From a virus (taxonomy: Duplodnaviria > Heunggongvirae > Uroviricota > Caudoviricetes), in IMG/VR virus record IMGVR_UViG_2713896899_000007, positions 1 through 64,000 of that record: a DNA stretch of 64,000 nucleotides; one strand, given 5' to 3'. The translations under genes were made by a program, and so were the position numbers. The notes beneath the pieces were generated by a model. It did not search any database, was not told the DNA's origin, and worked only from the letters and a program-made list of their open reading frames with translations. Positions 1 through 64,000 of the stretch are shown here, piece after piece; the stretch's first letter is position 1, and every line of letters begins with the position of its first letter.

Positions 1-52
1 AAGTGATAACAGGTGTCTGGAAATATAGGGGCAAATCCAGCACCATAGCTCA
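1..52 (-). CDS. partial ORF (5' end only, runs off window) downstream of stf; possible tail fibre assembly or accessory gene
   Basis: ATG near 52 on minus strand with AAGGA about 8 nt upstream; only ~17 codons lie inside the window. Confidence 0.25.
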
Positions 53-143
53 TAAATATATCCTTATAACTGCGGTTGTGAGGCCATATTTATCGACCTC
101 ACAACCATCTTATAAATTATCCTTATTAGAAATAATGTCTAAA

Positions 144-3100
144 TCAGTTGCTTGTTGCCCCAACAGTACCGGCAAATTTCAGCCATTGACCTGACGGACT
201 TCTATTACTACGGTAGTGATAAACGAGGATTGCGTTTGTCACTCCACCGTAGTCAGCTTTATGTGACGTTGTTAAACGAATTGTATAATCACCGTTAGGT
301 AGATTAAAAACTTCGATTATAGATTCTGCTAATTCTACAGCACCAAATCCCGTTATATTGTTGATACTGCCAGCATTGAATCCCATAGCATCGCCAAAGC
401 CAATCCAATAACTTTTACTAAATGCCCCATTTGATTTAAGGTGGCTAATGAATGTGGACAAACTCATGCCCATATCCCCACCAGAAACAGAGGAAGTTCG
501 CACAGTCATGCTTGGAAGAGAACTGCTCTTCACATAGGAACTGAGAAGGTTTGTTACCTCTGTTTTCGTATAAGCATTAAGGTTAGCCGCAGTCAAAGTT
601 ATATCGGCAGAGCCATCAAACGCCACACCAGCAATTTTCCTTGCTGTCTGCAATTTTGTGGCGGTTGCAGCATTACCAGTAGTGTTCTGATTACCGGTCG
701 TATTCACACCAGGTAAGTTAATATTGGCTGTACCGTTAAAACTAACACCACCAATAGTACGAGCCGTTTGTAACTTCGTGGCTGAAGCAGCGTTACCAGT
801 CGTATTCTGATTACCCGCTATATTGACGCCCGGCAAGTTAATATTGGCGGTACCATTAAACGATACACCTCCAATTGTTCTGGCAGTTTGCAACTTCGTT
901 GCAGTGGCTGCGTTGCCAGTAGTGTTCTGATTACCGGTGGCATTGACACCTGGAATTGAGTCTTTGGACGTATAAACTTGCGCCCATTCAGACCAACTAG
1001 ATGTATCCGTATCTCGTCGCGAACGTACATGTACAGGTGCATGAGCACCACTTGTACCGCTCCAACCTATGAACAACTCACCTTCACCAACGGCCGTTGC
1101 GCCCTTAAGATGAAGCACATTCCCGTAAGTCGAAGGATAGCCGTTGTTATATGCCTCGTACATCTGCAATCCAGTAGCAGCGCCTTGCGTTGTGCCTGTG
1201 AGCGCAGTAACGCGTCCTCTGGACGTAATTGTTGGTATCGAAATATTCGCAGAGCCGTTAAACGACACCCCGTTAATAGTTCTAGCAGTTTGCAACTTGG
1301 TCGCTGTGGCCGCGTTACCGGTAGTATTCTGATTACCGGCAGCATTAACACCAGGCAAATTAATATTCGCAGTGCCATCGAAGCTAACACCACCGATGGT
1401 TCTTGCTGTCTGCAATTTTGTAGCTGTAGCAGCATTACCTGTGGTGCTTTGATTGCCAGCTTTGTTAACTCCGGGCAAGTCGATGTTGGCAGTTCCGTTA
1501 AATGAAACGCCACCAATCGTTCTTGCCGTTTGAAGTTTTGTAGCGGTTGCGGCATTACCAGTAGTGCTCTGATTACCTGCCGTGTTTACACCAGGCAAAT
1601 TTATGTTCGCAGATCCATCGAAGGCCACGCCGCCGATAGTTCTTGCAGTCTGCAATTTCGTGGCGGTACTCGCATTACCATTCAATGAACCAGTTAATCC
1701 ACCAGTAACAGACAACGGACCTGAAACCGTCCCTCCTGATGTTGATAATGCACCTATATCCGATGGCGTAGGTTTGTATTTTGTATTGTAGTCTCGTCGC
1801 CAGCCTGGAGAATAATCTGTCCCGTGGTTAATATAAGTAAATTGAGCGTTAGCAGTACCACCACCGCTAGATGTTGTTGGTGTGGTAACGCGGATCGTCA
1901 TTGCGGACTTTATCCCCATTACCTCAATTACTGCCCCGGCAAGATGAATATCGCCACAACCAGTATCAGTAATGATTTTGTTGTTGCCATACGACCATGA
2001 GCCTTTACACATCCAGTACGGATGATTAAACGCCCCTTGAGAGTCCAACCATTCGACAAACTGTGCCGTAGTCCAGTTTCCTGCTGTTGTGCTTACAGAG
2101 CCTCCAAATGCTCGACCAGCGCCAATATTTTTCGTGAAGGTATCCTTACCTGGTATATCAGCACCATTCTGGTTCTTCGCCAATCGGCTATTCGCATTGT
2201 CATTCGCAGCTTTAACTGCCTTTGGAGTTGCAGCCAGTGATTCACTGGTGCTATCTGTCGCACTACTAAGTTTCACAACACCTTTAGTTGTAAGGCTTGC
2301 GTCTTCCATCGCAACTGCACCGGCAATCTCTTCAGCACGATCAGCAGCAGCTTCTGCACGAGTCGCAGCAGATTCGGCAGCAGTTTTGCTCTGAGATGCA
2401 GCCGTCGCACTGCCTGCCGCCTCTGTTGCCTTTGTGGATGCCGTTGAAGCACTACCCTTCGCTGCTGATGCCTGCTTGGTCGCCTCATCTTTTGAAGCGG
2501 ATGCCGAGGTGGCTGATGCAGACGCAGAACTTGCAGATTCAGCAGCTGCCGTCTTAGAGGAAGCAGCATTGTCTTCTGAGGCCTTTGCATTTGTTTCAGA
2601 GGTTTTTGCTGCCGATGCTGAATTTTTAGCAGCTGTAGCCTGACTCGTCGCCTCTGTCGCTTTTGTGGTAGCTGTTGTCGCGGATGAAGACGCGCTTTCC
2701 GCAGATCTTCCTGCCGCAGTTGCACTCGATGAAGCACTATCCGCACTTGCTGAGGCTGCGCTGGCTGACGCTTCTGCCGCAGATTTCGAACTGTTTGCAG
2801 ACGATGCACTCTGTTCGGCTGCCGTTTCAGATGCTTTTGCGTTTGTCTCTGACGTTTTTGCTGCCTTAGACGAATTTGCAGCTTCTGTTGCCGATGATGC
2901 CGCCGCGTTTGCACTCGATGAAGCGTTAGTCTCTGATGCTTTGGCTGCATCCTTAGATGCAGAGGCACTGGACGCAGATGTTGCAGCCTCCGATGCTTTG
3001 GTCGATGCTACAGACGCTGATTCTGCTGCCGCTTCTTTTGCGGCTTCTGCGTTCGTTTCAGATTTTTTCGCAGCAGTTGCACTCGCACTTGCAGCACTTT

Positions 3101-3671
3101 GTGAGGAAGCCGCAGCGGATGCACTTTGAGACGCTTGAGAGGCTTTTTCTCCAGCGGTATTGGCGCTTTCTGCTGCTGCGGCAGCACTGGCCGCCGCCTC
3201 ACGAGCTTTGTCGCCAGCAGCGTCAATCGCGTCGGTGTTATTTTTATACCACTCAACGTTTTCGTTGTGCTCGTTGACGATCTGCATTAGCGGCTTAACG
3301 GTCACTTCTGTACCGTCTTCACGCTCGATTGTCACCTCATCCAGAGCAGTCAACCAACTGCGCATGGACTTGGAATCAGCCGACATACGCGACATTAGCG
3401 CAGTAAAGCGCGCGCTAAACTGTGTTAAGTCGCCTTCATAGGTCGTAATGATTCGGCACGGAACTTCAGACTGAGTTTCGCCGGTATAAGGTTCTGAGAG
3501 AACAATATTCGTATCGCTTGTTACGCGCTTGATCTCATACAGCTTATTGTCGGGGCCAATGACGATCATCCCCGGCAACACACCATTAGCTGTTACGTTC
3601 CAGGCTGTCCCAACCCCAACCAGAGTATTGCTACCCTGTGTAAATGTGATAGTACCTTCCCTGTACCACAT
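144..3671 (-). CDS. side tail fibre protein (Stf-like), 1175 aa
   Basis: Ala/Ser-rich low-complexity segment with SETNA...ATPKAVK motifs typical of lambdoid Stf; seven ~40-aa repeats NAATATKLQTARTIGGVSFNGTANINLPGVN (phage tail fibre repeat type). Confidence 0.85.
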   Translation of the reverse strand: MWYREGTITFTQGSNTLVGVGTAWNVTANGVLPGMIVIGPDNKLYEIKRVTSDTNIVLSEPYTGETQSEVPCRIITTYEGDLTQFSARFTALMSRMSADSKSMRSWLTALDEVTIEREDGTEVTVKPLMQIVNEHNENVEWYKNNTDAIDAAGDKAREAAASAAAAAESANTAGEKASQASQSASAAASSQSAASASATAAKKSETNAEAAKEAAAESASVASTKASEAATSASSASASKDAAKASETNASSSANAAASSATEAANSSKAAKTSETNAKASETAAEQSASSANSSKSAAEASASAASASADSASSSATAAGRSAESASSSATTATTKATEATSQATAAKNSASAAKTSETNAKASEDNAASSKTAAAESASSASASATSASASKDEATKQASAAKGSASTASTKATEAAGSATAASQSKTAAESAATRAEAAADRAEEIAGAVAMEDASLTTKGVVKLSSATDSTSESLAATPKAVKAANDNANSRLAKNQNGADIPGKDTFTKNIGAGRAFGGSVSTTAGNWTTAQFVEWLDSQGAFNHPYWMCKGSWSYGNNKIITDTGCGDIHLAGAVIEVMGIKSAMTIRVTTPTTSSGGGTANAQFTYINHGTDYSPGWRRDYNTKYKPTPSDIGALSTSGGTVSGPLSVTGGLTGSLNGNASTATKLQTARTIGGVAFDGSANINLPGVNTAGNQSTTGNAATATKLQTARTIGGVSFNGTANIDLPGVNKAGNQSTTGNAATATKLQTARTIGGVSFDGTANINLPGVNAAGNQNTTGNAATATKLQTARTINGVSFNGSANISIPTITSRGRVTALTGTTQGAATGLQMYEAYNNGYPSTYGNVLHLKGATAVGEGELFIGWSGTSGAHAPVHVRSRRDTDTSSWSEWAQVYTSKDSIPGVNATGNQNTTGNAATATKLQTARTIGGVSFNGTANINLPGVNIAGNQNTTGNAASATKLQTARTIGGVSFNGTANINLPGVNTTGNQNTTGNAATATKLQTARKIAGVAFDGSADITLTAANLNAYTKTEVTNLLSSYVKSSSLPSMTVRTSSVSGGDMGMSLSTFISHLKSNGAFSKSYWIGFGDAMGFNAGSINNITGFGAVELAESIIEVFNLPNGDYTIRLTTSHKADYGGVTNAILVYHYRSNRSPSGQWLKFAGTVGATSN
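560..1700 (-). repeat. tandem ~120-bp coding repeats inside stf (two blocks, 4+3 copies)
   Basis: near-identical DNA units recur about every 120 bp, matching the ATKLQTAR protein repeats. Confidence 0.6.
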
Positions 3672-3763
3672 GTTGAATATGCTCCTTGATTTGGCGGGCT
3701 ATCCTTGCCCGCCATTAAGTAAGTACATACTTATTTTTACCGATGTAAATATTTTTTTCTACA

Positions 3764-6700
3764 TTACAGAAGGCCAATTCTTACTCGTAGGACGTTGTTA
3801 TCGTCATAAACGTCAATCCGCTGACCATTTATGACCAGTCGCCCATTACCTCCGCTATTACCGTTGATCTCAAGCGTTCCATTTTTGCCGAACCGCCATC
3901 CAGATCTACCGCTAACAAAATTGGTAGATTGCAGATCGCCTACTTTTGCATTGGTGATTGTGCCATCCTTGATATACGCACCATTCATATAGGCGATACT
4001 GTTTTCTATAACAAATGGCGTGGTGATCTTCCCGTTAACAGAGTTGACCAAACCAAATCTGTCCGCCTGCACCAAAAACTGAGAAAGACCGGTGGTGTCG
4101 ATACCAAGCGCAATACCGGCAACATACTTCTGCCCTCCGCTCGTTGAAGTCTCCATTTTCAACGTCCACGCGGTTGAGACTTTTTTGTTGGTATCAGCAA
4201 TGGCCGTTGCCTGCTGTTGAATTGTCGCGGTATTTCCATCCACCTCTGCTTTCAGAGTATCGATTCGCCCACTCAGAGCATTATCTGCCTGCGTTCTCGC
4301 TGTCGTTTCAGTTGTTACCGCCGCGGAAATGTTGGCTGCCGTTTGAGACTCTAAGTTTGTGATTTGAGTCGCCAGTGCAGCATCTTGCTCTGTACGCGTT
4401 TTCGTTTCGGTTGCTACAGCCGCTTTAATATCCTCTTTGTATTGAGAGGTCAGCTTGGTGATCTGAGACGACAACGCCGAGTCAGCATCAGTTCGAGCCT
4501 GCGTTTCAACTGCAACGGCCGCACTAATATCTTTCGCTGTCTGTGCTTTTAAACTTGAAACCTCTTTTGTTAAAGCGGTATCACCATCAGCACGAGCCGT
4601 TGTTTCTCTGGCAAGAGATGCCTCGAGATCATTAGCTTTTGCTGTAAGAGACGTAATCTGAGTGGACAATGCACTATCGGCATCAGTCCTTGCCTTTGTC
4701 TCTACAGCAACCGCTGCGGCAATATCAGTTCCGGTCTGTGCTCGCAGGCTGTTAATTTCTCGTGAGAGCGCCTGGTCAGCACTTGCCCTGGCCTCCTGCT
4801 CCTGAGTGATGGCAGCGGATATATCACCGTCAACCTTTGACTGAAGCTGGTTTATTTGTTTGGCTAATGCAGAGTCCCCGCTTGCTCGAGCCTCCTGCTC
4901 ACTACGTATTGCAGCAGAAATATCATCATCAACCTTTGCCTGAAGTTGGGTGATCTGGCTTGCCAGAGCCGAATCTTCCGTTGCTCGGGCTTCTTGCTCT
5001 TCCTTAATAGCTGCGACGATATCGTTGCTTACTTTCGACTCAAGCTGAGTGATCTGTGTCGTCAGAGCTTCATCGGCAGATGTACGAGCCTCCTGCTCTG
5101 TACTAATCGCCGCGCTGATATCTCCTTCAAACTTAGATTGCAGCTGAGTGACACGCTTTGCCAACGCTTCATCGCCATCGGCACGAGCGGTGGACTCTTC
5201 CAGAATACTGGCCTTAATGTCTTCGCCAATTTCTACGCGAATTTCCTCAACCTTCGTGGCCATTGCAGACATATCATCAGCAAAGGTTTTCTGTGTTGTT
5301 GCGATCTTCGCGTTATTGACCATCTGCTTGTGCTGGTCTTCATCTTGACGAAGAGCCAGGTCAATATTTGTTTTGGCTAACGCCTCAATGTTCGTAGTCA
5401 GTTCTGCACTGGCACGATCGACCTCTGCAACCGTCTTTTTCATTTCTTCAACGGCAGCGGAGCTTTCCTCTACCGTTGACTGCAACACTTCCAGTTGTTT
5501 AGCGTTTGCAGCATCGCCTTCAACACGAGCCTCGCTTTCCTTAGCAATAAGAGCTGCTGCTTCATCTCTTGCAGCCTTTATTGCCTCGACTGTATTAGCG
5601 AGAGCTTTATCGTGTTCAGATACGGTGTTTTCGATTTCAACAATTGCAGCATCAGTAGCATCAATTTTTTCAAACGCTTCATTGACCTTGTCGATCGTTG
5701 CCGAAACCTCACCTTTAAGCTCGGTTTGTGCGTTCTCCAAAGCATCGCTACGCTCGTTGAATTTTATTTCAAAATCCGCGAGGTTATCGCTGAACTGCTT
5801 ATCTAATTCAGCTATATCTTCCTTAACGTCGTTTACCGACCCCTCCAAAGATTCGACGCTCTGGTTGATATGCTCATTTAACTCGTCAACTGCTTCTTGA
5901 GAGGCTTTGCTGTTGATGTCCTCAAGCAGAGCCTGACCAAGCTCGGAAGATGTAATTTTGCCAGCCAGGAACGACAGTACATCGCGAGTTGTCGCCTCTG
6001 TACCCAAGTTTGAGTTCGGAGGGCTTAACATACCTCGCTTGTTCGATGCTCGAACCCAGTAATACCACGTTTCGCTATCCCCAAGACCAGCATGTGTAAA
6101 GGTGGTGCTTGCAGACTCTGCGATCAGTTTCGCCGTATCCAGATTGTTGGTCTGGGATGCGTAAACATTAATGTGATCAAGGTCTACCGAATCTGGATTA
6201 ACCCAATTCAGTATCACATTACGATAGTCTCCAACGGCCGTTAATGACGTTGGTGCATCCGGCGGTGTCATTGTGCCCAGCACCTGATAAACGGTACTGA
6301 TAATTTCTGTTTTTTTACCGTTGAATGAAACCGCATACAGTTGGAAGTCGTAGCGTCCATTCTCCGCGACATTAACGATTTCGTATTGCTCTTCGGTTAC
6401 ACGCGCCGATTGCCAGTTCGATACATTGTTTTCATCAGAACGTCGCCAACTGATCCAATACTCTGGAGATTTCCCTTCCCATGTTGCAGTCAGTTTTACT
6501 GACAGGTTGCCCGGGCTTGAGAGGTAAGTCCCTTCAGTGATTTGCAAATTAGACGGCTTGGAGTAAGTCGGGTCCAATACCGTCGTATTCTGCGGGATAA
6601 GCGTTGCACCATTGTCGATCGCCTCATATTTAGACGGATTGTTTTCAACAGCGGTGATGTCAAAGCTACCCGACGTTTCCCCCTGAGCGATGTTAACGAT

Positions 6701-8494
6701 GCGAACGCGCATAGGTTCGAGATCTGGTTCTGTAATTGTCCAGACACCGTTCAAAACAGGCGTTTCCGCTGACGACAGGGCTTTTGAAAACGTAACCTTT
6801 GTTATGTTTTCGCCAGTTTCAAGAACATCGCGTTCAACGATTTTGCCTTCCTGATTCAATATCCGAATAAAGCTGCCGCTTTTAGCTAACGACACAGGCG
6901 CATCGAGAGTGATGCTGTTTTTGGTAAACTCCACAATTCGACCGGAGTTACGTTTACCTGCACGATATTTGTTCTGAATCAGAACGGTTTCACCAGGCAT
7001 CAGAAATGAGGCGTCTAAGCCGGCAGTAAATGTAATTACATCCGACTCCATTCTGGCGGTATACAAAAGCCACAAACCAACTCGGTGAGCCTGGCCTCGG
7101 CTTGTACATCCAAATGCTACGACTTCTGTTTTACGCTCACCATAACGGCGCATTGCGTCCTGATCTTCAACGTACTCGATATTTTGCTTATAACCGTCCT
7201 CCTTGTTGTTGTAGGTTACGAGCGCAACGGATGGGCGATCTTTACGCGCAGAACCTTTATAGGTAAACAGTCCATCTTTGACGTTGGAGTTGGTAAACAT
7301 CATTACCGGATCTGATGGGCTATCCTGCATGATGTTAACCATGCCACCAGCCCAAAACACCATGCCGCGGAATGCACCGGCAATATCCTGAATTAATCGG
7401 TATGCGTCTTGTCGACTGGTGATCTGCGTATTGATTGCAAAGCGTTTCTCTTTACCCCCAAAGCCATCATCGACCTCTTCGTCACAATATCGACCAATCT
7501 GGTAGAGCTGGCCGAGGTCAATCATGGATTCCGACACAAATTGCCCAAGACCATACCGAGTATTGGTAAGCAAATCGTAGAGAATCCACGCAGGGTTTGA
7601 AGAAGACAACAGCTTAAAAGTACCGTCCCATACGCCGACATAAGTATTGGTGTATTCGTTGTAGTTTGACGGTACTCGGATTTTGATACCGCGCACCAAA
7701 TACGAACGGGAAGGCATTGTGCTACCAAACTGCTCTGAATTGACCTTCAAGCCAACAAGAGCAGAGTTAGGGTAGTTCATTGGCGTGTCGACAATCTCAC
7801 CGATGGAATCAACCCATGTGTCGTTGTAGAGGTACTGGCTACTGTTATCATCTGTAAGACGAATTACCCTAACCTTGTATGCACGACCAGGCTTAGGCAG
7901 TTTCAGCTCATAGCTACGGTAATACACGCCGGTTTTCTTTGCCGTTAGCGTGATATCAACGCTTTTCTCACCTTCTGCCACTACATCAGAAAATGTTGCG
8001 TCTCCGTTGGCGATCTGGAATTTGTACTTCACCGTAGTGCCGTTTGTATCGCCAGAGCTTTTATCAACGCTACGTAAAGAGGGGAATTTCATGATGACAC
8101 GAACGCGATCAGCTTCATCGTTATCGATTGAAACCGTAACGTCGTGTGTTTTTTTAAGCTGAATATTTACGGACTTAGGCGTTTCGACAAAATCAAAACC
8201 AGCCATTGGCGTCTGGTCTTGTGAGCCGTCACGAAAATCCCATGTAATACCGCTGAAGTTGGAAGAGCCATCTTCATTCAAGATCGGTAAATCGTCGATG
8301 AAGATCGACTTTGCGCCATTTACCAGGCCACCGATAACCCCCTCGCCAAGAAGGTCGAGGATGGCTGCCATAGCACGAGAATTGACAGTATCATCAGCTT
8401 CAACCGGTGTACGGCTGGAGCTTTTACTTTTCTTGCCACCAGCACCGGCAATAAGAAGCGGTAATTTTTTCTTCTTGAACTGTTCCATGTCCAA
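3764..8494 (-). CDS. host specificity / central tail fibre protein, lambda J-like, 1576 aa
   Basis: N-terminal and central segments match lambda J motifs (SRSYLVRGIKIRVPSNYN...GVWDGTFK, AFGCTSRGQAHRVGLWLL, KYVAGIALG...SQFLVQADRFG); position after I/K/L/M. Confidence 0.9.
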   Translation of the reverse strand: MDMEQFKKKKLPLLIAGAGGKKSKSSSRTPVEADDTVNSRAMAAILDLLGEGVIGGLVNGAKSIFIDDLPILNEDGSSNFSGITWDFRDGSQDQTPMAGFDFVETPKSVNIQLKKTHDVTVSIDNDEADRVRVIMKFPSLRSVDKSSGDTNGTTVKYKFQIANGDATFSDVVAEGEKSVDITLTAKKTGVYYRSYELKLPKPGRAYKVRVIRLTDDNSSQYLYNDTWVDSIGEIVDTPMNYPNSALVGLKVNSEQFGSTMPSRSYLVRGIKIRVPSNYNEYTNTYVGVWDGTFKLLSSSNPAWILYDLLTNTRYGLGQFVSESMIDLGQLYQIGRYCDEEVDDGFGGKEKRFAINTQITSRQDAYRLIQDIAGAFRGMVFWAGGMVNIMQDSPSDPVMMFTNSNVKDGLFTYKGSARKDRPSVALVTYNNKEDGYKQNIEYVEDQDAMRRYGERKTEVVAFGCTSRGQAHRVGLWLLYTARMESDVITFTAGLDASFLMPGETVLIQNKYRAGKRNSGRIVEFTKNSITLDAPVSLAKSGSFIRILNQEGKIVERDVLETGENITKVTFSKALSSAETPVLNGVWTITEPDLEPMRVRIVNIAQGETSGSFDITAVENNPSKYEAIDNGATLIPQNTTVLDPTYSKPSNLQITEGTYLSSPGNLSVKLTATWEGKSPEYWISWRRSDENNVSNWQSARVTEEQYEIVNVAENGRYDFQLYAVSFNGKKTEIISTVYQVLGTMTPPDAPTSLTAVGDYRNVILNWVNPDSVDLDHINVYASQTNNLDTAKLIAESASTTFTHAGLGDSETWYYWVRASNKRGMLSPPNSNLGTEATTRDVLSFLAGKITSSELGQALLEDINSKASQEAVDELNEHINQSVESLEGSVNDVKEDIAELDKQFSDNLADFEIKFNERSDALENAQTELKGEVSATIDKVNEAFEKIDATDAAIVEIENTVSEHDKALANTVEAIKAARDEAAALIAKESEARVEGDAANAKQLEVLQSTVEESSAAVEEMKKTVAEVDRASAELTTNIEALAKTNIDLALRQDEDQHKQMVNNAKIATTQKTFADDMSAMATKVEEIRVEIGEDIKASILEESTARADGDEALAKRVTQLQSKFEGDISAAISTEQEARTSADEALTTQITQLESKVSNDIVAAIKEEQEARATEDSALASQITQLQAKVDDDISAAIRSEQEARASGDSALAKQINQLQSKVDGDISAAITQEQEARASADQALSREINSLRAQTGTDIAAAVAVETKARTDADSALSTQITSLTAKANDLEASLARETTARADGDTALTKEVSSLKAQTAKDISAAVAVETQARTDADSALSSQITKLTSQYKEDIKAAVATETKTRTEQDAALATQITNLESQTAANISAAVTTETTARTQADNALSGRIDTLKAEVDGNTATIQQQATAIADTNKKVSTAWTLKMETSTSGGQKYVAGIALGIDTTGLSQFLVQADRFGLVNSVNGKITTPFVIENSIAYMNGAYIKDGTITNAKVGDLQSTNFVSGRSGWRFGKNGTLEINGNSGGNGRLVINGQRIDVYDDNNVLRVRIGLL
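4170..5300 (-). repeat. ~99-bp tandem coding repeats (about ten 33-aa heptad-like units) inside the J-like gene
   Basis: protein units DISAAIxxEQEARxxADxALxxQITxLxSKV repeat in tandem; matching DNA periodicity visible. Confidence 0.6.
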
Positions 8495-8505
8495 AAAATC
8501 CTTGA

Positions 8506-9099
8506 TTACATAAGCTGGTCGATGGTGATAGAAGAACTCACGACCTGTGAGCCAACTAAAATTTCCTCGCCATAGATAAGCTGTACAGGGTTCCCCTGGT
8601 TTGTTGTGTTTTGAGGTCCATCAAAGTAATAAGAGTTCGAGTTATCCGCCTGCCTCACACTTTCGTTAGTGGCTTGCGGAGATATGATTTGCGCTATACC
8701 GCCCATCATCAGTGACAAACCGAGAGGCGCAAGAGCGGGCAAGCCAAAAAAAGATGCCACCAATAAAGTGGCTCCAACAACCGTCTGAAACCACCCAAAA
8801 GCAGATCCGCCGCTTCCTCGCGGAACAGGGGTAATGCGAATTTTGGCAATGTTTTCAGACTGCCCCATCATCTGATATTCACTCTCGTCCACAGACCACT
8901 TGTGGCCTTGTTTATTGGTGATCTGGATGTGGTATCTGTCATAGGTTTTGATGTTGCGCTTCATCCATGCTTTAAACCCAGGCTTGTTGGCCTCAATTAA
9001 ATCCAGAGCCTGTTTTGTATTGCGCACCTTTAGATGCCAGTGGCGGCCAAAATGTTTGGCCATAGGGCCGCCAAGCTGCACATGAACTAACTCAGACAC
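8506..9099 (-). CDS. tail assembly protein, lambda I-like
   Basis: position between K and J; C-terminal hydrophobic Gly/Ala-rich segment. Confidence 0.55.
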   Translation of the reverse strand: MSELVHVQLGGPMAKHFGRHWHLKVRNTKQALDLIEANKPGFKAWMKRNIKTYDRYHIQITNKQGHKWSVDESEYQMMGQSENIAKIRITPVPRGSGGSAFGWFQTVVGATLLVASFFGLPALAPLGLSLMMGGIAQIISPQATNESVRQADNSNSYYFDGPQNTTNQGNPVQLIYGEEILVGSQVVSSSITIDQLM

Positions 9100-9911
9100 G
9101 TCTCATCTCCCTTGAGCAAGTCTCTGTGACGCAAGTGATGCGTCGTATGTTTCTGATACATCCCGCCGTAATAAGCACGACAACTTAGGCGGTCGATCTG
9201 GTGATGAAGAATCATTCCATCGCCGATATAAACCGCGCAGTGGTCAGGCATTTTCCCGTATTGGATAAAGAAGATGTCCCCACGTTGAGGCTCTGTTCCG
9301 GGCGCAAGACGCACCAATCCCTCGTTACGGTAGTTCTGATCGAGAATGTCGTTATCGCCGGTGTACCACGATGGAATATGCAGGTGTGCGTTCGGGTTTA
9401 GTTCGACGTTAAACTCACGCTTCAAATAGTCCCGACACAACATCCAGCAATCGAATACGCCAAATACATACGGTCTGCCCAGGTATGGCATTTCGAAACC
9501 ATCAGGTGTGATCACATTCATCTCGCTAAAATGGAAAGGGGCATCTCCCTCAACATTCTTGCGAATAGCCAGAATCATCCACGGAACTTCCGTCGCTTCG
9601 CAGCCTGCACGATCGGCATCAGATGCTTCTGCTGATTCATCAGTATGTGAATGCCAGATTGCGATAACATCACCCGCATCCTCTGCCGCCATAATGTCGT
9701 CAACGTGCATTACAAAAGTGTTCTGCGGGTTCTCCGAAACATTCCGCGCTTCCATAAAGCGATATTTGTCGCCATTAGTTCTAACCAGAAAGCCACACGC
9801 TTCATTAGGGTAGCGATTTATGGCGCAGAGATAGATTTGCTGCATAACGTCAGAGCCAAGCTCAGGGATTGCTTTATTACCCATACCGCGTAGCTCCAAT
9901 AAATCCGCCAA
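9087..9911 (-). CDS. tail assembly protein, lambda K-like (JAMM/MPN plus NlpC/P60-type domains); start may be internal
   Basis: HSH metal-binding motif and Cys/His peptidase-like C-terminal region; position between L and I. Confidence 0.7.
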   Translation of the reverse strand: MADLLELRGMGNKAIPELGSDVMQQIYLCAINRYPNEACGFLVRTNGDKYRFMEARNVSENPQNTFVMHVDDIMAAEDAGDVIAIWHSHTDESAEASDADRAGCEATEVPWMILAIRKNVEGDAPFHFSEMNVITPDGFEMPYLGRPYVFGVFDCWMLCRDYLKREFNVELNPNAHLHIPSWYTGDNDILDQNYRNEGLVRLAPGTEPQRGDIFFIQYGKMPDHCAVYIGDGMILHHQIDRLSCRAYYGGMYQKHTTHHLRHRDLLKGDETCLS

Positions 9912-10608
9912 AATGGATCACACCGTCGGCAAAATAATTCCGACGCGCATTACAGGCGTCATAACGTTTTGTGCAGTAATCCGCACCAGACATAGACGTC
10001 TGCTGGTTATTTTTGTCGAAATATGGACCGGTATAGCCGCATTCTGGCCCTCGGTATTTCCACGGGCAGGTGTTTTTAATGATCTGACGATACGGCAGTT
10101 GCACCCCCATCAAATCGAACACACTGGACAATTCAAACTCGACAACCTGATGAGTTTCGAGAGTTTTCTGTTCGATAAACCACATTTCATCCGGGAAATG
10201 TTGGTTTGGATCTGCTGTTGGGTTGCCGTCTTTAAAATTAACGGCATCGAGGAAGCGAGCCAGCGTCATCTTGCGAATAATGCGGCAGCCAACAAGATCG
10301 TCGTTTGCCTGAACTTCCGCAGAGACGGTTCCGGCAAAGTTCGACACCTGAATTTTTGGACGTGGCAACGTTCCCTGGCCAGTTTTGTCAAAGCCTGATG
10401 CTTTGATTGGCCACGGCTCGTATGTCACTCCTTGCCAGACGACCGGTTGCATCAGTTCGTTTGTTCCGGCATGGAAGAATAGCTTCCCCCCTGAAGTTGT
10501 GTTCGACATATCCAGTACGAACAACTCAATGAGTGCAGAGGGAGATAAGCTCTGAATATCAGCTTTAATTCCCATTGTTTCATCCTTGAAATAAGTAGGC
10601 GCTAACAT
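9877..10608 (-). CDS. minor tail protein, lambda L-like
   Basis: VVWQGVTYEPWPIKASGF...ARFLDAVNF and C-terminal Cys cluster match lambda L. Confidence 0.8.
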   Translation of the reverse strand: MLAPTYFKDETMGIKADIQSLSPSALIELFVLDMSNTTSGGKLFFHAGTNELMQPVVWQGVTYEPWPIKASGFDKTGQGTLPRPKIQVSNFAGTVSAEVQANDDLVGCRIIRKMTLARFLDAVNFKDGNPTADPNQHFPDEMWFIEQKTLETHQVVEFELSSVFDLMGVQLPYRQIIKNTCPWKYRGPECGYTGPYFDKNNQQTSMSGADYCTKRYDACNARRNYFADGVIHFGGFIGATRYG

Positions 10609-10657
10609 CCTGTCAGCGCCACAATAATAGTAAATTAGTACTTACTTATCCAGATAC

Positions 10658-10993
10658 TTAAGCCTCAAATACTTGTCTGAATGGAGCGGTTAATACTGCG
10701 TACCCTTGATATCGCTTGACCGTATGACTGTCGCATACAACTACAATCCGTTTTCCTCTTGGATTAACCCAATAGAACGACTCAACACCTGCTCGCTCAG
10801 TCAGGAAGTCATCGATTGCATTAATTTCGTTGTATGATCTGGTAAAGGTTAACGACCATTCTTCTTTAATACGATTAAGACCTTGAGCCTGTCGCTGCTC
10901 GTAGTCATCACCAAAATTAAGTACCGTTACATTCGGTTTTACGCTTTTTTCAGATTCGTAATCTGGATACCAATTAAACGTTTGTCTTTCCAT
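10658..10993 (-). CDS. minor tail protein, lambda M-like
   Basis: 111 aa; position between tape measure and L. Confidence 0.65.
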   Translation of the reverse strand: MERQTFNWYPDYESEKSVKPNVTVLNFGDDYEQRQAQGLNRIKEEWSLTFTRSYNEINAIDDFLTERAGVESFYWVNPRGKRIVVVCDSHTVKRYQGYAVLTAPFRQVFEA

Positions 10994-11035
10994 CTCACAT
11001 CCTTGTGAGACAGCCCCGACCGGGGCAGTCGATAG

Positions 11036-14000
11036 TTAGTTACGTTGAGTGTTTGGGTTGAGTGATCCGCCAGGGCGTTTTTCTTGAGCGATAGTCTCAA
11101 GTACGACGGCTTTCACCCGTTTAGCAGCATTGTTCCATATGCTTTCTGTATCGCCGGATTCTGTCGTGCTACCGTCACTATGGACGTTGATCTCAATTGA
11201 TACAGGAGAAAGAACATTTCCGCCTCCACTCATACCATCGGTACTGAGCGTTACAGGGATTGTTCGGCCATCAGGCAATGGAACATACGCCTCATTCATA
11301 GAACCTTCCCCAAACAACGCTAATTGAGGTGAGTTAGCAATACCGCCTTTCTGGTATGCCCGGAGCGGGATCACGCCGTCTTTTCCGAATATTCCTCCAT
11401 TTGCAAACTTCGGGATTGCAGGAATGCCTTTAGTTCCGTCAGCCACACTGCTAGTTGCGGTTTTAGCAGAGCTTGATGTCACACTGTCGAAACCACCACC
11501 TGCCCATACTGAAACCAACCCAGATGCAACTGTCGCGCCGAAATTCAACCACTTATTACCAGAGCCGGAAGCATTAGCTCCAAGCATTGCAAACGCGGCA
11601 GACAGAGCACCGGTAACAGAGCTGAGGTTCTGCATCGAGAAGATGGAATCCTTCACTGCTTTTGTCTCAGCATCTTTGGCTTCGGTGCTATCAAATAGCC
11701 CTGATACCCAGCTACCAATCGCATTTGTTGCTGTGCCAATTGCGCTGGTGGTCTGCTGTGTCGTTTGCCCCAATCCAGTTACCGAACTGGACGTCTCCTT
11801 CGTGGCTTCTCCTACCGACTTGTCGCCGTTAACAGTGTTGCCCATTCGTACCCCTTGATTGGCAACGGCGGAAGCAACCCCGGTCAGCAAATTACCACTC
11901 TGTGAACTACCAGCTGCGGTGGTTCCCATCCCCAACATGTTCATTAGAGGCAGCGTGATCTGCGACTTCACGACCATATTGGTGATATCTTTCAAAATGG
12001 ACTGAGACAGGCTGGAGAAGCTCATCTTCCCGTTAATAACGAAATCAGTCAGGACATCAGTTAAGCCACTAAACAAATCAGTCCAGGTGCTTTCGATCTG
12101 CTCTGCCAGGTTTTCGTATTCCAGTGCCAACTTCTGCGTCGCAGTCCCCGTCTCTTTAATAAGCGCGGTATTGCCAGCAGCAATAAGTTGATTGATTTTC
12201 TTTGTATAAAGCGCCACGACTTTAGGATCAGACGCCTTATCACGAAGTTCTATCAACGCTTTGAGATTGCGGTTGTAGGTGTCTTCGAAATCAGCAACTT
12301 TCTCTTCACGAGACGGCGTATAGCCAGCACTAATAATGGAATCCGCCTCCGGTGCCCAAGTGGAGATCATCTGCTCAACATTGCGGCGATTAAACATCTC
12401 GCGATATTCAGGTGTCGCATTTTTGAGGTCCTCAAGACGTTTTTTCGCCTTGTCGATCATCTCTTGAGTGATGAACTCGTTAGGAACCGCATTAGCCAAA
12501 TCTGTCAGCGATTTCGTTGTATCGCGAAGAGACTGATCAAACGATACCGTAGCCTTAGAGCTTTCACCCATTTGCCCCATAAGCTGATCGGCTTTGTCCA
12601 GAGCCTTCTGGTATCCGGCTGCCAGTTTCTGTTGCGCTGCCTGTTCCTTCTTGGCCGCACGCTGCGAGGCGTTAGCTGATCGTTGGGCTGCTTTCTCGGC
12701 AGCTGCTGCATCCTGTTCACGAGCTTTAGTCAGTGCAGCAATGGCTGCGGCACGCTCTTCATCGCTCATTTTCTCCAGAGAGCTGGCACTGGATGCTTTC
12801 TGCAAATTAAGCTGCGTCTTGAGTTGTTTAGGCCCAATAATCGGCTTACCTTCGAAGTCCATCATCGGAGTGCCGTCAGGCAAAGTACGTTGATAAGTCG
12901 CAGAATCCATCTGGTTTCGCATATATTGCGCCAGCGCCTTCTGAGCTGCTTTATCAGTTGTACCTAACCCCAGAACAGTCCCCTGGTTTGACATTACGCC
13001 CTTACCAGTTTTGGCAGCGTTATCTCTCTCGAACTCTGCCTGAGTCAGTTCCTGAGCGACGACTTCCAAATTCTCCTGATAACCACGAATACTGCCTTGC
13101 AGTTTCTTGATCTGCTCGGTGTTTCCTTCCTTTTTCGCTTTTTCAAGCTGATCATTAAGAGTGGCTATTTGCCCCTCGACAGCATTCTTACGAGAAGAAA
13201 GTGAATCAACCAGTTTTTGCGCAGGCTCCAGATAGCTTTTGTTTACCGTTTCACGTAACGGTGCCAATAGTTTGTTCTTTTCGTCATCAGAAAGTGAATC
13301 GTCATCATTGATTTTTTGGATCTTCTCCAGAGCCTCTTGACGAGCTTTAGCGAATGTTGCCGCAAAGTCTCTATTCTCTTCCCGTATTTTCTCTATCTGT
13401 GATTCTGCCGCATCTTTTGCAAGACGTTTGGCTACAGCAATGTCTCCGCGTTCAATTGCCCCAGTAGTTTTATCGCGTTTCTTACGAAGGTCATTTAGCT
13501 CATTTTCTATACGCTTACGTTCATCCTGATTAATCTTTACTGTAGTTCCGGCCATACCCGGCCCATAAACCACCTTTTCGCCAGATTTTAACTCTTGTTC
13601 CTTTTGCGTGATTTGTTGCTCAAGACGCGCTTTATACTCCGCCATCTGTGCACGTTTGGCCGCTGTCATCGCCTCTGGTATTTTCCTAATCTCGTCAACG
13701 ACCTTTGAAGTTTCGCTGCGGAGCATGGTCATGTACGTGATTAGGCCAGCAACAGCTACAGTGGCAACTGTAAATGCTGCCCCTATAGGGTTTGCTGCAA
13801 TGAACGCCGTTAATCCAGCAAAAGCGCCTTTAAGCCCCGTAATCGCCCCACGGATGGCGAAAATAAGAGAGGGGATCGGAGCCAGCCCCATACGTGCCGC
13901 ACGATTGAATCGAGTTACTGCTGTAGCGCCGAGGTTAAATGGAGTCTGTATGGCGGTCGCCATCGTGGCAAAGGTGCTAACCATCTGGCTGCCAGCGCCA

Positions 14001-15622
14001 ACTCCCCCCATGATCCCTGCTCGCATCAGTTTGAACGCAACCATCGCGGCCACGACCTTACCGAGATTAATTACCAGCTCTTGGTTCTTTGCTAACCATT
14101 GAGCAAGCTGACGCAACCCATCGATTGCCGTCGTTAACCCCGAACCTAAAGAATTGGCAAACGAAATCCCTTCGGCGCTATTCATGATTGAAGCCAGTTC
14201 TTTCATCCCCTTTGATAGAGAATCCAGATATCCGGCCTGACCAACTCGATCAGCAAATAACGTGAATGACGTCTGAAGTTGCGCCAGCGCACCTGTGTAG
14301 GTTTGCATCATGTCTTTCGCTGCGTTCTCGTTCTCCGCACGCAGACCAACAAACATCAGAGACAACGCCTGCTTTGCCTCAACCGTACCGCTGGCAACGG
14401 CTTTAGTTAGTTCCCCCATAGTGATGCCTGCGGCGTCTGCCATTGCCTGCATCGCGTTAGGAACGGCTTCACCTAATTGCTGACGTAGCTCTTCCATTGA
14501 CACGACGCCCTTACCGGACATCTGCTGAACGGCCACAGCCGCACGTTTCAACAGCTCACTATCACCACCAAAACGAGCAACGGAGTCCACCAGCGCCTTC
14601 AGAGAACCATCGGTTGGATCTAAGCCAGCAGAACGAAACTTCACGAAGGAGTCTGTTAACGCCTGCATCGCGAACGGCGCATTTTGAGCCATGTCTACGA
14701 TGTACTTCATATCATCAGCGGCAGCCTGGCCAGGGTTGGACTTCTCCTTATTCAACCCTCGAAGCATCACCCGCATACGTTCCATTTCGGCCGCAGCTTC
14801 AACAATAGGCTTCTGCCACCCAAACATGATGTCAGTAACCGTTCTGGCTGCATCTCCGATCTCGCCAAGCAGGAAAATGTTGCCACGAAGGCCAGAGAAC
14901 ATACCTCCTTCGTTATTTTTACCGCTGTGGCCAGAAGCGCCGCTACGCTGCCTGCTACCGCTACCACCATCGCCACTTCCAGATGTACGAACGCGTACCG
15001 GCTTGCTAATCAGTTGCTGACGTCCGATAACTTCGTCCATCTGCTCACGAACCTTTTTCAGTCCCTCGGCAGCCTGACTCGTTGTGACACCCCAATTACT
15101 GAGTCGCTTCGTCGTGGTATTAAGGCGCGTATTCATGCCACTCACGGACGCAGAGGCTTCTTTGACCTCCGTACCAAAGCGGCTTGCGCTTTTGCTTGCA
15201 TAGGTCGCCCAATCAGAGAAATCATTTAGCTCTGATTGCACTTTACGTAATGACGCGGTGAGTTTATCTACTGAAGAAGTTGTCGTATCGACGCGCTCAA
15301 TCAGGGCTTTAAGACCAGAATTGAGGCTGGTGATGTTGCCACGCATTTTACGCGTAGCATCTGAAGCAAGCTCAAAACCGGCAGCTACATCCTGTAGTTT
15401 ATCTGCCGTAGAATCGAGCTTGCTTTCCAGAACGCCAATGATACGGGCGACCGAACCCAAAGAGCGTTCAAAGGTTTGGATTTTTTGAGCAGGCTTTGTT
15501 ACCTGCTCACCAAATCGAGTAAGCAGTTTCCCCGCACGATCGATTGACGCTGTAAACTGTTTGTCTTCCAGCGACAGGATAAACTCTACGTTTTGTGACA
15601 TTCCCTTGTCATCCTCTGCCAA
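11036..15622 (-). CDS. tail tape measure protein, 1528 aa
   Basis: very long helical protein with Gly/Ala-rich hydrophobic middle; sits between the G/T chaperone pair and M. Confidence 0.85.
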   Translation of the reverse strand: MAEDDKGMSQNVEFILSLEDKQFTASIDRAGKLLTRFGEQVTKPAQKIQTFERSLGSVARIIGVLESKLDSTADKLQDVAAGFELASDATRKMRGNITSLNSGLKALIERVDTTTSSVDKLTASLRKVQSELNDFSDWATYASKSASRFGTEVKEASASVSGMNTRLNTTTKRLSNWGVTTSQAAEGLKKVREQMDEVIGRQQLISKPVRVRTSGSGDGGSGSRQRSGASGHSGKNNEGGMFSGLRGNIFLLGEIGDAARTVTDIMFGWQKPIVEAAAEMERMRVMLRGLNKEKSNPGQAAADDMKYIVDMAQNAPFAMQALTDSFVKFRSAGLDPTDGSLKALVDSVARFGGDSELLKRAAVAVQQMSGKGVVSMEELRQQLGEAVPNAMQAMADAAGITMGELTKAVASGTVEAKQALSLMFVGLRAENENAAKDMMQTYTGALAQLQTSFTLFADRVGQAGYLDSLSKGMKELASIMNSAEGISFANSLGSGLTTAIDGLRQLAQWLAKNQELVINLGKVVAAMVAFKLMRAGIMGGVGAGSQMVSTFATMATAIQTPFNLGATAVTRFNRAARMGLAPIPSLIFAIRGAITGLKGAFAGLTAFIAANPIGAAFTVATVAVAGLITYMTMLRSETSKVVDEIRKIPEAMTAAKRAQMAEYKARLEQQITQKEQELKSGEKVVYGPGMAGTTVKINQDERKRIENELNDLRKKRDKTTGAIERGDIAVAKRLAKDAAESQIEKIREENRDFAATFAKARQEALEKIQKINDDDSLSDDEKNKLLAPLRETVNKSYLEPAQKLVDSLSSRKNAVEGQIATLNDQLEKAKKEGNTEQIKKLQGSIRGYQENLEVVAQELTQAEFERDNAAKTGKGVMSNQGTVLGLGTTDKAAQKALAQYMRNQMDSATYQRTLPDGTPMMDFEGKPIIGPKQLKTQLNLQKASSASSLEKMSDEERAAAIAALTKAREQDAAAAEKAAQRSANASQRAAKKEQAAQQKLAAGYQKALDKADQLMGQMGESSKATVSFDQSLRDTTKSLTDLANAVPNEFITQEMIDKAKKRLEDLKNATPEYREMFNRRNVEQMISTWAPEADSIISAGYTPSREEKVADFEDTYNRNLKALIELRDKASDPKVVALYTKKINQLIAAGNTALIKETGTATQKLALEYENLAEQIESTWTDLFSGLTDVLTDFVINGKMSFSSLSQSILKDITNMVVKSQITLPLMNMLGMGTTAAGSSQSGNLLTGVASAVANQGVRMGNTVNGDKSVGEATKETSSSVTGLGQTTQQTTSAIGTATNAIGSWVSGLFDSTEAKDAETKAVKDSIFSMQNLSSVTGALSAAFAMLGANASGSGNKWLNFGATVASGLVSVWAGGGFDSVTSSSAKTATSSVADGTKGIPAIPKFANGGIFGKDGVIPLRAYQKGGIANSPQLALFGEGSMNEAYVPLPDGRTIPVTLSTDGMSGGGNVLSPVSIEINVHSDGSTTESGDTESIWNNAAKRVKAVVLETIAQEKRPGGSLNPNTQRN

Positions 15623-15878
15623 ATATTTGCATCAGTTGCTCTTTGGCGTCAGGGTCTGCCTTATCCTGGCTTGGATCGTAGACTTTATCTGTTACGACTG
15701 GTCTTCCAATCCTGAGTTGCAAACCCTCCATGAACGCCTTCACAGCCTCGCCATCCGCCTGGGACGCACGGGCGACTTGTAAGTTGCGGACATCCTCTTC
15801 CGCACGCAGACGGTCTATATTGCGACTGAGCATCCAGAACATCGTGAGAGGTATGTTCAATAGCTCTAATGGCGACAC
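15609..15878 (-). CDS. T segment of tail assembly chaperone, probably expressed as a G-T fusion by -1 frameshift
   Basis: reading frame is -1 relative to G and stays open across the G stop by my translation; track start is a GTG. Confidence 0.5.
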   Translation of the reverse strand: MSPLELLNIPLTMFWMLSRNIDRLRAEEDVRNLQVARASQADGEAVKAFMEGLQLRIGRPVVTDKVYDPSQDKADPDAKEQLMQIFGRG

Positions 15879-15958
15879 GGCGTAGTGAGCAACTACACGA
15901 CTGAAATAGAATCCGAGATCTATTGAGACGGTCCTTGTCCCGGATTCATCACGGGAAA

Positions 15959-16276
15959 TTACTTTGCCCCTTCGCCAGCCGCTTTTTCGTTTTCTTCATC
16001 AATCACTTCCATAGCGAAGGTGAAGATCTGCTGGAGTTGCGGAACAGTCAGTTTTTCAAGAATTTCGTCAGGTACTGAAGGGATAACCTTACGAACCAGA
16101 TCTGCATAAGCTGTCACTTGCTCAACAGGAGACATGTTCATGAGATCTTTTCCTTCCATCTGCTTGATGGAAACGAACAGACCTACCGTCATTTCAACGA
16201 TGGGATATTCCTGACCGCCAAATTTGATGCTTTTCTTCGGAGGCAGAATGGAATCTAGATCGAGTAATTTGGTCAT
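15959..16276 (-). CDS. tail assembly chaperone, G-like
   Basis: small acidic protein between major tail gene and tape measure. Confidence 0.55.
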   Translation of the reverse strand: MTKLLDLDSILPPKKSIKFGGQEYPIVEMTVGLFVSIKQMEGKDLMNMSPVEQVTAYADLVRKVIPSVPDEILEKLTVPQLQQIFTFAMEVIDEENEKAAGEGAK

Positions 16277-16331
16277 TGGTTAAAATCCTTTTAAAAGAGA
16301 GGCCCATCCTGAGCCTCTGCTTAATTACTGA

Positions 16332-17078
16332 TTAATCTGCGGGGTTAATCGTTACTGACTTAGTTGCCTTCTTACCACCGCTATTGCTGGTGAAGGAGAT
16401 ATTTGTAGAACCCTGCGCCACACCACGTACCAGACCCGTTTGATCTACCGTGGCCTTTTCCTGGTCTTCGGATTCCCAAACACCGGTTTTGTCTGCGGCA
16501 TCAGCTGGAGTGATTTCGGCTGTCAGTTGCACAGTTTCTCCAGCTTTTACGGTTGGAGATTCCGGTGAGATCGACACAGTTTTTACCGGTTTAGGGCCGC
16601 TCATTCTTCCCAGAACGCCTTCGTCATCAGGGTACGCACTGAACTGAACAGAGAACACACGAACATCATCAGACTGGTAAGTCATGGTGAAGTTACCTGC
16701 GGTCGCAGCTTTCGGGATAGTCAGAACGTAGTCGGTAGTGTCCTGCGGAGTCAGAACCAGCTCTTTGGCTACGTCGATCAGGTTGACACCCTGTGCGGAA
16801 GTGATGGTCACCGCATTGTCGTCTTCGTTCAGAGTAGACCCCGGCATCAGATCGACCATATTTTTCAACACAGACTCGGCCAGCGGCGCAGTAATGGTAA
16901 TGTTACGACCCTGCACCAGCTCGGACATAATTGTCTGGCCGTGCTGGTCGACGGTGACTTTCAGCGTTTCAGTGGCTACTTCAACCTGAACACCACCTTT
17001 GGTGTAACCCAAATCCACACCACCAAACGACACCTTACAGGCACCAAGTTTGATGTTTTTTACATGGGTATTAGACAT
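16332..17078 (-). CDS. major tail (tube) protein with C-terminal Ig-like (Big_2) domain
   Basis: position upstream of G; C-terminal Big_2-like segment; start moved to MSNTHVK, which has an AAGGAG RBS. Confidence 0.7.
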   Translation of the reverse strand: MSNTHVKNIKLGACKVSFGGVDLGYTKGGVQVEVATETLKVTVDQHGQTIMSELVQGRNITITAPLAESVLKNMVDLMPGSTLNEDDNAVTITSAQGVNLIDVAKELVLTPQDTTDYVLTIPKAATAGNFTMTYQSDDVRVFSVQFSAYPDDEGVLGRMSGPKPVKTVSISPESPTVKAGETVQLTAEITPADAADKTGVWESEDQEKATVDQTGLVRGVAQGSTNISFTSNSGGKKATKSVTINPAD

Positions 17079-17152
17079 TGATGGAAAACTCCTTTTTCCG
17101 TTAATTCTACGCATTCATTGCGCTAATGGTAAGTATATACTTACCGATTAAC

Positions 17153-17659
17153 TTAATTCAATAAATAGCCAGCAAATTCAACAGGAATGCCTGCTTCTAT
17201 TAATGCCCCATCATTTTTGGGATAAATGATTGGCATCGCCATCGGTCGTACAAGTCGAAAATAAACACCACCAGATTCCGTTTCCTCTACTGGAAGCATC
17301 TCAATGATTTTATTGGCTTTCTCAACCGTCGTAGTGATTGACGAACCACGCACAATGATTGTGAATGATTCGTGATAAAAGCCCTGTAGCTCATGATCGA
17401 TGCTGATGCCGGTATTTGGGTTAATAAGCAGGACGCCAGATTTCACATTGGCAGGCAAGTAGTGACAGAAAATGTCAGTCCCGACCGTGCCAATCTTTGC
17501 CTTCTGCATCAAACTTGCAAACGCTTCGATAAACACATTAACCTCTCGTAAAACCGGCTTTTCTGGCAGCCTCAAGAATCGCTTCTGAGAACTGCTTCTC
17601 GCTAATTTCCACCGCTCTTTCCAGAAAGTGTGGCCCAACACGGGGTTTAACACCGGCAA
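17153..17659 (-). CDS. hypothetical tail component (tail terminator position); start possibly internal at MQKAKIG
   Basis: ORF in the slot lambda U occupies; no motif recognised. Confidence 0.4.
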   Translation of the reverse strand: MPVLNPVLGHTFWKERWKLARSSSQKRFLRLPEKPVLREVNVFIEAFASLMQKAKIGTVGTDIFCHYLPANVKSGVLLINPNTGISIDHELQGFYHESFTIIVRGSSITTTVEKANKIIEMLPVEETESGGVYFRLVRPMAMPIIYPKNDGALIEAGIPVEFAGYLLN

Positions 17660-18011
17660 TTGGTGGGTTTGTCACGTTCTTCATTCGAGAAAGATAACCG
17701 AGTCGGTATTTACCCAGCTCCATGTACTTAGCATAGTCACCTACTTCTACGCCCGGATGCCCCTGACGTGGTTTTGCTCCAGACACAGAAAGCTCAATAC
17801 GCAGCCCTGAATAACCTTCTTTAATCACCCTGGCAAAGATGGCTGTCTCCAGAGATCCGGTTTCCAGCGGGGCCATTGCACGGCTGAGACGCTCAACCAA
17901 ACGCGCCAGCTTTTCCATGTCCCGAATAAGATATCGCTTAAATGCTTTCTGGCTGTTGTTGAGTCGATTCCCCGCACGTTTGAACTGATGCGCATCGTAT
18001 TTCAGACCCAT
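17538..18011 (-). CDS. hypothetical head-tail joining / tail completion protein
   Basis: 157-aa ORF between head and tail modules. Confidence 0.4.
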   Translation of the reverse strand: MGLKYDAHQFKRAGNRLNNSQKAFKRYLIRDMEKLARLVERLSRAMAPLETGSLETAIFARVIKEGYSGLRIELSVSGAKPRQGHPGVEVGDYAKYMELGKYRLGYLSRMKNVTNPPIAGVKPRVGPHFLERAVEISEKQFSEAILEAARKAGFTRG

Positions 18012-18346
18012 ATATTCGCCCCTACTTCAAGATGCCCTGGTCTTCCTCGTAGTCCCCAGCGGCGATGAACACTGGACACCTTTAATTTTTGACCTTCAAG
18101 GATCAGTACATCATCAAGTTGTACAGCCGCTCCCAAAGGGACAACTAACACAGCATCAAACAGCTCCAGACTCGCCTTACCACGACTACCAGAGCTATCA
18201 GCACGAACTGACGATTTCTCATTACTCTGTTCGAACTTAACCACGCCGACATTCGTCTTCCTGACGAATTGTAATTGCGCCTCACCGTAAACGTTCTTTG
18301 CGCCAAAGCGGTAGATCGCAATTTCTGTTTGCCATGAAATATTCAT
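18002..18346 (-). CDS. hypothetical head-tail adaptor protein
   Basis: start moved to MNISWQ, which has a GGGAGAG RBS; position in head-tail module. Confidence 0.4.
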   Translation of the reverse strand: MNISWQTEIAIYRFGAKNVYGEAQLQFVRKTNVGVVKFEQSNEKSSVRADSSGSRGKASLELFDAVLVVPLGAAVQLDDVLILEGQKLKVSSVHRRWGLRGRPGHLEVGANIWV

Positions 18347-18425
18347 GCTCTCTCCCTGTTGTTGTCGGTCGCTCTCATTACTGGCCAAAAAACCTTTCGA
18401 CCAAAAGTAAATAATGCGACTGGCG

Positions 18426-19259
18426 TTACGCACGGCGAACAATCATACGGTTGTTGATGTAACTGACCAGCAAGCGCCAGGTACTGCGAGCCACATGCAC
18501 GTTTGCAGCTTTGCCGGTACGGTACATGTTGGTTGTTTCACCGATGGACTCTGACAAAATGCCATCTTCTCGTGCTGCGGCAACATCATTGCCATTTGCG
18601 ATCTCACACGCTTCGTTGACAACGGCAAGCATCAACGCTTCTTTGAAGTAGTCAGGGAACTCTTCAAACTTCTCCTGCGTCATCTTTTCCCAATCGACTA
18701 AATCATGCCGGTACGCTCCATCTGCTCCCCACGGAATGTCATACACATTCAGCATATTTTGAGGGCGATCGTATCGGTCAAAGTCGATACGTAGAATTTT
18801 GCGGATTGAGAACGGTAAAGTTTTAATTCGTCTGGTAGCCTCAATGAGACGCTTGCGCATTAAGCCTTCACCATCCGACAGCAAAGTGTCCCCATTCAGC
18901 ATATCGATCGCCTGCATTTGAGCATCAGCGACAGTTGCAAACGACTGTTCTGGTATCGACAGTTCAAAACTATTCAGCAGAACATACATTTGCCGCTCTT
19001 CATGCGTCAGACCCGATGCAACAGCCTTCACAATGACGTACCGCAGATCGCGTTCTTTCTCAGAGAGCTGGTTATATTCAGCCGACACGACAACCGGAAT
19101 CGACATTTGACCGCTGGTAATTTCTAGCGGCTCGCCATCAACGAGAATAGCCCCGGTGCTGTCCTTTACTGTGTAGGTGGCAGATTCGATATCCAGCACG
19201 TTGAAGGCAAATGAAAGAGAAACAGCTTCACCGCTACGATACGAGTCGATCTGCGCCAT
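18426..19259 (-). CDS. hypothetical structural / head completion protein
   Basis: 277-aa ORF in head module. Confidence 0.4.
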   Translation of the reverse strand: MAQIDSYRSGEAVSLSFAFNVLDIESATYTVKDSTGAILVDGEPLEITSGQMSIPVVVSAEYNQLSEKERDLRYVIVKAVASGLTHEERQMYVLLNSFELSIPEQSFATVADAQMQAIDMLNGDTLLSDGEGLMRKRLIEATRRIKTLPFSIRKILRIDFDRYDRPQNMLNVYDIPWGADGAYRHDLVDWEKMTQEKFEEFPDYFKEALMLAVVNEACEIANGNDVAAAREDGILSESIGETTNMYRTGKAANVHVARSTWRLLVSYINNRMIVRRA

Positions 19260-19693
19260 TACTCACCGCCTTGTGCTTTCAGGATGCCTTCAATCATCTC
19301 GACAATTCCTTTCGCTTTGACACCAACCTGATTACCAATCACACGTAGACCGGCAATGCCTTCATTGTCTGCAATTGACTCCAACTCTTCTCGTGTGAAA
19401 GTCTGGATCTGTTTGGCCGGTTCATCTGGTGTCCCACGTTTCATTGGCACAATGTCAGGTGCTGCTGGCTCGGTAATCAGGTCTGCGGTCAACTCGCCAC
19501 GATCACTGTATGCGGCAGACGGAGAAACATTTTTGCCCTCGACTGTTGATGCTCGCATTGAGGCACAAATCCTTTGCTGATCGATAAAAGGCAACTCCGC
19601 TACGGACACCCCGTTCTCGAACTGAACGCCGCACAACATTCCCGAATAACCGGAAAATTGCGGTTCTAATAAAACAATTTTTGCTGGTTTCAT
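19259..19693 (-). CDS. hypothetical head-module protein
   Basis: 144-aa ORF, start/stop coupled to neighbours. Confidence 0.4.
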   Translation of the reverse strand: MKPAKIVLLEPQFSGYSGMLCGVQFENGVSVAELPFIDQQRICASMRASTVEGKNVSPSAAYSDRGELTADLITEPAAPDIVPMKRGTPDEPAKQIQTFTREELESIADNEGIAGLRVIGNQVGVKAKGIVEMIEGILKAQGGE

Positions 19694-19737
19694 AACGCAT
19701 TCTCTCTACATGGGCGGCTTTCGCCGCCCAATATTGA

Positions 19738-20658
19738 TTATTCCTTTGCAGCAGTGACTTCTACGGTCGCTGTCGCTTTGTGGCTACCATCTTGGGTAGT
19801 AACCTCGATTGTGGCAGTACCAGCCGCAACGCCAGTTACAACACCGGTTTCGCTATCCACCGTTGCAAATTCGGTATTTTTGGATTCCCAAGTAACGGTT
19901 TTATTTGTTGCTCCTGCCGGCTCGACATTTGCGGTCAGCTGAACAGTTTTGTTTGCCTCAACGGTTGTGCTATTTGGGTCGATTTCGACGCCGGTAACAG
20001 CCACAACAGGCGCAGTTACTTCCACCGTTGCAGTTGCCTTTTTGCTGCCATCTTGGGAAACGATCTCAATCGTCGCAGTGCCAACTTCTACACCAGTAAC
20101 GTTCCCGCTCTGGTCTACCGTTGCCTTATCTTCATTTTTGGAAGACCAGGTAACAGTCTTATTCGTCGCATTTGACGGCTGAACATTCGCTTTCAGACTG
20201 ACTGATTTCCCTTTCTCAACAGAGGTTGAGTCTGGCGTTACCGTTACGGATTGAACGGCTACCGGATTTACGGTGACTTCCACTGAAGCGGAAAGCTGGG
20301 TTTCCTGATCAGTTGCAGTAATTTTTACTTTGCCTGGGGCTACGCCAGTTACTAATCCAGTGCCGTTAACGGTTGCAATTTGATCATTGGCTGACTTCCA
20401 GGTGAATGAACTGGCACTCTTACCCATACTAATACCTGCACTAAGTTGAACAGTTTTCCCAACCAAAACTGATGGTGAAGCCGGAGTTATGTTTACGGAT
20501 TGGGAGAGGGGAACCGCCTGCAAACAAGCAGATAGCTGACTTTGTTGCCGCTCGGTTAAAGGTTCATCGGAGATAGAATTGGTAAATCCGGCACGGCACA
20601 TATGCCCCGTAAAATCCGAAAATGCCTCTTCCGTAATCTTCATCTTTTGTTCTGGCAT
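19738..20658 (-). CDS. Ig-like (Big_2) repeat protein, probable head decoration protein
   Basis: three tandem Big_2-like units (KTVTW...ATVD...TGV..GTATI); immediately after capsid gene. Confidence 0.6.
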   Translation of the reverse strand: MPEQKMKITEEAFSDFTGHMCRAGFTNSISDEPLTERQQSQLSACLQAVPLSQSVNITPASPSVLVGKTVQLSAGISMGKSASSFTWKSANDQIATVNGTGLVTGVAPGKVKITATDQETQLSASVEVTVNPVAVQSVTVTPDSTSVEKGKSVSLKANVQPSNATNKTVTWSSKNEDKATVDQSGNVTGVEVGTATIEIVSQDGSKKATATVEVTAPVVAVTGVEIDPNSTTVEANKTVQLTANVEPAGATNKTVTWESKNTEFATVDSETGVVTGVAAGTATIEVTTQDGSHKATATVEVTAAKE

Positions 20659-20731
20659 TTCTCGCTCCTACAAAAAGGGTGGGCGTATAGCCCACCCTTT
20701 AACATAGATAACTACCTATCTACTACACTGA

Positions 20732-21607
20732 TTAAATTTTTACATTGGTCAGTGCAGCGATAGCCTTATCGTGCTTATTCGCCAGAGAGCAGTACCACTT
20801 CACACGGGTACGTACTGCGTCTTTGTTCTGTACAGTACCAATGTTTTCAACAACGATACCTGCGTTGTCGCCGCCATACAGACCAGTAACGCCGTTCTCT
20901 TCTGACAGATGCAGGCAGTAGATGCTTGCTTTGCCAGCATCGGTCGGGATGAAGTCGTTGATGATGAACGGAACGCCGTTATGACACAGCATCGGACGAC
21001 CGAAGTTCTCCATCATGATTTCAGACGGACCTACGTTTACTGTACGCAGCAGCGCACGGTAAGCACGAAGGTGCTCTGAACGCATCATGATGCAGTCAGC
21101 ACCAAGATCTTTCACCGCATCGACCAGTTCGTCGAACATAGAGAAAGTCATAGATGCACCGGCGATATCGATCTTCTGATCTGCGTGCATCAGGCGTGGA
21201 ATGCCGTCAAACGCTTTGTTGTTGGTGCTGGAGTCACCCAAAATCAGATTGCGACGGAACGCACGAGCCAGACCTTTAACTTTCTGACGAACCTGAATAG
21301 CCAACTGGTTATTGGTGTCGGCCATAGTGGTCGCCAGGAATTTATCAACGTCTACGTCACCAGCCAGAATACGCAGTTTCGCAACGCATTCTTCGAAGGT
21401 TGCTGCACCTTCCGGGATGGTGTCGTTAACGTCGATGAAGGTAGCTTCACTCAGCGTTTTTTCACGGTTGTACAGATATGCCTTTGAATTAATTTTCATA
21501 AAAGGCAGGATGGCAAACAGGTCATCGCGATCAATGATAGTTTCGATCACACCCTGTTCGAGTTCGTTGTTAGACAGCTTTTCAGCTTCTTCACGCAGTA
21601 ATGGCAT
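20732..21607 (-). CDS. putative major capsid protein
   Basis: 291-aa ORF following the scaffold-like gene; position only. Confidence 0.5.
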   Translation of the reverse strand: MPLLREEAEKLSNNELEQGVIETIIDRDDLFAILPFMKINSKAYLYNREKTLSEATFIDVNDTIPEGAATFEECVAKLRILAGDVDVDKFLATTMADTNNQLAIQVRQKVKGLARAFRRNLILGDSSTNNKAFDGIPRLMHADQKIDIAGASMTFSMFDELVDAVKDLGADCIMMRSEHLRAYRALLRTVNVGPSEIMMENFGRPMLCHNGVPFIINDFIPTDAGKASIYCLHLSEENGVTGLYGGDNAGIVVENIGTVQNKDAVRTRVKWYCSLANKHDKAIAALTNVKI

Positions 21608-21632
21608 CTATCAATTCCCTTTGATTTAGATG

Positions 21633-22520
21633 TTACTTAAGTCCAATTTTCCCCAGACCGGAGGCCAACTTATCCATAGTCGACTTGTTCTTCGGTTGGG
21701 ATATTGTGTAGGTCGATTTGGAATGTGAGCCTACACCCTGCTTGGCTTCGCTACGCATCAATGCGTCAGCTTCCGGATCTGCCCGCACAATGCGTTCAAT
21801 CGCGGATTCAAACGGCAACGGCTTACCTTCACCGTCAACCAGAACAGCTCGTTCTTTATGACCTGCCGGTTTGTCATAACCCACTACGCTACCGTCTTCA
21901 CCCACTTCAAAATGAGAACCGTAGATCACGCGGGCTTTTGCCGGAGTCATCAGAACTTTGTCACGTAGGAAGAGAGAGTTACTGAAGGAAGCGCCCACGG
22001 TCATCTCGACTAATTGAGATTTCAGTGATGCGTTTTCACTTTCCAGTGCTGCATAACGTTCGTCACGCTGTGCCAGCTCTGCCTGGTGTGCTTCGATCAT
22101 CTGTTTTTTAACAGCATCGAACTCACCACGACGCTCCAGTTCAGCTTGCTCCGCCTCACGACGTGCGTTTTCTGCGGCCTGTTCAGCTTCTAAAAGCTGG
22201 CGAGCACGCGCCGGATCGATATCACCGTACTGAGCAAGCTGATCGGCCAATGTGCGCTCTTTCTCTTTGCGCTTCATGTTCTCCTTCAGCAGTTCAGCAC
22301 CAGCTTTCTTGGTTTTACGAAGTTCGGCCAGTAACTCTTCCTGAGTCATGCCAGCGTATTCGTCATCGCCCTTCGGCTGCTCTTTTTGTTCACCCTGTTT
22401 GTCAGGATCTTGTGTACTCTGCTCATTATCAGCAGCTACACCGCCAGCGCCTCCACGCTCATGCGCCTCAGCGACATCCATCAGACCACGACGGGCCAAA
22501 AGCATTTGCCACAGATTCAT
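21633..22520 (-). CDS. putative scaffolding protein
   Basis: highly charged coiled-coil-like protein between portal and capsid. Confidence 0.45.
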   Translation of the reverse strand: MNLWQMLLARRGLMDVAEAHERGGAGGVAADNEQSTQDPDKQGEQKEQPKGDDEYAGMTQEELLAELRKTKKAGAELLKENMKRKEKERTLADQLAQYGDIDPARARQLLEAEQAAENARREAEQAELERRGEFDAVKKQMIEAHQAELAQRDERYAALESENASLKSQLVEMTVGASFSNSLFLRDKVLMTPAKARVIYGSHFEVGEDGSVVGYDKPAGHKERAVLVDGEGKPLPFESAIERIVRADPEADALMRSEAKQGVGSHSKSTYTISQPKNKSTMDKLASGLGKIGLK

Positions 22521-22541
22521 AAAAATTCCTTTTGTTACTTA

Positions 22542-24116
22542 TCACTCGTTCTCTTGAGTAGATGAGTCCCCATTCCCTCGGGGTTGATCTTGCCCGCTTT
22601 CTTGGGCTGCACCACGATCATAAGTAAGTGCTGACTTATTTTCAAGGGTATTTAGATCATTTTTTGGCGGAAAATTCAAGAGATCTTTATCAAATTCCTT
22701 TTTCATCGCCTCAGTAATGTTCGGGAAAATCTTCTCAATAAGCATTTCCATCTGGTGACGACGTACAGAGTCCGGTGCCTGAAGTAATGACAGTTTCTCG
22801 GCAACAGAAAATTCATCTGTAAGGCCACGAATATCGAAACTTTCTGGATACGCTATTAAAGAGTGGTCTTCGTCCAGATCTACCCCCATCCATTTCGCAA
22901 CCAGTAGCATGATTTGGCGTTCAGCCCTTTCCAGACGCTCTGCTTTTGTGACAAGCAAGCTATTTACACGCTGGAAGTCATACATTTTTGCGGCACCAGA
23001 TGAGTTATCGATTCCCTGTGCGTTGTCCTGCTTCGTTCGCTCACCAGCTACACCAACTGAATGGTAGATTTCGTTAATCACCGTCTTAATCGTAGTGATG
23101 ATCATCTGAGCTTGTTTCGGGTCTGGTGACAGATAAAACGGCTGGTTTCCACCTTCAGAATCGTAGGTGAAGACTCGCTTTGTGCCCATTTCAAGCACTT
23201 TAGTGTGGTTTTCATCACCAGGTAAAAGCGACTGTACCGGTATAGCCAACTGGCTAAATGTCTGATCCTGAATAATGGCATCAAGGTTTGACAGATAGTT
23301 TGCAACCGCACGATCAAGATAAGCGATATCATCGATCAACGATGGGCTGAAATACGGTGATTCACTTTCTCCAATACAATCAACAGGAAACACAGGAACT
23401 ACGCCGAGATTATGCTCACCGCTATCCTCTAAAATAACTTTTGCCTGACGGCGACCTGCTCCACCAGCGCCCTTCTTCACTTCCTCACGGAACAGATACC
23501 ACTCGTTTTGTGTCCACAGACGATAACGTTGGTATTCCTGACCTGTAGAAGTAAAAGGATCTGCGTCATCACGAGCGACTTCCACAATTAACGCCCACAA
23601 CATATTCCCGTCGTCGTCCCATGCCACATCCAGCATTTGCTGAGGTGAAATCCAGTAGGCGTAGGCGCGAGCATCTTTCTTTTTCTCGTCAGCTACTGAC
23701 TCAACATCACCACTCATCGTGCTATCGACAACAACCCATATGCGACCGTAAATAGACGACTGCAAATCAATAGCGGCCATAAATGAGTCAATAGAGGCAT
23801 TCTGGCGAGTCGCACGTTTCCAGAAATTGCGGATCTGCTCTGGTGCCTCTTCGATATTTCTATGAATGTCTTCTTTAAAGAGATATTTGTTGATGAGGTT
23901 TACCACCTCACGAGTGTGGTTGAAGCGATAAGCACGCTCAACTCGCTCCTTAAACTCCTGATCTCCCTCTTTAAAGTAACGAAAGATATTGTCTGTAAAC
24001 CAACCACGCCCGCCAGCGTAAGTGCTGGCGAGGAAGTCCCAATGTTCTTTTTTCTTTTCGTATTCCGGGTGGCGTCGCGCCACCAGATCCTTAATTTGTT
24101 TGTCGTTCAATTCCAT
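22542..24116 (-). CDS. putative portal protein
   Basis: 524-aa ORF directly after large terminase. Confidence 0.6.
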   Translation of the reverse strand: MELNDKQIKDLVARRHPEYEKKKEHWDFLASTYAGGRGWFTDNIFRYFKEGDQEFKERVERAYRFNHTREVVNLINKYLFKEDIHRNIEEAPEQIRNFWKRATRQNASIDSFMAAIDLQSSIYGRIWVVVDSTMSGDVESVADEKKKDARAYAYWISPQQMLDVAWDDDGNMLWALIVEVARDDADPFTSTGQEYQRYRLWTQNEWYLFREEVKKGAGGAGRRQAKVILEDSGEHNLGVVPVFPVDCIGESESPYFSPSLIDDIAYLDRAVANYLSNLDAIIQDQTFSQLAIPVQSLLPGDENHTKVLEMGTKRVFTYDSEGGNQPFYLSPDPKQAQMIITTIKTVINEIYHSVGVAGERTKQDNAQGIDNSSGAAKMYDFQRVNSLLVTKAERLERAERQIMLLVAKWMGVDLDEDHSLIAYPESFDIRGLTDEFSVAEKLSLLQAPDSVRRHQMEMLIEKIFPNITEAMKKEFDKDLLNFPPKNDLNTLENKSALTYDRGAAQESGQDQPRGNGDSSTQENE

Positions 24117-24142
24117 TTGAATAACCTTAGATAATTACTTAC

Positions 24143-25399
24143 CTATCTAGAACCACCAAGAATAACACGGTTTTTGACTGGATACCTACGATGTACTGGA
24201 TAGCCCAATGCGTCTGCACTATGCTCAATGCCACCTGTCTTATCCATATCTCGTGTTCCAGGCTTGTAGATGACTTTTTCCAGTGAATCAATCAAATGCT
24301 TGCACTTCGGATCGATATACAACCGGATATCTCCAGATGCGGTCATCAGCATTCGGTTAACAGCATTAACACGATCCGCAATTGGCGGGTGCTTTTTCGA
24401 ATAATCGACACGTAAGAATCCCTTCTCTTTGAAAATGTCGACGTCAGACTCCCCGCGAGCATGTTGGCGATAAGCACCTGCCGGATCTGGAAATACCGTT
24501 ATCTGTGATTTCCAGCGCCAGAAGCGTCTCTCAAGCTCATCACAAACCTCTGCCGTGTTAGAGGAAAAGAGCACCAATTCATCAATTGCCCATAGCTCAC
24601 CATTTGGCTGAGGTTGCAAAATTACTGAAGACATCGGGTCAATGTTGAAGTCCTGCCCTACCCATATAGGCAACCGAGGGTTGAACTGAAGCGGTTTTAC
24701 ATGCACGTTACGATCGAACGGGTAGTAAACGCGCCCGGACATGTTCTCAAAGCTCGCCAGGTACTCCTGAGCGAACGATTTCGGGTCCATATCGTTCTTA
24801 GCAGCTTCAATTTCCGCCGTAGGTACAAACGGAGAATCGGCAGTTACAAACTGCCAGCTCTTCCACTGTCCCTTTCTTTGCAGCTCTACGTTCTGGCCTA
24901 TAGTCCACAGTTTGTGAAATTCCGAGAAGCCTTTTGGCGTACCAATGATCAGTGCACCGCCGCGTGTCGATGAAAGAGTAGGTCGTAACACCTTGTACCA
25001 GGTGTCAGCCTTCATATCCTGAAATTCATCAAGCACTACAAAATGCAACGCTACGCCGCGCAGAGTGTCAGGCTTATCAGCACCTTTGAGGGCGATCTCC
25101 GAACCGTTCTTCAACACGATTGTCATCGTGGTGTCGTTCTTTTTCCTAACCCACTTACGAGGCAGAACTTCCTGTAGATCGTCCCACAAAATCTGGCGAG
25201 CCATCTGGTAAGTAGGAGCGACATACCAGACTCTTTGCTTTTTTTCCTTTGCCGCCGCACGAATAATAGTGGAGATCGACAACCGGGATTTTCCCCAGCG
25301 TCGACCAGCACAAACAACTTTAAATCGATGCGGAGACTGGAAGACTTTCATCTGTCCAGAATGCAGTTGCACAAGACTGAGCGAGGACGGGATTGCCAT
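24143..25399 (-). CDS. terminase large subunit
   Basis: N-terminal P-loop (CAGRRWGKS), acidic motif (VVLDEF), C-terminal nuclease-like region; gene order. Confidence 0.7.
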   Translation of the reverse strand: MAIPSSLSLVQLHSGQMKVFQSPHRFKVVCAGRRWGKSRLSISTIIRAAAKEKKQRVWYVAPTYQMARQILWDDLQEVLPRKWVRKKNDTTMTIVLKNGSEIALKGADKPDTLRGVALHFVVLDEFQDMKADTWYKVLRPTLSSTRGGALIIGTPKGFSEFHKLWTIGQNVELQRKGQWKSWQFVTADSPFVPTAEIEAAKNDMDPKSFAQEYLASFENMSGRVYYPFDRNVHVKPLQFNPRLPIWVGQDFNIDPMSSVILQPQPNGELWAIDELVLFSSNTAEVCDELERRFWRWKSQITVFPDPAGAYRQHARGESDVDIFKEKGFLRVDYSKKHPPIADRVNAVNRMLMTASGDIRLYIDPKCKHLIDSLEKVIYKPGTRDMDKTGGIEHSADALGYPVHRRYPVKNRVILGGSR

Positions 25400-26031
25400 T
25401 ATTCGTCCTCCCCTTCACTTCCATCATCTGTCGCATCAAATTCGCTTAGAGCTTCTTCTTCCAACGTCTCAAGCAATTCGTCATCGATGATTTCAGGCTC
25501 GTCGTCTTCCTGACGTAATTTCGCCACCTGGGAAGGCGTAAGCTCACCAAATACCAGGTTCGGAATTTCTTCCTCGTCATTTTCAGCATGATCCATGCCC
25601 AATGCTTTGGACGAAACTTCAAAGCATTTTGCAAGGGTATTACTGGCTCTCTGTAAGCTCTTGAGAGAATCCTCAATCGCCCCTAAAGGCTTACCATCAC
25701 GTTTGGCCGTAGTGACTTCGACCATCACCATCTGCCCCAACGCATACGCCCAGCCGTCATAACGTGTACGACGTTCTTCTATCTTTTCCGCACGGGCTTT
25801 AGCGCGAAGCTCTGCGTCAGATTTAAGAGACTCACGAACCATCTTCCCAACAGAGTCCGCGCCTTTCTCTAATCCTCGCTTTTTGAAATGTCTGGAGAGT
25901 GTTTCACGACGAATGCCGTACTCTTCCTCCAGCTTTGAGAGTGTATATTCGCCTGACGTCCATTTGGCTTCAGCTTCGGCCCACTCCGCTGGTGTCAGGC
26001 GAGTTTTTACCTCGTCTTTTTCGACCGTCAT
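25399..26031 (-). CDS. putative terminase small subunit
   Basis: N-terminal HTH-like segment, acidic C-terminus, start/stop coupled to large terminase; GAGGGA RBS. Confidence 0.5.
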   Translation of the reverse strand: MTVEKDEVKTRLTPAEWAEAEAKWTSGEYTLSKLEEEYGIRRETLSRHFKKRGLEKGADSVGKMVRESLKSDAELRAKARAEKIEERRTRYDGWAYALGQMVMVEVTTAKRDGKPLGAIEDSLKSLQRASNTLAKCFEVSSKALGMDHAENDEEEIPNLVFGELTPSQVAKLRQEDDEPEIIDDELLETLEEEALSEFDATDDGSEGEDE

Positions 26032-26039
26032 AGATCCCT

Positions 26040-26225
26040 CTAAAACACACAGAGCGCGTCCATGCGCTCTAAAACAACTTGTTTACTGCGTATGCTAACC
26101 AACTTGTTTTCTGGGGTGTTTAATTAGGTCTGGGCATGTCTTACTAAGCCTGCTTCCGTATATATTTAATAAGTTACTTATTATTTATATATACGGAAGC
26201 AGGTCTTTAAATAAGCTCCCAGACC
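26040..26225. promoter_or_regulatory. structured region upstream of terminase: short hairpin, motif-B-like element and a long imperfect palindrome; candidate late promoter and/or cos/pac region
   Basis: AGAGCGC...GCGCTCT hairpin; CCTGCTTCCGTATATA...TATATACGGAAGCAGG palindrome at ~26150-26205. Confidence 0.35.
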
Positions 26226-26227
26226 GA

Positions 26228-26494
26228 TTACATCACCAGTAACTTCGCTTTGGCTCGACCTAAAGTGGTTAACCCAAGAGTCCGGCGGTGATAGCGATTG
26301 TCACTGCGTTGGCGCGTATGCCCTTTCTCCACCAGCCCCTTTTTTATCAGAGCGCGAATTGAGAACTGAATACTTTGCTTGGTTGTCTTGTACGGCAAAA
26401 CTTCAAGCAATTCGTCCAGATCAAGTAGATGACCTCGCTCATAACCGAGATTGAGCGTTTTGATGATGTCCTTTTGTTTATCGGTTAACGTCAT
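26228..26494 (-). CDS. small basic protein, possible winged-helix DNA-binding protein
   Basis: 88 aa; last gene of the ParB/ABC/GNAT operon. Confidence 0.35.
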   Translation of the reverse strand: MTLTDKQKDIIKTLNLGYERGHLLDLDELLEVLPYKTTKQSIQFSIRALIKKGLVEKGHTRQRSDNRYHRRTLGLTTLGRAKAKLLVM

Positions 26495-26503
26495 GGCAAA
26501 TCC

Positions 26504-27394
26504 TTATGCCGGTAAAGCAATTTCTAACGGTTTATCCAAAGGTTGTTTGTCGAATGCCAGCAGTGGCAGCGTGTCAGGCAGTCGACGACCAAAGTCAGGG
26601 TTTCGATACACACCATACAACGGAGACGTAAAGCTCAGGTTGTGAATGTCCTTGAGCAGCTTCACAATGCTGGCCTCGTCCACCAGACTGTCGGCAATGT
26701 CCTGAATCGTCGTGCCACGATTCCGCCCAGCTTTTGCCAGGGAACTGTTCTTGTGGTAGTCCGCCACCAGATCACGCAGTGCACGGCGACGACGAGACTC
26801 GCTCATTGCGAACAACTCTTTGACGATCGCCTCGTTATCACCCGGGTCAGAACGGAAATGGCGCTGGAATACACGCAGTGCACTTTCATAGCTCTTCGGT
26901 CGCTCAGGGCGGATGAACTTAAACCCCGCTTTCATGGCGAAGGGATTGTATTTGCTCATCGAGGACTGGATCTCAATGATTGGCCGGTCATGCATCCTGC
27001 TAACCAGGTTAATCATTCGATAAGAGACGCCTACGCCACGATACTGAGTATCCACAACTGAGCGACTGATCACCGCAAAGTTGTTATTCACGTACCGACC
27101 CCAGTACTGGTTAGCCACGGTGGTATTAGTGGTTGGTTTCAACTTAGGAAACATGCGGTGGCGAGGTGCCAACAGTAGTTTCGGGTAAGCCATAACCACG
27201 ACGCCCACCAGACGGTCATCAAGTTCGCAGCGATAGTAAGTTGGCGCGAAAGGTTTGCCGTCTGTTTTGTAGTGAAGCGACTTAAGAGCGTGCCAGTCCT
27301 CTACAGTTCCCTTTGTAACAGTCATTCGCTCCAGAAAGTCCAGATGACGCGGAAACTCTTCAGGGCGGTAGCGTTTAATGATGATGTCCGTCAT
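26504..27394 (-). CDS. GNAT-like acyltransferase-fold protein with extra C-terminal domain (tentative)
   Basis: segment VISRSVVDTQYRGVGVS...FAMKAGFKFI resembles GNAT motifs; start overlaps ATPase stop. Confidence 0.4.
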   Translation of the reverse strand: MTDIIIKRYRPEEFPRHLDFLERMTVTKGTVEDWHALKSLHYKTDGKPFAPTYYRCELDDRLVGVVVMAYPKLLLAPRHRMFPKLKPTTNTTVANQYWGRYVNNNFAVISRSVVDTQYRGVGVSYRMINLVSRMHDRPIIEIQSSMSKYNPFAMKAGFKFIRPERPKSYESALRVFQRHFRSDPGDNEAIVKELFAMSESRRRRALRDLVADYHKNSSLAKAGRNRGTTIQDIADSLVDEASIVKLLKDIHNLSFTSPLYGVYRNPDFGRRLPDTLPLLAFDKQPLDKPLEIALPA

Positions 27395-28056
27395 GAATGG
27401 ACCTCATCGTGACTACCATTGTGATATTCCACCTTCACGCGTTCTTTGTAGTGCTTGGTGATCTGCATATCCGGGCGCAGCGCGTTCTTCAGGTCTTCGT
27501 GAGTCGTCGCCACCATTACCGTCGCACCAACCTTTCGAGCGGCACGCTGGAGGTTAGACGCCACAACCTGAGCGGTTACACGGTCGAGAACAGCGCCGAA
27601 CTCGTCAGCAGCCCACACTTTAGCGTCTGACTCAATCAGTTTGGCAATCTTGAGACGATATTTCTGGCCGTCTGACATTTCAGAAGGCTTGCGAACAAAC
27701 AGATATGCATCGTTCAGACCAGCCATAGATAACAACCCAAGCGCATCACTGGTCGTTTTGCCCAACTGATCGATGACGTTAACCTCATTATCGAAGGTAA
27801 AATCATCGATGGAGGCTACAGACAGCCCTTCATCCTTCATCTGTCGTTGCAACTCGCGCAGCACAACGGATTTGCCGGAACCGGATTGGCCGGTGATGTA
27901 CACCACATCGCCCTGCTTCACTTCCAGCTCCAGATTGTCGTAAAGCGTCCACTCTTTTTCGTCCAGGCCAAGCCCGAACGACTCAGCGATTTCCAATGTG
28001 CGCGTGGTTTTATTTACGCGTGTCTGAAACGATACGTTGATGATGTATTTGCTCAT
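27391..28056 (-). CDS. soluble ABC-type ATPase
   Basis: Walker A GQSGSGKS, signature LSDGQKYRL-like, Walker B AADEFGAVLD, H-loop; no membrane domain. Confidence 0.7.
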   Translation of the reverse strand: MSKYIINVSFQTRVNKTTRTLEIAESFGLGLDEKEWTLYDNLELEVKQGDVVYITGQSGSGKSVVLRELQRQMKDEGLSVASIDDFTFDNEVNVIDQLGKTTSDALGLLSMAGLNDAYLFVRKPSEMSDGQKYRLKIAKLIESDAKVWAADEFGAVLDRVTAQVVASNLQRAARKVGATVMVATTHEDLKNALRPDMQITKHYKERVKVEYHNGSHDEVHS

Positions 28057-28721
28057 GCAGCCATCTCCCCGGAAGAGATCTTCTCCGCATATGCCACAAA
28101 TGCGTCTACCCCGCTTTCTCCCGTCATTTCTTCCATGTGGGCAAGCAAATCACCAACAACAATGGCAGAGCCAGCAGGGAGCGTTTTAAAGCCCAATACG
28201 TCGACAACACGTACTTCTTCCGCTGCAACTTCACGACTGATCTCGGTGTGTTCATCCTTCTGTCGTTTAGTTTCTTCGCCAAGATCGATAACTAGCGAGT
28301 CGGTGTCCATTTCTTCTGTCATACTGCCAACGAGAACATTCAACTCACGCTCTTCAAAGCCGAAAACCTCGATATCGTCCAGAACAAGCGACTCAAGCTC
28401 TTTCTGTAGCTTAATTGCATCGTAATCAATGCTGGCAAGTCGGTTATCTTCAAGGCGCTTCGCACGAACCTCGTCATCACTGAGATCATCGCGAACAATA
28501 ACCGGTACGCGCTCAAGTCCAGCAAAAATTGCAGCCTCACGGCGGCCGTGGCCAGTAATAATTACGTCGTTCTTATCGACCGTAATTGGCTGGTCAAATC
28601 CGCGCTTTTTAATGGCTGCGGCTAGATCTCGGATCTGCTGTTCATCATGCTTTTTGGCATTCATCTCATAGGGAATAAGATCTGCCGGGTCGCGATATAC
28701 GATTTCAAACTTTTTGGTCAT
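28053..28721 (-). CDS. ParB/Srx-fold (ParB-like nuclease domain) protein
   Basis: ITGHGRREAAIFAGLERVPVIV motif; start moved to MTKKFEIVY, which has an AAGGAG RBS. Confidence 0.7.
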   Translation of the reverse strand: MTKKFEIVYRDPADLIPYEMNAKKHDEQQIRDLAAAIKKRGFDQPITVDKNDVIITGHGRREAAIFAGLERVPVIVRDDLSDDEVRAKRLEDNRLASIDYDAIKLQKELESLVLDDIEVFGFEERELNVLVGSMTEEMDTDSLVIDLGEETKRQKDEHTEISREVAAEEVRVVDVLGFKTLPAGSAIVVGDLLAHMEEMTGESGVDAFVAYAEKISSGEMAA

Positions 28722-29401
28722 TACATACGCTCCTTGTAGTAGTCGACCAGCCACACCAGAGCCTCACCAGCGTTCTCCATTTCATTACCGGTGTTAATAG
28801 CCTGCTCTTTGATGATGTTTTTTATGGTTTCTGCAACACGATCTGACGCATCGAAAGTTACTTTGAAGCGCATGGTCTGATGTTCCGCACCCACACGTTC
28901 GGTTTTCTCCCGTTTGTCGGTATCGACAGGCTCATCACTACCACGAGACAACGCCTCCAGTGCTTCAAGGTCGATTGCCGCCTCTTTTGCTAAAACCATC
29001 GAGATTTCGTCGTCATACGGGGCGATTTCAGACAGTTGATAGTCAAGTTCTGACTGAATTTCTTCAATGAAGCGTTGCAATGCGATTTGGTCGTCTTCAC
29101 CGTATCGCTCGTTGTCCACCAGTGACATCTGTTTTGCCACGACATCGCTAATTTTGCCCACAGAAAGCACCGGAACCGTTGAAATTCCTTGCTCAATAGC
29201 AGCACGCCAGCGATGTTCGCCGCCGAGGATTTCAAAAAATCCATCTTCAAGTTCACGAGCCAAAATTGGCTTAAAAAAGCCCAATTTTTCGATAGAACCT
29301 TTCAGTTTTTCAAAATTCTGCGCACCAACCGAATTGGTGTTCCAGGTATTCGGGCGAAGGTTGGCAACATCAACCTGCAAAATCGTGATTTTTACATCCA
29401 T
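28721..29401 (-). CDS. ParB/Srx-fold (ParB-like nuclease domain) protein
   Basis: GGEHRWRAAIEQGISTVPVLSV motif; track start is GTG, moved to next ATG (MDVKITIL). Confidence 0.7.
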   Translation of the reverse strand: MDVKITILQVDVANLRPNTWNTNSVGAQNFEKLKGSIEKLGFFKPILARELEDGFFEILGGEHRWRAAIEQGISTVPVLSVGKISDVVAKQMSLVDNERYGEDDQIALQRFIEEIQSELDYQLSEIAPYDDEISMVLAKEAAIDLEALEALSRGSDEPVDTDKREKTERVGAEHQTMRFKVTFDASDRVAETIKNIIKEQAINTGNEMENAGEALVWLVDYYKERM

Positions 29402-29483
29402 TTTATTGCTACAATCCACTAAGTAACTGCTTACTTATTATAATAGCCAAATAACATACAAAAGGCACTAAGGAAAGAGGTTT

Positions 29484-31043
29484 ATGACTGTTCGGATTGT
29501 ATCTAACGCAGTTAATGCGCTTATTTCTGGCGCAGATGACAAGGTAAAGCAACTGGTGCAGCAAATGTTGAGCTACGAAGTCGAGACTGGCGACTGGAAG
29601 GGCACAAGCACGATGTTCAACTGGAGTAAAAACTCGTTCCCTGCTGGCTTTGCCAAGCCTGTAGCGGCGAACTTGAACAAGGCGGGCATCAAATGTGTTC
29701 ATATCCGCAAAGACAAAGCCCCGGCGCTTGGTAAACCAAATCCGGCGGTTAACCCATTCCCATACAATCCTGATTATGCGTATCAGGATCAGACTGTGGA
29801 AACACTGGTTCGAGAGGGAATGATGATTGCGCAGATCGCTACTGGTGGCGGGAAATCTAACGTTGCCTGCAAAGCAGCTGCACGTATCGGTCGAATGACA
29901 TTATTTTTAACAACCCGCTCTGTTCTGATGTTTCAAATGGCCGAAAACTTCCAGAGATCCATCGACTACCGCGCCGAAAATGGCGAACCGTGGTTAAAAG
30001 ACCAAAAGGTTGGAGTCATTGGCTCGGGTGAGTTCCAGGTATCACGACATATCAACGTCGCTACAGTTCAAACTCTTGCAAGTTTCCTCGAAGAACCACC
30101 ACGCGATGCAACACCAGATAAGAAAAGCTACCACCTCAAACGTCGGGAGTTGGTGAAACGCTTCCTTTCAAGTGTCTCTCTTCTTATTCTGGAAGAGGCG
30201 CATGAGTCTTCAGGCTCAAATTTCTATGACATCGCCAGATTATGTGTGAACGCAGACTATCGTCTGGCGCTTACAGCCACGCCGTTCATGAAGGATTCGA
30301 CGGAAGCCAACATGCGCCTGATGGCGGTGGCCGGGCGAATTGAAATTAAAGTCACAGAAAAGTACCTGATTGATCGAGGCATTCTGGCAAAGCCGTACTT
30401 CCTTTATCATAAAGTTGCCTACAAACCAGACGAGGCCAGAATCAAGGCAGAACTTGCCAACAAACACCTCAATTTTAGAGTAGGTATGAGTACTGCCTAC
30501 CAAAAGGCTTATCAGTTGGGGATCGTGTATAATTTGGGACGTAACGAGGCCATTGTTCGCGAAGCATTGCTCTATAAGCAACATTCTCTCAATTGTATGA
30601 CTCTGGTTCGCCTTAAACGCCACGGGCAAATCCTGATGGAAATGATGAAAGAGTCCGGCCTTAGAGTTGACTTCATCTATGGGGAATCTAACCAGGCGAC
30701 AAGGCAAGCAAAGCTGAACAGTTTAGCGTCTGGAGAAATAGATGTTTTAATAGGCTCGACTATTCTGGATGTCGGTGTTGATGTGCCAAGCGTTGGTGCG
30801 GTCATTCTTGCTGGTGGTGGGAAAGCAGAAGTTGAAATGAGGCAGCGTGTCGGTCGTGGCTTACGAGCCAAGAAGAATCAGGCAAACGTGTGTTTTATCA
30901 CTGATTTCATTGACACTAGCAACAAATACCTGTTGTCTCACTCTTATGAGCGAAAACACATCATCGACACCACACCTGGCTTTGCAGAAGGTGTATTGCC
31001 TATTGATGGCGCATTCGATTTTGGAGTTCTGAAACGAGATTAG
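29484..31043 (+). CDS. superfamily-2 DEAH-type helicase
   Basis: motif I ATGGGKS, motif II LEEAHE, motif III LTATP, motif VI QRVGRGLR. Confidence 0.75.
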   Translation: MTVRIVSNAVNALISGADDKVKQLVQQMLSYEVETGDWKGTSTMFNWSKNSFPAGFAKPVAANLNKAGIKCVHIRKDKAPALGKPNPAVNPFPYNPDYAYQDQTVETLVREGMMIAQIATGGGKSNVACKAAARIGRMTLFLTTRSVLMFQMAENFQRSIDYRAENGEPWLKDQKVGVIGSGEFQVSRHINVATVQTLASFLEEPPRDATPDKKSYHLKRRELVKRFLSSVSLLILEEAHESSGSNFYDIARLCVNADYRLALTATPFMKDSTEANMRLMAVAGRIEIKVTEKYLIDRGILAKPYFLYHKVAYKPDEARIKAELANKHLNFRVGMSTAYQKAYQLGIVYNLGRNEAIVREALLYKQHSLNCMTLVRLKRHGQILMEMMKESGLRVDFIYGESNQATRQAKLNSLASGEIDVLIGSTILDVGVDVPSVGAVILAGGGKAEVEMRQRVGRGLRAKKNQANVCFITDFIDTSNKYLLSHSYERKHIIDTTPGFAEGVLPIDGAFDFGVLKRD

Positions 31044-31045
31044 TT

Positions 31046-31324
31046 ATGAGCGAAAAGAAAACAACTTATTGCCAAGTGGCATTGTCTGATAAGGCCAATG
31101 AAAAACTTGGAAAATTTCAAATAAAACTCAAAGAGAAAAAAATCAAGATGTCTAAGGCTGAAGTTATCAATGCCATTCTGGAGACGATGACTATGGCTGA
31201 ATTTGACAAAGTCACATCTGCCGTTGGGGTTTCCGCTAAGACGCGTGAGAAAATCATGCGCATCTATGAAAACTCCAATATGACAAAAAAAGATCTAGAG
31301 GAAATACTGAGCAGGTTGCCGTAA
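31046..31324 (+). CDS. hypothetical small protein
   Basis: 92-aa ORF coupled to helicase stop. Confidence 0.4.
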   Translation: MSEKKTTYCQVALSDKANEKLGKFQIKLKEKKIKMSKAEVINAILETMTMAEFDKVTSAVGVSAKTREKIMRIYENSNMTKKDLEEILSRLP

Positions 31325-31389
31325 CATTTCATATTTACCCCCTATCAACTAATTCTATGATGTGCTCACTTGTTAGAAAGGAGCACATC

Positions 31390-31956
31390 ATGAGTTGGTT
31401 AAAAGAATTATCATTTGTTGACACCACTGGCGCTAAGAAAAATCATTCTTTCTGGAAAGTCAGCGATCCTTCTGATTTTCTTGTTGGTGCTAATGCTGCT
31501 TTTGAATTGCTTAACTTTTATCAACGTTATCCTGAAATGAAACACAGTCCACTCCTGTACAGAATAACAAACGATATGAATAGGTCTGGTTTATTATCAA
31601 GTGAGTCAGCGAAAGGCTTTTTTAGCAAAATTACGCCACACATATCATTCGATGCAGCAAACGAAATTGATTGTCTATCCACGAAACCTCAAGAACAATT
31701 ATCTGTACCACCTGAGAAAAAACAAAGACGAATTGCCAGCATTGAAAATATATCGAAAGAGCTTCGCACAACAACGTTGAGGCTGCTGAACTTTCTTACG
31801 CTACTTAATTGGATAGATGATCAAACATTGATTCCATCAACCGATGCGTTGGATAACAGAGTACTTAGGCTGAACAAAAAATCGCAATTTGGTTTTGTGT
31901 TCACCAAAAAAGGTGAAGATTTAATCAAAAGAAAATATAGATTATTGAATGATTAA
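31390..31956 (+). CDS. hypothetical protein
   Basis: start moved to MSWLKEL, which has an AAAGGAG RBS. Confidence 0.4.
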   Translation: MSWLKELSFVDTTGAKKNHSFWKVSDPSDFLVGANAAFELLNFYQRYPEMKHSPLLYRITNDMNRSGLLSSESAKGFFSKITPHISFDAANEIDCLSTKPQEQLSVPPEKKQRRIASIENISKELRTTTLRLLNFLTLLNWIDDQTLIPSTDALDNRVLRLNKKSQFGFVFTKKGEDLIKRKYRLLND

Positions 31957-32101
31957 TAGTCTACATGCAGGTGTATGAGAGCACCTGCATGTGATATTCA
32001 TCACATTTTTTGAAGTACACACCTCCGGCTGAAAAAATTTCTTGATTGGCAGAACGATATTTGTAGGCTTTTCAATTGATAACTAAGGTCGGATACTGTA
32101 G

Positions 32102-32590
32102 ATGAGTATTTCCATAAACAAAATAATTAACTCTTTACGACATAAAATATCACATGGAAAAGATGTTCTTTTTAAAGACAAATATTATCTATTCAACCTA
32201 GAGTTGTACAAATGCACAAAATTTTATATCACTCGGAACCGTAAATATTCAGCTTCAATCACAAAAGACATGAAGAAAATCTCTTCAGAAGAGTACTTCA
32301 TATCACATATTTATATCTACCCATTTAAATTAGAACCATTAAATATAATTCTTCCAACAATAAAAGGGGTTGAACTTGAAGGTTATACTTTAAGCTCTAA
32401 CTTTAATGATATGGGTGTACAAAAACCAGGGACAAGGTCATACTACGCCTACAAAGTAAAATGCAATAACTACAACGCACTTAACATGCTAATCAGCAAA
32501 CTTGAAACGGAGATAGTCGAAGGAAATCTAAATGATGATCATGAAAAATTAGAACAAATAGAAAAACTTAGAAAGTGTGATGTTAAATAA
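32102..32590 (+). CDS. hypothetical protein (very AT-rich gene)
   Basis: 162-aa ORF, Lys/Asn/Ile/Tyr-rich. Confidence 0.4.
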   Translation: MSISINKIINSLRHKISHGKDVLFKDKYYLFNLELYKCTKFYITRNRKYSASITKDMKKISSEEYFISHIYIYPFKLEPLNIILPTIKGVELEGYTLSSNFNDMGVQKPGTRSYYAYKVKCNNYNALNMLISKLETEIVEGNLNDDHEKLEQIEKLRKCDVK

Positions 32591-33205
32591 TTGGATTATC
32601 ATGATATGAAAATGAAAATTTCGTTACTCCTTGCTTGTATATGCCTCCCGGCGTTTTCCGCCAACGCATTATCAGATTTCGTCTCTGACATGCAAAAAAC
32701 GTACAGCATGTTTACCTCCGAAGACGTAGTAGAATACAAATCACGAGGTCTGAATCAGCCAGTTTGGTTCAGATTCTCAGACAACGCAGAAGAAACAATA
32801 CTTAATGGAGGAAAAGAAAGATTACGGTTGCAAATTAACGGGACCGCTGTACCAGAAAACGTTAATGTAAACTCTGACGAAGCCATGAAGCCATCTGGAA
32901 TTGTTTTAGAAGTTCAAGACGGCACACTTTACTGTGATGAAATGGCTACAACAGGTTGCCAAGTAAACATTAGGGTTGGCAATGAAGAGCCTATCGTTAC
33001 TTACGCCAAGGCTGAAGGGAATACAAGTGGAAAGGTATTGTTTATCGATGAAAATATCTCAAAACGTATCGTTCGTGACATACAGAAAACAGCTAACTCT
33101 AAATCCGTCGATAAAAAAATCTATGTTGAGGTTCCCTTCTTTGTCGTTGGTAACAAAGAATTTAAATTTGGGTTGCTGAAAACACCTCTAAGAGTATCAG
33201 AATGA
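32591..33205 (+). CDS. exported protein with N-terminal signal peptide
   Basis: MKMKISLLLACICLPAFSANA signal-like N-terminus; coupled to neighbours. Confidence 0.45.
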   Translation: MDYHDMKMKISLLLACICLPAFSANALSDFVSDMQKTYSMFTSEDVVEYKSRGLNQPVWFRFSDNAEETILNGGKERLRLQINGTAVPENVNVNSDEAMKPSGIVLEVQDGTLYCDEMATTGCQVNIRVGNEEPIVTYAKAEGNTSGKVLFIDENISKRIVRDIQKTANSKSVDKKIYVEVPFFVVGNKEFKFGLLKTPLRVSE

Positions 33206-33726
33206 GAACATTGGACATCACCTACGGCATACCGGCTGAAGTCTGGCCGCGAGACTACGAACATGCTGAAAACATACTTATGTTCTGGCGGAAGAACAAC
33301 ATTCCTGTAAGAGTCACGCTTGAAGACGGTCAGGTGTTTTGCATGTACGTTCAGGGGACAATGCCTTCCCGCAATAAGCTAGATTTATGCCCGCTTCCAT
33401 ATGATAAAGAAAATCGTATAAGACTCCCACTTGAGCGCATTAGCACAATTGAATCAGGTGTAATCGATGGCATTGCTCGCGAGTTCAAAGGTAGGCTAAC
33501 AATACATCCAGACTATGTTGACAATCAGCCATCACGCCGTGACTTTTTTGCGATATGTCGCAAGGCTTATCAAAACGACCAATCTATAAGGGTCTACATG
33601 GCAGACGGTCGTGAAATTGAAGGGGTGTCAAGAGGCGTTGATGCTTGCCAGGTCACTCTTAAGTTAGAAGACGGCAGAAAAATACTTGTTTTCTTCGATT
33701 GGGTTGAACGAATCCTTCCATTTTAA
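33202..33726 (+). CDS. hypothetical protein (two beta-rich repeat halves)
   Basis: 174-aa ORF overlapping upstream stop. Confidence 0.4.
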   Translation: MRTLDITYGIPAEVWPRDYEHAENILMFWRKNNIPVRVTLEDGQVFCMYVQGTMPSRNKLDLCPLPYDKENRIRLPLERISTIESGVIDGIAREFKGRLTIHPDYVDNQPSRRDFFAICRKAYQNDQSIRVYMADGREIEGVSRGVDACQVTLKLEDGRKILVFFDWVERILPF

Positions 33727-33739
33727 ATCTATAAGGGTA

Positions 33740-33768
33740 ATAACCGGCTAAGCCCGGTTATTATTTTA
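33740..33768 (+). terminator. rho-independent terminator-like hairpin
   Basis: AACCGG-CTAAG-CCCGGTT stem-loop followed by T-rich run. Confidence 0.5.
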
Positions 33769-34012
33769 CATGCCATTCATTTAAAACTCTTTCAATGCCA
33801 CTCTGTATAAATATATAAGGTTAAAGGCCCGAATTGATTATTTATTTAGGGAACACCTTCGACGATCTCGCTTTTATTTCTAGGACTTTCACCCCTGCAA
33901 AAAATTTAAAAAAAACACTTGCAATCTTTTTTCACGTATCGATAATTGAACTCGTCGAAAGCGAGCTGGCTAACGACAGTAAAAAATAAATTCATTTTAA
34001 TTTTTCGTAAGG

Positions 34013-34672
34013 ATGTCCATCATGGCTAACATTATCATTTCTAAAAAATCCATCATTGAAGCTGCTTCCATTGTATCCGATGAACTGCGCGAAAAAGCAG
34101 ATCTGGCAACTCAAACATATAACGAACATTATAAAAATGGTACGCACACTAAAGCAGACAAAGCAAATATGCAAGCTGCGACCACTAAACTTGCTTACTT
34201 CATCAACAACGTCGTAAACGCAGTAGAAGACGAAAAATTATGCTCTGTTTTCTACTATGCGATTAAAGCAAGCAAACAAGCGCCAGAAGTATTTTTCCGT
34301 GATGCTATGACTAATAGTTATTCACTGGAAAAACTGGTTTATCTGGTTAAATCCATTAAAGCTGGTAAATGCGTTTATTCCGTCGCTGATATGTCAGGAT
34401 CTCGTGTATTCGCTTTAATCGATATGATTAACGACGAGATCGACACGTTCACCAATGGCGCTGTTTTCGATTTAATGAATGAAGCTAAAAAAGCGTGCGA
34501 AATTAAATTGGACGCTGGCTATACTCAAGCCAACCAGTTGATCAATCTTTGCGAACGTCTCGGACTTGTTGAAAAAGTCAAAGGAGCTGGGAGCGCCAAA
34601 GCTGGTACGCAGCAATATCGCTTCATTAAAAATGATTTCTACAATTATTTAGCTGATGCTTTTAAAGCGTAA
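34013..34672 (+). CDS. hypothetical protein
   Basis: 219-aa ORF with TTGCAA-16-GATAAT promoter-like sequence upstream. Confidence 0.45.
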   Translation: MSIMANIIISKKSIIEAASIVSDELREKADLATQTYNEHYKNGTHTKADKANMQAATTKLAYFINNVVNAVEDEKLCSVFYYAIKASKQAPEVFFRDAMTNSYSLEKLVYLVKSIKAGKCVYSVADMSGSRVFALIDMINDEIDTFTNGAVFDLMNEAKKACEIKLDAGYTQANQLINLCERLGLVEKVKGAGSAKAGTQQYRFIKNDFYNYLADAFKA

Positions 34673-34683
34673 TTAATGAAATC

Positions 34684-34705
34684 AAGCGCCCACTATGGGC
34701 GCTTT
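34684..34705 (+). terminator. hairpin GCGCCCA-CTA-TGGGCGC (copy 1)
   Basis: perfect 7-bp stem, 3-nt loop, after the 219-aa gene. Confidence 0.5.
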
Positions 34706-34721
34706 AAAGGAGCTTTCAAAA

Positions 34722-34925
34722 ATGGTCAGCTATGACAAGATCCGCGCGGAATATCGCGCAAAGTATCGCGCTTATAAACTGGAATTAATCGACGATTTGA
34801 TCGCGCAACGCGACCAATTAAATTTTACGTTTTCTGATTTGCTTAACAGTAAACGAGATTGTAAGCGTAAGCGTGAATATTTACGTTTAAGCGCATTAAT
34901 CGGAAAACTTCAAAATTCTATTTAA
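34722..34925 (+). CDS. hypothetical small protein
   Basis: start moved to MVSYDKIR, which has an AAAGGAG RBS. Confidence 0.35.
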   Translation: MVSYDKIRAEYRAKYRAYKLELIDDLIAQRDQLNFTFSDLLNSKRDCKRKREYLRLSALIGKLQNSI

Positions 34926-34945
34926 TTTTTTTAAGGAGCTTAATC

Positions 34946-35173
34946 ATGGTTATTTTCATCTCTGGCGTAAATATCAATAATCATACTCTTGTTTATGATA
35001 TTGCTGGTTTAGCTGGATATGCTCTAAGTTCTGAAGTGGTTGATGAAACAACGTTTAAAATAAACATCAATGACGTAGAACATAGAGCGCGCGTAGGAAT
35101 CAATGAAGCTGATGTTACTTTAATGCTTCAAGAATTTTTAAACGCTGGCTTTAATATTCACTTAGAAAAATAA
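34946..35173 (+). CDS. hypothetical small protein
   Basis: 75-aa ORF with AAGGAG RBS. Confidence 0.4.
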   Translation: MVIFISGVNINNHTLVYDIAGLAGYALSSEVVDETTFKININDVEHRARVGINEADVTLMLQEFLNAGFNIHLEK

Positions 35174-35180
35174 AAACAAT

Positions 35181-35320
35181 AGCGCCCACTATGGGCGCTT
35201 TTTTCGTTTACAATACACCCACCATAACGCGCCAATAATGGCGCTTTTTTATTGTCTTTAACTCACTCCAACAACATAAAAATAAGCGCCAAAATAACGC
35301 CATAGACGCGCTTTTATATC
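35181..35320 (+). terminator. stack of three to four terminator-like hairpins
   Basis: GCGCCCACTATGGGCGC+T6, GCGCCAATAATGGCGC+T6, further GC hairpin with T-run. Confidence 0.55.
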
Positions 35321-35399
35321 CTTGTCAGTACATACCCATTACTTAACACATTAACGCGCTTAAAATGCGTTATATTGCGCTATAACGTATGGCTAATCA

Positions 35400-35785
35400 T
35401 TAATTTTTATTCTTGCTATGTGATCCGCGTTTAATTGTCGGCGCGGATCGGCATTTTGTTTTGTTCCGTATCCGCTCGCGTATTATGTGCGCGTGATTTT
35501 TCACATAATCACACCACTTAATCACGTATGTGATTATGCTACGAAAGAAATCTGGATGTCTCAGGCGACGAAAGTCATCATAATTTTCCCCGCTCACCTG
35601 TCCGACAACCGCTGGTTGGATTCCACCAGCTTCCCGATGTTTTTTCTACATAAAGGCGAATGCAGCCGTTTCCCGAAAAAATCCTGGCCGTTTCCCGTCG
35701 GCTCATGAATGCGTTCCTTGCCGTTTCTGAAAATTTCCCTGCGGCAGCTGGTGGCTATAGAGAAAGGGCCGTTTCTGGCCCTCTT
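35400..35785. promoter_or_regulatory. candidate origin/partition region: palindromes, DnaA-box-like 9-mers and iteron-like direct repeats (cluster 1)
   Basis: GATCCGCG...CGCGGATC palindrome; TGTGATTAT-like boxes; four or five GCCGTTTC(C/T) repeats spaced ~22-35 bp. Confidence 0.4.
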
Positions 35786-35790
35786 CTCAG

Positions 35791-36273
35791 TTACACGCCA
35801 TCAAGGATGTGGATGCGGTTGCTTGCGTATACATTCAGCATAAAGTTAGCGCAAAACAGTTTCCATGTATCAACGCCAGCGGTATACGTAATGTTTTTGC
35901 ATTTAATTGCATTGTTGGCGATCTGCGTAGCCAGTGATATGGCTTCATGGTCAGTAAAGCCGTATGACGTTTGGGTCTTCATCCAGACAGAAATCTGCGT
36001 AGCGAACTCAATCAGCTTGGACTGGCAGAATCGCCCGGAGCGCACCGGAAAGACGAACGTTCCGAATCCAGAATTTACCACATACGCTTTCTCAAATACC
36101 CGAGAGTAACGACGATTGCCAATGATGTCGCGTGCAATAATGCATTTTTCTTGTTCTGACAGTTCTACCGTCTCATTGTGACGCCAGGCACCAAGTACTC
36201 GTTTTTCAATGTCAGAGAACGTTACAGCGATATTGCCATGTGCGGGTGCGTTTACAGTAGCGATAAAATTCAT
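35791..36273 (-). CDS. hypothetical protein
   Basis: 160-aa ORF with AAGGAA RBS and motif B upstream. Confidence 0.45.
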   Translation of the reverse strand: MNFIATVNAPAHGNIAVTFSDIEKRVLGAWRHNETVELSEQEKCIIARDIIGNRRYSRVFEKAYVVNSGFGTFVFPVRSGRFCQSKLIEFATQISVWMKTQTSYGFTDHEAISLATQIANNAIKCKNITYTAGVDTWKLFCANFMLNVYASNRIHILDGV

Positions 36274-36478
36274 GATTAATTCCTTATCGTAAATAACAAA
36301 TTGTTTTCTTGTTGGCGTTAATTATCGTTGTACGAATAAGGCGTCAAAGTGGAAAGTTGCGGTAGCCGGACGGGAACAGGTGGGTTTGTCGGTTGCCTGG
36401 AGGTAAGAGGTTGGTGTTTTTAGCCTGCGGGGAACAGGATGGTCATTTAAGGCCACCAGCGTTAACTGGTGGCGTTTG

Positions 36479-37177
36479 TCATGCTGGAATCATATCTAAT
36501 TGAAAAGATTCCATTATATATGTTGGTTCATCGATGTAGTCCTTCAGCCTATTGTCAAATGACTCAAGCGGATTGTATGGCGGATGATGCCGCTCCGAGT
36601 ATTCATTTAAAAGATGCCCCATTATCAGTTCGATACCCATCTCTACTCCTGAAACTCCGAACCATACATTGTGCGTTAGTTGCTGGGCGTCTGTATCCAG
36701 TACGCGAACGCCATCAACAAGATTTATTAGATTCCTGTGGTTTTCGTGTACTGTAACCTCTCCGCTGGTTAAGTCTATTTCAGCGAGAAAATATGGTCTT
36801 TTGCTTCCGTCGGACTTTTTGAAATGACCGTCATAAGCGATAGCAAACCACGCTTTACTAAAGTCCTTGTTGGCGTAAGTGGTGCACATACAACTAGGAT
36901 AATCATCAATGTTAAACCAATCAGGAAACGGATCATCTTTAGACGAGCCAGCAAAATCATCAGCTAGTTCGTAGCTAATGTCTGGGTTGTACTTGCTGAC
37001 AAAATCATCTACATCCTCTACATCCTCAACACCTTTCCAAACTTTACATCTCTCCGACCAAAAGAATCTCGCAATATCCGAAATGACTGGGAAACGTTTT
37101 TCAATTGAATTTATCAACTCTGCATGTTCTTTAAGAGATTTACGCTTGTTGATAAGCTTCTGAAGATGCGTACTCAT
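36479..37177 (-). CDS. hypothetical acidic protein
   Basis: 232-aa ORF with motif B upstream. Confidence 0.45.
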   Translation of the reverse strand: MSTHLQKLINKRKSLKEHAELINSIEKRFPVISDIARFFWSERCKVWKGVEDVEDVDDFVSKYNPDISYELADDFAGSSKDDPFPDWFNIDDYPSCMCTTYANKDFSKAWFAIAYDGHFKKSDGSKRPYFLAEIDLTSGEVTVHENHRNLINLVDGVRVLDTDAQQLTHNVWFGVSGVEMGIELIMGHLLNEYSERHHPPYNPLESFDNRLKDYIDEPTYIMESFQLDMIPA

Positions 37178-37291
37178 TTTTAATTCCTCGTTTGTTTTTG
37201 ATGTGATAATTATCGCAGTCAGATTAAGGCAGAAAACAAATTGTTATCGGGCATAAGAAAATGGCGCGGTTTACGCGCCATTTAAAGAGGA

Positions 37292-37687
37292 TTAAGCGAA
37301 TACGCTTTCAGGGATTAAGGTGTCAGCAGGAATGCCGGAGGTAATACGCAGACCGTACTGACCAATCCAGGTGGTGCTGGTGTTCAGGCTGGAGGTGAAT
37401 ACGGAATTAACCATATTCATCATGGTTTCAAACACCTCTTCATCAACCTGGCGGAAGTAGTTCTCGATTTTCAGCAGCAGCGGGTCAGTTGCATCGAGAA
37501 TGGACTGGTATTGCGTCGCGTACTCGCCGCCGGAGGCATCACCTTTACGCACGATCGTACTGGCCTGTACTTCGGCACCAGTTTCGGTGTTGTACGTAAC
37601 AACGGTGATTTTTGCCACATTCTTACCTTCGGCGGTTTCAGAGGCATAGTAAACATCAACTGTCAGTTTTTCGCGTTTAACGGTCAT
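37292..37687 (-). CDS. hypothetical protein
   Basis: 131-aa ORF with motif A upstream. Confidence 0.45.
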   Translation of the reverse strand: MTVKREKLTVDVYYASETAEGKNVAKITVVTYNTETGAEVQASTIVRKGDASGGEYATQYQSILDATDPLLLKIENYFRQVDEEVFETMMNMVNSVFTSSLNTSTTWIGQYGLRITSGIPADTLIPESVFA

Positions 37688-37813
37688 TTCACTCTCCGTA
37701 GTGTCTTGGTTATTTTTCTATTTTATAGCCGTAAGTATGTACTTACAATACAAAAAAGCCCCGTAAGGATGGCGGGGCTGTCGTACTGTCGACTAATTAC
37801 CACTTGCACATTA

Positions 37814-38155
37814 TCAGGCTATTGCCATCACTGATGCTCTCTGAATTTCTTGTTGGGCCACGCGGTTAACTTCCATCAAAGCCAGTTCGAGCTGATGTTC
37901 CGGCCACATTCTTTGAAATGCCACCCAGCCTTTTCCACGCTGGCGACGAACATTCATTACATAACGAGTAAAGGTGTTTTTATCGAAAGACACCGCTGTT
38001 TCACGGAACAGACGAATAGAGGTTCCATTGGCAACGATGTCCAGCAAAGTTAATTGAGCAACTAGCGCAGGCTTCTCTTTTCGCTTCTGGTCTTTGTCCA
38101 GACCAAGAACCAATGATTTTTTCATCACAACTCCGTAAACAACTTGTTTTCTCAA
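37814..38155 (-). CDS. hypothetical protein (start possibly internal at MKKSLV)
   Basis: ORF with motif B at its 5' end. Confidence 0.4.
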   Translation of the reverse strand: MRKQVVYGVVMKKSLVLGLDKDQKRKEKPALVAQLTLLDIVANGTSIRLFRETAVSFDKNTFTRYVMNVRRQRGKGWVAFQRMWPEHQLELALMEVNRVAQQEIQRASVMAIA

Positions 38156-38278
38156 TGGCGTAAATAATACCAGTAAGAAAACGGCTACAAAGCATAATGA
38201 TCAGGTGCATGATCGATATGCAGGTTCCTCCCTGCGGCTATAGAGAAATTAAGCCAGCATTGCTGGCTTTGGTTGAGG

Positions 38279-38608
38279 TTACGCGAATACTTCAAGAAAC
38301 TCCTGAACGTCCCAATGCTGGACAAGGTGAAGATAGACCTTAGAAATCACGTCATTCTCGCTATCGCATGTGAAGTAGTACTTCTGGCTGCGGTTGTATG
38401 TGTCCACACAAAATTCGCTCATATCCATAAAGTCAGCATCTTCTCCCATGTCGCAAATCATCAAAGCAGGTGCGTCATCACGAGTCATCAGCTCAAGCAC
38501 CCACCGCGAATTGATCAGAGTGGAAGACCAACCTTCCAGCTCACAGAACTGGTCAAACTCTTTTTGAGTCAATTTCTTAATTTGGTTGATGTCGATATGT
38601 GCAAACAT
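38279..38608 (-). CDS. hypothetical protein
   Basis: start moved to second Met (TAAGGAT RBS); the track ATG lies inside the conserved motif B leader. Confidence 0.4.
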   Translation of the reverse strand: MFAHIDINQIKKLTQKEFDQFCELEGWSSTLINSRWVLELMTRDDAPALMICDMGEDADFMDMSEFCVDTYNRSQKYYFTCDSENDVISKVYLHLVQHWDVQEFLEVFA

Positions 38609-38959
38609 AAAGCAATCCTTAAACAACATGTTTTCTTATTGGTGTTATTATCGCAATAACGCACAGGCGAAAAAGGATTTTATTCCGGTGAATGTGGTTT
38701 TGGCAGTGAGTTTTCAGGTTCAGTACCGAGTACACTTTTTACATTATTCTGATTTAGTGGCCGAAGATGGCTGGTGGGCAGAATAATCCTCTCCCCGAAA
38801 ACCTACTGAAATCGATTGTGACCCGCTGGCTGTCTGGCACAATTACGCTGTAGCTGGGCATTCAGAGGGAATCCAGCGGTAAGTTCGCCTGCACGTGAGC
38901 GCCTCTCTTCTTACCGCACATTACAGGTGGGTAGCCGCAACTCTCCCTCACGCTATACC

Positions 38960-39105
38960 GGTACGCCACCGTTCCTGAACCGGCATCGAGCCTTTTCCCG
39001 AAATCCACACAGGCAACTCTACCGTTTCCCTGAAAATCCCCAGCCGTTCCCCGAAGGCAACCCAGCCGTTTCTGTAGCGGGATGCAGCCTTTCCCTGTAT
39101 GGACC
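38960..39105. repeat. iteron-like direct repeats (cluster 2), about six copies at ~22-bp spacing
   Basis: CCGTTTCCCTGAAAATCCCCAG / CCGTTCCCCGAAGGCAACCCAG / CCGTTTCTGTAGCGGGATGCAG and flanking variants. Confidence 0.55.
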
Positions 39106-40176
39106 GAAGGCTGACCGTAGGGGTGTTACGGGGGATAAAATCAGGAGTTGAATAAATACGAAAAAGGAGGCGACACCCCTACTTCCCTCTCCACTTATAC
39201 ATACCAGGCTTCTTCGCTATACATGTTGTGTTTTCTTCGTGTTTTATCTGTCTCAACCTCTCTATAGGCGTTAATGCTCACTCCTACCAGAACGTTCTAT
39301 ACGGCGACTATTTCTGTTGGTGGATTAGGTGTGTTGTTTTCTCTGTCGGTGTATGTGGTTTCGTTCGTTTTGCGGTGGTTCTTCTATGGGGTGTTCTCGT
39401 CGTTTTGGTGATTGTTCTTCTCCGTATATGGAGTAATGGCAGGTGGGCGATTGCTTTCGTTATTGTGTTTGAGTTGTTTGTCTGGAGTGTGTGAAAGGCT
39501 TTTGTAGTTATTCGTGTATTGGGTAATGGCGTTTCCCGTGATTGTTATGTTTCGTGTCTTTTGGGATTGAGAGAAACCTTGCGGTTACAGGCTTCGTTGG
39601 GGTTTCAGTGATTCTGGTGTTTCTTCGCTGTTTGGGGAATGGCGTGTCGTGGGTATCGCGCGTGTGAATGTTTTCGGATTGCCTGTGAAAGTTAGGTTGG
39701 TTATCCGGTAGCCTGGGAAGAAGAGGTGGGTCTTTTCGGTAGCCTGCCATAAAGAGGTTGGTTGTTTTTGGGAATGGCATGTGTGTTATTTAGTTGTTTT
39801 GTTATGCCTGAAAATAAGTTGTTTATATGGTTGTGTAACGCAACGGGAGCGATTTTGAGCGTGTGTTTTTGTTGGTAGTGTGTTGAGTCGTCTGTGGTGA
39901 AAATTGGACGCTGTGGAGCTGTCTGCTGCGTAGGATTACGGGTATAAGAAGTGATGTGTGAAAACGTCAATTTTTTAGACCAAATCGGGAGAAAGCGTTG
40001 ATGTTTCGTTGATCTGTTATTTAGTTGTTTTCTTATTGGTATAAACAACTGTAACCTATTGATATTTAAGGATGTGATTGCAGGCATGGAAGGGGAGTAG
40101 TGGCGATCAACGGATTCTTATAGAAAAGAATCAAATTGTGACCGCCATTATCAACGGTTTGAATATGTTTGCAGAT

Positions 40177-40476
40177 TTACCAGTTCCAGCACTCAAGCCC
40201 TTCAACGACCGGCGCACCACAATCAAAATGTACAGAGTCAAAGCCTACATCAAGTACTTTCTGAATGTTAGCAATCGCGCCTTCGGATATACCATATCGA
40301 CGCAAGTCGTCTTTCCAGACATCATCCTGTAACCCGGCGTGGACAATACAACCGCCATCAATTTGTGAAACCCAATCCAGCTCATTGCTTGCGATCATGA
40401 ATCGGCGAGCATCTTCCTCTGATGTATGAGATGAACTGATCAATGCCACCTGGTAGGCTTGGGTAATGTTCAACAT
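40177..40476 (-). CDS. hypothetical protein
   Basis: track start is GTG; moved to next ATG, which has a GGAG RBS; motif B upstream. Confidence 0.35.
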   Translation of the reverse strand: MLNITQAYQVALISSSHTSEEDARRFMIASNELDWVSQIDGGCIVHAGLQDDVWKDDLRRYGISEGAIANIQKVLDVGFDSVHFDCGAPVVEGLECWNW

Positions 40477-40539
40477 TTCAACCACTCCAAAACAAGTTGT
40501 TTTCTTATGTGGCTTATTATCTCTAACAACAAAAGGCAG

Positions 40540-40690
40540 AAAACAAATTGTTTTAGGTACTGTGTAAATCAGAAGGGATTGTGTCTATATGAAAATGCCC
40601 GGCGTGTTGCCGGGCATTGCGAAGAGAGGTTGTTTAATTACTTAACCTGGTGGCCAGGTTTAGCACCGGCATCCGGCTGCAGGATGGGAG
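40540..40690. repeat. direct repeat copy 1: diverged duplicate of metG 3' end (last ~12 codons plus stop), terminator hairpin and motif B; att-like
   Basis: about 85 percent identical to 41398-41550 over ~150 bp. Confidence 0.6.
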
Positions 40691-41367
40691 GTTACGTTCG
40701 CGCTATGTTGATATTCTGATTGACGCCATTTGTGCCAAATCATCTCCTTATAGGATTCATATTGCGTTCGGTACTCTGGCTTCAAGTCAGATATGCCTTT
40801 ATTCACTACCGCTCGTACGTTTACTAATAATTCGTGCTCAATGCCTTTACTCTCTAAATATTCTACAACACCAGCATCGGGGCCAATTGCCCTGCCGTTA
40901 AAGACCATTTCCAGCATAAGCTCTGTTTCAGCAAAATAGATAGGTGAGGAACCAGGTGCACACAGCTTAATAGCAGTAAGATTGTCCAACAGGTCGGCCA
41001 ATTTAATCATTCGCGTCTGCATATCCAACGTCTTTTGCAATTCGCGAACATTAATAATGAATCTCGCAAGACTATCGCCGTCGTCTGGTTTGGCAACGTT
41101 TGCCAGCGCCAGTACCATCTCAGCTACACGATTCCCGAAATACTCGCGTACCATTTCGATAGTGATATGGGTATCTTCAATAACACCATGTAATAATGCA
41201 GCAGCCTGCATTTCGACAGTGCCTCCGTGCCAAGCAACAATCTCACGCACAGAAACTGGGTGTGTAACGTAGTCTTCCCCCGTATATCTACGCTTCTTAC
41301 CTACACCACCATACACTCCAACGGCAAACATATGAGCTTTATCAACAATCGACATAATTTGCTCCAT
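40660..41367 (-). CDS. SpoT/Rel-type HD-domain hydrolase paralogue, HG variant of the HD motif, chimeric C-terminus
   Basis: HPVSVREIV...ALLHGVIEDT...MIKLADLLDN; 3' end reads into the metG-derived repeat in another frame. Confidence 0.55.
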   Translation of the reverse strand: MEQIMSIVDKAHMFAVGVYGGVGKKRRYTGEDYVTHPVSVREIVAWHGGTVEMQAAALLHGVIEDTHITIEMVREYFGNRVAEMVLALANVAKPDDGDSLARFIINVRELQKTLDMQTRMIKLADLLDNLTAIKLCAPGSSPIYFAETELMLEMVFNGRAIGPDAGVVEYLESKGIEHELLVNVRAVVNKGISDLKPEYRTQYESYKEMIWHKWRQSEYQHSANVTSHPAAGCRC

Positions 41368-41397
41368 TATTTTGTTAATACTGTTACTCTAACTGAT

Positions 41398-41550
41398 AAT
41401 AGAACGCAGAAAACAAATTGTTTTAGGGGCTGAGTAAATCAGAAGGGATTGCGTCTATATGAAAATGCCCAGCAATACGCTGGGCATTGTGAAGAATGGT
41501 TGTTTAGTTACTTAACTTGGTGGCCTGGTTTAGCACCAGCATCCGGGCTT
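41398..41550. repeat. direct repeat copy 2, overlapping the true 3' end of metG
   Basis: homologous to 40540-40690. Confidence 0.6.
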
Positions 41551-43541
41551 AACAGGAAGATATCTTTCCCGCCGGGGCCAGCAGCCATCACCATGCCTTC
41601 GGAGATACCGAAGCGCATTTTACGCGGAGCCAGGTTAGCCACCATAATTGTGTGACGACCAATCAGTGCCTGTGGGTCTGGATAAGCAGAACGGATGCCT
41701 GAGAAGACATTACGCTTTTCACCACCGAGATCCAGTGTCAGGCGCAACAGTTTGTCAGAACCTTCAACAAACTCCGCGTTTTCAATCAGCGCCACACGCA
41801 GGTCAACTTTGGCGAAGTCGTCAAAGGTGATGGTTTCCTGAATCGGGTCGTCAGCCAGTGGGCCAGTAACTGGCGCGGCAGTAGCTTTCACTTCTTCTTT
41901 GGATGCTTCCACCAGTGCTTCCACCTGTTTCATATCGATACGGTTATACAGTGCCTTGAACGGATTCACTTTATGGCCCAGCAGCGGTTGCTGGATACCA
42001 TCCCAGGTCAGTTCTGTATTCAGGAATGCTTCTGCACGTTCAGTCAGTTTCGGCAGTACCGGTTTCAGATACGTCATCAGCACGCGGAACAGGTTAATGC
42101 CCATAGAGCAAATCGCCTGCAGATCTGCATCGCGACCTTCCTGCTTCGCCACCACCCACGGAGCCTGTTCATCGACATAGCGGTTAGCCAGGTCAGCCAA
42201 TGCCATGATTTCACGGATAGCTTTACCAAATTCGCGGCTTTCCCATGCTTCGCCAATCACTTCAGCGGCATCAGTAAAGGTTTTGTACAGTTGCGGGTCA
42301 GCCAGTTCGCTTGCCAGCACGCCGTCAAAACGCTTGTTGATAAAGCCTGCATTACGGGAGGCCAGGTTAACCACTTTGTTAACAATATCGGCATTCACTC
42401 GCTGAACGAAATCCTCCAGGTTGAGATCGATATCATCAATGCGCGAAGAGAGTTTCGCAGTGTAGTAGTAACGCAGGCTGTCAGCGTCAAAATGATTCAG
42501 CCAGGTGCTGGCTTTAATAAAGGTGCCGCGAGACTTGGACATCTTCGCACCGTTCACCGTCACATAGCCATGAACAAACAGGTTGGTCGGCTTGCGGAAG
42601 TTGCTGCCTTCCAGCATGGCAGGCCAGAACAGACTGTGGAAGTAAACGATATCTTTACCGATGAAGTGGTACAGCTCGGCGGTGGAGTCTTTCTTCCAGT
42701 ATTCATCGAAGCTGGTGGTATCGCCGCGCTTGTCGCACAGATTCTTGAAGGAACCCATGTAGCCAATCGGTGCGTCCAGCCAGACGTAGAAATATTTACC
42801 CGGCGCGTTCGGAATTTCAAAACCGAAGTAAGGTGCGTCGCGGGAGATATCCCACTGTTGCAGACCAGATTCAAACCACTCCTGCATTTTGTTTGCCACC
42901 TGCTCCTGCAACGCACCGCTGCGGGTCCATGCCTGCAACATTTCGCTGAAAGAGGGCAGATCAAAGAAGAAGTGTTCAGAATCACGCATTACCGGGGTAG
43001 CACCAGAAACCACCGATTTCGGCTCGATCAGTTCAGTCGGGCTGTAGGTCGCGCCACAAACTTCACAGTTATCGCCGTATTGATCTGGCGCTTTACATTT
43101 CGGGCAGGTGCCTTTCACAAAACGATCCGGCAGGAACATGCCTTTTTCCGGGTCGTACAACTGAGAGATAGTGCGGTTTTTAATAAAACCGTTCTCTTTC
43201 AGGCGAGTATAAATAAGCTCAGACAGCTGGCGGTTCTCTTCGCTGTGCGTCGAGTGATAGTTGTCATAGCTGATGTTAAAGCCTGCGAAATCAGTCTGGT
43301 GTTCCTGACTCATTTCGCCAATCATCTGCTCCGGTGTGATACCAAGTTGCTGTGCTTTCAGCATGATCGGCGTACCGTGGGCATCGTCGGCACAGATGAA
43401 ATTAACCTCGTGGCCGCGCATTCGCTGGTAACGAACCCAGACATCAGCCTGGATGTGCTCCAGCATATGGCCGAGGTGGATTGAGCCGTTAGCGTACGGC
43501 AGCGCGCACGTCACCAGAATTTTCTTCGCGACTTGGGTCAT
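41508..43541 (-). CDS. metG: methionyl-tRNA synthetase (host gene)
   Basis: 677-aa product with HIGH-type motif ([11 protein letters not shown]) and KMSKS; near-identical to enterobacterial MetG from MTQVAKK; the longer track ORF is an upstream in-frame extension. Confidence 0.95.
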
Positions 43542-43698
43542 AGTAGGCATTACTTCTTTGTAGTGAAAAGGGGCTTGATAGTAACAAAATGGCCTTATGT
43601 CTGCCATGTGATAACAGCATTTCTCATAAATGATTAAATGTCGTAGCTGGAGTACACTACAAGGCGACAATTGCGCAAATTAAAATAAAGGAGACGGG

Positions 43699-44799
43699 AT
43701 GAGCGAGTCCAAATCGCCGGATGCCCTGAGAGCAATGGTAGCCGGTACGCTGGCTAATTTTCAGCACCCAACCCTGAAACACAACCTGACTACGCTTAAA
43801 GCGTTACACCATGTTGCGTTGATGGATGACACACTGCATGTCGAACTAATCATGCCTTTCGTGTGGAATAAGCCTTTTGAAGACCTGAAAGAGCAATGTA
43901 GTGGTGATCTGCTCCGTATCACTGGCGCAAAGGCTATTGACTGGAAGCTGTCGTACAACATTGCCACGCTTAAGCGCGTCAAAAACCAACCAGGCATTAA
44001 TGGTGTTAAGAATATTATCGCCGTAAGCTCAGGCAAGGGCGGTGTAGGCAAATCGTCCACAGCAGTAAACTTGGCACTGGCGTTGGCTGCTGAAGGTGCG
44101 AAAGTTGGTATTTTGGATGCCGATATCTACGGGCCATCAATACCAACCATGCTGGGCGCGGAAAACCAACGTCCAACCTCACCGGACGGTACTCACATGG
44201 CACCTATCATGTCTCATGGCCTGGCAACCAATTCAATTGGCTATCTGGTCACCGACGACAATGCAATGGTGTGGCGTGGACCGATGGCCAGCAAGGCGCT
44301 GATGCAGATGTTGCAGGAAACACTGTGGCCTGATCTGGACTATCTCGTTCTCGATATGCCGCCGGGCACTGGTGATATTCAGTTGACGCTGGCGCAGAAC
44401 ATTCCTGTAACTGGTGCGGTTGTGGTAACTACGCCGCAAGACATCGCGCTGATCGATGCGAAGAAAGGCATTGTGATGTTCGAAAAAGTCGAAGTGCCAG
44501 TACTGGGTATCGTTGAAAACATGAGTGTGCATATTTGCAGTAACTGCGGTCATCACGAGCCAATTTTTGGCACCGGTGGCGCACAGAAACTGGCCGAGAA
44601 ATACAACACGCAGTTGTTAGGCCAAATGCCACTTCATATCTCTCTTCGTGAAGATCTGGATAACGGAACACCAACCGTTATTAGTCGTCCAGATAGTGAA
44701 TTTACGGCTATTTATCGTGACCTCGCAGATCGCGTTGCTGCCCAAATGTATTGGCAAGGTGAAGTAATACCTGGCGAAATCGCATTCCGCGCAGTGTGA
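43699..44799 (+). CDS. apbC: Fe-S cluster carrier ATPase ApbC/Mrp (host gene)
   Basis: deviant Walker A SGKGGVGKS and CxxC motif; divergent from metG as in E. coli. Confidence 0.95.
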   Translation: MSESKSPDALRAMVAGTLANFQHPTLKHNLTTLKALHHVALMDDTLHVELIMPFVWNKPFEDLKEQCSGDLLRITGAKAIDWKLSYNIATLKRVKNQPGINGVKNIIAVSSGKGGVGKSSTAVNLALALAAEGAKVGILDADIYGPSIPTMLGAENQRPTSPDGTHMAPIMSHGLATNSIGYLVTDDNAMVWRGPMASKALMQMLQETLWPDLDYLVLDMPPGTGDIQLTLAQNIPVTGAVVVTTPQDIALIDAKKGIVMFEKVEVPVLGIVENMSVHICSNCGHHEPIFGTGGAQKLAEKYNTQLLGQMPLHISLREDLDNGTPTVISRPDSEFTAIYRDLADRVAAQMYWQGEVIPGEIAFRAV

Positions 44800-44836
44800 T
44801 AAAAAGGTGGTGCATTGCACCACCTAAACAGTTCTC

Positions 44837-45226
44837 CTACATCACAGGACAATCATCAAACTCGCCACTTCTTGCGTCGTTGATAATGTGAGTGATCACA
44901 CCAAACACGGCATTGCTGCCCGTGCATCCATCGTCATCCTTTGGCAATGCTTCCTTCTTACCAGTTCTTAAATCCTCCAGATGCTGACGTGGATACTTCC
45001 GGTATCTTTTTACGCGATATTCCCCATCCAGAGCGCATACAAGCAGAGAACCATCAACCGGGGTAAGTGAGGAATCGACCACCAGCAATGCGCCCTGCAA
45101 TATTCCCTCACGATGATGGCTGTCAGCCGCTCTCATGAAGTAGGTCGCTGAAGGATGTCTAATTATCTGCTGATCAAGAGAAATACGGCTCTCAGCATAA
45201 TCCGCCGCAGGAGAAGGGAAGCCCAT
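44837..45226 (-). CDS. UmuD'-like S24 peptidase-fold protein (HumD-like, naturally lacks the UmuD N-terminal arm)
   Basis: begins MGFPSPAADY, i.e. at the residue after the UmuD Cys24-Gly25 cleavage site; Ser and Lys of the S24 dyad present. Confidence 0.7.
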   Translation of the reverse strand: MGFPSPAADYAESRISLDQQIIRHPSATYFMRAADSHHREGILQGALLVVDSSLTPVDGSLLVCALDGEYRVKRYRKYPRQHLEDLRTGKKEALPKDDDGCTGSNAVFGVITHIINDARSGEFDDCPVM

Positions 45227-45398
45227 AGCGTTTTGCCCTCAATACTGTTCATTTATACAGTATACATGAAAGAAGCTCACTCAGTGCAACTGATCGGTAC
45301 ATAGCACCAGACAAAGGAACATTATTTTCTCGAACAAGAAAAGGTAGAAAACAAATTGTTTAAGGCCACAGCTAGTGGCCTTAATGGAGAAGGGATGC

Positions 45399-45962
45399 TT
45401 ATTGGCTATGGCTAAAAATCAAATGAGACACTTCATTTGGTTGTAGCTCGTCAAGATCCGGGGCCACAAAACCTTTTCCGAAAGACTTCACAAGTGATTC
45501 ACCTGCCGCATCATTGTCACCTATTACGCGAAAGTCATACGGCAGCATTGCCAGTTGACGACGTAATCCTGCTGAGAAAGTCGAACCTAACAGCGCCCAC
45601 GAATTTCCGCCCGCGTTGTGCACTGCTGCACTTTTAAAAATCGACTCAGTTATCCATATCGGTCCATCTTTTAAAGGAAGATAGGTTCCCCATAGTAGCT
45701 GTCTGCCGTGCGCACGTGTGAAATACCGGGCCATCTTCGGATTGCTATGCTGCTTAGGAGCGCCTGGTCTGTATGTCTGATACCCGGCCAACATCCCATC
45801 AAACCTGTATAGAGGGAATGTAACAACTCCTTCGCTTTCATCGATCCACTGTCTATATGGATGCACATCATGGCGGTAGTTACGAGTTAGCAAATGAGCT
45901 TCCAGCTTTCCAAATTTAGTCATAACTTCGCATCCCTCATAACACTTCCCATTTATCACCAT
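45399..45962 (-). CDS. hypothetical protein, possible TOPRIM-like fold (tentative)
   Basis: VIGDNDAAG motif; start may be internal (MTKFGKLE). Confidence 0.35.
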   Translation of the reverse strand: MVINGKCYEGCEVMTKFGKLEAHLLTRNYRHDVHPYRQWIDESEGVVTFPLYRFDGMLAGYQTYRPGAPKQHSNPKMARYFTRAHGRQLLWGTYLPLKDGPIWITESIFKSAAVHNAGGNSWALLGSTFSAGLRRQLAMLPYDFRVIGDNDAAGESLVKSFGKGFVAPDLDELQPNEVSHLIFSHSQ

Positions 45963-46791
45963 ATTTCTCCATAGCTCTTAGCCAATAAACATGGCCACTA
46001 GGCATAGTGATGTGAGGCTCGCCAAACTCTTCTCCATGCACATCAAAGATGTCCCCAACAGAGAATTGGGGGATTTCTGTGCCGTTTTCACCTATATGCG
46101 TAATTCGTATACGTTTCGGTTGAGATTCGCCCCCTTTGAGCGAGTTGTTCACGGCTCTTGCAATCTTCTCCCGCAATTGCTGCGTTCCGTGATACGTAAC
46201 CGCAATATCCCTCAACTCGTTCACCAGTTCTCGAATCTGGTGATCTTTAAGCTCATTATTTGAGTGATTGGCAACAACTCTGGTTAATTCACCCTTGTCT
46301 TTTGCTCTTACGTATGCAGCTCTTGTGCATTCGACCCATGTATTACCGCCTACATTAACTTCGTAGATTAGGCTGGACTTATCTGTCAATTCGGAACAAA
46401 TACGGGCCGTGGTCTGGCAACTAGAGCATTCGCAGTTATCGCGGAAACCGTGGTCTACTGGCTTCGGTTTCACATCATCAACTTTTTCTACCCTATTGGA
46501 ATTTAAATACTTCGAAGCCTTGCTATGCCAATCGCTGGTTTTAGGATCTTGTCCATCCATCAAACGCCAGGCTTCAGCGATTAACTCATAACTAGTGACT
46601 GTAGCTTCCTGAGCATCACCAATAAGTCGTGTAATCTCTCTTTCAAGCCGACCGCCTAACTCCGTTTTAGTGCAATGTTCTGACCAATCGCCAGCCTCAA
46701 GAAGCGCGAGAATGTTTAAAATATCGTCCAATAGAACGGTAGTATTTTCGACTTCCTTCTGAAGCTCTCCGGCTGCTGATTTATGCGTCAT
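45937..46791 (-). CDS. hypothetical protein
   Basis: 284-aa ORF with Cys cluster CECSSCQ. Confidence 0.4.
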   Translation of the reverse strand: MTHKSAAGELQKEVENTTVLLDDILNILALLEAGDWSEHCTKTELGGRLEREITRLIGDAQEATVTSYELIAEAWRLMDGQDPKTSDWHSKASKYLNSNRVEKVDDVKPKPVDHGFRDNCECSSCQTTARICSELTDKSSLIYEVNVGGNTWVECTRAAYVRAKDKGELTRVVANHSNNELKDHQIRELVNELRDIAVTYHGTQQLREKIARAVNNSLKGGESQPKRIRITHIGENGTEIPQFSVGDIFDVHGEEFGEPHITMPSGHVYWLRAMEKYGDKWEVL

Positions 46792-47042
46792 TCATCATCC
46801 TCATCACAGGTTGAGAGTAGTGGGTTAGTCATTCGTCCTACTTGAGTGGCGTAGCCACGCCGACAGAGATTGCGCAGCACACTGTATATTTCGAACATCT
46901 CGGTTCGTTCATCGCCAACATCAAGCTCAGATGCCATAGCGTGGCATTCAGCCGCGAGAGCCGATATTTTCTGAAATAACTCTGCTTTATTCACTGTTCG
47001 ACTCCTGCGGCGGTTCTGGTAGTGGCATCCAGTGTGTGACAT
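46788..47042 (-). CDS. hypothetical small protein
   Basis: 84-aa ORF coupled to neighbours. Confidence 0.35.
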   Translation of the reverse strand: MSHTGCHYQNRRRSRTVNKAELFQKISALAAECHAMASELDVGDERTEMFEIYSVLRNLCRRGYATQVGRMTNPLLSTCDEDDE

Positions 47043-47286
47043 TGCTAATCAGACCATATTCATTAGTTTGAGGATGATTGCCGTTATCGTCTCCGTATTT
47101 AAGACTCTCCATAAAGCCATAATGCCTATCACCATTAACGCTCACAAAGCCGTAATAAGCAGGTATAACGCCGATCTCACACGTAACCAGCAAAGGAAAA
47201 CTAGTTCTCCAATTTAGCTCGCCGATTACAGGCATCTGCTCACTACAGCTTATCCAACCATCAGGAGTAACCGGATAGTTGCGCAT
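46987..47286 (-). CDS. hypothetical protein, possibly DUF551-like
   Basis: DGWISCSEQMP motif resembles a lambdoid early-region family. Confidence 0.35.
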   Translation of the reverse strand: MRNYPVTPDGWISCSEQMPVIGELNWRTSFPLLVTCEIGVIPAYYGFVSVNGDRHYGFMESLKYGDDNGNHPQTNEYGLISNVTHWMPLPEPPQESNSE

Positions 47287-47636
47287 TGCGACCTTAAATG
47301 CCTCATTTTCAGATTATTGAACTGACGCCCGTTTAGAGGGCCATGTTCTGTCAACATGTTGTGTAATTTCCATGCCGCGTCGTTAACTTCGTTGGATGAT
47401 CTGGGAGGCAACTTGCAAGTTTGGCTTACAGGTTCTGCACTATCAGCTTCGCGCCGCTTCTGTAGCTCTGCTGCCATCGCTCTCACGACTTCAACTGGTG
47501 CCCTTGCAGCAAACTCTATGTTGGTGATCAGCTCATTAAGATATTGCTCGCCTGGATACTGTTTCTTATCGGTTATAGTAGTCATATCACTCTCCTTTTC
47601 CCTGAAGCATAGCGGCACGGCAGGCGTTCCATCCAT
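47250..47636 (-). CDS. hypothetical protein (start possibly internal at MTTITDKK)
   Basis: ORF in tightly packed early operon. Confidence 0.35.
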   Translation of the reverse strand: MDGTPAVPLCFREKESDMTTITDKKQYPGEQYLNELITNIEFAARAPVEVVRAMAAELQKRREADSAEPVSQTCKLPPRSSNEVNDAAWKLHNMLTEHGPLNGRQFNNLKMRHLRSQCATIRLLLMVG

Positions 47637-48009
47637 CTGCGTAACAATCTCTGTGCGTCTTGAAATTTGTCACCGCTCTTGGTACATCCTTTACATCTAT
47701 TTCATCAGGCACAATCGGCGCTGGAGGGGCTGCGTAGACCTCAATAACTCCATTATCAATAGGCCACTCCCCATCCTTGATGTAGTCACTTGTGCCGTCA
47801 ACTTGCTGTTCTGCAATGTGGAATGCACCTATTGGTTTTGCTTCCAGCGAGGCCAGTGCAATTCGTGCCAGTTTTAGATCTCGTTCAACCATCTCAATAA
47901 CAACTTTGCAGTCCGCACCTTCTTTACTAACACGTCCTTTCAAGTCTTCCAGATAACTAACGCTTTCGCGTGCATGGGAGATTAACTGTTCTTTGGTTAA
48001 GGTGGTCAT
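47587..48009 (-). CDS. hypothetical protein
   Basis: 140-aa ORF. Confidence 0.4.
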   Translation of the reverse strand: MTTLTKEQLISHARESVSYLEDLKGRVSKEGADCKVVIEMVERDLKLARIALASLEAKPIGAFHIAEQQVDGTSDYIKDGEWPIDNGVIEVYAAPPAPIVPDEIDVKDVPRAVTNFKTHRDCYADGWNACRAAMLQGKGE

Positions 48010-48194
48010 TAGGCAGCTCTCTCAACAACAAGCAATTCGTCGTAGTCATAATCAGTTTCGGAACCATCCGTACCGAACAGAGTCACTTTGTCATCTTCCA
48101 TCCAAAAAGATTTAACCGCACATTGTTGACCTTTAGATGTTATGAGCACATCACCAGGGATTACGTCTTCAGCGCGAACTTCTAGTGTTCTCAT
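48009..48194 (-). CDS. hypothetical small protein
   Basis: 61-aa ORF, start/stop coupled. Confidence 0.3.
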   Translation of the reverse strand: MRTLEVRAEDVIPGDVLITSKGQQCAVKSFWMEDDKVTLFGTDGSETDYDYDELLVVERAA

Positions 48195-48736
48195 CGTGCT
48201 GACCCCTCTTTGGTTAAAATGCCTGCTGCAATGCTGTTTATGATGCTGTCAGTGCATGGAGTAGAAAGCTGGGCATCTCCAGCAATTTTCATGACTTCGA
48301 CATCCGCATATCGAATACCGAGGTGTATCAGACCTGCTATACCTGACTTAAGTCGAACATTTTCCATAAACAGATCCTTTTCCCGCTGTTTAACGGTCTC
48401 CAGCTCAACACGCAGTTTCTCAAGCGTTAGGGCCATCTCTACGTTCTCCTGCTCAAGACGTCGGATGTGTTGCTGTCTTTTATCCATTTCGTCCAGCAGT
48501 GCAATCACATCGGGATCACTATCATCAACTACTGTTACGCGTGATTTTTCATAATGTTCGTCTGCAAAAGTACGCCCTATCTTAAAATATCCGTCATCAC
48601 CCTCACCGGAACAGGCATAAACAACATGTGCTCCAGATATGCGCTGTATTGACATTTCCTCGCCACAAACAGAGCATTTAGGCGCTGGTTTTGGTGAATA
48701 ACGTTCACGTAACGTCAGGTAGTAAATCTCGCTCAC
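48191..48736 (-). CDS. hypothetical zinc-ribbon / coiled-coil protein
   Basis: CSVCGEE...YACSG Cys cluster then heptad-like region. Confidence 0.4.
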   Translation of the reverse strand: MSEIYYLTLRERYSPKPAPKCSVCGEEMSIQRISGAHVVYACSGEGDDGYFKIGRTFADEHYEKSRVTVVDDSDPDVIALLDEMDKRQQHIRRLEQENVEMALTLEKLRVELETVKQREKDLFMENVRLKSGIAGLIHLGIRYADVEVMKIAGDAQLSTPCTDSIINSIAAGILTKEGSAR

Positions 48737-49188
48737 TGTTTATTTCCTTTGCGAAGATCAGCGGCGAAGGCTACTGCGTGATCATGATGTTCAAGTGTGT
48801 ATGCACACTCAGCAAACATCTCCACGCCCTGCGCACGTACTTCAGCCAGAAAAGCATCGGTGGCTGGAGTCTCCGTTAATTCGCTAACCCAATTATCTCC
48901 GTGTTCCTCGGCACACATCGCATCGAATGCTCGCTCAGATTCTTTCAGGGCTGCATTCTCCGCCGCTAATGCGTCTCTCTGCGCCCGCAACTTCTCAATT
49001 TCGGCAGCCATGTAGTAACCAACCATAGCGAAAGTGGCGAAAGGGTAGTCCGAATCATCAGGAGATACGGAGGCCATTAGCAGACCATCGTGCATGTTCT
49101 GGCTTCCATCAGTGATAGATACCGCATAAGAATCGCTGGTTTCCCGCTTATACAATACGACGACCGGGTTCTTGATTTTCTCTCTCAT
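48733..49188 (-). CDS. hypothetical protein
   Basis: 151-aa ORF. Confidence 0.4.
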   Translation of the reverse strand: MREKIKNPVVVLYKRETSDSYAVSITDGSQNMHDGLLMASVSPDDSDYPFATFAMVGYYMAAEIEKLRAQRDALAAENAALKESERAFDAMCAEEHGDNWVSELTETPATDAFLAEVRAQGVEMFAECAYTLEHHDHAVAFAADLRKGNKQ

Positions 49189-49742
49189 TACGATGCCTCT
49201 AACTTGTCTAACTCTTTCAGCCCTTCACGTACCGCGTTCACAATGCGTTCCAGATACTGGTATTTCGGGTTTGGTACCGTTGGCCAGTCGGCATACCACG
49301 GATCATCACCAAAGAGATTCAGTAGTTTGTTACCGACGCCGAAACAGCAGCAGCTTTCTTTTACGTCATCGGCGTTTTCCGCCTCGTCCCACATTTCGCG
49401 AGCCAGTACGGCGTCTATTTCTCTCTCTCTTCGTAACTTTATGATTTCTGACTTCACGAAAAGCAGATTTGCATCGTTGTCATCGTCGACCGTGCTTCGC
49501 AGTTGAGGGTCGAAATAGCCGATTAGATACTCGTTGCTGACCCGCTTAATGAACGTCTGCACATCATCACCGCCCATAGCAAACCAAGCCGCAGTCCACG
49601 CTTTTCCGTAGCAGGTGATGGTGATTCTTCCCTTACCAGGTTCGTAGTTTTCAATCATCACTCGAACCGGATCGAGGCGTTCCAGATCCGTCAGCACAAA
49701 GGAAAGAACATCTATTTTTTCGATCTTCATGCAGCCTCCCAC
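49188..49742 (-). CDS. hypothetical protein
   Basis: 184-aa ORF. Confidence 0.4.
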   Translation of the reverse strand: MGGCMKIEKIDVLSFVLTDLERLDPVRVMIENYEPGKGRITITCYGKAWTAAWFAMGGDDVQTFIKRVSNEYLIGYFDPQLRSTVDDDNDANLLFVKSEIIKLRREREIDAVLAREMWDEAENADDVKESCCCFGVGNKLLNLFGDDPWYADWPTVPNPKYQYLERIVNAVREGLKELDKLEAS

Positions 49743-50368
49743 GCGCTCCAGATCAGCGATTTGTGTTTTTCATAACGTTTGATGTGTACCGGTTTCAGAA
49801 GCGCAATACCTTCAGTGACTTTCGCCATTGCGCTTAATAACAACGGGTGTTCTATACCTATCCTCTCCATGTACTCGACAACATCAGCGTTGGCACCAAT
49901 CTCCTTCCCGTTAAAAAGTACGTCCAGCATCAGCTCTTTCTCTGCAAGGTAGATAGCTGAAAACTCAGGATCGCGACTCACGATAGAAGAGGTATTGTCG
50001 AGCAGGTCAGCCAGCTTGATCATGCGCGTCTGCATGTCGAGATTTTGCTCCAGCTCCCGGACATTGATGATGAAACGCTGTATTCGATTGCCGTCTTCTG
50101 GCCTTGCGATGTTGGTCAGAGCCTGAACCATTTCAGCTACGCGCTCACCGAAGTGATCACGAACCATCTCTATGGTTACATTGGTGTCTTCGACCACATC
50201 ATGCAGAAGCGCCGCGATTTGCATCTCCACGGTTCCGTCATGCAATGCAACAATCTCTCGGACAGCAACCGGGTGGTTGATGTAGTCTTCGCCGGTATAT
50301 TTTCTTTTCTGACCAACGCCACCATGAGCGCCAGCGGCGAACATATGTGCTTCGGAAATACTAGACAT
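49727..50368 (-). CDS. SpoT/Rel-type HD-domain hydrolase (small alarmone hydrolase-like), intact HD motif
   Basis: HPVAVREIV...ALLHDVVEDT...MIKLADLLDN. Confidence 0.65.
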   Translation of the reverse strand: MSSISEAHMFAAGAHGGVGQKRKYTGEDYINHPVAVREIVALHDGTVEMQIAALLHDVVEDTNVTIEMVRDHFGERVAEMVQALTNIARPEDGNRIQRFIINVRELEQNLDMQTRMIKLADLLDNTSSIVSRDPEFSAIYLAEKELMLDVLFNGKEIGANADVVEYMERIGIEHPLLLSAMAKVTEGIALLKPVHIKRYEKHKSLIWSAWEAA

Positions 50369-50487
50369 TCTTAACTCCGTTGTTTTCTAGTTGTGGTTAT
50401 TTTCACAAATAAGAAAAGGTAGAAAACAATTTATTTAAGGCCACAACTTATGGCCTTTATTTATTCATGCAGAAGAATTTGTAGCGT

Positions 50488-50868
50488 CTAATTGCCGGAT
50501 AAAATGGGGTGAGGTGCTTGCCAGTAGGCTCCACCGTTCCATGTGAACCCCATGCGAATAAGAGTGTTTATTGCGGCTTTGGTAGACTCCGATTCGACAC
50601 TGGCTTTTCGAAACTCTTGAACCTCTTTCGCCAACTTGTATGTAATTGTGCAGGGTACGATTGCAGCCCAGCCTTTCTCATGACTGTTAATGACCATCTG
50701 GATGTGACCATCCAGAATAGGTTGATCAGGCATGTTATTGAAAACGTCTGCCTGTTTTTGAATGTGAAGAAAAAGCCTTGCCAGCTCCATTTGCTCACTA
50801 CGAGACAAGGGATTATCAAGAGGGCTTTTTGCAAAAGCGGCTATACGCTGTGCGTCAATGCCAAACAT
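50488..50868 (-). CDS. hypothetical protein
   Basis: 126-aa ORF. Confidence 0.4.
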   Translation of the reverse strand: MFGIDAQRIAAFAKSPLDNPLSRSEQMELARLFLHIQKQADVFNNMPDQPILDGHIQMVINSHEKGWAAIVPCTITYKLAKEVQEFRKASVESESTKAAINTLIRMGFTWNGGAYWQAPHPILSGN

Positions 50869-51572
50869 CAGCGCACCTCACCATCTTTATGGCTGGAGTT
50901 AACTTCCGCCATTAAATGTCTGACGTAATCGACAAGAGAGCCACCTGGTGGAATCTGGCATTCCTCAACTAACTGGAAGTAGATATCCGCTGCATTACGT
51001 GTATTGCTACCCGCGCATATTCTTTCTTCCCGAAGTGCATGAAGCTCGTTGACCAAACGGTCACACTCTCCGTTACGCTGATCCACAACGGCCTCAAGCT
51101 CTGCGACGCGTTCACCTGGCGTCTTACCTTCTTTGCGTTGGATGGTAACGACGAAATCGCCAATTGCAGGGACGTTGTAATCCAGCTCAAGGTAGTTTTT
51201 GGCACCGCTGCGGACGAACTCACCCGCGAACATGGTGGCGAACATCGCAGAGGCCACTTCGCCGTTGAAAAGTGACTCCAGATCTAACGGAGTCCCGGCA
51301 GCAATAGCCTCTTTTGCTGTATCCATTGCATCCATGAACCGATCAAACTCACTAGCGCGCTTTTCCAGGTCTTTCCATTGCTCGCTCCAACGTTTGGCAA
51401 CGAAGTCTATGAATGTTTTCGCGGATTCATCAAAATTCCCCTCAAACTTAACGATGCCTTTATCAATAATGATCTGGCCTACCGCATCCTCTGCATAACC
51501 TTTCAATGTAAACTTGAAAGGAAAATCAGAATGGCCTGTGACGTTAAAATGCTCTAACTGGAGGTCGTTCAT
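50868..51572 (-). CDS. hypothetical protein
   Basis: 234-aa ORF. Confidence 0.4.
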   Translation of the reverse strand: MNDLQLEHFNVTGHSDFPFKFTLKGYAEDAVGQIIIDKGIVKFEGNFDESAKTFIDFVAKRWSEQWKDLEKRASEFDRFMDAMDTAKEAIAAGTPLDLESLFNGEVASAMFATMFAGEFVRSGAKNYLELDYNVPAIGDFVVTIQRKEGKTPGERVAELEAVVDQRNGECDRLVNELHALREERICAGSNTRNAADIYFQLVEECQIPPGGSLVDYVRHLMAEVNSSHKDGEVR

Positions 51573-51633
51573 GTGTTTTTCTCTTATCGTTTAGTTACTA
51601 CATTCTTACACAAATTAAGTAAGTATTTACCTA

Positions 51634-53319
51634 TCATTTAACGCGTTTGAAAACGTATACGCTGACTGTGATCCCTGTGTCTTCAAACTCGTTGGTAAAC
51701 GACTTCCCTCTGGCATAAACGTAATTATCCATCGTCATCCAGTCCAGTATTGGCGCAGTGCCCGGCAATACTGCTACAAGACGCCCGCCGACTTTCAGAT
51801 GCCCCAGCGCAGCCATCGTGTGCTCTCTATGACGACCAAGCGAGTACGGCGGGTTCATAACGATTTTGTCGAACTGATAACCTGCGTTGTCCTCAGACCA
51901 CTTTATGAAGTCGCAGCAAATCGTGTTCGTATACCCTTTTCCACGCAGGATATCAGCGAAGAGAGGTGCGATTTCTATGCAGGTAACATCTTCCAGATCG
52001 GCGTTAATATAGGCCAGAAGATCCCCACGTCCGGCTTGAGGCTCCAGCAGCTTCTCACCAGGCTTCAATTCAGTGGCTCTGGCAACGTACTCAGCAATCA
52101 AGCGTGGGGTAGGGTAGAACTGGTGTGATTTTGTATCCGGTATTAAACCGGTAGCCACAATCGTATTTAGCGTATGGCCGATGTCATACGGGAACTGCCA
52201 GTGCTTTTTCTCCTGCACGCCGCCAATGAAGCTCAGTGTGCGCTCAAGCTCTTCCACCTGCGACTTCTGGAGAGCTGAATCAGAGAAGTACCATACGCCT
52301 TTGTCTTTGCTCAATCGCCCGTCACGAAGCGCAGTGCGAACCGGCACGGAGATCGTCTTCTGGATTAACCCGAACTGCTTTGGTGCCCGTGTTTTTGGCG
52401 CAGTGCGGCATGGCGCGGGGATTGCAGCAGGCATACTGTAAGCCAGCACCTCATTCAACTTCCAGGCCACGTCAGGATGTATTTCAAAGTGAACGTTGCC
52501 GTTCTTGAACATCTTCACGCGCATCAGATTTCCATCGACGTTCATCCAGTCACCGGTCTGGCAGTCGTTTGCCCGATACGCAGCTGATAGCACCTCAGCA
52601 GTGCGGTTGATGGTAATAAATTCTTTGTGCGCGAAGAAATGAAGCAAGACACGCAGATCGTCGATGTAGTCCTCTTTGCGATAGTTCACGCTAACGCTGT
52701 CCCGCCAGAAATCAGAAATGCAGTCAGCGATTATCAGCCGCTCGCTGAAACCGTTTGTCTTATTCGTCTTGTGCGCAGGACTCAGCGCCTTAAACAAGCC
52801 ATACACGCGCTCAGAGAGATATTTGTGCCTGTCATTCAGCAAATTAAGCATCGTGGGTATGACCGTTTCTGCTTTGAACTCCGGTACACCAACGAACTCT
52901 TTAACCTTCATCTGGTAGCCGGTTCTGTCAGTTTTGATGACTTCCTGTTTGCCCTCTATAAACTGCTCGCGCCACTCATCTCGACGGGAAGCTGGCATGA
53001 TCAGCAAAACGTTAGTCATGTCCGTGACCTTCCTCCAGTACTCGGCCCAAATATTCTGTTTCACCCATTCCAGATCGACTTTATCCAACCAACCTCGATT
53101 TAAACGCGAGCGATCTTCATCTGGTCGATGGTTTAGTCGCAGCAGGCGATTAATCATGTTGTGGCGTTCGTCGCCATAAACGAAGTCGTGTACCTGATAC
53201 ATGAAGGCGATCTCTTTCTCGCACTCGGCCACGATTTCGTGGATGACATTCATTTCCTGACGATAGTCGATAGCCGTGTTTGAGCTGGCATCGTCGATGA
53301 TGGAAAGGGCTGTATTCAT
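51634..53319 (-). CDS. N6-adenine-type methyltransferase with ~400-aa N-terminal domain of unknown function
   Basis: C-terminal motif I LLEPQAGRGDL and motif IV NPPY about 45 aa apart. Confidence 0.6.
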   Translation of the reverse strand: MNTALSIIDDASSNTAIDYRQEMNVIHEIVAECEKEIAFMYQVHDFVYGDERHNMINRLLRLNHRPDEDRSRLNRGWLDKVDLEWVKQNIWAEYWRKVTDMTNVLLIMPASRRDEWREQFIEGKQEVIKTDRTGYQMKVKEFVGVPEFKAETVIPTMLNLLNDRHKYLSERVYGLFKALSPAHKTNKTNGFSERLIIADCISDFWRDSVSVNYRKEDYIDDLRVLLHFFAHKEFITINRTAEVLSAAYRANDCQTGDWMNVDGNLMRVKMFKNGNVHFEIHPDVAWKLNEVLAYSMPAAIPAPCRTAPKTRAPKQFGLIQKTISVPVRTALRDGRLSKDKGVWYFSDSALQKSQVEELERTLSFIGGVQEKKHWQFPYDIGHTLNTIVATGLIPDTKSHQFYPTPRLIAEYVARATELKPGEKLLEPQAGRGDLLAYINADLEDVTCIEIAPLFADILRGKGYTNTICCDFIKWSEDNAGYQFDKIVMNPPYSLGRHREHTMAALGHLKVGGRLVAVLPGTAPILDWMTMDNYVYARGKSFTNEFEDTGITVSVYVFKRVK

Positions 53320-53460
53320 AATTACACCATTAAATAATTTGTTTTCTTATTGGTGTAATTATCGCAAACTTGAAAAGGCATAAAAGCTGCATTCATAGGC
53401 GTTACAGCAGATTTAAGGCGTAAAAATGGGGGCTTTCGCCCCCTGTCGACTGGTGCAGTA

Positions 53461-54027
53461 TTAGAGTGCGTATTGCGTTTTGTGCGGCTGCTTATTCAAG
53501 TCATGGCGATGCGTGAGCTCCCGCATCATGTCTTCAAGGCGACTCTTTGTGTCGTCGAGCTGGTCGGCCATTGCACCTAAAAGCTGGCGAACGGCCATCG
53601 GATTGTCGCTGTTTAGTGATGGCATTTTATAACCTGCTTTAGAAGACATAAGGTTAATTGCAGACATCAACATCGTTAGAGAGGATTTAAGCCCGGCAAT
53701 TTCACGATCTTTGCTGGCAATAATCGTCTCACTTTTGTTACCGTCATGAGTTCCTTGAGTCTCGCTCACCATATCCAAAGTCGCTTGCAACTTATCGGCT
53801 CTCTCTTTTTCAGCAAGGTAATGAACGCCGAAATGATGTGCTAAAGCTACAACCTGAGTTGGTTCTTCAAAGGTGGAATTAAAATTAAGTACTGTAAACA
53901 GTCTCTCAAATATGGAAACGTCTTCTGTTCCCCGAACAATGCCTAACATTTTGACAAGTTCATTAGCATCCATTTCTTCGAATAGGGCGTTTTGTTCATC
54001 AGCTATTGCTTTGCATTTCTCGCACAT
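53461..54027 (-). CDS. hypothetical protein
   Basis: 188-aa ORF with motif B upstream. Confidence 0.4.
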   Translation of the reverse strand: MCEKCKAIADEQNALFEEMDANELVKMLGIVRGTEDVSIFERLFTVLNFNSTFEEPTQVVALAHHFGVHYLAEKERADKLQATLDMVSETQGTHDGNKSETIIASKDREIAGLKSSLTMLMSAINLMSSKAGYKMPSLNSDNPMAVRQLLGAMADQLDDTKSRLEDMMRELTHRHDLNKQPHKTQYAL

Positions 54028-54324
54028 GTGTTTTCCTTAATGCTTAAACAAGTTGTTTTCTTATTGGCTTTATTGTGATGTGGCATATAAGGGGAGCAAG
54101 CTAAACGTAAAGGTGCAAACTCTCTATTTTGGTCAACGAAACACAAGGGCCATTTGGCCCTTGTCATTAACACTTTGCTTTACGGACTAGCGGATAGGCG
54201 AAGTAGATCGCCAAACCAATGAGGACGCCATCAGAAATGACAGACATCATCTTTCCCGTAAAATCCACCAACACCGCCATCACCAGAAGAGCAATGACGG
54301 TCACAAGCCGGAATCTCTCAAGCA

Positions 54325-54750
54325 TTAGAGATAAGCATCCAGTGACAACTGAAGCGCCTGGGCGATCTTTTTCAGTGCCTGCTCTTCTTGTTCACCAATG
54401 CCGTCCTGGTCGGCAATATCAAGGCACAGACACAGAACATCGACCGCCTCTGGAGTGCCCGCAATATCAGCCAGCTCACGCATAGCCTGTGCATTAGCGG
54501 AACGAGGGGACGCTTCGTAACGAGCACGGATATTGGCGCTCATTTGGGCAATCTCACCAGCAAACGGAGAAAACGCAGGCAGAGCTGCAATTGTCTTCTC
54601 AAGAATGGCAATTTCTTTTGCGTCACATGTGCCGTCGGCATAGGAGATCATGTACGCGCCCCACACGGTGGCCTCAACCGCATCACGGTTCTCCATTTTT
54701 TTGACTTCGATAACTGCTTTACGAGTTTTCTTTTTGAAGAAACCTAACAT
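54325..54750 (-). CDS. TerB-like domain protein (tentative)
   Basis: two ADG/ADQDG...E motifs as in TerB/DjlA-N family. Confidence 0.4.
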   Translation of the reverse strand: MLGFFKKKTRKAVIEVKKMENRDAVEATVWGAYMISYADGTCDAKEIAILEKTIAALPAFSPFAGEIAQMSANIRARYEASPRSANAQAMRELADIAGTPEAVDVLCLCLDIADQDGIGEQEEQALKKIAQALQLSLDAYL

Positions 54751-54843
54751 GTGTTTTCCTTTTGTTATTTGTCAAAACAAGTTGTTTTCTAGTTAAATAA
54801 ATTGCTTACGCAAAGACGGTCAATGCATATGCACTAACAACCG

Positions 54844-55032
54844 TCAGAAGTAACCAAGTACCGAACCGACTGGAAAAATAAAAATCCCAACTACACGAGC
54901 CAAGGTCATGCCAGCCTGAAACTGGAGATCGCCAGAGCAAACAAGTTTTATAATGTTCGATACCCAACCGGCGGCCATGAGGGCCAGAATTGCCAGCCAA
55001 ATTTTTCCAAAGTGATTTGAAAACCAGTTCAT
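54844..55032 (-). CDS. small membrane protein (two predicted TM helices)
   Basis: 62 aa, hydrophobic; overlaps a less protein-like 76-aa ORF in another frame. Confidence 0.35.
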   Translation of the reverse strand: MNWFSNHFGKIWLAILALMAAGWVSNIIKLVCSGDLQFQAGMTLARVVGIFIFPVGSVLGYF

Positions 55033-55280
55033 ACAACCGCCTTAGTCACAGCATGATCCTGAGTAACTGGATGAATTTGAGGTATCGCATCCACCGCCAT
55101 CCCATCCAGAGTGACAGGACGCTCCACTGGAGTGGTGGTAATTGTCGTCGACGAAGGTGTGGTGATGGATGAATCCGGCATCAAAAGGCTCTGACCGGCT
55201 GGAACTGCTACCGTCGCCAGTGAAACTATAATGAGAACGTAGGCCATTGGTTTCAGCCTCTTTCTTTGAAAATTTTCCAT
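55029..55280 (-). CDS. small exported protein (signal peptide)
   Basis: MAYVLIIVSLATVAVPAGQS N-terminus; overlaps the 3' half of ORF 55042-55536 in another frame. Confidence 0.35.
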   Translation of the reverse strand: MENFQRKRLKPMAYVLIIVSLATVAVPAGQSLLMPDSSITTPSSTTITTTPVERPVTLDGMAVDAIPQIHPVTQDHAVTKAVV

Positions 55281-55536
55281 TCGAACTGTCCTTGTTGTTT
55301 TTCTCCTTCACTAAAGGCCGTGCATTTTTCGCTTCGCGTGAAGAACCAGAGGCAACAATCGCCCCCACGTTCGCAACAACTGACGCTTGATTATCTAAAC
55401 GTTCATTCAGCAACCGAACGGTAGTCTCTAGTTCATCAAGACGTGACATAACACGACCGCTAAATAATTCGGCCAAAATTTGACGTAAAGAACGAGGACG
55501 TTTAGTTGCAGAAGTGAAATAGGTTTGACGTGCCAT
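55042..55536 (-). CDS. hypothetical protein; only the N-terminal ~70 aa look protein-like
   Basis: N-terminal helical segment, then Ser/Gly/His-rich low-complexity tail; conflicting overlap. Confidence 0.3.
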   Translation of the reverse strand: MARQTYFTSATKRPRSLRQILAELFSGRVMSRLDELETTVRLLNERLDNQASVVANVGAIVASGSSREAKNARPLVKEKNNKDSSNGKFSKKEAETNGLRSHYSFTGDGSSSSRSEPFDAGFIHHHTFVDDNYHHSSGASCHSGWDGGGCDTSNSSSYSGSCCD

Positions 55537-55684
55537 GTGGACTCCATCCAGTGTCAGAAAGAGTTGCGGCTGGCGATTGCCAGCCGCCTTTCTCGTTCCA
55601 TCCTGGAACTGTGTCTTACCGACACATTGTCATCCTGACGCCGATAAGATACATGATTTAAAATAATAGGTAAATACTTACTTA

Positions 55685-56275
55685 CTAATTGTTATAAACA
55701 AAACCAATATCTTTCTTGTGAGGCATATCTGCTGCTGAAAAAGCTGCGATCTTCGCGAGTCGATCACATATTTCATTTTCACGATGCCCGGCGTGACCTT
55801 TAACCCACTTCCAGCGAACATTATGTCGACTTGCGGCCTCATCCAGACGCTTCCACAGATCAACATTCTTTACCGGTTTTTTGTCAGAAGTCATCCATCC
55901 ATTGCGTTTCCACCATTTCATCCACTGTGTCATGCCGTTTTTCAGATACTGGCTATCAGAGTGCAAAATAACGTTGCATGGATATTTCAAACGCTCCAGC
56001 CCGATAAGTGCCCCCATCATCTCCATGCGGTTATTGGTGGTGCTATGAAAACCATCTGAGAACTCGCGTTCCTCACCACGATACTGGAGAACTATACCGT
56101 AACCGCCCGGGCCACCCGGATTTTTAAGGCAAGAGCCATCACTGAAGATTTTCACGGTTTTAAGCTGGGGATTGAACTCTACGACAGGCGTTGTGGGATT
56201 GGTGCGGGGAGAATTTTTGTTTTTGTCTTTTTTGCGAGTTTTTGCTTGCGATCGGGCTGGTGTCTTCGACGTCAT
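55685..56275 (-). CDS. ribonuclease HI with basic N-terminal extension
   Basis: FSDGSC...TTNNRME...HSDSQY...[12 protein letters not shown] match RNase HI; track ORF extends to 56329. Confidence 0.8.
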
Positions 56276-56339
56276 ATAAACTCCTGAATCAAGCGCCGCG
56301 CCGATTTTTTTCCTCGCGCGTGCGCACACGCGTGCGTGT

Positions 56340-56857
56340 AATAATTATTAAAATAAACAAATTACTTCCCAGTACAGGTTTTTATAAACCTGAACTGAAC
56401 GAACGAAGTGAGTGAAGTTCACCTCGAACGAAGTGAGAGGTTGTCTTTTCAGGTAATACTCTCCCAGGGAGGTGAGTATAAAATTCCTCACCAACCTGGT
56501 CGTTTCATAACCTGAAAAGCTATGGTCTAAGTCTACTGCCAGCTTAGACTTGGGAAGTTATGGATGACAGCACCCCAGAACCGAGATCTTCCCACACTTT
56601 ATGAAGGGGAGTACTGGATTCAACCTCTCGAAACACCCCAGACTCGACAATCATAAAGTGACCCTTGTCTCTGCTCACTTTGGTTCCCCCTTCCCCGACA
56701 CCTAAACGGCACCGGTTCTACGCTGGTAGTGAGCTTTTTTAAACCTGACGCCAGTGACGCTTACCCCCACCCATCAGGTCGAGTCTCCAGTCTATGACTG
56801 GAAACTATCAGATCTTAGCACTTACAATTCATCTTATGAATAGTTTGTACTTATCTA
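56340..56857. other. ~520-bp ORF-free structured region (direct repeats and hairpins); candidate ncRNA or cis-acting site
   Basis: no ORF of 60 aa or more; GAACGAAGTGAG direct repeat; several 6-7-bp stem-loops. Confidence 0.3.
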
Positions 56858-57088
56858 TCATTTCGATTGATTATTTTCTCGACCATGTAGTTGAACATTC
56901 AAGGCAAACACCTCGTTGATCAACTCACCTAAAAGCTGTTCAACAAGTTCGCGATGCTCCCCAAGATGCAAGCACTTAATTGCCCATTCGTACAAGTTGA
57001 AAGCCTGCTCGCGATCTTTCATCATTTCACGAGCCTTAGCCAGAAAATCGCTCTCTACGAGCGCAACAACATTGGTCGGGTATGACAT
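56858..57088 (-). CDS. hypothetical small protein
   Basis: 76-aa ORF. Confidence 0.4.
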   Translation of the reverse strand: MSYPTNVVALVESDFLAKAREMMKDREQAFNLYEWAIKCLHLGEHRELVEQLLGELINEVFALNVQLHGRENNQSK

Positions 57089-57273
57089 GTTAGTTTTCCT
57101 TAAAGTGGTTCATAAAATCGATTTTAAAGCGTCTGAGAAGGGGTTCTAGTGGATTCTGTAGTGGTGTTCAGGTCTGGGAGTCTCTGATACAAAACAGCCT
57201 GCTTCCGTATATTAATAATTAATATGTAGTTATTTATATACAGAAGCAGGTTAATTACACTCGCCAGAACAAA

Positions 57274-57867
57274 CTAAGCAGCCTTCTTTGATGGTCTTTT
57301 TTTCCTGACCACATTCGCAGGATCATACCCTCCCAGACTTTTCATTACGTCCAAAGGGATCTTGCTTATAGAGTGCCCAGCGTCCTGACAGAATCCTCGA
57401 AAAACAACGAGCATACTGCCACCGGGGTTGATGTTTACTTCTACCTGACCCAAATTGACGTCAGGCTCGACAAACGCTACGCGGCCACCAGACAGAATAA
57501 TCGTCTCATTCGCATACTCTGTTGCACGCTCATACCACTTTGTATCGAGGGATTGAGGAATTAGCATCACTGTTGTAACTCCGCGAGCCTGCTCACGTAT
57601 AGCAGCATCAATCCAGGGGGAGATTTTGGAGTAGGGTGGATTGAGGAAGGCAATTGTACCTGGCTGTCCCCATTCAGATTTCAAAGCATCGCGCTCAACG
57701 CCTATGAAATTAGGCAGCTTTGCATTGTCCTTGTTGCAGGCAACGTCAACATCAAATGTCACTCCAAGATAACGTTGAATGGCAGAAAACAGCCAATCAG
57801 GTGTTCTCCAGAGGTCACGAAGAGAGTTGTCGCGCTTTCGCTGTTTGATTTTTTCGGCTGCAATCAT
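57274..57867 (-). CDS. phage Dam-family DNA N6-adenine methyltransferase
   Basis: WRTPDWLF...FDVDVA...AFLNPPYS motifs. Confidence 0.8.
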   Translation of the reverse strand: MIAAEKIKQRKRDNSLRDLWRTPDWLFSAIQRYLGVTFDVDVACNKDNAKLPNFIGVERDALKSEWGQPGTIAFLNPPYSKISPWIDAAIREQARGVTTVMLIPQSLDTKWYERATEYANETIILSGGRVAFVEPDVNLGQVEVNINPGGSMLVVFRGFCQDAGHSISKIPLDVMKSLGGYDPANVVRKKRPSKKAA

Positions 57868-58049
57868 CTTCTTTCTCGATAGGTAAGTGATTACCTATTT
57901 TTGCATTTGATTTTATGTATGGCAATCAAATAAAACACGCCAGAAATGCGAACAAGAAGCTCTCTGGCGCGTTTTTGTGGTGCTGGGTATGGGTTAGCTT
58001 ACCCAGCACTATAAAGCTCTCTATGGGCTTTATTTTCAGTAGGGGAACG

Positions 58050-58859
58050 TCATCCAATAGTGTACTCCGCGACAAACTTCTTAACGATCGGTGATTCTTC
58101 GTTCAATGTTAGATTTCCACCGTCTCTAACAGCAATTCCTGTAGCTGGAAATACAGCCATCATTTGCCCAGCCTGAGTTGACGCAGTGTTAAGCGGATAC
58201 GGTTTTTCTGGATTGCTCATTAAAGCAATCTTAATACTATTACTTGTAGCCTTCCTTTCTGTGAGAAGGTGTCTCATGGAAATTACCGTGTAAACACTAA
58301 TATCTGGACCTCCGCTAAACCAATTAAGAAGGTTTAATATCTTATCCTTTGCTTTGACAGGCGCGTTTTCGTAAGCGTCTAAGAAAATATCTTTTTCTAA
58401 GCCTGCTTTATTGAAAAACGAATCATCTTTATCACTTAAAGTAAAACGAGGACCTCTTGCAGTACGAGCTTTTTTATTTGTATTGCTATCATTTGACTGT
58501 TGAACTTTTAATTCATCATTAACCTCAACACAATCTTCAACCTCAATAAATCCCAATTGTTCTGGCTCGTTTTCGGCAGCTTCACCACTTTCAGTGTTAA
58601 TTACGTTTATAGGCTCATGCGCTAACTCCAACTCATTTAAAGCGGAGCTGAAATCACCTGCTTTTTCTTCATTGAACAGTTCTTCGGCAACATCATCAGA
58701 ACTCATGGCTACGCCAGCATCGAGGCCTAGAAGCAGATCGTCAATATCATCAGTATTCTCAACCTGTGCAGCTTTTTTTACCGGTTCATCAAGTGATTGC
58801 AACATAGCTGTCAGTTCGTCCAGATCATCATTTGTCATTACATTTTCAACCGAACTCAT
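58050..58859 (-). CDS. hypothetical highly acidic protein
   Basis: 269 aa, Asp/Glu-rich N-terminal half. Confidence 0.4.
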   Translation of the reverse strand: MSSVENVMTNDDLDELTAMLQSLDEPVKKAAQVENTDDIDDLLLGLDAGVAMSSDDVAEELFNEEKAGDFSSALNELELAHEPINVINTESGEAAENEPEQLGFIEVEDCVEVNDELKVQQSNDSNTNKKARTARGPRFTLSDKDDSFFNKAGLEKDIFLDAYENAPVKAKDKILNLLNWFSGGPDISVYTVISMRHLLTERKATSNSIKIALMSNPEKPYPLNTASTQAGQMMAVFPATGIAVRDGGNLTLNEESPIVKKFVAEYTIG

Positions 58860-59019
58860 GTAAGTCTCCTTCTGTTTGGTTACATTTGCGTTTCGATGGC
58901 TACATTTTGACTAAACCTATCAGGCGGAAAAGTATTAAATACAGGCAGGAAATGATTGAAAGGCGACTGTTCTTTAAAAGAAAGCCTACTTTAAACTCTC
59001 TTTAAAGTAGGCTTTTGCT

Positions 59020-59577
59020 TTACACAATTTCAGAGGGTAATTTAAAAAATCCGTACTTATTACGTGCCTTAAAGAAGCATTGCATCATTAAGTTTGTGTC
59101 ATATAAGGCACTATGTGCTTTGGCATGATCGTATATAAAGCCAAGAGAGAAGGCCAACTCTTCAAGGCGGGGACGTTTACCGTCTTCTGTGGCCCACAAT
59201 CCCGATAACATAGTATCTATAACAGGAACGTCTGGCAGTCTTACTCCATACCCTGAAAACTCGTGTCGAATAAATGGTATATCAAACGCTTCACCGTTAT
59301 GAGCAATCCACGCACTACATGCCCCCATATAAGCGCCAATTTCGCTGGCATGATTTGACAACAAAGGTTCAGCTGCGAGCTGTTCCAATGAAATGCCATG
59401 AACGGCTTGAGCTTTCGGATCTATGTTTCTGCGAGGGTTAAAACGCATCTCCAGACTATCAATATGTCTCTGTGTCTCCAGTTCATAGCGGGTAATTGCG
59501 ATTTCAATAATTTTATGACCAGCAAGGAAATCCAGTCCCGTAGACTCGATATCGATGCCTGCAACAATCGTTGTCAT
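59020..59577 (-). CDS. DnaQ-like 3'-5' exonuclease (DEDDh)
   Basis: GIDIESTG, HNGEAFDIPF, YDHAKAHSALYD motifs. Confidence 0.75.
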   Translation of the reverse strand: MTTIVAGIDIESTGLDFLAGHKIIEIAITRYELETQRHIDSLEMRFNPRRNIDPKAQAVHGISLEQLAAEPLLSNHASEIGAYMGACSAWIAHNGEAFDIPFIRHEFSGYGVRLPDVPVIDTMLSGLWATEDGKRPRLEELAFSLGFIYDHAKAHSALYDTNLMMQCFFKARNKYGFFKLPSEIV

Positions 59578-59586
59578 CAGAACTCC

Positions 59587-60006
59587 TTACAACTTCTTAG
59601 CGCCCTTAAGTAGTGCGCTACGTACAAATTGAGCCGCTTTTTTCAAAGTTTCTTCACTGGTTTCACAGACAATCGGATCTTTCCACTTACCTGACGCAGT
59701 GTTGAGAATATTGATTTGGTTGCTATCCAGACAAACAGAGATATAAAGCACCGTGCCACCAGCCAGCATCAAATGCATAGGAAACAGAGGCTTTTTACTG
59801 TCTTCACTGAACTGAGACATGGCGATGTTAATGGCTTCACCTACTTGTGCGCCAACAAGCCCCTGCGCAGTTTCGAATATGGCACGAATAGCCAGACGAG
59901 CCTCTCGATCGGTCATAAGCGACCGGGAATGTTCGTCCGCTACACGAATCAAAGCCTCTGTTGTTTTCCGATCCAGTTCATCTTCAAGCAACATTTCACT
60001 AAACAT
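59587..60006 (-). CDS. hypothetical protein
   Basis: 139-aa ORF. Confidence 0.4.
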   Translation of the reverse strand: MFSEMLLEDELDRKTTEALIRVADEHSRSLMTDREARLAIRAIFETAQGLVGAQVGEAINIAMSQFSEDSKKPLFPMHLMLAGGTVLYISVCLDSNQINILNTASGKWKDPIVCETSEETLKKAAQFVRSALLKGAKKL

Positions 60007-60067
60007 TTTTTATCCTTAACCCATTTTGAGAGTTTTATTGTCGCAATGTCGAAGAGGCGAACAATTT

Positions 60068-60712
60068 CTAATGAACGGTTACTCGGCCACAGAACCGGTT
60101 TTCTATCTTTTCTACAGCGTTATCTAGCATTCTCATCACTGATCTGGCTCTTGCTTCAACCGTGCGATATCGGTTGGAAACGACGAAGGTTTGCAGATCT
60201 CCCCTTTGCGGATGCAGGTGAATTTTTGTCAGTTCCCCGCACATCAACGCATCAATACGAGCGACATACAGACGGTCTAATGATGCTCGTTGTGATCGCA
60301 AGTAATCTCGCTCTGAGAGAGCGACTCCCGGGCGTAAGCCAGCAATGGCGTTAAAGTTTGAAATAGCAGTTTTGTGGCAAAACTTTTCGATATCGAGGGC
60401 TAACTCAATACACCGATCTTCATTTGTATGGCCGACCAAATCCAACGTGTAGGCCATAACATCAGCAGGTGTGCGATCGATAACAAAGCCTTCAACACCA
60501 CGCGTAAGTAGCTCTATATGCTTTGCTATTTCCATTTGAATCTGAAGCCGCTCATATAGAGGCATAGACTCACCTACTCGAACACCGAGGCGGCTCATCA
60601 AACTTCCGACACCAGCATCCACGTAAGGGATTCCGTAATGTTTGTCGATATATTTAGCCAGGGTTGTTTTCCCACTGCCCTGAGCACCAGTGATCCCAAT
60701 CCGGTAATCCAT
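60068..60712 (-). CDS. P-loop nucleotide kinase (probable dNMP kinase)
   Basis: Walker A GAQGSGKTT at N-terminus; placement beside DHFR and ThyA-like genes. Confidence 0.6.
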   Translation of the reverse strand: MDYRIGITGAQGSGKTTLAKYIDKHYGIPYVDAGVGSLMSRLGVRVGESMPLYERLQIQMEIAKHIELLTRGVEGFVIDRTPADVMAYTLDLVGHTNEDRCIELALDIEKFCHKTAISNFNAIAGLRPGVALSERDYLRSQRASLDRLYVARIDALMCGELTKIHLHPQRGDLQTFVVSNRYRTVEARARSVMRMLDNAVEKIENRFCGRVTVH

Positions 60713-61188
60713 TACGACCTTCTGTATACGATCTGCGAAAAGCCAGGCTCTTCCTCGCTGGCTCGTTGGGTATAAGCTGTTTCAACAGGCACAAAGCCTA
60801 AGTTACGCATCATGCTTGCCGGGAAGAATGCATCGGCGTTTGGTACATCAACGCCGATGTGGGAGAGCCAAATCTCTTCAACATGCGGCATGAATAGCGA
60901 GTAAATTTGTTCCCCGCCAATCACCCACACAGGCTCTGGTAATCGCAACACATCATCCACACCAGCAGGGTAGAATCCATTTGGTACAAAGCCATGAGAG
61001 CGCGTCAAAACGAGGTTATGACGCTCTGGAAGAGGGCGTTTGAGACTTTCCATCGTTTTACGCCCCATAACGACAGTGGCGTTTTTGGTGAGTCTCTTAA
61101 ATAGCTTCAGATCGGTAGAACAACGCCAGGGCAGTTCGTTCGCTATGCCGATCTCATAGTTACGGCCAACAGCAGCTATCATCTTCAT
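60712..61188 (-). CDS. dihydrofolate reductase
   Basis: MIAAVGRNYEIG...LPW...VMGRKT..S...PLP.R.N.VL...VIGG pattern of FolA. Confidence 0.8.
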   Translation of the reverse strand: MKMIAAVGRNYEIGIANELPWRCSTDLKLFKRLTKNATVVMGRKTMESLKRPLPERHNLVLTRSHGFVPNGFYPAGVDDVLRLPEPVWVIGGEQIYSLFMPHVEEIWLSHIGVDVPNADAFFPASMMRNLGFVPVETAYTQRASEEEPGFSQIVYRRS

Positions 61189-61646
61189 TTGCTCACCTCA
61201 TAGATGACCGGTCTATGATGAGAGTCAGCTAAAGCGGCACGGAGTCGAGGATCGTGCACCAGCGCAGCGATAAGCAGATCGCCTTTATGCTCCGCTAATG
61301 TGCGCTTAATATGCTTCTCATAACTGGTGCCATTCGGTACAAGATGAAGCCAGTCGTAATCAACGCCAAAATCTTTCAGCCATCGTTTAGTGGGCGCTTC
61401 AAGAGTTTCAGAGCGGCTACTGATAAGCACCACTTCAGCCCCTGAGCGAGCAAAACCACGCAACATACGGCTGGTGGGGAAAATGAGTTCATCACCGGCA
61501 ATGAGCTGGCCTGCATCCGCGTCAGATACAGATTTACGATGGCTGGTATTTGCCAGCACACCTTCAATTTCGCATAAGACATACATACCTCTTGCCATAT
61601 CACACCGCCACTGGAACCTTGATCCACGGTAGAGGGTCATAGCCAA
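61185..61646 (-). CDS. HAD-like fold protein with E-x-E in place of the D-x-D nucleophile motif (tentative)
   Basis: YVLCEIEGVL, VVLISSRSE, GDLLIAALVHD; start may be internal. Confidence 0.35.
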   Translation of the reverse strand: MAMTLYRGSRFQWRCDMARGMYVLCEIEGVLANTSHRKSVSDADAGQLIAGDELIFPTSRMLRGFARSGAEVVLISSRSETLEAPTKRWLKDFGVDYDWLHLVPNGTSYEKHIKRTLAEHKGDLLIAALVHDPRLRAALADSHHRPVIYEVSK

Positions 61647-62730
61647 GAATCAGAATATCGTCCCATTTGAAATCATCCAGCTCAGACCATTCATGAGGGA
61701 AAATAACGACCGGATCTGAATGCTCTGGAGCCTGTCGTTTCATTAGCTCACACACACTTTCCATGTGGTTATTGTATAAATGCACGTCAAAGCCAAAATG
61801 CACAAATGCACCGGCCATGTGACCCGTAATCTTCGCGAGAAAATGAGTGAGAATGCCATAGCCAGCAATATTGAATGGCATACCAACAAAAGTGTCTACG
61901 CTACGCTGTACGAGGCAGGAGTTGAGGATGCGTTTGGGGATTCCAAGTTCATCCAGTTCAGTTTCAGTAACACTGCCGTCCATCTCCAGATCGTATAGCA
62001 TCTTGGTGTAGATAGACTCGTAACCGAGGCGACTGTGTTGAAGACCAATGTCTGTTGCCATCGTTAAACGAGTTTCAAAATCAAGCTCACGACTCCACAA
62101 AGAGAAGGCAAAGTGGCAAGGTGGCAGTTTCATATCCTCAAGCTCGCCTACGTTCCATGCGTTAAGCATGATGCGACGATCGGTAGGGTTCGTGCGCAGT
62201 GTATCGACAATACGCTGTAGCTGATCGATTTCACGGGACAGCACTACGCGATCTTCACTGATACCCAGGTATCCCTCGACTTTGTACCCGCGTTCACGGA
62301 AAGTATCGATCTTGCTCAGATATTCACTATGGCTCACGATGCGGGTATCTTCCCATCGACGCCACTGCTTACCGTAAACCGGCCCCAAATCGCCATTCTC
62401 ATCGGCCCATGCATCCCAAATTTTAACGCCGTTATCCTTGAGAAATTGGATGTTGCCCGTGCCTTTCAGATACCACTCAAGTTCGACAAGTAGTGGCTTA
62501 AGATTTACCGCCTTTCCAGAAATAAGCGGCACAGTCCCACCAGTAAGCATGTAGTAAGAGGGAACGTAGCAGGTGCTTAAAGTACCAGTGCCTGTGCGAT
62601 CATCAGCCTGCACGCCGCTTTTAAGCACCGTCTCAATAACTTTTGCATACGATGCGTTTGTTACCTGACCGTTCGTATGCTCACGATTCAAAAGGAGTGA
62701 CACAAAAACCTCACAAAGATAAGTAACCAC
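61600..62730 (-). CDS. thymidylate synthase family enzyme (ThyA-like) with two large insertions
   Basis: DRTGTGT, WADENGDLGPVYGKQWRRW, PPCHFAFSLW (catalytic Cys), MPFNIAGYG (Asn, uracil-type), DVHLYNNH. Confidence 0.8.
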   Translation of the reverse strand: MVTYLCEVFVSLLLNREHTNGQVTNASYAKVIETVLKSGVQADDRTGTGTLSTCYVPSYYMLTGGTVPLISGKAVNLKPLLVELEWYLKGTGNIQFLKDNGVKIWDAWADENGDLGPVYGKQWRRWEDTRIVSHSEYLSKIDTFRERGYKVEGYLGISEDRVVLSREIDQLQRIVDTLRTNPTDRRIMLNAWNVGELEDMKLPPCHFAFSLWSRELDFETRLTMATDIGLQHSRLGYESIYTKMLYDLEMDGSVTETELDELGIPKRILNSCLVQRSVDTFVGMPFNIAGYGILTHFLAKITGHMAGAFVHFGFDVHLYNNHMESVCELMKRQAPEHSDPVVIFPHEWSELDDFKWDDILILGYDPLPWIKVPVAV

Positions 62731-62874
62731 TTATTCATTGCGTGAGTTTACATTCATTGAGAGAACAAGACCAGACAGATAAAAAAATGGTGGCCATAGG
62801 CCACCAAAAACGAATAGTTGTTTCAGAAATTTAACGCGCCAACGCAATATACACAGATAGATAACTACCTACAA

Positions 62875-63744
62875 TTATTTTTTGATCATTCCGTACATTG
62901 CTGAGGCTTTAGCTTGCTCAACAAAGGAGGATAAATCGACATCACTATAGGTTGGAGACTTCAGAATCTTTCCATCGGAAATTCGAAAACCGATCATCTT
63001 ATCGGTGCCATCAGCATGGCGAAATCCCAGGTCAGAAGAGTCGTATTTGCAGTTGGCCACAGCATGGCGACGCTCTTCGGCATCTGCAGGCCATAATTTT
63101 GTCATGTTGGACCGATGAATTTCGCCAACCAGCTCGACGACATTGATACCGAGGAAATCAGCCAGTCGATAGGTCATCATGCACGCCACATAGATTTTGT
63201 TCATTACACGGCGCAGTTCCTGAATCAGCTCAGAATCCTTAACAGTCTTGTTCTCAAGTTTATCTGCCAGCTCTTCGAGCATACATGACGCCTCACGAGC
63301 TTCCTGAAATGGCATTGCCATATCATCGAAAACAGTGTTACCAGGCACAAAAATTGTCTGCATAAAGCGATCAATGCTCTGTTCCTGCGTGTAATAGGTC
63401 ATGCCGGTAGAAATACCACCTTTGATGGCGACCATCGTACCAACACCAACGTATAAAAAGTCGGCCATTGCATCCAGCAGTTGCTCAATATCCCCATTCA
63501 TTGCGGCTGGAATACCTTCCACTACAGCTTCTTCATGAATCAGGCTTGCACGGAGACGAAGCAGCTCTGGTGTCGGCATAACGCGTCTCGGATGCTGGAA
63601 GAGTTCATGAAACTGATCGACCATCTTGTAAATACTTTCAGTGGCTACACCATGGCCTTCATGCAACTCATATGGTTCTGGCTTAAATCCAATGAGTCGA
63701 TCGGTGGCAAGTTTCAGGTGGTCAGTCAGTTTGGTAAAGTTCAT
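62875..63744 (-). CDS. hypothetical protein, possible all-alpha NTP pyrophosphohydrolase (MazG-like), low confidence
   Basis: helical protein with EE-containing segments; placement in nucleotide-metabolism cluster. Confidence 0.3.
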   Translation of the reverse strand: MNFTKLTDHLKLATDRLIGFKPEPYELHEGHGVATESIYKMVDQFHELFQHPRRVMPTPELLRLRASLIHEEAVVEGIPAAMNGDIEQLLDAMADFLYVGVGTMVAIKGGISTGMTYYTQEQSIDRFMQTIFVPGNTVFDDMAMPFQEAREASCMLEELADKLENKTVKDSELIQELRRVMNKIYVACMMTYRLADFLGINVVELVGEIHRSNMTKLWPADAEERRHAVANCKYDSSDLGFRHADGTDKMIGFRISDGKILKSPTYSDVDLSSFVEQAKASAMYGMIKK

Positions 63745-64000
63745 GCTAGTTTTGTTCCTTCTTAATTCTTGTGATCCATTGTGGCCCAGCGTTGCCAGGC
63801 CACATAATGCTTTGTATCGGTTTACAGGTCTGCAAACTGGCTTAGAGAAGCCTTATCCACAGTAGAATCGATCTGACCTACCAGATATGTGCTTTGCTCT
63901 GCCTCTTGTGGTGCAATTTGCAGTGTGTCGGTTAACAACCACTTGTTCATCCAGACCAGCGGATCGGTGGTAACCTCTGGAAATAAAGCCTTCAGGCCAA

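Follow-up and report, generated by a model that had tools for sequence, protein, structure and literature searches.

The window analysed here, a 64,000-nucleotide stretch of viral DNA, carries two genes of RSH-type HD hydrolases, both on the minus strand. HD1 (49727..50368) is an ORF of 213 aa which encodes a putative PaSpo-type small alarmone hydrolase (SAH), the orthologue of SSU5_099 of Salmonella phage SSU5. HD2 (40660..41355; 231 aa) is a degenerate SAH paralogue in which the HD motif is changed to HG. HD2 is preceded by metG, a gene for a methionine--tRNA ligase (41508..43541, minus strand) with apbC as its divergent neighbour (43699..44799, plus strand). It is followed by a DUF5983 gene (40177..40398, minus strand), which in plasmids lacking HD2 is located directly 3' of metG.

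The window is a 100% match to plasmid p009_B of E. coli strain 9 (NZ_CP048306.1), which is circular and has 110,182 bp. The p009_B record contains tail, tape-measure, capsid, portal and terminase genes together with ParB and RepB; further genes are those for its own DNA polymerase III alpha, ligase, RecA, nrdAB, thyA, dfrA51 and four tRNAs. An HD1 orthologue occupies the same position in phage SSU5 and in S. Typhi pHCM2. Because phage genes are combined with ParB and RepB and because of the position of the HD1 orthologue in SSU5 and pHCM2, the element is an SSU5-type phage-plasmid and not an integrated prophage. The window thus is part of an SSU5/pHCM2-like circular 110-kb phage-plasmid. The first-pass annotation had placed HD2 at the att junction of a prophage integrated at metG. 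This is ruled out, as the replicon is a circular plasmid of 110 kb which encodes RepB and ParB. Phage-plasmid genes lie on either side of metG and apbC, a chromosomal flank is absent, and the direct repeat at metG encloses only an 870-bp cassette with HD2, not a whole prophage. Both metG and apbC are cargo of the phage-plasmid. A phage-plasmid survey preprint mentioned neither metG nor the HD gene, and Rfam over the whole window returned nothing at the gathering threshold.

The 213-aa minus-strand ORF of HD1 was confirmed, including the series HP...LLHDVVEDT...KLADLLDN by which it had originally been recognised; in the ORF translation the motifs read YINHPVAV, AALLHDVVEDT and KLADLLDN. HD1 matched Pfam HD_4 (PF13328) with 1.3e-18, and its sequence matches in the PDB were SpoT, Rel, Mesh1 and SAHs. 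HD1 and HD2 alike matched the N-terminal hydrolase part of TIGR00691 spoT_relA and phrog_990, 'metal-dependent phosphohydrolase'. What had been missed initially is the kinship of HD1 with the experimentally characterised and syntenic PaSpo of SSU5. HD1 and SSU5_099 share 87% identity (186/213, no gaps) at an equal length of 213 aa, and SSU5_099 is the only HD_4 gene detected in SSU5. The SSU5 SAH has been classed as PaSpo (Jimmy et al., 2020; PMC7229694). The synteny of HD1 is kept in SSU5, pHCM2 and an Enterobacter plasmid, in which the locus is composed of a DUF4942 methyltransferase, 2-3 small genes, the HD gene and an overlapping gene of ~180 aa. In the window this conserved 180-aa gene (49188..49730, minus strand) overlaps the HD1 stop by 4 nt, as it does in SSU5, pHCM2 and Enterobacter; it had no Pfam or PADLOC match. 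The HD1 leader (50369..50445, minus strand) is made up of the terminator-like hairpin of the upstream gene, a palindromic motif (50422-50436) and the RBS. It can be aligned with the leaders of SSU5_099, of HD2 and of P0007, a homologue from another phage-plasmid lineage. The dN/dS of HD1 was 0.06-0.18, the lower value being that between two plasmids. SSU5 PaSpo resembles HD1 in length and genomic position, is likewise overlapped by the next gene downstream and has the same residue at every motif position; it differs in that it is encoded in a sequenced SSU5 virion genome whereas HD1 resides in an E. coli phage-plasmid. From identity and synteny we infer that HD1 is a member of the PaSpo subfamily. 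Judged by sequence it is the orthologue of a characterised phage enzyme and as such already known. HD1 confirms that the PaSpo SAH belongs to the conserved backbone of SSU5/pHCM2-type phage-plasmids, a group often met in clinical Enterobacteriaceae; otherwise it adds little.

The six motifs of RSH hydrolases consist of an Arg, a His, a His-Asp, a Glu-Asp, an Asp (with Lys/Arg) and an Asn, and the Mn2+ ligands in SAH crystal structures are the His, His-Asp and Asp of the HD motifs (PMC9293644). In the HD1 protein all six motifs are present. Residues R22, H32, H56-D57, E60-D61, D121 and N125 correspond to Mesh1 R24, H35, H61-D62, E65-D66, D122 and N126 (numbering of the human Mesh1 sequence, verified against 3nr1). 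The catalytic residues were thus checked by alignment with Mesh1, and HD1 keeps all His/Asp metal ligands. D121 is followed by Leu instead of Lys/Arg, which is also the case in SSU5 PaSpo, an active enzyme. An AF2 model of HD1 had a pLDDT of 97.1. The best Foldseek matches were Mesh1 (3nr1: TM 0.69/0.82, rmsd 2.4 A), PaSAH, RelH and the hydrolase domains of Rel and SpoT. For HD1 and HD2 alike, a Pfam HD_4 match was accompanied by best Foldseek matches which were all RSH proteins, mainly hydrolase domains or stand-alone SAHs. Both proteins (213 and 231 aa) are single-domain: only HD_4/HD was above the Pfam threshold and the whole chain aligned to the 178-aa Mesh1. Human and Drosophila MESH1 and the bacterial SAHs (PaSAH, 6yvc; RelH, 7qod/7qoe) share with HD1 the all-helical HD fold, the Mn2+ ligands and the catalytic Glu-Asp pair. 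Yet, identity to HD1 and HD2 in the structural alignments is only 21-28%, and HD1 and HD2 have ~35 extra C-terminal residues and, like SSU5 PaSpo, a Leu instead of Lys/Arg after the Asp of HD5.

What does HD1 do? SSU5 PaSpo neutralises all five toxSAS tested, i.e. CapRel, PhRel2, FaRel2, PhRel and FaRel (PMC7229694), and later became a tool for the expression of toxSAS (PMC11559606; PMC9712102). It is stated to remove the tRNA modification installed by FaRel2 (PMC11559606). Reversal of the pyrophosphorylation of tRNA 3'-CCA was demonstrated directly in vitro for MESH1 and ATfaRel; for PaSpo the evidence in the literature consulted is genetic. Since the motif residues are kept, the fold is that of Mesh1 and the SAHs, and identity to the toxSAS-neutralising SSU5 PaSpo amounts to 87%, HD1 is a stand-alone and probably active small alarmone hydrolase, in line with the original proposal. 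By analogy with toxSAS neutralisation by the SSU5 orthologue its activity would be that of a Mn2+-dependent 3'-pyrophosphohydrolase. We propose that HD1 is the backbone PaSpo-type SAH of the phage-plasmid and most likely strips 3'-pyrophosphate groups via the Mn2+-dependent HD active site. Candidate substrates are (p)ppGpp, (pp)pApp and tRNA 3'-CCA ends which were pyrophosphorylated by toxSAS such as CapRel or FaRel2. Replication of the element would then be shielded from alarmone- or tRNA-based abortive defences. For the SSU5 orthologue this counter-defence step has been demonstrated in toxin-neutralisation assays; for HD1 it is presumed on the basis of the 87% identity. The role envisaged at first, removal of the products of toxin or defence systems, agrees with the published toxSAS neutralisation by SSU5 PaSpo.

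The main role of HD1 could instead be a reset of host stringent signalling by (p)ppGpp hydrolysis in favour of plasmid and phage replication. Among proteins of known structure, those closest in sequence hydrolyse (p)ppGpp, alarmone accumulation upon phage infection has been discussed (Jimmy et al., 2020; PMC7229694), and the element is rich in genes for nucleotide and DNA metabolism which would gain from a non-stringent host. However, the sole experimental data on the orthologue concern toxSAS neutralisation, including that of tRNA-modifying toxSAS which make no alarmone. As the principal function, stringent reset is a possibility of some weight, yet clearly not the one we favour. As a second role of HD1 it is compatible with the countering of toxSAS, i.e. 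the two are not mutually exclusive. ATfaRel, a PbcSpo SAH and type IV antitoxin of the Cellulomonas marina FaRel, and the SAH of phage PVP-SE1 are stand-alone RSH hydrolases like HD1. Both neutralise toxSAS by degrading the toxin product (PMC7229694). They belong to a different SAH subfamily than HD1 and HD2; furthermore, ATfaRel adjoins its toxSAS whereas the plasmid of HD1 and HD2 has no annotated synthetase. A toxSAS-SAH toxin-antitoxin pair was considered and rejected: a synthetase is not annotated anywhere on the plasmid, and the neighbours had no match to a defence family. PADLOC was run on the two HD proteins and on five neighbours and matched none of them, and Pfam identified only DUF5983 and DUF4942 among the neighbours.

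HD2 was confirmed as a minus-strand ORF at 40660-41367 with the previously noticed LLHGVIEDT; its motif reads AALLHGVIEDT and it matched Pfam HD_4 with 2e-15. The ORF reaches up to an ATG at 41367. A second ATG, at 41355, has GGAG 6 nt upstream and coincides in the alignment with the start codons of HD1 and P0007; therefore 41355 is the likely start and 41367 is less likely. HD1 and HD2 are true paralogues as annotated at first, but their identity is 63% (132/210, no gaps; BLASTP E=1e-100) and not ~70%. SSU5 PaSpo and HD2 share 68% identity over 210 aa; HD2 differs by the missing Asp of the HD motif (in one clade also the His), by a tail of 16 residues and by its locus 3' of metG. The tail results from a lost stop codon. 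P0007 ends with ...WRQSEY-TAA, and this TAA aligns to CAA in HD2. Read-through adds 16 codons and a stop (40660..40710, minus strand) with a pLDDT of 66-70, and the residues past the C-terminus of the family are QHSANVTSHPAAGCRC. The first 11 codons are the gene's own 3' flank, which became coding once the stop was lost. Only the terminal 5 codons and the new stop (GCC GGA TGC CGG TGC TAA) are within the repeat that contains the metG 3' end, in a different frame. Accordingly, the earlier notion of a metG-derived tail in another frame was right as to the frame; its extent of ~19 residues shrinks to 5 of the 16 codons. In a second clade of HD2 alleles a 4-nt deletion and a new TAA generate another tail, ...QPDAGA.

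The metG-derived repeat reported at HD2 was found as a direct repeat of 180 nt (40497-40676 and 41367-41546; 81% identity) which contains the metG 3' end and flanks the 870-bp HD2 cassette. Copy R1 (41367..41546, minus strand), the divergent one, comprises the last ~39 nt of metG, a terminator-like hairpin, a palindromic motif (41409-41425) and the HD2 leader. Copy R2 (40497..40676, minus strand) is associated with a fragment of the metG 3' end, the hairpin, motifs at 40539-40555 and 40488-40504, and the DUF5983 leader. R2, which is 3' of HD2, is nearly identical to the region downstream of metG in plasmids without HD2; R1, between metG and HD2, has diverged. In most related plasmids metG is directly followed by the DUF5983 gene. 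At all places examined (8/8) HD2 was directly 3' of metG, where the contig extends so far, with DUF5983 next.

The distribution of HD2 is narrow. It was present in 2 of 5,426 complete E. coli genomes and on ~170 contigs of a large collection, there as 17 protein variants which form one cluster at 90% identity and which are restricted to E. coli. Scans of viral and metagenome loci added three further HD2 loci, and a search with the HD2 protein did not find a broader degenerate lineage. In both complete plasmids that bear HD2, HD1 is present too, at full length and with its HD motif intact. The nearest relatives of HD2 with an intact HD motif, P0007 and P0135, have 215 aa and 73-74% identity to HD2 and occupy the HD1-type position in another lineage of E. 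coli phage-plasmids. The HD2 leader, from the palindromic motif to the ATG, is closest to the P0007 leader and is homologous to the HD1 leader as well. This likeness indicates that HD2 originated at an HD1-type locus and brought its leader along. We suggest that HD2 derives from the HD1-type gene of a different, P0007-like phage-plasmid lineage (74% identity) and that gene and leader were transferred as a unit to a position immediately 3' of the plasmid metG, leaving the 180-nt duplication behind. The repeat pair with its 81% identity would be accounted for either by a donor which already carried a metG fragment, R1 and HD2, or by a circular cassette which integrated at the shared motif. The locus also exemplifies the mobility of accessory genes in phage-plasmids, with gene and leader travelling as one cassette between sites which have a palindromic intergenic motif in common.

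Among the 120 homologues listed, the Asp of the HD motif is absent only in the HD2 cluster; four N-terminally replaced variants had no match at this position. All HD2 alleles have Gly in its place, and in one clade the His is also exchanged for Asn, i.e. the motif is NG. Of the six SAH motifs, HD2 thus departs from the consensus in HD3 (HG here, NG in the second clade) and keeps the rest. Within the family 58 columns are at least 85% conserved in 47 members. HD2 has lost 14/58 of these, P0007 4/58 and HD1 0/58, and no other aligned member more than 8. The HD2 changes A14V, H15Y, Q20K, K23R, D57G, R95S and K144T affect residues which are 100% invariant elsewhere. When substitutions were polarised with the SSU5 group as outgroup, 29 were on the HD2 branch vs 12 on the P0007 branch (P=0.006). 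Enrichment at conserved columns was not significant (12/29 for HD2 vs 2/12 for P0007, Fisher P=0.17). The HD2 lineage has accordingly lost the HD Asp, in one clade the His too, further otherwise invariant residues and the stop codon, and its rate of evolution was about double that of the sister lineage.

The first-pass annotation had interpreted the Asp-to-Gly change as loss of a metal ligand. This is borne out: HG is the actual reading, the Asp is a Mn2+ ligand in SAH structures, and a D54A mutant of ATfaRel, changed at a residue described as homologous to a RelSeq active-site residue, has lost hydrolysis and toxin neutralisation. Because the HD Asp, in one clade the His, and otherwise invariant residues are lost and because ATfaRel D54A is inactive, HD2 very probably is no longer a Mn2+-dependent hydrolase. 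In view of its residues we would not list HD2 among the SAH enzymes, although its predicted fold and its descent are those of an SAH.

Could HD2 be an enzyme with altered chemistry or substrate, e.g. another phosphorylated nucleotide or an RNA end, operating via H32, D121 and E60-D61? R22, H32, E60-D61, K118, D121 and N125 are retained, and RSH hydrolases are catalytically versatile; Mesh1 also dephosphorylates NADPH, and the tRNA 3'-pyrophosphate is a substrate of SAHs. Several HD2 changes (H15Y, Q20K, K23R, R95S) are grouped in motifs near the substrate, where they could shift the specificity. Nevertheless, in SAH structures Mn2+ is directly coordinated by the HD Asp (PMC9293644), ATfaRel is inactivated by D54A, a second ligand is missing from the NG clade with no compensation seen, and no other family member among the 120 homologues listed tolerates either change. 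An altered enzyme is therefore quite improbable.

The loss of a Mn2+ ligand, and of the His in one clade, and of 14 conserved positions would also be expected if HD2 were a decaying pseudogene, i.e. a recent duplicate that was inactivated and is functionless, as the first-pass annotation had it. The accelerated branch, the narrow distribution and a stop-loss tail which varies between clades by a 4-nt deletion point in the same direction. However, neither a frameshift nor a premature stop was seen in the 645-nt core of HD2, whether in the 5 DNA haplotypes or in any full-length protein variant of the cluster with its ~170 contigs, although at a dS of ~0.07 this alone is a weak argument. The loss of the stop is the only lesion seen, and it lengthens the protein. 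Furthermore, a comparison of the HG and NG clades, both without the Asp, yielded Sd=9 and Nd=6, i.e. an omega of 0.18 from a sample of only 15 substitutions. This is significantly below 1 (binomial P=0.0017 with the NG86 site ratio, 0.009-0.04 under the more conservative ratios tried). Between the same two plasmids metG had an omega of 0.00 and HD1 one of 0.06; the DUF4942 gene had 0.18, and three hypothetical genes ranged from 0.23 to 0.50. HD2 is within the range of its neighbours. Judged by these ratios HD2 is as constrained as ordinary accessory genes. The RBS and the leader are conserved too. Neither of two hallmarks of a pseudogene, a disrupted frame and neutral evolution with dN/dS ~1, was found in HD2, in what is a small sample.

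The differences within clades were all non-synonymous (4/4: L96I, M147I, V77I, T62P). They are in keeping with decay and would fit a weak or recently relaxed constraint. Over the whole HD2 tree 10 non-synonymous and 9 synonymous changes were counted (P=0.013, again a small sample). As to the narrow distribution, the lineage could simply be young. On balance we consider it unlikely that HD2 is a pseudogene, and the label of a decaying copy does not go well with these data. A scan for sigma-70 and terminator consensus sequences around HD2 was no better than with shuffled sequence. The AF2 model of HD2 had a pLDDT of 94.7 with the same helices as HD1 and the same fold matches; only the read-through tail was of low confidence. 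This high confidence stems from the family alignment and is no proof of actual folding. Because of the open frame, the intact leader and RBS, the confidently predicted SAH fold and a dN/dS of ~0.18, HD2 is most likely expressed and retained for a non-catalytic or altered function. We judge it likely that the element harbors one active counter-defence SAH and a constrained, probably non-catalytic paralogue.

Tentatively, and with considerable reservation, one may go further and regard HD2 as the first stand-alone RSH 'pseudo-hydrolase', catalytically dead and kept by the phage-plasmid for a non-catalytic action. It might serve as a sponge which traps pyrophosphorylated nucleotides or tRNA 3' ends, or as a decoy or inhibitor of a host factor that targets PaSpo-type SAHs. 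SAHs dimerise via their N-terminal helices (PMC9293644), and HD2 might form heterodimers with HD1 in this manner and tune HD1 activity in plasmid carriage vs lytic growth. A literature search for a stand-alone pseudo-SAH turned up only a paper on bifunctional Rel; in the literature searched HD2 is a new variant, a degenerate stand-alone SAH paralogue not described before, whereas HD1 is already known. HD2 may be viewed as a natural experiment at the population level in which a counter-defence enzyme was deprived of metal ligands and is apparently still under constraint. Should a non-catalytic role be true, the phage repertoire against alarmone and tRNA-pyrophosphate signalling would be wider than hitherto known, and HD2 would be a stand-alone analogue of the pseudo-hydrolase domain of RelA. 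This degenerate domain has the RSH fold without catalytic residues, yet it is retained and has a structural or regulatory role in a multidomain protein. The likeness to HD2 is one of analogy, a degenerate but retained RSH hydrolase fold, and the difference is that HD2 stands alone. RelA (5iqr) was among the fold matches.

The gene for the 213-aa small alarmone hydrolase HD1 (49727-50368, minus strand) and its degenerate paralogue HD2 (40660-41355, minus strand) share upstream sequences. A motif search of the window identified a palindrome, GAAAACAAnTTGTTT, at about 18 sites between 26070 and 54789, with 28 strand matches compared to about one expected by chance. Examples are located at 40488-40504, 40539-40555, 41409-41425, 45347-45363, 50422-50436 and 54044-54060. 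One site each was present upstream of HD1 and HD2, and two upstream of the DUF5983 gene (40177-40398, minus strand). A leader of about 75 nt, running from the motif to the ATG, was common to HD1, HD2, the DUF5983 gene, P0007, which is one of the intact relatives closest to HD2, and SSU5_099, the HD1 orthologue of Salmonella phage SSU5. The motif and leader probably constitute a promoter or operator common to accessory-gene cassettes, and probably also a substrate on which such cassettes are shuffled.

At its stop, the HD1-type gene overlaps by 4 nt with a gene for a 180-aa protein (49188-49730). This arrangement was conserved without exception in SSU5 and pHCM2 as well as in the plasmids from E. 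coli and Enterobacter, suggesting that the 180-aa gene is translationally coupled to the hydrolase. Equivalents were present at the comparison loci L014, L015 and L016, and dN/dS for the 180-aa gene was 0.23. The protein had no match in Pfam or PADLOC. In other phage-plasmids the HD1 locus itself was frequently altered (homologues P0010-P0014). P0011, listed for 139 contigs, is truncated to 139 aa. Other variants, 186-206 aa long, retained the C-terminal part of the protein; a motif search in these found neither the HP nor the HD motif, and one of them carries the annotation AAA ATPase.

On the phage-plasmid, its own copies of metG and apbC form a divergent pair (41508-44799). E. coli genomes contained more than 3,100 chromosomal matches to this region, most of them with 80-95% identity. 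Genes for tRNA-Ser, tRNA-Thr, tRNA-Tyr and tRNA-Asn are also located on the plasmid, outside the window. Thus, with metG/apbC and four tRNAs, the probably tRNA-repairing hydrolase is accompanied by translation-related cargo.

A conserved stretch of about 1.5 kb (38604-40176) has no annotated gene in the plasmid or its relatives. Its strand skew is extreme, especially at 39400-40200, with a GC skew of up to +0.47 and an AT skew of -0.46, and it contains several short direct repeats. A match in Rfam was not found. The stretch may correspond to a non-coding RNA or may be origin-like.

In the comparison with the matching E. coli plasmid p009_B (NZ_CP048306.1) both tested segments matched at 100%. 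The coordinate offset shifted by 10 bp between window positions 41700 and 49000; therefore, a small indel separates the two sequences somewhere in this interval. At about 60700-64000 dfrA51, encoding a trimethoprim-resistant DHFR, is annotated together with thymidylate synthase and nrdB; dfrA51 on phage-plasmids is already described (PMC12217456). Finally, a repeat of about 300 nt occurs in four copies (583-1644; 64-71% identity) inside a phage tail protein gene and probably represents repeated domains of this protein.

Follow-up and report, generated by a model that had tools for sequence, protein, structure and literature searches.

A predicted orphan DNA N6-adenine methyltransferase with an N-terminal DUF4942 region in an SSU5-like phage-plasmid

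Orphan methyltransferases are a prominent class of enzymes enriched in plasmid leading regions, and those with an anti-restriction role have their niche in phages and in these leading regions (PMC11541004). The orphan methyltransferases M.EcoGIX and M.BceJIII, both specific for single-stranded DNA (ssDNA), belong to leading regions, and M.EcoGIX, a member of the beta family with a DPPY motif, has been shown experimentally to protect its plasmid on entry (PMC7736820). In the gamma N6-adenine DNA methyltransferases M.TaqI, CamA, M.BseCI, and HsdM, the recognition domain is located C-terminally or on a separate HsdS subunit. The literature contained passing mentions only of the domain DUF4942, and no functional study of this domain or of the methylase in SSU5 or pHCM2 was found.

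The window, as the whole stretch of DNA analyzed here is called, comprises 64,000 nucleotides of a viral record (IMGVR_UViG_2713896899_000007, positions 1 to 64,000). It contains an intact ORF at 51634 to 53319 on the minus strand, the strand of all parts and upstream elements of the gene described below, which starts with ATG and encodes 561 amino acids followed by a stop codon. The ORF represents a complete DUF4942-methyltransferase fusion gene and matches phrog_6263 (“DNA methyltransferase”) from end to end, with aa 1 to 561 aligned to positions 1 to 548 of the 548-position profile (E = 1e-299). At the DNA level, the gene is 98 to 99% identical to its counterparts in Escherichia phages CMS-2020a, Cyrano, and PhiR41_1 and approximately 90% identical to that of Salmonella phage SSU5; in related phage records, it is labeled “DUF4942 domain-containing protein” or “DNA methyltransferase.” The ORF is flanked by genes for Ead/Ea22-like, HD-domain, TerB-like, and small hypothetical proteins, and since the remaining genes encode tail proteins, ParA/ParB, MetRS, thymidylate synthase, DHFR, and RNase H, the window was assigned to an SSU5-like phage-plasmid. 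The family is known in databases but functionally unstudied, and the window gene is a new member of it.

Several other features of the window were recorded. There are genes for a full methionyl-tRNA synthetase (41508 to 43670, minus strand) and a ParA/MinD-like partition ATPase (43699 to 44799, plus strand), and further genes encode thymidylate synthase, DHFR, RNase H, and two HD-domain proteins (49727 to 50368 and 40660 to 41367). A 174-aa protein with a Pfam Flag1_repress match (FljA-like repressor of phase-1 flagellin; E = 5.4e-81) is encoded at 33202 to 33726 (plus strand), in a plus-strand island of 37 to 42% GC within the low-GC stretch at approximately 30000 to 36000 and next to a ResIII/DEAD helicase gene (29484 to 31043); this has the appearance of acquired cargo, with a potential effect on the expression of host flagella. 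In addition, in the type I-E CRISPR array next to cas2e/iap of E. coli AST85, the spacer nearest the leader (locus L010, positions 6001 to 6033, of NZ_AP043644.1) matches window positions 52612 to 52644 (codons ~226 to 236 of the 561-aa gene) at 33 of 33 nucleotides, and the protospacer has the PAM ATG. The 561-aa gene is thus a site at which CRISPR immunity of E. coli has registered this family of phage-plasmids.

The preliminary description of this DNA had proposed gamma-like motifs in the C-terminal part of the protein, and these were found where it had placed them. The predicted N6-adenine methyltransferase catalytic domain occupies aa 396 to 561 (51637 to 52134). In a residue-level alignment with M.TaqI, the segment QFYPTP (aa 400 to 405; 52105 to 52122), which aligns to the M.TaqI ETP segment and corresponds to a motif X-like (F/Y)xTP, precedes the SAM-binding loop of motif I, LLEPQAGRGDL (aa 424 to 434; 52018 to 52050), which in turn precedes the catalytic motif IV, NPPY (aa 489 to 492; 51844 to 51855); this is the linear order of the gamma group. 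The SAM-binding and NPP(Y/F) residues were invariant across 56 divergent clusters. In the structure model, the approximately 70 aa after NPPY supply the final strands of the Rossmann fold, and a C-terminal target-recognition domain is absent; the last ~165 aa thus constitute a minimal but complete Rossmann methyltransferase domain. Two further settings harbor this minimal domain, namely, a 187-aa stand-alone protein of IncF leading regions and DarB-like/internal-virion phage proteins of 2,000 to 4,000 aa.

The matches of this domain point to DNA as the substrate. Its fold matches were N6-adenine methyltransferases, including the DNA enzymes M.TaqI and CamA at 25 to 27% identity, and the Type II MTase and mad2 HMMs matched the protein at E values of 2e-10 to 2.5e-15. 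The match to PF02384 (N6_Mtase, HsdM/Type IIG-like) remained below the gathering threshold of 20.4 bits (13.5 bits, E = 0.045), and a sequence search of the PDB with the whole protein and with an N-terminal profile gave M.TaqI at E = 0.098 and otherwise noise (e.g., ZorA and UDP-glucose dehydrogenase). An enzyme acting on RNA (m6A in rRNA or tRNA) or on protein glutamine, as a host-takeover factor, seems highly improbable: the best sequence-level matches are DNA methyltransferase models, identity to TaqI and CamA exceeds identity to RNA enzymes, homologues repeatedly adjoin bona fide DNA methyltransferase genes in replication modules, and homologous domains occur in the DarB-like proteins, which the annotation of their records and the antirestriction function of P1 DarB link to antirestriction.

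The preceding 395 aa had been described as unassigned and without a recognizable motif. Instead, they contain Pfam DUF4942 (PF13708) at aa 140 to 295 (52435 to 52902), which was matched at 74 bits (E = 1.7e-20; profile positions 35 to 187 of 190), above the gathering threshold of 25 bits. The N-terminal part begins with a long helical hairpin, predicted at aa 20 to 62 (53134 to 53262) from AF2 secondary structure, and aa 1 to 80, which include it, are the least conserved part of the family (21% mean pairwise identity among the 56 clusters). The conserved core at aa 81 to 300 (52420 to 53079) includes DUF4942. Across the same clusters, mean pairwise identity was 43% for aa 81 to 130, 47.5% for aa 131 to 300, and 43% for the catalytic domain, so that aa 131 to 300 are the most conserved part of the whole protein; the core was the best-kept segment in complete phage genomes as well. 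It bears invariant polar residues, among them the family-wide L-S-x-x-H-x-T-N loop (LSPAHKTN, aa 179 to 186; 52762 to 52785), which is probably flexible, since aa 183 to 186 had pLDDT values below 50 in the AF2 model. No solved structural analogue and no informative fold analogue of aa 81 to 300 was found, and a BFVD fold search gave weak family-like matches only. The label “RE endonuclease” given to homologues in some phage records prompted a search for nuclease signatures; a PD-(D/E)xK or HNH nuclease near D221, D262, H277, and E279 was rejected, there being no fold or HMM support for it.

Between the core and the catalytic domain, aa 301 to 395 are basic (pI 9.67), whereas the core is near-neutral (pI 6.7), and this basic stretch includes a small alpha/beta subdomain at aa 325 to 390 (52150 to 52347) with the secondary structure H-E-E-H-E-E-H. 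The mean pairwise identity of aa 326 to 395 was 28% among the 56 clusters. Among close relatives, aa 326 to 395 were the fastest to diverge, with 54 to 74% identity where the flanking core had 90 to 93%; in one example, the values were 54% for this segment, 90% for the core, and 81% for the catalytic domain. With no C-terminal recognition domain, engagement of DNA would have to come from the N-terminal 395 aa, to which the preliminary description had tentatively attributed target recognition or another activity. Taken as a whole, the region is a poor recognition candidate, because its core exceeds even the catalytic domain in conservation (47.5% versus 43%); a recognition domain should vary, and the candidate role was therefore narrowed to the basic, fast-diverging aa 326 to 395. 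From these sequence comparisons, this subdomain beside the catalytic domain appears to be the likeliest specificity determinant, and for the DUF4942 core, the role of a shared scaffold or docking module is more plausible than that of reading sequence. In one homologue (P0044), aa 2 to 300 were 95.5% identical to an E. coli-type allele and aa 301 to 561 were 99 to 100% identical to a Klebsiella-type allele (P0080); this mosaic suggests module exchange, with assembly chimerism as another possible source since it is a single assembled contig.

The fusion is widespread and intact. When only the first 395 aa were used to build a profile, it matched 1,588 clusters (50% identity); among the best 150 of these, nearly all proteins were 510 to 580 aa long, leaving room for an N-terminal module together with a C-terminal domain of the size found in the window protein, and the others were 328 to 430 aa long. 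The gene was found in 251 of 5,426 complete E. coli genomes, with 247 of its 256 places on plasmids; 187 E. coli genomes and 2,136 plasmid records showed it at a coverage of at least 80%. Homologues came from Escherichia, Salmonella, Klebsiella, Xenorhabdus, Providencia, and Variovorax among the 120 matches listed, and full-length homologues extended down to 31% identity (IncHI2 plasmids). That the long ORF could be two genes joined by a sequencing frameshift, as considered at the outset, was refuted: a single full-length ORF is conserved from 99% to approximately 30% identity across hundreds of clusters, with invariant residues on either side of the domain junction. The same single-ORF architecture recurs in 11 phage records and the 187 E. 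coli genomes, and few of the best 150 clusters deviate from it; we regard the frameshift explanation as practically negligible. Taken together, this is a large family of predicted DNA adenine methyltransferases that stand alone, occur in phages, phage-plasmids, conjugative plasmids, and genomic islands, and most likely conceal the DNA of their carriers from host restriction enzymes.

HMM searches for recognizable families revealed no nuclease among the genes flanking the ORF in the window, and neither a conserved neighbor nor a nuclease was found across approximately 80 genomic loci, the largest neighbor cluster covering 7 of 75 loci. The gene is therefore an orphan in the sense that, among known nuclease families, no cognate restriction endonuclease accompanies it, nor does a conserved partner gene. 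Its neighbors included, in a Pfam sample, PsiB, PsiA, SLT, DUF932, TraH, LPD29/30, integrase, YqaJ, DnaB, and DnaT, and SSU5 has a DUF1380 gene near its own copy. In a Variovorax prophage, the homologue directly follows cI/cro and is followed by an N6_N4 methyltransferase gene; in an enterobacterial prophage, it lies among O/P-like replication genes with N6_N4 and C5 methyltransferase genes. At 12 of 78 loci, the same strand encoded a second DNA methyltransferase, the gene for which started within ~220 bp of the stop codon of the homologue in five cases. These contexts correspond to the niche of orphan anti-restriction methyltransferases and would fit a function in entry or replication. The anti-restriction role suggested earlier thus agrees with the missing nuclease partner, with the early/replication modules of prophages and the leading regions of plasmids, and with the other methyltransferases nearby at the 12 of 78 loci and on IncHI2 plasmids.

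The window itself has two adenine methyltransferase genes, as had been noted. The second, located approximately 4 kb from the 561-aa gene at 57274 to 57867 on the minus strand, encodes a 197-aa phage Dam-family enzyme with NPPY at aa 76 and passed the curated cutoffs of PF05869 (132 bits; cutoff, 28.1) and TIGR01712 (113.9 bits; cutoff, 97.05). Among the called ORFs of the window, the motif [DNS]PP[YFW] occurred in the 561-aa and 197-aa methyltransferases only. GATC was not depleted in the window (265 sites observed versus 246 expected). A similar pair was observed on the IncHI2 plasmid pCFSAN004025.1 (L002, positions 3560 to 7844), where a full-length, 31% identical DUF4942-methyltransferase gene lies 1.8 kb from a Dam-family gene and a few kilobases from repHI2, mirroring the arrangement in the window.

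Upstream of the 561-aa gene, a terminator-like hairpin, GGGGGCGAAAGCCCCC, followed by a T-run (53428 to 53443), separates it from the preceding gene; this hairpin is also retained in SSU5 and pJN2-26. The sequence TGcGATAAT (53358 to 53366) resembles an extended −10 promoter element and is kept in four phage-plasmids as TGnGATAAT, TGaAATAAT, or TGgGAAAAT. A perfect 12-bp inverted repeat, ATAATTACACCA/TGGTGTAATTAT (53318 to 53362; RNA fold, −13.2 kcal/mol), runs across the −10 element and the ribosome-binding site GGTG into the start codon, of which it takes in the first two bases; it shows a compensatory change in Cyrano and is kept only in part in SSU5 and pJN2-26. The inverted repeat may be an operator or a 5′-UTR hairpin, and the three elements together suggest that the gene is transcribed as a separate, regulated unit.

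We consider it probable, with appreciable room for doubt, that the protein is a stand-alone orphan SAM-dependent DNA N6-adenine methyltransferase that shields the phage-plasmid from host restriction. The gene would be expressed from its own promoter-like element while the mobile element replicates, and the enzyme would methylate the DNA of the element so that the restriction systems of the next host cell fail to cut it; judging from the context, the Dam-family enzyme encoded 4 kb away would protect another set of sites. DNA would be engaged through the N-terminal 395 aa, with aa 326 to 395 setting specificity and the DUF4942 core acting as a scaffold or docking module. Methylation could also mark “self” for an end other than escape from restriction. 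The phage-plasmid might carry a dispersed defence system with the enzyme as its modification half, or the enzyme might regulate replication, packaging, or the lysis-lysogeny decision epigenetically. The best PADLOC match was indeed mad2, the methyltransferase of the methylation-associated defence system; the palindrome over the promoter and start codon suggests regulated expression; and phage-plasmids reside stably in cells. However, the mad2 match is confined to the catalytic domain (aa 394 to 523), no further defence components were found beside the gene, no neighbor was conserved in 75 loci, and the gene is spread over very different element types; we therefore judge a self-marking role decidedly unlikely.

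The DUF4942 core also occurs without a methyltransferase. An E. coli island contains a 281-aa DUF4942 protein gene as the last gene of a cassette with the order DUF932, antirestriction (PF03230), RadC, DUF987, CbeA, CbtA, DUF5983, and DUF4942 (L009, positions 3832 to 8591, of the E. coli 64A:C chromosome record NZ_CP134663.1). Its product aligns to aa 83 to 298 of the window protein (hhalign probability, 99.2%) and keeps W95, LS..(H/Y)xTN, DL, G274, H277, and N289; phage proteins of 247 to 308 aa likewise consist of DUF4942 without a methyltransferase. An alternative to the restriction-shielding enzyme, which we hold only tentatively and think unlikely, is that the core works autonomously in establishment or anti-defence and the methyltransferase is the cargo that it delivers. 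Such a module might bind to DNA, possibly single-stranded, that is entering the cell or being replicated, or to a host replisome or defence protein, and methylation at the fork would be broad and of low specificity, by analogy with M.EcoGIX. Such a role is consistent with a core that, unlike recognition domains, is more conserved than the catalytic domain and exists alone in the island and phage proteins; with fused genes that adjoin PsiB/PsiA/SSB-type leading-region genes; with a catalytic domain that exists alone (187 aa) in IncF leading regions; and with the precedent of ssDNA-specific leading-region enzymes (PMC7736820). Against it, the core is near-neutral and its fold has no informative analogue, M.EcoGIX is a beta-class DPPY enzyme unrelated in sequence, and binding of ssDNA or protein is hypothetical.

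In its boldest form, which we regard as speculative and rather doubtful, DUF4942 would be an unrecognized fold and an autonomous establishment module that delivers a minimal methyltransferase to the nascent DNA of the element, with the small hypervariable aa 326 to 395 cassette setting or relaxing the choice of sites and perhaps passing from lineage to lineage along with the catalytic domain. If this were true, the protein would represent a new DNA methyltransferase architecture, composed of an N-terminal delivery module, a mini recognition element, and a gamma-order catalytic domain, and the stand-alone DUF4942 proteins would be methyltransferase-independent anti-defence factors. SSU5-like phage-plasmids are common in Enterobacteriaceae, homologues are present on IncHI2 resistance plasmids, and the restriction systems defeated by the enzyme would help explain the host range of the carrier elements. 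Since the family comprises >1,500 clusters and no solved structural analogue or functional study was found for the bigger half of the protein, a single methylome and a single structure would allow genes to be annotated by the thousand and would reveal whether DUF4942, present without a methyltransferase in the E. coli “antirestriction” cassettes, is a new anti-defence module.

In comparison with known systems, the window protein resembles M.EcoGIX and M.BceJIII in being a predicted orphan m6A enzyme of a mobile element with an anti-defence/leading-region niche and a proposed protective role on entry; however, those enzymes lack DUF4942 and have no detectable sequence relationship to it. M.EcoGIX was rejected as a relative, since it is a beta-class enzyme with DPPY and is therefore unrelated in sequence to the window protein, which has NPPY in the gamma order. 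Closer in sequence is the 187-aa “class I SAM-dependent methyltransferase” of IncF/IncI leading regions, a clear homologue of aa 400 to 520 (31% identity; E = 1e-15) with the motifs QLFxSP, LEPSAGTG, and NPPFS and without the N-terminal module; on the IncF plasmid pNDM5-GZ04_B (L005, positions 5914 to 6477), with a second “DNA methylase” gene nearby, it is encoded near oriT amid antirestriction, DUF1380, DUF3560, and DUF932 genes. The IncF DUF3560 protein was rejected as a split N-terminal module (hhalign probability, 0.4%). The DarB-like/internal-virion giants (P1 DarB type; PHROGs 15406, 11358, 10691, and 5143) have a homologous methyltransferase domain (E values of 1e-5 to 1e-20) but are virion-packaged proteins of 2,000 to 3,900 aa with helicase and other domains; the window protein, with 561 aa and no helicase family match, lacks the DarB-type combination of a methyltransferase and a helicase in >2,000 aa. 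The CP4-type island DUF4942 proteins share homology with aa 83 to 298 but are methyltransferase-free, 281 aa long, and placed at the end of an antirestriction-RadC-CbeA/CbtA cassette. Unlike M.TaqI, CamA, M.BseCI, and HsdM, the window protein is modeled as stopping after the last strand, with its additional 395 aa placed N-terminally in an apparently unrelated fold. From the PF13708/PHROG 6263 members, including SSU5_095, Cyrano CYRAN_90, and the pHCM2 protein “YdiA,” it does not differ: these have the same full-length architecture at 86 to 99% identity.

Follow-up and report, generated by a model that had tools for sequence, protein, structure and literature searches.

The window that was analysed (i.e. 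the whole stretch of 64,000 nt, IMGVR_UViG_2713896899_000007:1-64000) belongs to an SSU5-like phage-plasmid, and all genes in the locus considered here lie on the minus strand, in the order dam methylase, 76-aa ORF (57088..56858), ORF-free segment and RNase HI. The long operon also contains Mre11/Rad50-like genes, nrdAB, td, frd, a 3'-5' exonuclease, a toprim protein (primase) and metG. The preliminary description had marked 56340-56857 as a segment free of ORFs, which holds in so far as every ORF within it is shorter than 60 aa (the longest are of 48, 44 and 41 aa), but not at its left edge, where a mechanically called 74-aa ORF on the plus strand (56191-56415) overlaps the leftmost 76 nt. 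Within the segment lies a structured element of ~440 nt with sharp boundaries, which is read from 56801 to 56362 on the minus strand. In the order in which that strand is read, the features of the locus are:

56858..57088, minus strand: 76-aa ORF, directly upstream of the element and co-inherited with it
56787..56801, minus strand: H1, the 5' hairpin CCAGUC/GACUGG (compensatory pairs 13:34, 16:31 and 20:29)
56743..56779, minus strand: H2, ACCUGAUGGGUGG.../...CACUGGCGUCAGGU, with invariant G.U pairs and a GG bulge (helix 1)
56674..56733, minus strand: H3 domain, CUCAC/GUGAG around CCGGU/GUCGG, with the G-rich junction GGGGAAGGGGGAACC (helices 2-4)
56595..56660, minus strand: H4 domain, CACUUUAUGA/UCAUAAAGUG around H4b (GAGUCUGGG/CCAGUACUC) (helices 5-7)
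56621..56629, minus strand: 5' arm of the long-range pairing, GAGAGGUUG, nine perfect base pairs with 56435-56443
56551..56594, minus strand: H5, UGGGAAG/CUUCCCA with the inner hairpin H5a (helices 8-9, 3 double-changed pairs)
56525..56549, minus strand: H6, hairpin GUCUAAGCUG/UAGACUUAGAC (helix 10, 5 of 10 pairs double-changed)
56445..56519, minus strand: H7 domain, CUUUUCAGGU/ACCUGAAAAG around CCAGG/CCUGG and GGUGAG/CUCACC (helices 11-12)
56435..56443, minus strand: 3' arm of the long-range pairing, CAACCUCUC, overlapping the CCUC arm of M1
56422..56440, minus strand: M1, hairpin CCUC-UCACUUCGUUC-GAGG with an 11-nt loop at 56426-56436 (helix 13, from covariation)
56391..56421, minus strand: M2, hairpin UGAACU-..UCACUUCGUUC..-AGUUCA (helix 14, 3 of 6 pairs double-changed)
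56375..56392, minus strand: terminal hairpin CAGGUUU/AAACCUG, the stem of which varies and is compensated between clades (pair 436:445 is UA or GC)
56340..56374, minus strand: conserved UACUGGGAAGUAA, followed by an AT-rich tract with a partial 'motif A'-like site (from the alignment)
56305..56339, no strand assigned: GC-rich alternating purine/pyrimidine tract with a potential hairpin (56316-56339), and an A-run (from the sequence)
55685..56275, minus strand: RNase HI, 196 aa from an ATG after AGGAG, the usual but not universal downstream neighbour

The 578-nt spacer that holds the element shows 100% identity with E. coli plasmid p009_B and 92% identity with Salmonella phage SSU5; matches to it were found in 12 phage records and 687 PLSDB plasmids, the plasmids coming from Klebsiella, Escherichia, Enterobacter, Salmonella, Citrobacter and Cronobacter. 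Among complete E. coli genomes, 232 of 5,426 carry the element, with zero annotated features beneath it. Many of the element-bearing plasmids are close relatives of one another.

Across ~690 plasmids and phages the core is 95-100% conserved, versus 80-90% in the flanking ORFs. In an alignment of 69 distinct sequences, taken from 75 loci that were gathered via the 76-aa protein, conservation rises from ~0.7 to 0.95-1.0 at window position ~56785 and drops again at ~56385, the corresponding scores being 0.8-0.9 for the 76-aa ORF and 0.6-0.85 for the 5' part of the RNase HI gene. The conserved block runs on past 56362, through the AT-rich tract and the GC-rich hairpin, to ~56305, where the A-run (a T-run on the plus strand, 56305-56311) forms its end before the variable cargo; past this run, conservation stops wherever the cargo differs. 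Recent spread cannot account for a non-coding block whose conservation exceeds that of the coding sequences beside it in the same molecules. The ORF-free segment is confirmed as a real, non-chance conserved feature.

Fold prediction and covariation analysis had both been proposed in the preliminary description as checks. The former gives a minimum free energy z-score of -4.67 for the minus strand and -3.79 for the plus strand (0 of 100 shuffles being as good), while the latter gives 26-31 double-changed pairs, depending on the structure that is used. RNAalifold on 62 distinct sequences yields 128 pairs, hardly any of which are broken. Via the most divergent members of the 76-aa family, a second lineage (L207-L210, on plasmids of Cronobacter sp. 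JZ38 and Enterobacter CP102) and a further locus (L211) were reached, in which the element is ~69% and ~85% identical, respectively; with these divergent lineages added, RNAalifold yields 101 pairs, 31 of which show compensatory changes. In a curated structure of 90 pairs in 14 helices, 98.8% of cells pair and 26 pairs are changed on both sides, compared to 14.8 ± 2.3 in shuffles (0 of 500 reach 26), and when the partners are slid along the same structure as a control, 1-5 double-changed pairs are found. All 14 helices are kept in two lineages that are ~69% identical, and their loops and junctions are near-invariant. The same helices are recovered when divergent homologues are folded independently, and in these independent folds the 69%-identical homologue builds the helices of the H4 domain from a different sequence.

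By itself, covariation does not separate an RNA from folded ssDNA. One-sided changes within the pairs, on the other hand, give G.U in 897 cells versus A.C in only 3; G.U makes up 11% of the paired cells, and several G.U pairs are invariant. The asymmetry between G.U and A.C identifies the minus strand as the one that folds and speaks for RNA rather than DNA. What the segment encodes is a single-stranded, strand-specific element of ~440 nt with a high degree of structure, in the same sense as the early DNA-metabolism operon, and this element is probably an RNA rather than ssDNA. The phage ncRNA that had been among the functions suggested earlier is therefore strongly supported in the form of a conserved, strand-specific single-strand fold, through both the covariation and the G.U pattern.

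The support extends over the individual parts. The stems of H1 are wholly different in sequence across six clades, yet always complementary, and in H2 (helix 1), where 100% of cells pair, 5 of the 13 pairs are double-changed. H2 to H7 form a multi-helix core of ~330 nt, in which H5 carries the invariant GAUCU...UUCUGGGG and the apical loop of the H4 domain contains GAGAGGUUG. The hairpins GTCTAAG/CTTAGAC and GGTGAG/CTCACC that had been noticed before are present as helices 10 and 12, and are confirmed by covariation. GAGAGGUUG forms a pseudoknot with CAACCUCUC, both arms of which are near-invariant in all lineages, with one compensatory change (G->U / C->A) in L211; this pairing and the M1 stem CCUC/GAGG are mutually exclusive. 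A small hairpin that competes with H7 (CAUAAC/GUUAUG) covaries too. M1 and M2 abut without a spacer and both show the 11-nt loop UCACUUCGUUC. The direct repeat of the preliminary description, which is the 13-mer CGAACGAAGTGAG at 56400-56412 and 56425-56437, indeed flanks the palindrome GTGAAGTTCAC, but its start-to-start spacing is 25 nt and not ~29. Two further pairings were discarded, namely the long-range AGACUCGAC:GUCGAGUCU (56778-86 with 56640-48), which is lost in the divergent lineage, and an alternative pairing of the 3' UGGGAAGU with CUUCCCA, which is unsupported, the 3' copy being without covariation.

After the terminal hairpin, a conserved CUGGGAAGUAA is followed by the AT-rich tract, which varies in sequence and length and is present after the twin hairpins in every clade. 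This tract (56340..56374) is a candidate DNA unwinding tract or U-rich tract. The ORF-free segment had been described as ending at a motif A-like site, which is no more than a partial match (56350-56366) to the palindromic AAACAAGTTGTTT motif; the motif itself lies upstream of several other genes. The stems of the 3' module are AU-rich and of 4-7 bp, and the U-rich tract begins ~15 nt past the last hairpin.

In the loci that were collected via the 76-aa protein, the element always lies directly after the co-inherited 76-aa ORF, the family of which was found only in SSU5-like elements (29 clusters); the element family, too, is restricted to SSU5-like phage-plasmids. The 76-aa protein has a confident predicted three-helix model, belongs to no Pfam family and gave no informative match in Foldseek, and neither the model nor Foldseek revealed a recognisable RNA-binding fold. 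As to INDEPENDENCE from rnhA, the usual downstream gene is that of RNase HI, the direct neighbour in most, though not all, lineages. Alternative genes after the element encode a TIR-domain protein, or a DUF7557 protein with a Tad2-like anti-Thoeris gene next in line; in a Klebsiella clade two unknown ORFs are inserted between the element and rnhA, and in some lineages the element is present and rnhA is gone. Since the element is retained even in lineages that have lost rnhA or have it in a displaced position, it must be more than a leader of rnhA, and because the downstream gene differs among lineages, the slot after the element is a cargo hotspot. Element and 76-aa ORF together behave as an autonomous module. 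The basic N-terminal extension of RNase HI, which had been put at ~37 aa, was found again at ~39 aa (the Pfam domain begins at residue 40 of the ATG-started protein), and is poorly conserved and rich in indels.

A conserved (strong) intrinsic terminator lies after dam, upstream of the 76-aa ORF, and a conserved -10-like TAGAAT/TAAAAT lies ahead of this ORF, at a candidate promoter that is weak by consensus and ~750 nt upstream of the AT-rich tract. From the terminator and the -10-like sequence, it seems that the ORF and the RNA are one transcription unit, in which the RNA would be made from the promoter in front of the 76-aa ORF. On the minus strand, no consensus promoter or terminator was found inside or just after the element, and no intrinsic terminator-like site in 56300-56450. 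On the plus strand, no promoter-like site was found within 56362-56790, and the sole promoter-like site (56799-56828) is directed away from the element.

A search of the whole window with Rfam 15 at the gathering threshold (4227 covariance models, among which GOLLD, ROOL, OLE, raiA, RNAI, C4, T-box, RNase P and group I/II introns) gave zero matches. Even at E ≤ 10 no family was matched, the hits to the element of the window and to its divergent homologue L209 being spurious ones to miRNA and HCV hairpins only. ARAGORN found neither tRNA nor tmRNA in the 64-kb window, in agreement with the earlier failure to fit a tRNA. An antisense or immunity RNA acting on its own operon was rejected, as there is one 11-nt match versus 0.8 expected, and none at 12 nt. 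With 16S, 23S and 5S rRNA and the two rrnA spacer tRNAs (Ile, Ala), the loop pairs only as well as its shuffled versions do, and a likeness between the complementary strand and 23S helix 93 was put down to chance. Nothing points to a transfer or packaging site, which had also been put forward. A literature search on SSU5, pHCM2, phage-plasmid ncRNAs and the motif sequence returned nothing on the element. The RNA is absent from Rfam and undescribed in record annotations or in the searched literature. Every sequence feature listed in the preliminary description is thus present at the place given there, with small corrections, while its interpretation is partly supported.

The twin hairpin, as opposed to the core, has relatives elsewhere. 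When viral contigs were scanned with a pattern of two CACTTCGTTC copies, 59 loci outside the SSU5 family emerged, some of which probably represent tandem repeats that match by chance. Complementary stems of at least 6 bp surround the 11-mer in 10% of its instances, versus 0.4% of control positions; homologous 11-mer sites carry compensated stems, and the same loop is found between different stems in unrelated phages. In five marine T4-like contigs the motif lies near g55, uvsW and uvsY. Contig L101 holds two inverted copies and matches the SSU5 module with an E-value of 4.5e-8 in nhmmer and of 2e-10 in a reciprocal BLAST against all phage records. In RB43-type T4 phages (64 records), the spacer between gene 24 and uvsY contains 2+2 inverted units CTC[A/G]CTTCG[T/C]TCG, which surround an AT-rich palindromic centre and are bracketed by two divergent near-consensus sigma-70 promoters. 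The units lie upstream of these promoters, outside the transcripts that start from them, and look like DNA-level elements rather than part of an RNA. In T4 this position is that of oriF, which consists of a promoter and an AT-rich unwinding element where the transcript forms an R-loop; RNase H presumably trims this R-loop, and UvsW would remove it afterwards (PMC3016281). According to nhmmer, only a 48-nt module is common to the SSU5 element and T4-like phages, and no counterpart of the ~330-nt core was found in T4-type phages. A homologous large RNA in the marine T4-likes was likewise rejected, since the adjoining spacers have z-scores of about -1 and are not significantly structured. Many of the CACTTCGTTC arrays are probably chance 10-mer matches inside tandem repeats; type III antitoxin-like repeats were considered for these arrays and dismissed, a toxin-like neighbour not being seen.

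With regard to function, a pre-primer ranks first, with a riboregulator and a trans-acting ribonucleoprotein (RNP) close behind. It is tentatively proposed, by analogy, that the element could be a cis-acting, folded pre-primer transcript of an R-loop-type origin for lytic replication. In a mechanism modelled on ColE1 RNA II and T4 oriF, the folded body of the RNA would keep the transcript off its template, the 3' portion of the transcript would hybridise within the AT-rich tract just downstream, and RNase HI (from the neighbouring gene or from the host) would trim the hybrid to leave a 3'-OH primer, with the twin hairpins, in the RNA or in the displaced DNA strand, possibly acting as a loading or priming signal. 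The pre-primer is ranked first because it unites the DNA-metabolism operon, the AT-rich tract, an RNase HI with a basic extension and a motif in the position of oriF. The second origin or priming site that had been suggested at an earlier stage is a candidate with circumstantial support, from the 13-mer units at the oriF-equivalent spacer, the AT-rich tract and the RNase HI neighbour. Arguing against an origin are the lack of a GC-skew inflection at the locus, a local G-richness of the RNA strand that does not exceed that of neighbouring genes, the facultative presence of rnhA, the weakness of the promoter before the 76-aa ORF, the fact that an antisense RNA I-like promoter was not found, the DNA-level appearance of the RB43-type units between divergent promoters, and the RepA replicon that SSU5-like plasmids already own. 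In addition, R-loop formation in T4 reportedly needs no specific sequence (PMC3016281), which fits poorly with 400 nt of near-invariant structure.

Alternatively, and with a slightly lower probability, the element could be a cis-acting read-through riboregulator, operating by attenuation or processive antitermination with the logic of lambda nut, HK022 put or a very large riboswitch. The fold would then sense a factor and toggle the twin hairpins, by which the entry of RNA polymerase (or of the transcript) into the cargo and the downstream operon would be controlled. The element follows a small promoter-proximal ORF and precedes more than 10 further genes without an intervening consensus promoter, which is consistent with this, as are the U-rich tract downstream and the two sets of competing structures, i.e. 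GAGAGGUUG:CAACCUCUC versus the M1 stem (with one compensatory change in the long-range pairing) and CAUAAC/GUUAUG versus H7, both of which covary. Two abutting stem-loops downstream of an early promoter are, moreover, a put-like architecture. However, prediction gave no intrinsic terminator for the minus strand, 440 nt is far above the size of any known nut/put element or riboswitch aptamer, the support for the alternative structures consists of very few substitutions, and in T4-type phages the loop motif sits upstream of promoters, outside the leaders.

The near-invariance of loops and junctions over 14 helices is reminiscent of ribozymes and RNPs, and could, with a still lower probability, reflect a stable, trans-acting ncRNA or RNP scaffold, possibly with the 76-aa protein as its partner and serving, for example, the takeover of host functions or as a decoy against host defence. 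Processing would release such an RNA from the transcript of the operon, and H1 and the 3' hairpins would protect its ends. Its strict co-inheritance with a small ORF family that is seen nowhere else, its independence from the downstream gene (the next slot being occupied by defence or anti-defence cargo, such as the TIR-domain and Tad2-like genes) and its two identical displayed loops, which would fit a dimeric binding partner, all agree with a function in trans. Yet the RNA has no excess complementarity to the operon mRNAs, rRNA or the two rrnA spacer tRNAs, no RNA-binding fold was detected in the 76-aa protein, and a promoter/terminator pair of its own was not found.

That the conserved molecule is instead a folded ssDNA signal, i.e. 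an sso/ssi-like site for single-strand or lagging-strand initiation that is active when the strand is displaced in rolling-circle or R-loop replication, is improbable. The fold is strand-specific, G.T wobbles are tolerated in ssDNA as well, and the T4-type phages have twin-hairpin units on opposite strands around an AT-rich centre, to which the ssiA/ssiB pair of RSF1010 can be likened; at its variable positions the unit reads GTT or GCT, the triplets that T4 primase recognises. Nevertheless, an 11% share of G.U, including invariant pairs, is characteristic of RNA and would be costly in DNA, 14 helices in 440 nt exceed known sso or ssi elements, and the strand concerned is the transcribed sense strand of the operon. 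A small protein-coding gene, or a functionless sequence conserved via recent spread, can practically be dismissed: phage Cyrano has a 44-aa ORF annotated here (56544-56678) and many of the plasmids are closely related, but the search for a conserved small protein gene was negative, in that no ORF of at least 20 aa in the element has a start, stop and reading frame that the different lineages share (within the sole shared ORF window, substitutions are non-synonymous yet compensate helices, the stop is not conserved and indels shift the frame), and a lack of function is at odds with conservation above that of the flanking genes of the same molecules.

There is somewhat less than an even chance that the SSU5 RNA founds a new class of large ornate RNAs, of which the twin hairpin with UCACUUCGUUC is the effector, and that this recognition unit is the same as that in the element which T4-type phages have upstream of uvsY, in the position of oriF. 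If true, one nucleic-acid signal would serve unrelated phages of the same hosts, either by starting replication or by reprogramming RNA polymerase. The shared 13-mer hairpin unit in any case ties the SSU5 RNA to a poorly understood origin region of T4-type phages, and both the SSU5-type and the T4-type system are directly tractable in E. coli. Clinical Escherichia, Klebsiella, Enterobacter and Salmonella commonly carry SSU5-like phage-plasmids, which also spread resistance genes, and an RNA that is conserved more tightly than the proteins of the plasmid, yet unannotated, is probably central to phage-plasmid biology. It provides a handle on the start of lytic replication, or on the control of the long early operon, in SSU5-type elements, and it adds a rare large structured RNA to the Enterobacteriaceae, in which, to our knowledge, such RNAs were thought to be exhausted.

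Among known systems, ColE1 RNA II is similar in being a folded transcript of several hundred nt that ends beside a potential RNA-DNA hybrid site, in a plasmid-like replicon with a connection to RNase H and a small helical protein gene nearby (cf. Rom). It differs in that there is no similarity in sequence or by covariance model, an RNA I promoter was not found, a separate RepA replicon is present and the adjacent rnhA is dispensable; of this likeness, the fold alone is observed here, whereas a start of DNA synthesis at the AT-rich tract and A-run is putative. With T4 oriF, the element has in common an AT-rich tract, a candidate promoter and a putative processing by RNase H, together with the 13-mer units in the uvsY-upstream spacer (RB43-type) or near uvsY/uvsW (marine contigs), but a minimal oriF is ~100 bp and needs no specific RNA structure, and the 330-nt core is missing from T4-type phages. 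Like GOLLD, ROOL, OLE and raiA, the RNA is large, multi-helix, highly conserved and carried by mobile elements or phages; unlike these, it is smaller (~440 nt), resides in Enterobacteriaceae, is embedded in an operon, has no neighbouring tRNA genes and matches no Rfam family.

HK022 put and lambda nut resemble it in having two abutting stem-loops with conserved unpaired nucleotides, after an early promoter and a small ORF and before a long operon, but those sites are of ~70 nt or shorter, whereas the twin hairpins here are the tail of a 440-nt fold, with no terminators identified and no sequence similarity. P1 c4, P4 CI and N15 CB are, likewise, RNAs embedded in an operon of a plasmid-prophage, and the element lies upstream of ant in SSU5; unlike c4, CI and CB, which are under 100 nt and act by complementarity within the transcript, it shows no such complementarity and no match to the C4 family. 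The PeSL cassettes of T4-type phages have conserved G/C stems, unimportant loops and a near-consensus sigma-70 promoter directly downstream (PMC2839356, PMC4122927). The twin hairpin is comparable in being a short conserved hairpin module that borders variable cargo, and in the marine T4-like contigs it is followed by U-rich tracts and sigma-70-like promoters; identity with PeSL was nonetheless rejected, since the loop is conserved while the stems vary and a consensus promoter is absent downstream in the window. The element resembles ColE1 RNA II, T4 oriF and put/nut and shows the defining properties of none of them and is therefore, with a function that is putative only, filed as a new structured RNA family.

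On the minus strand, dam is followed by a conserved intrinsic terminator (arms at window positions 57198-57211 and 57237-57250, then a U-run), after which repeated CCAGAC boxes and, ~35 nt ahead of the 76-aa ORF, a conserved -10-like TAAAAT/TAGAAT are found (window 57089-57135). Judged from these sequence signals, i.e. the terminator and the -10-like box, the 76-aa ORF and the structured RNA downstream of it appear to form a transcription unit of their own. Within the RNA, the 5' arm of helix domain H7 (56445-56519) faces competition from a small hairpin, CAUAAC/GUUAUG (window 56508-56526), and pairing is kept in both alternatives through the substitutions of the divergent lineage. This may reflect an intermediate formed during co-transcriptional folding, or a switch.

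The conserved block ends at window 56305-56339 with a conserved GC-rich tract of ~25 bp, in which purines and pyrimidines strictly alternate (predicted to be Z-DNA-prone and hairpin-capable), and an A-run that varies in length comes after it. Read on the plus strand, this segment scores as a terminator-like site, which would keep antisense transcription out of the RNA. The RefSeq start of rnhA, a GTG at window 56329, lies within the GC-rich hairpin. Because the length of the A-run differs among homologues, which shifts the frame of the extension from this GTG, and because an AGGAG precedes the ATG at window 56275, the product of rnhA is likely a 196-aa RNase HI.

Compared across lineages, the slot directly 3' of the RNA is a hotspot for variable cargo. 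RNase HI occupies it in most lineages, with two uncharacterised ORFs between the RNA and rnhA in the Klebsiella clade, while rnhA has been lost in some lineages that carry the RNA. Alternative cargo comprises a TIR/TPR protein of 761 aa, and a DUF7557 protein together with a Tad2-like (anti-Thoeris) gene.

Upstream transcription signal, palindrome copies and cargo slots (loci from other genomes in their own numbering)
Window 57190-57250, minus strand: conserved terminator after dam
Window 50370-50439, 53318-53376, 54044-54074 and 54775-54807: copies of AAACAAGTTGTTT(TCT)
Window 56350-56366: partial match to AAACAAGTTGTTT(TCT)
L047 3945-6228, L046 3995-5607 and L207 3829-4916: cargo slot just downstream of the RNA
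L005, L043 and L063, each about 3700-5900: the same slot

The palindromic motif AAACAAGTTGTTT(TCT) is repeated in the window, where several minus-strand genes (HD-domain, DUF4942 methyltransferase, a hypothetical and TerB-like) have it 10-25 nt 5' of their start codons. The motif probably serves as an operator or promoter element, and it is probably what the preliminary description called 'motif A'.

The phage-plasmid (NZ_CP048306.1 62000-110182) carries a T4-like DNA-metabolism set (Mre11/Rad50-like, nrdA, nrdB, td, frd, an exonuclease and a toprim protein) as well as methionyl-tRNA synthetase (metG) and apbC, a gene content which suggests gene flow between it and T4-type phages that share its hosts. 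Hairpins with the 11-nt loop of the twin hairpins at the 3' end of the RNA occur near g55, uvsW and uvsY in marine or AT-rich T4-like contigs, often with U-rich tracts and sigma-70-like promoters 3' of them. In three clades of these contigs they adjoin an ORF of 99 aa, for which Pfam gives a weak Sm-like match (E = 1e-3, under the family cut-off).

Loop-motif loci in other contigs and phages
L101 9020-9260 (also L107, L113, L200): 11-nt-loop hairpins, T4-like contigs
L129 100-140, L145 3650-3900: the same
L161 1100-1140, L198 3925-3960, L144 1925-1955: the same
L079 1070-2080, L140 2570-2700, L088 4690-4760, and L138, L142, L149, L178: CACTTCGTTC tandem arrays
L215 (RB43, NC_007023.1 138187-138755) 190-360: 13-mer unit spacer
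L214 (EC-W2) 1360-1560, and L216, L217, L218: 13-mer unit spacer

Unrelated viral contigs contain tandem arrays with periods of 15-38 nt and units containing CACTTCGTTC, some with flanking stems; these may be either kin of the loop motif or chance tandem repeats.

In RB43-type T4 phages (64 records), the gene 24-uvsY spacer has an AT-rich palindromic centre flanked by 2+2 inverted 13-mer units, CTC[A/G]CTTCG[T/C]TCG, and two divergent sigma-70 promoters (each an 11/12 match) bracket these units. The left arm is invariant and the right-arm units switch between the A/T and G/C variants. This spacer is the position of oriF in T4.
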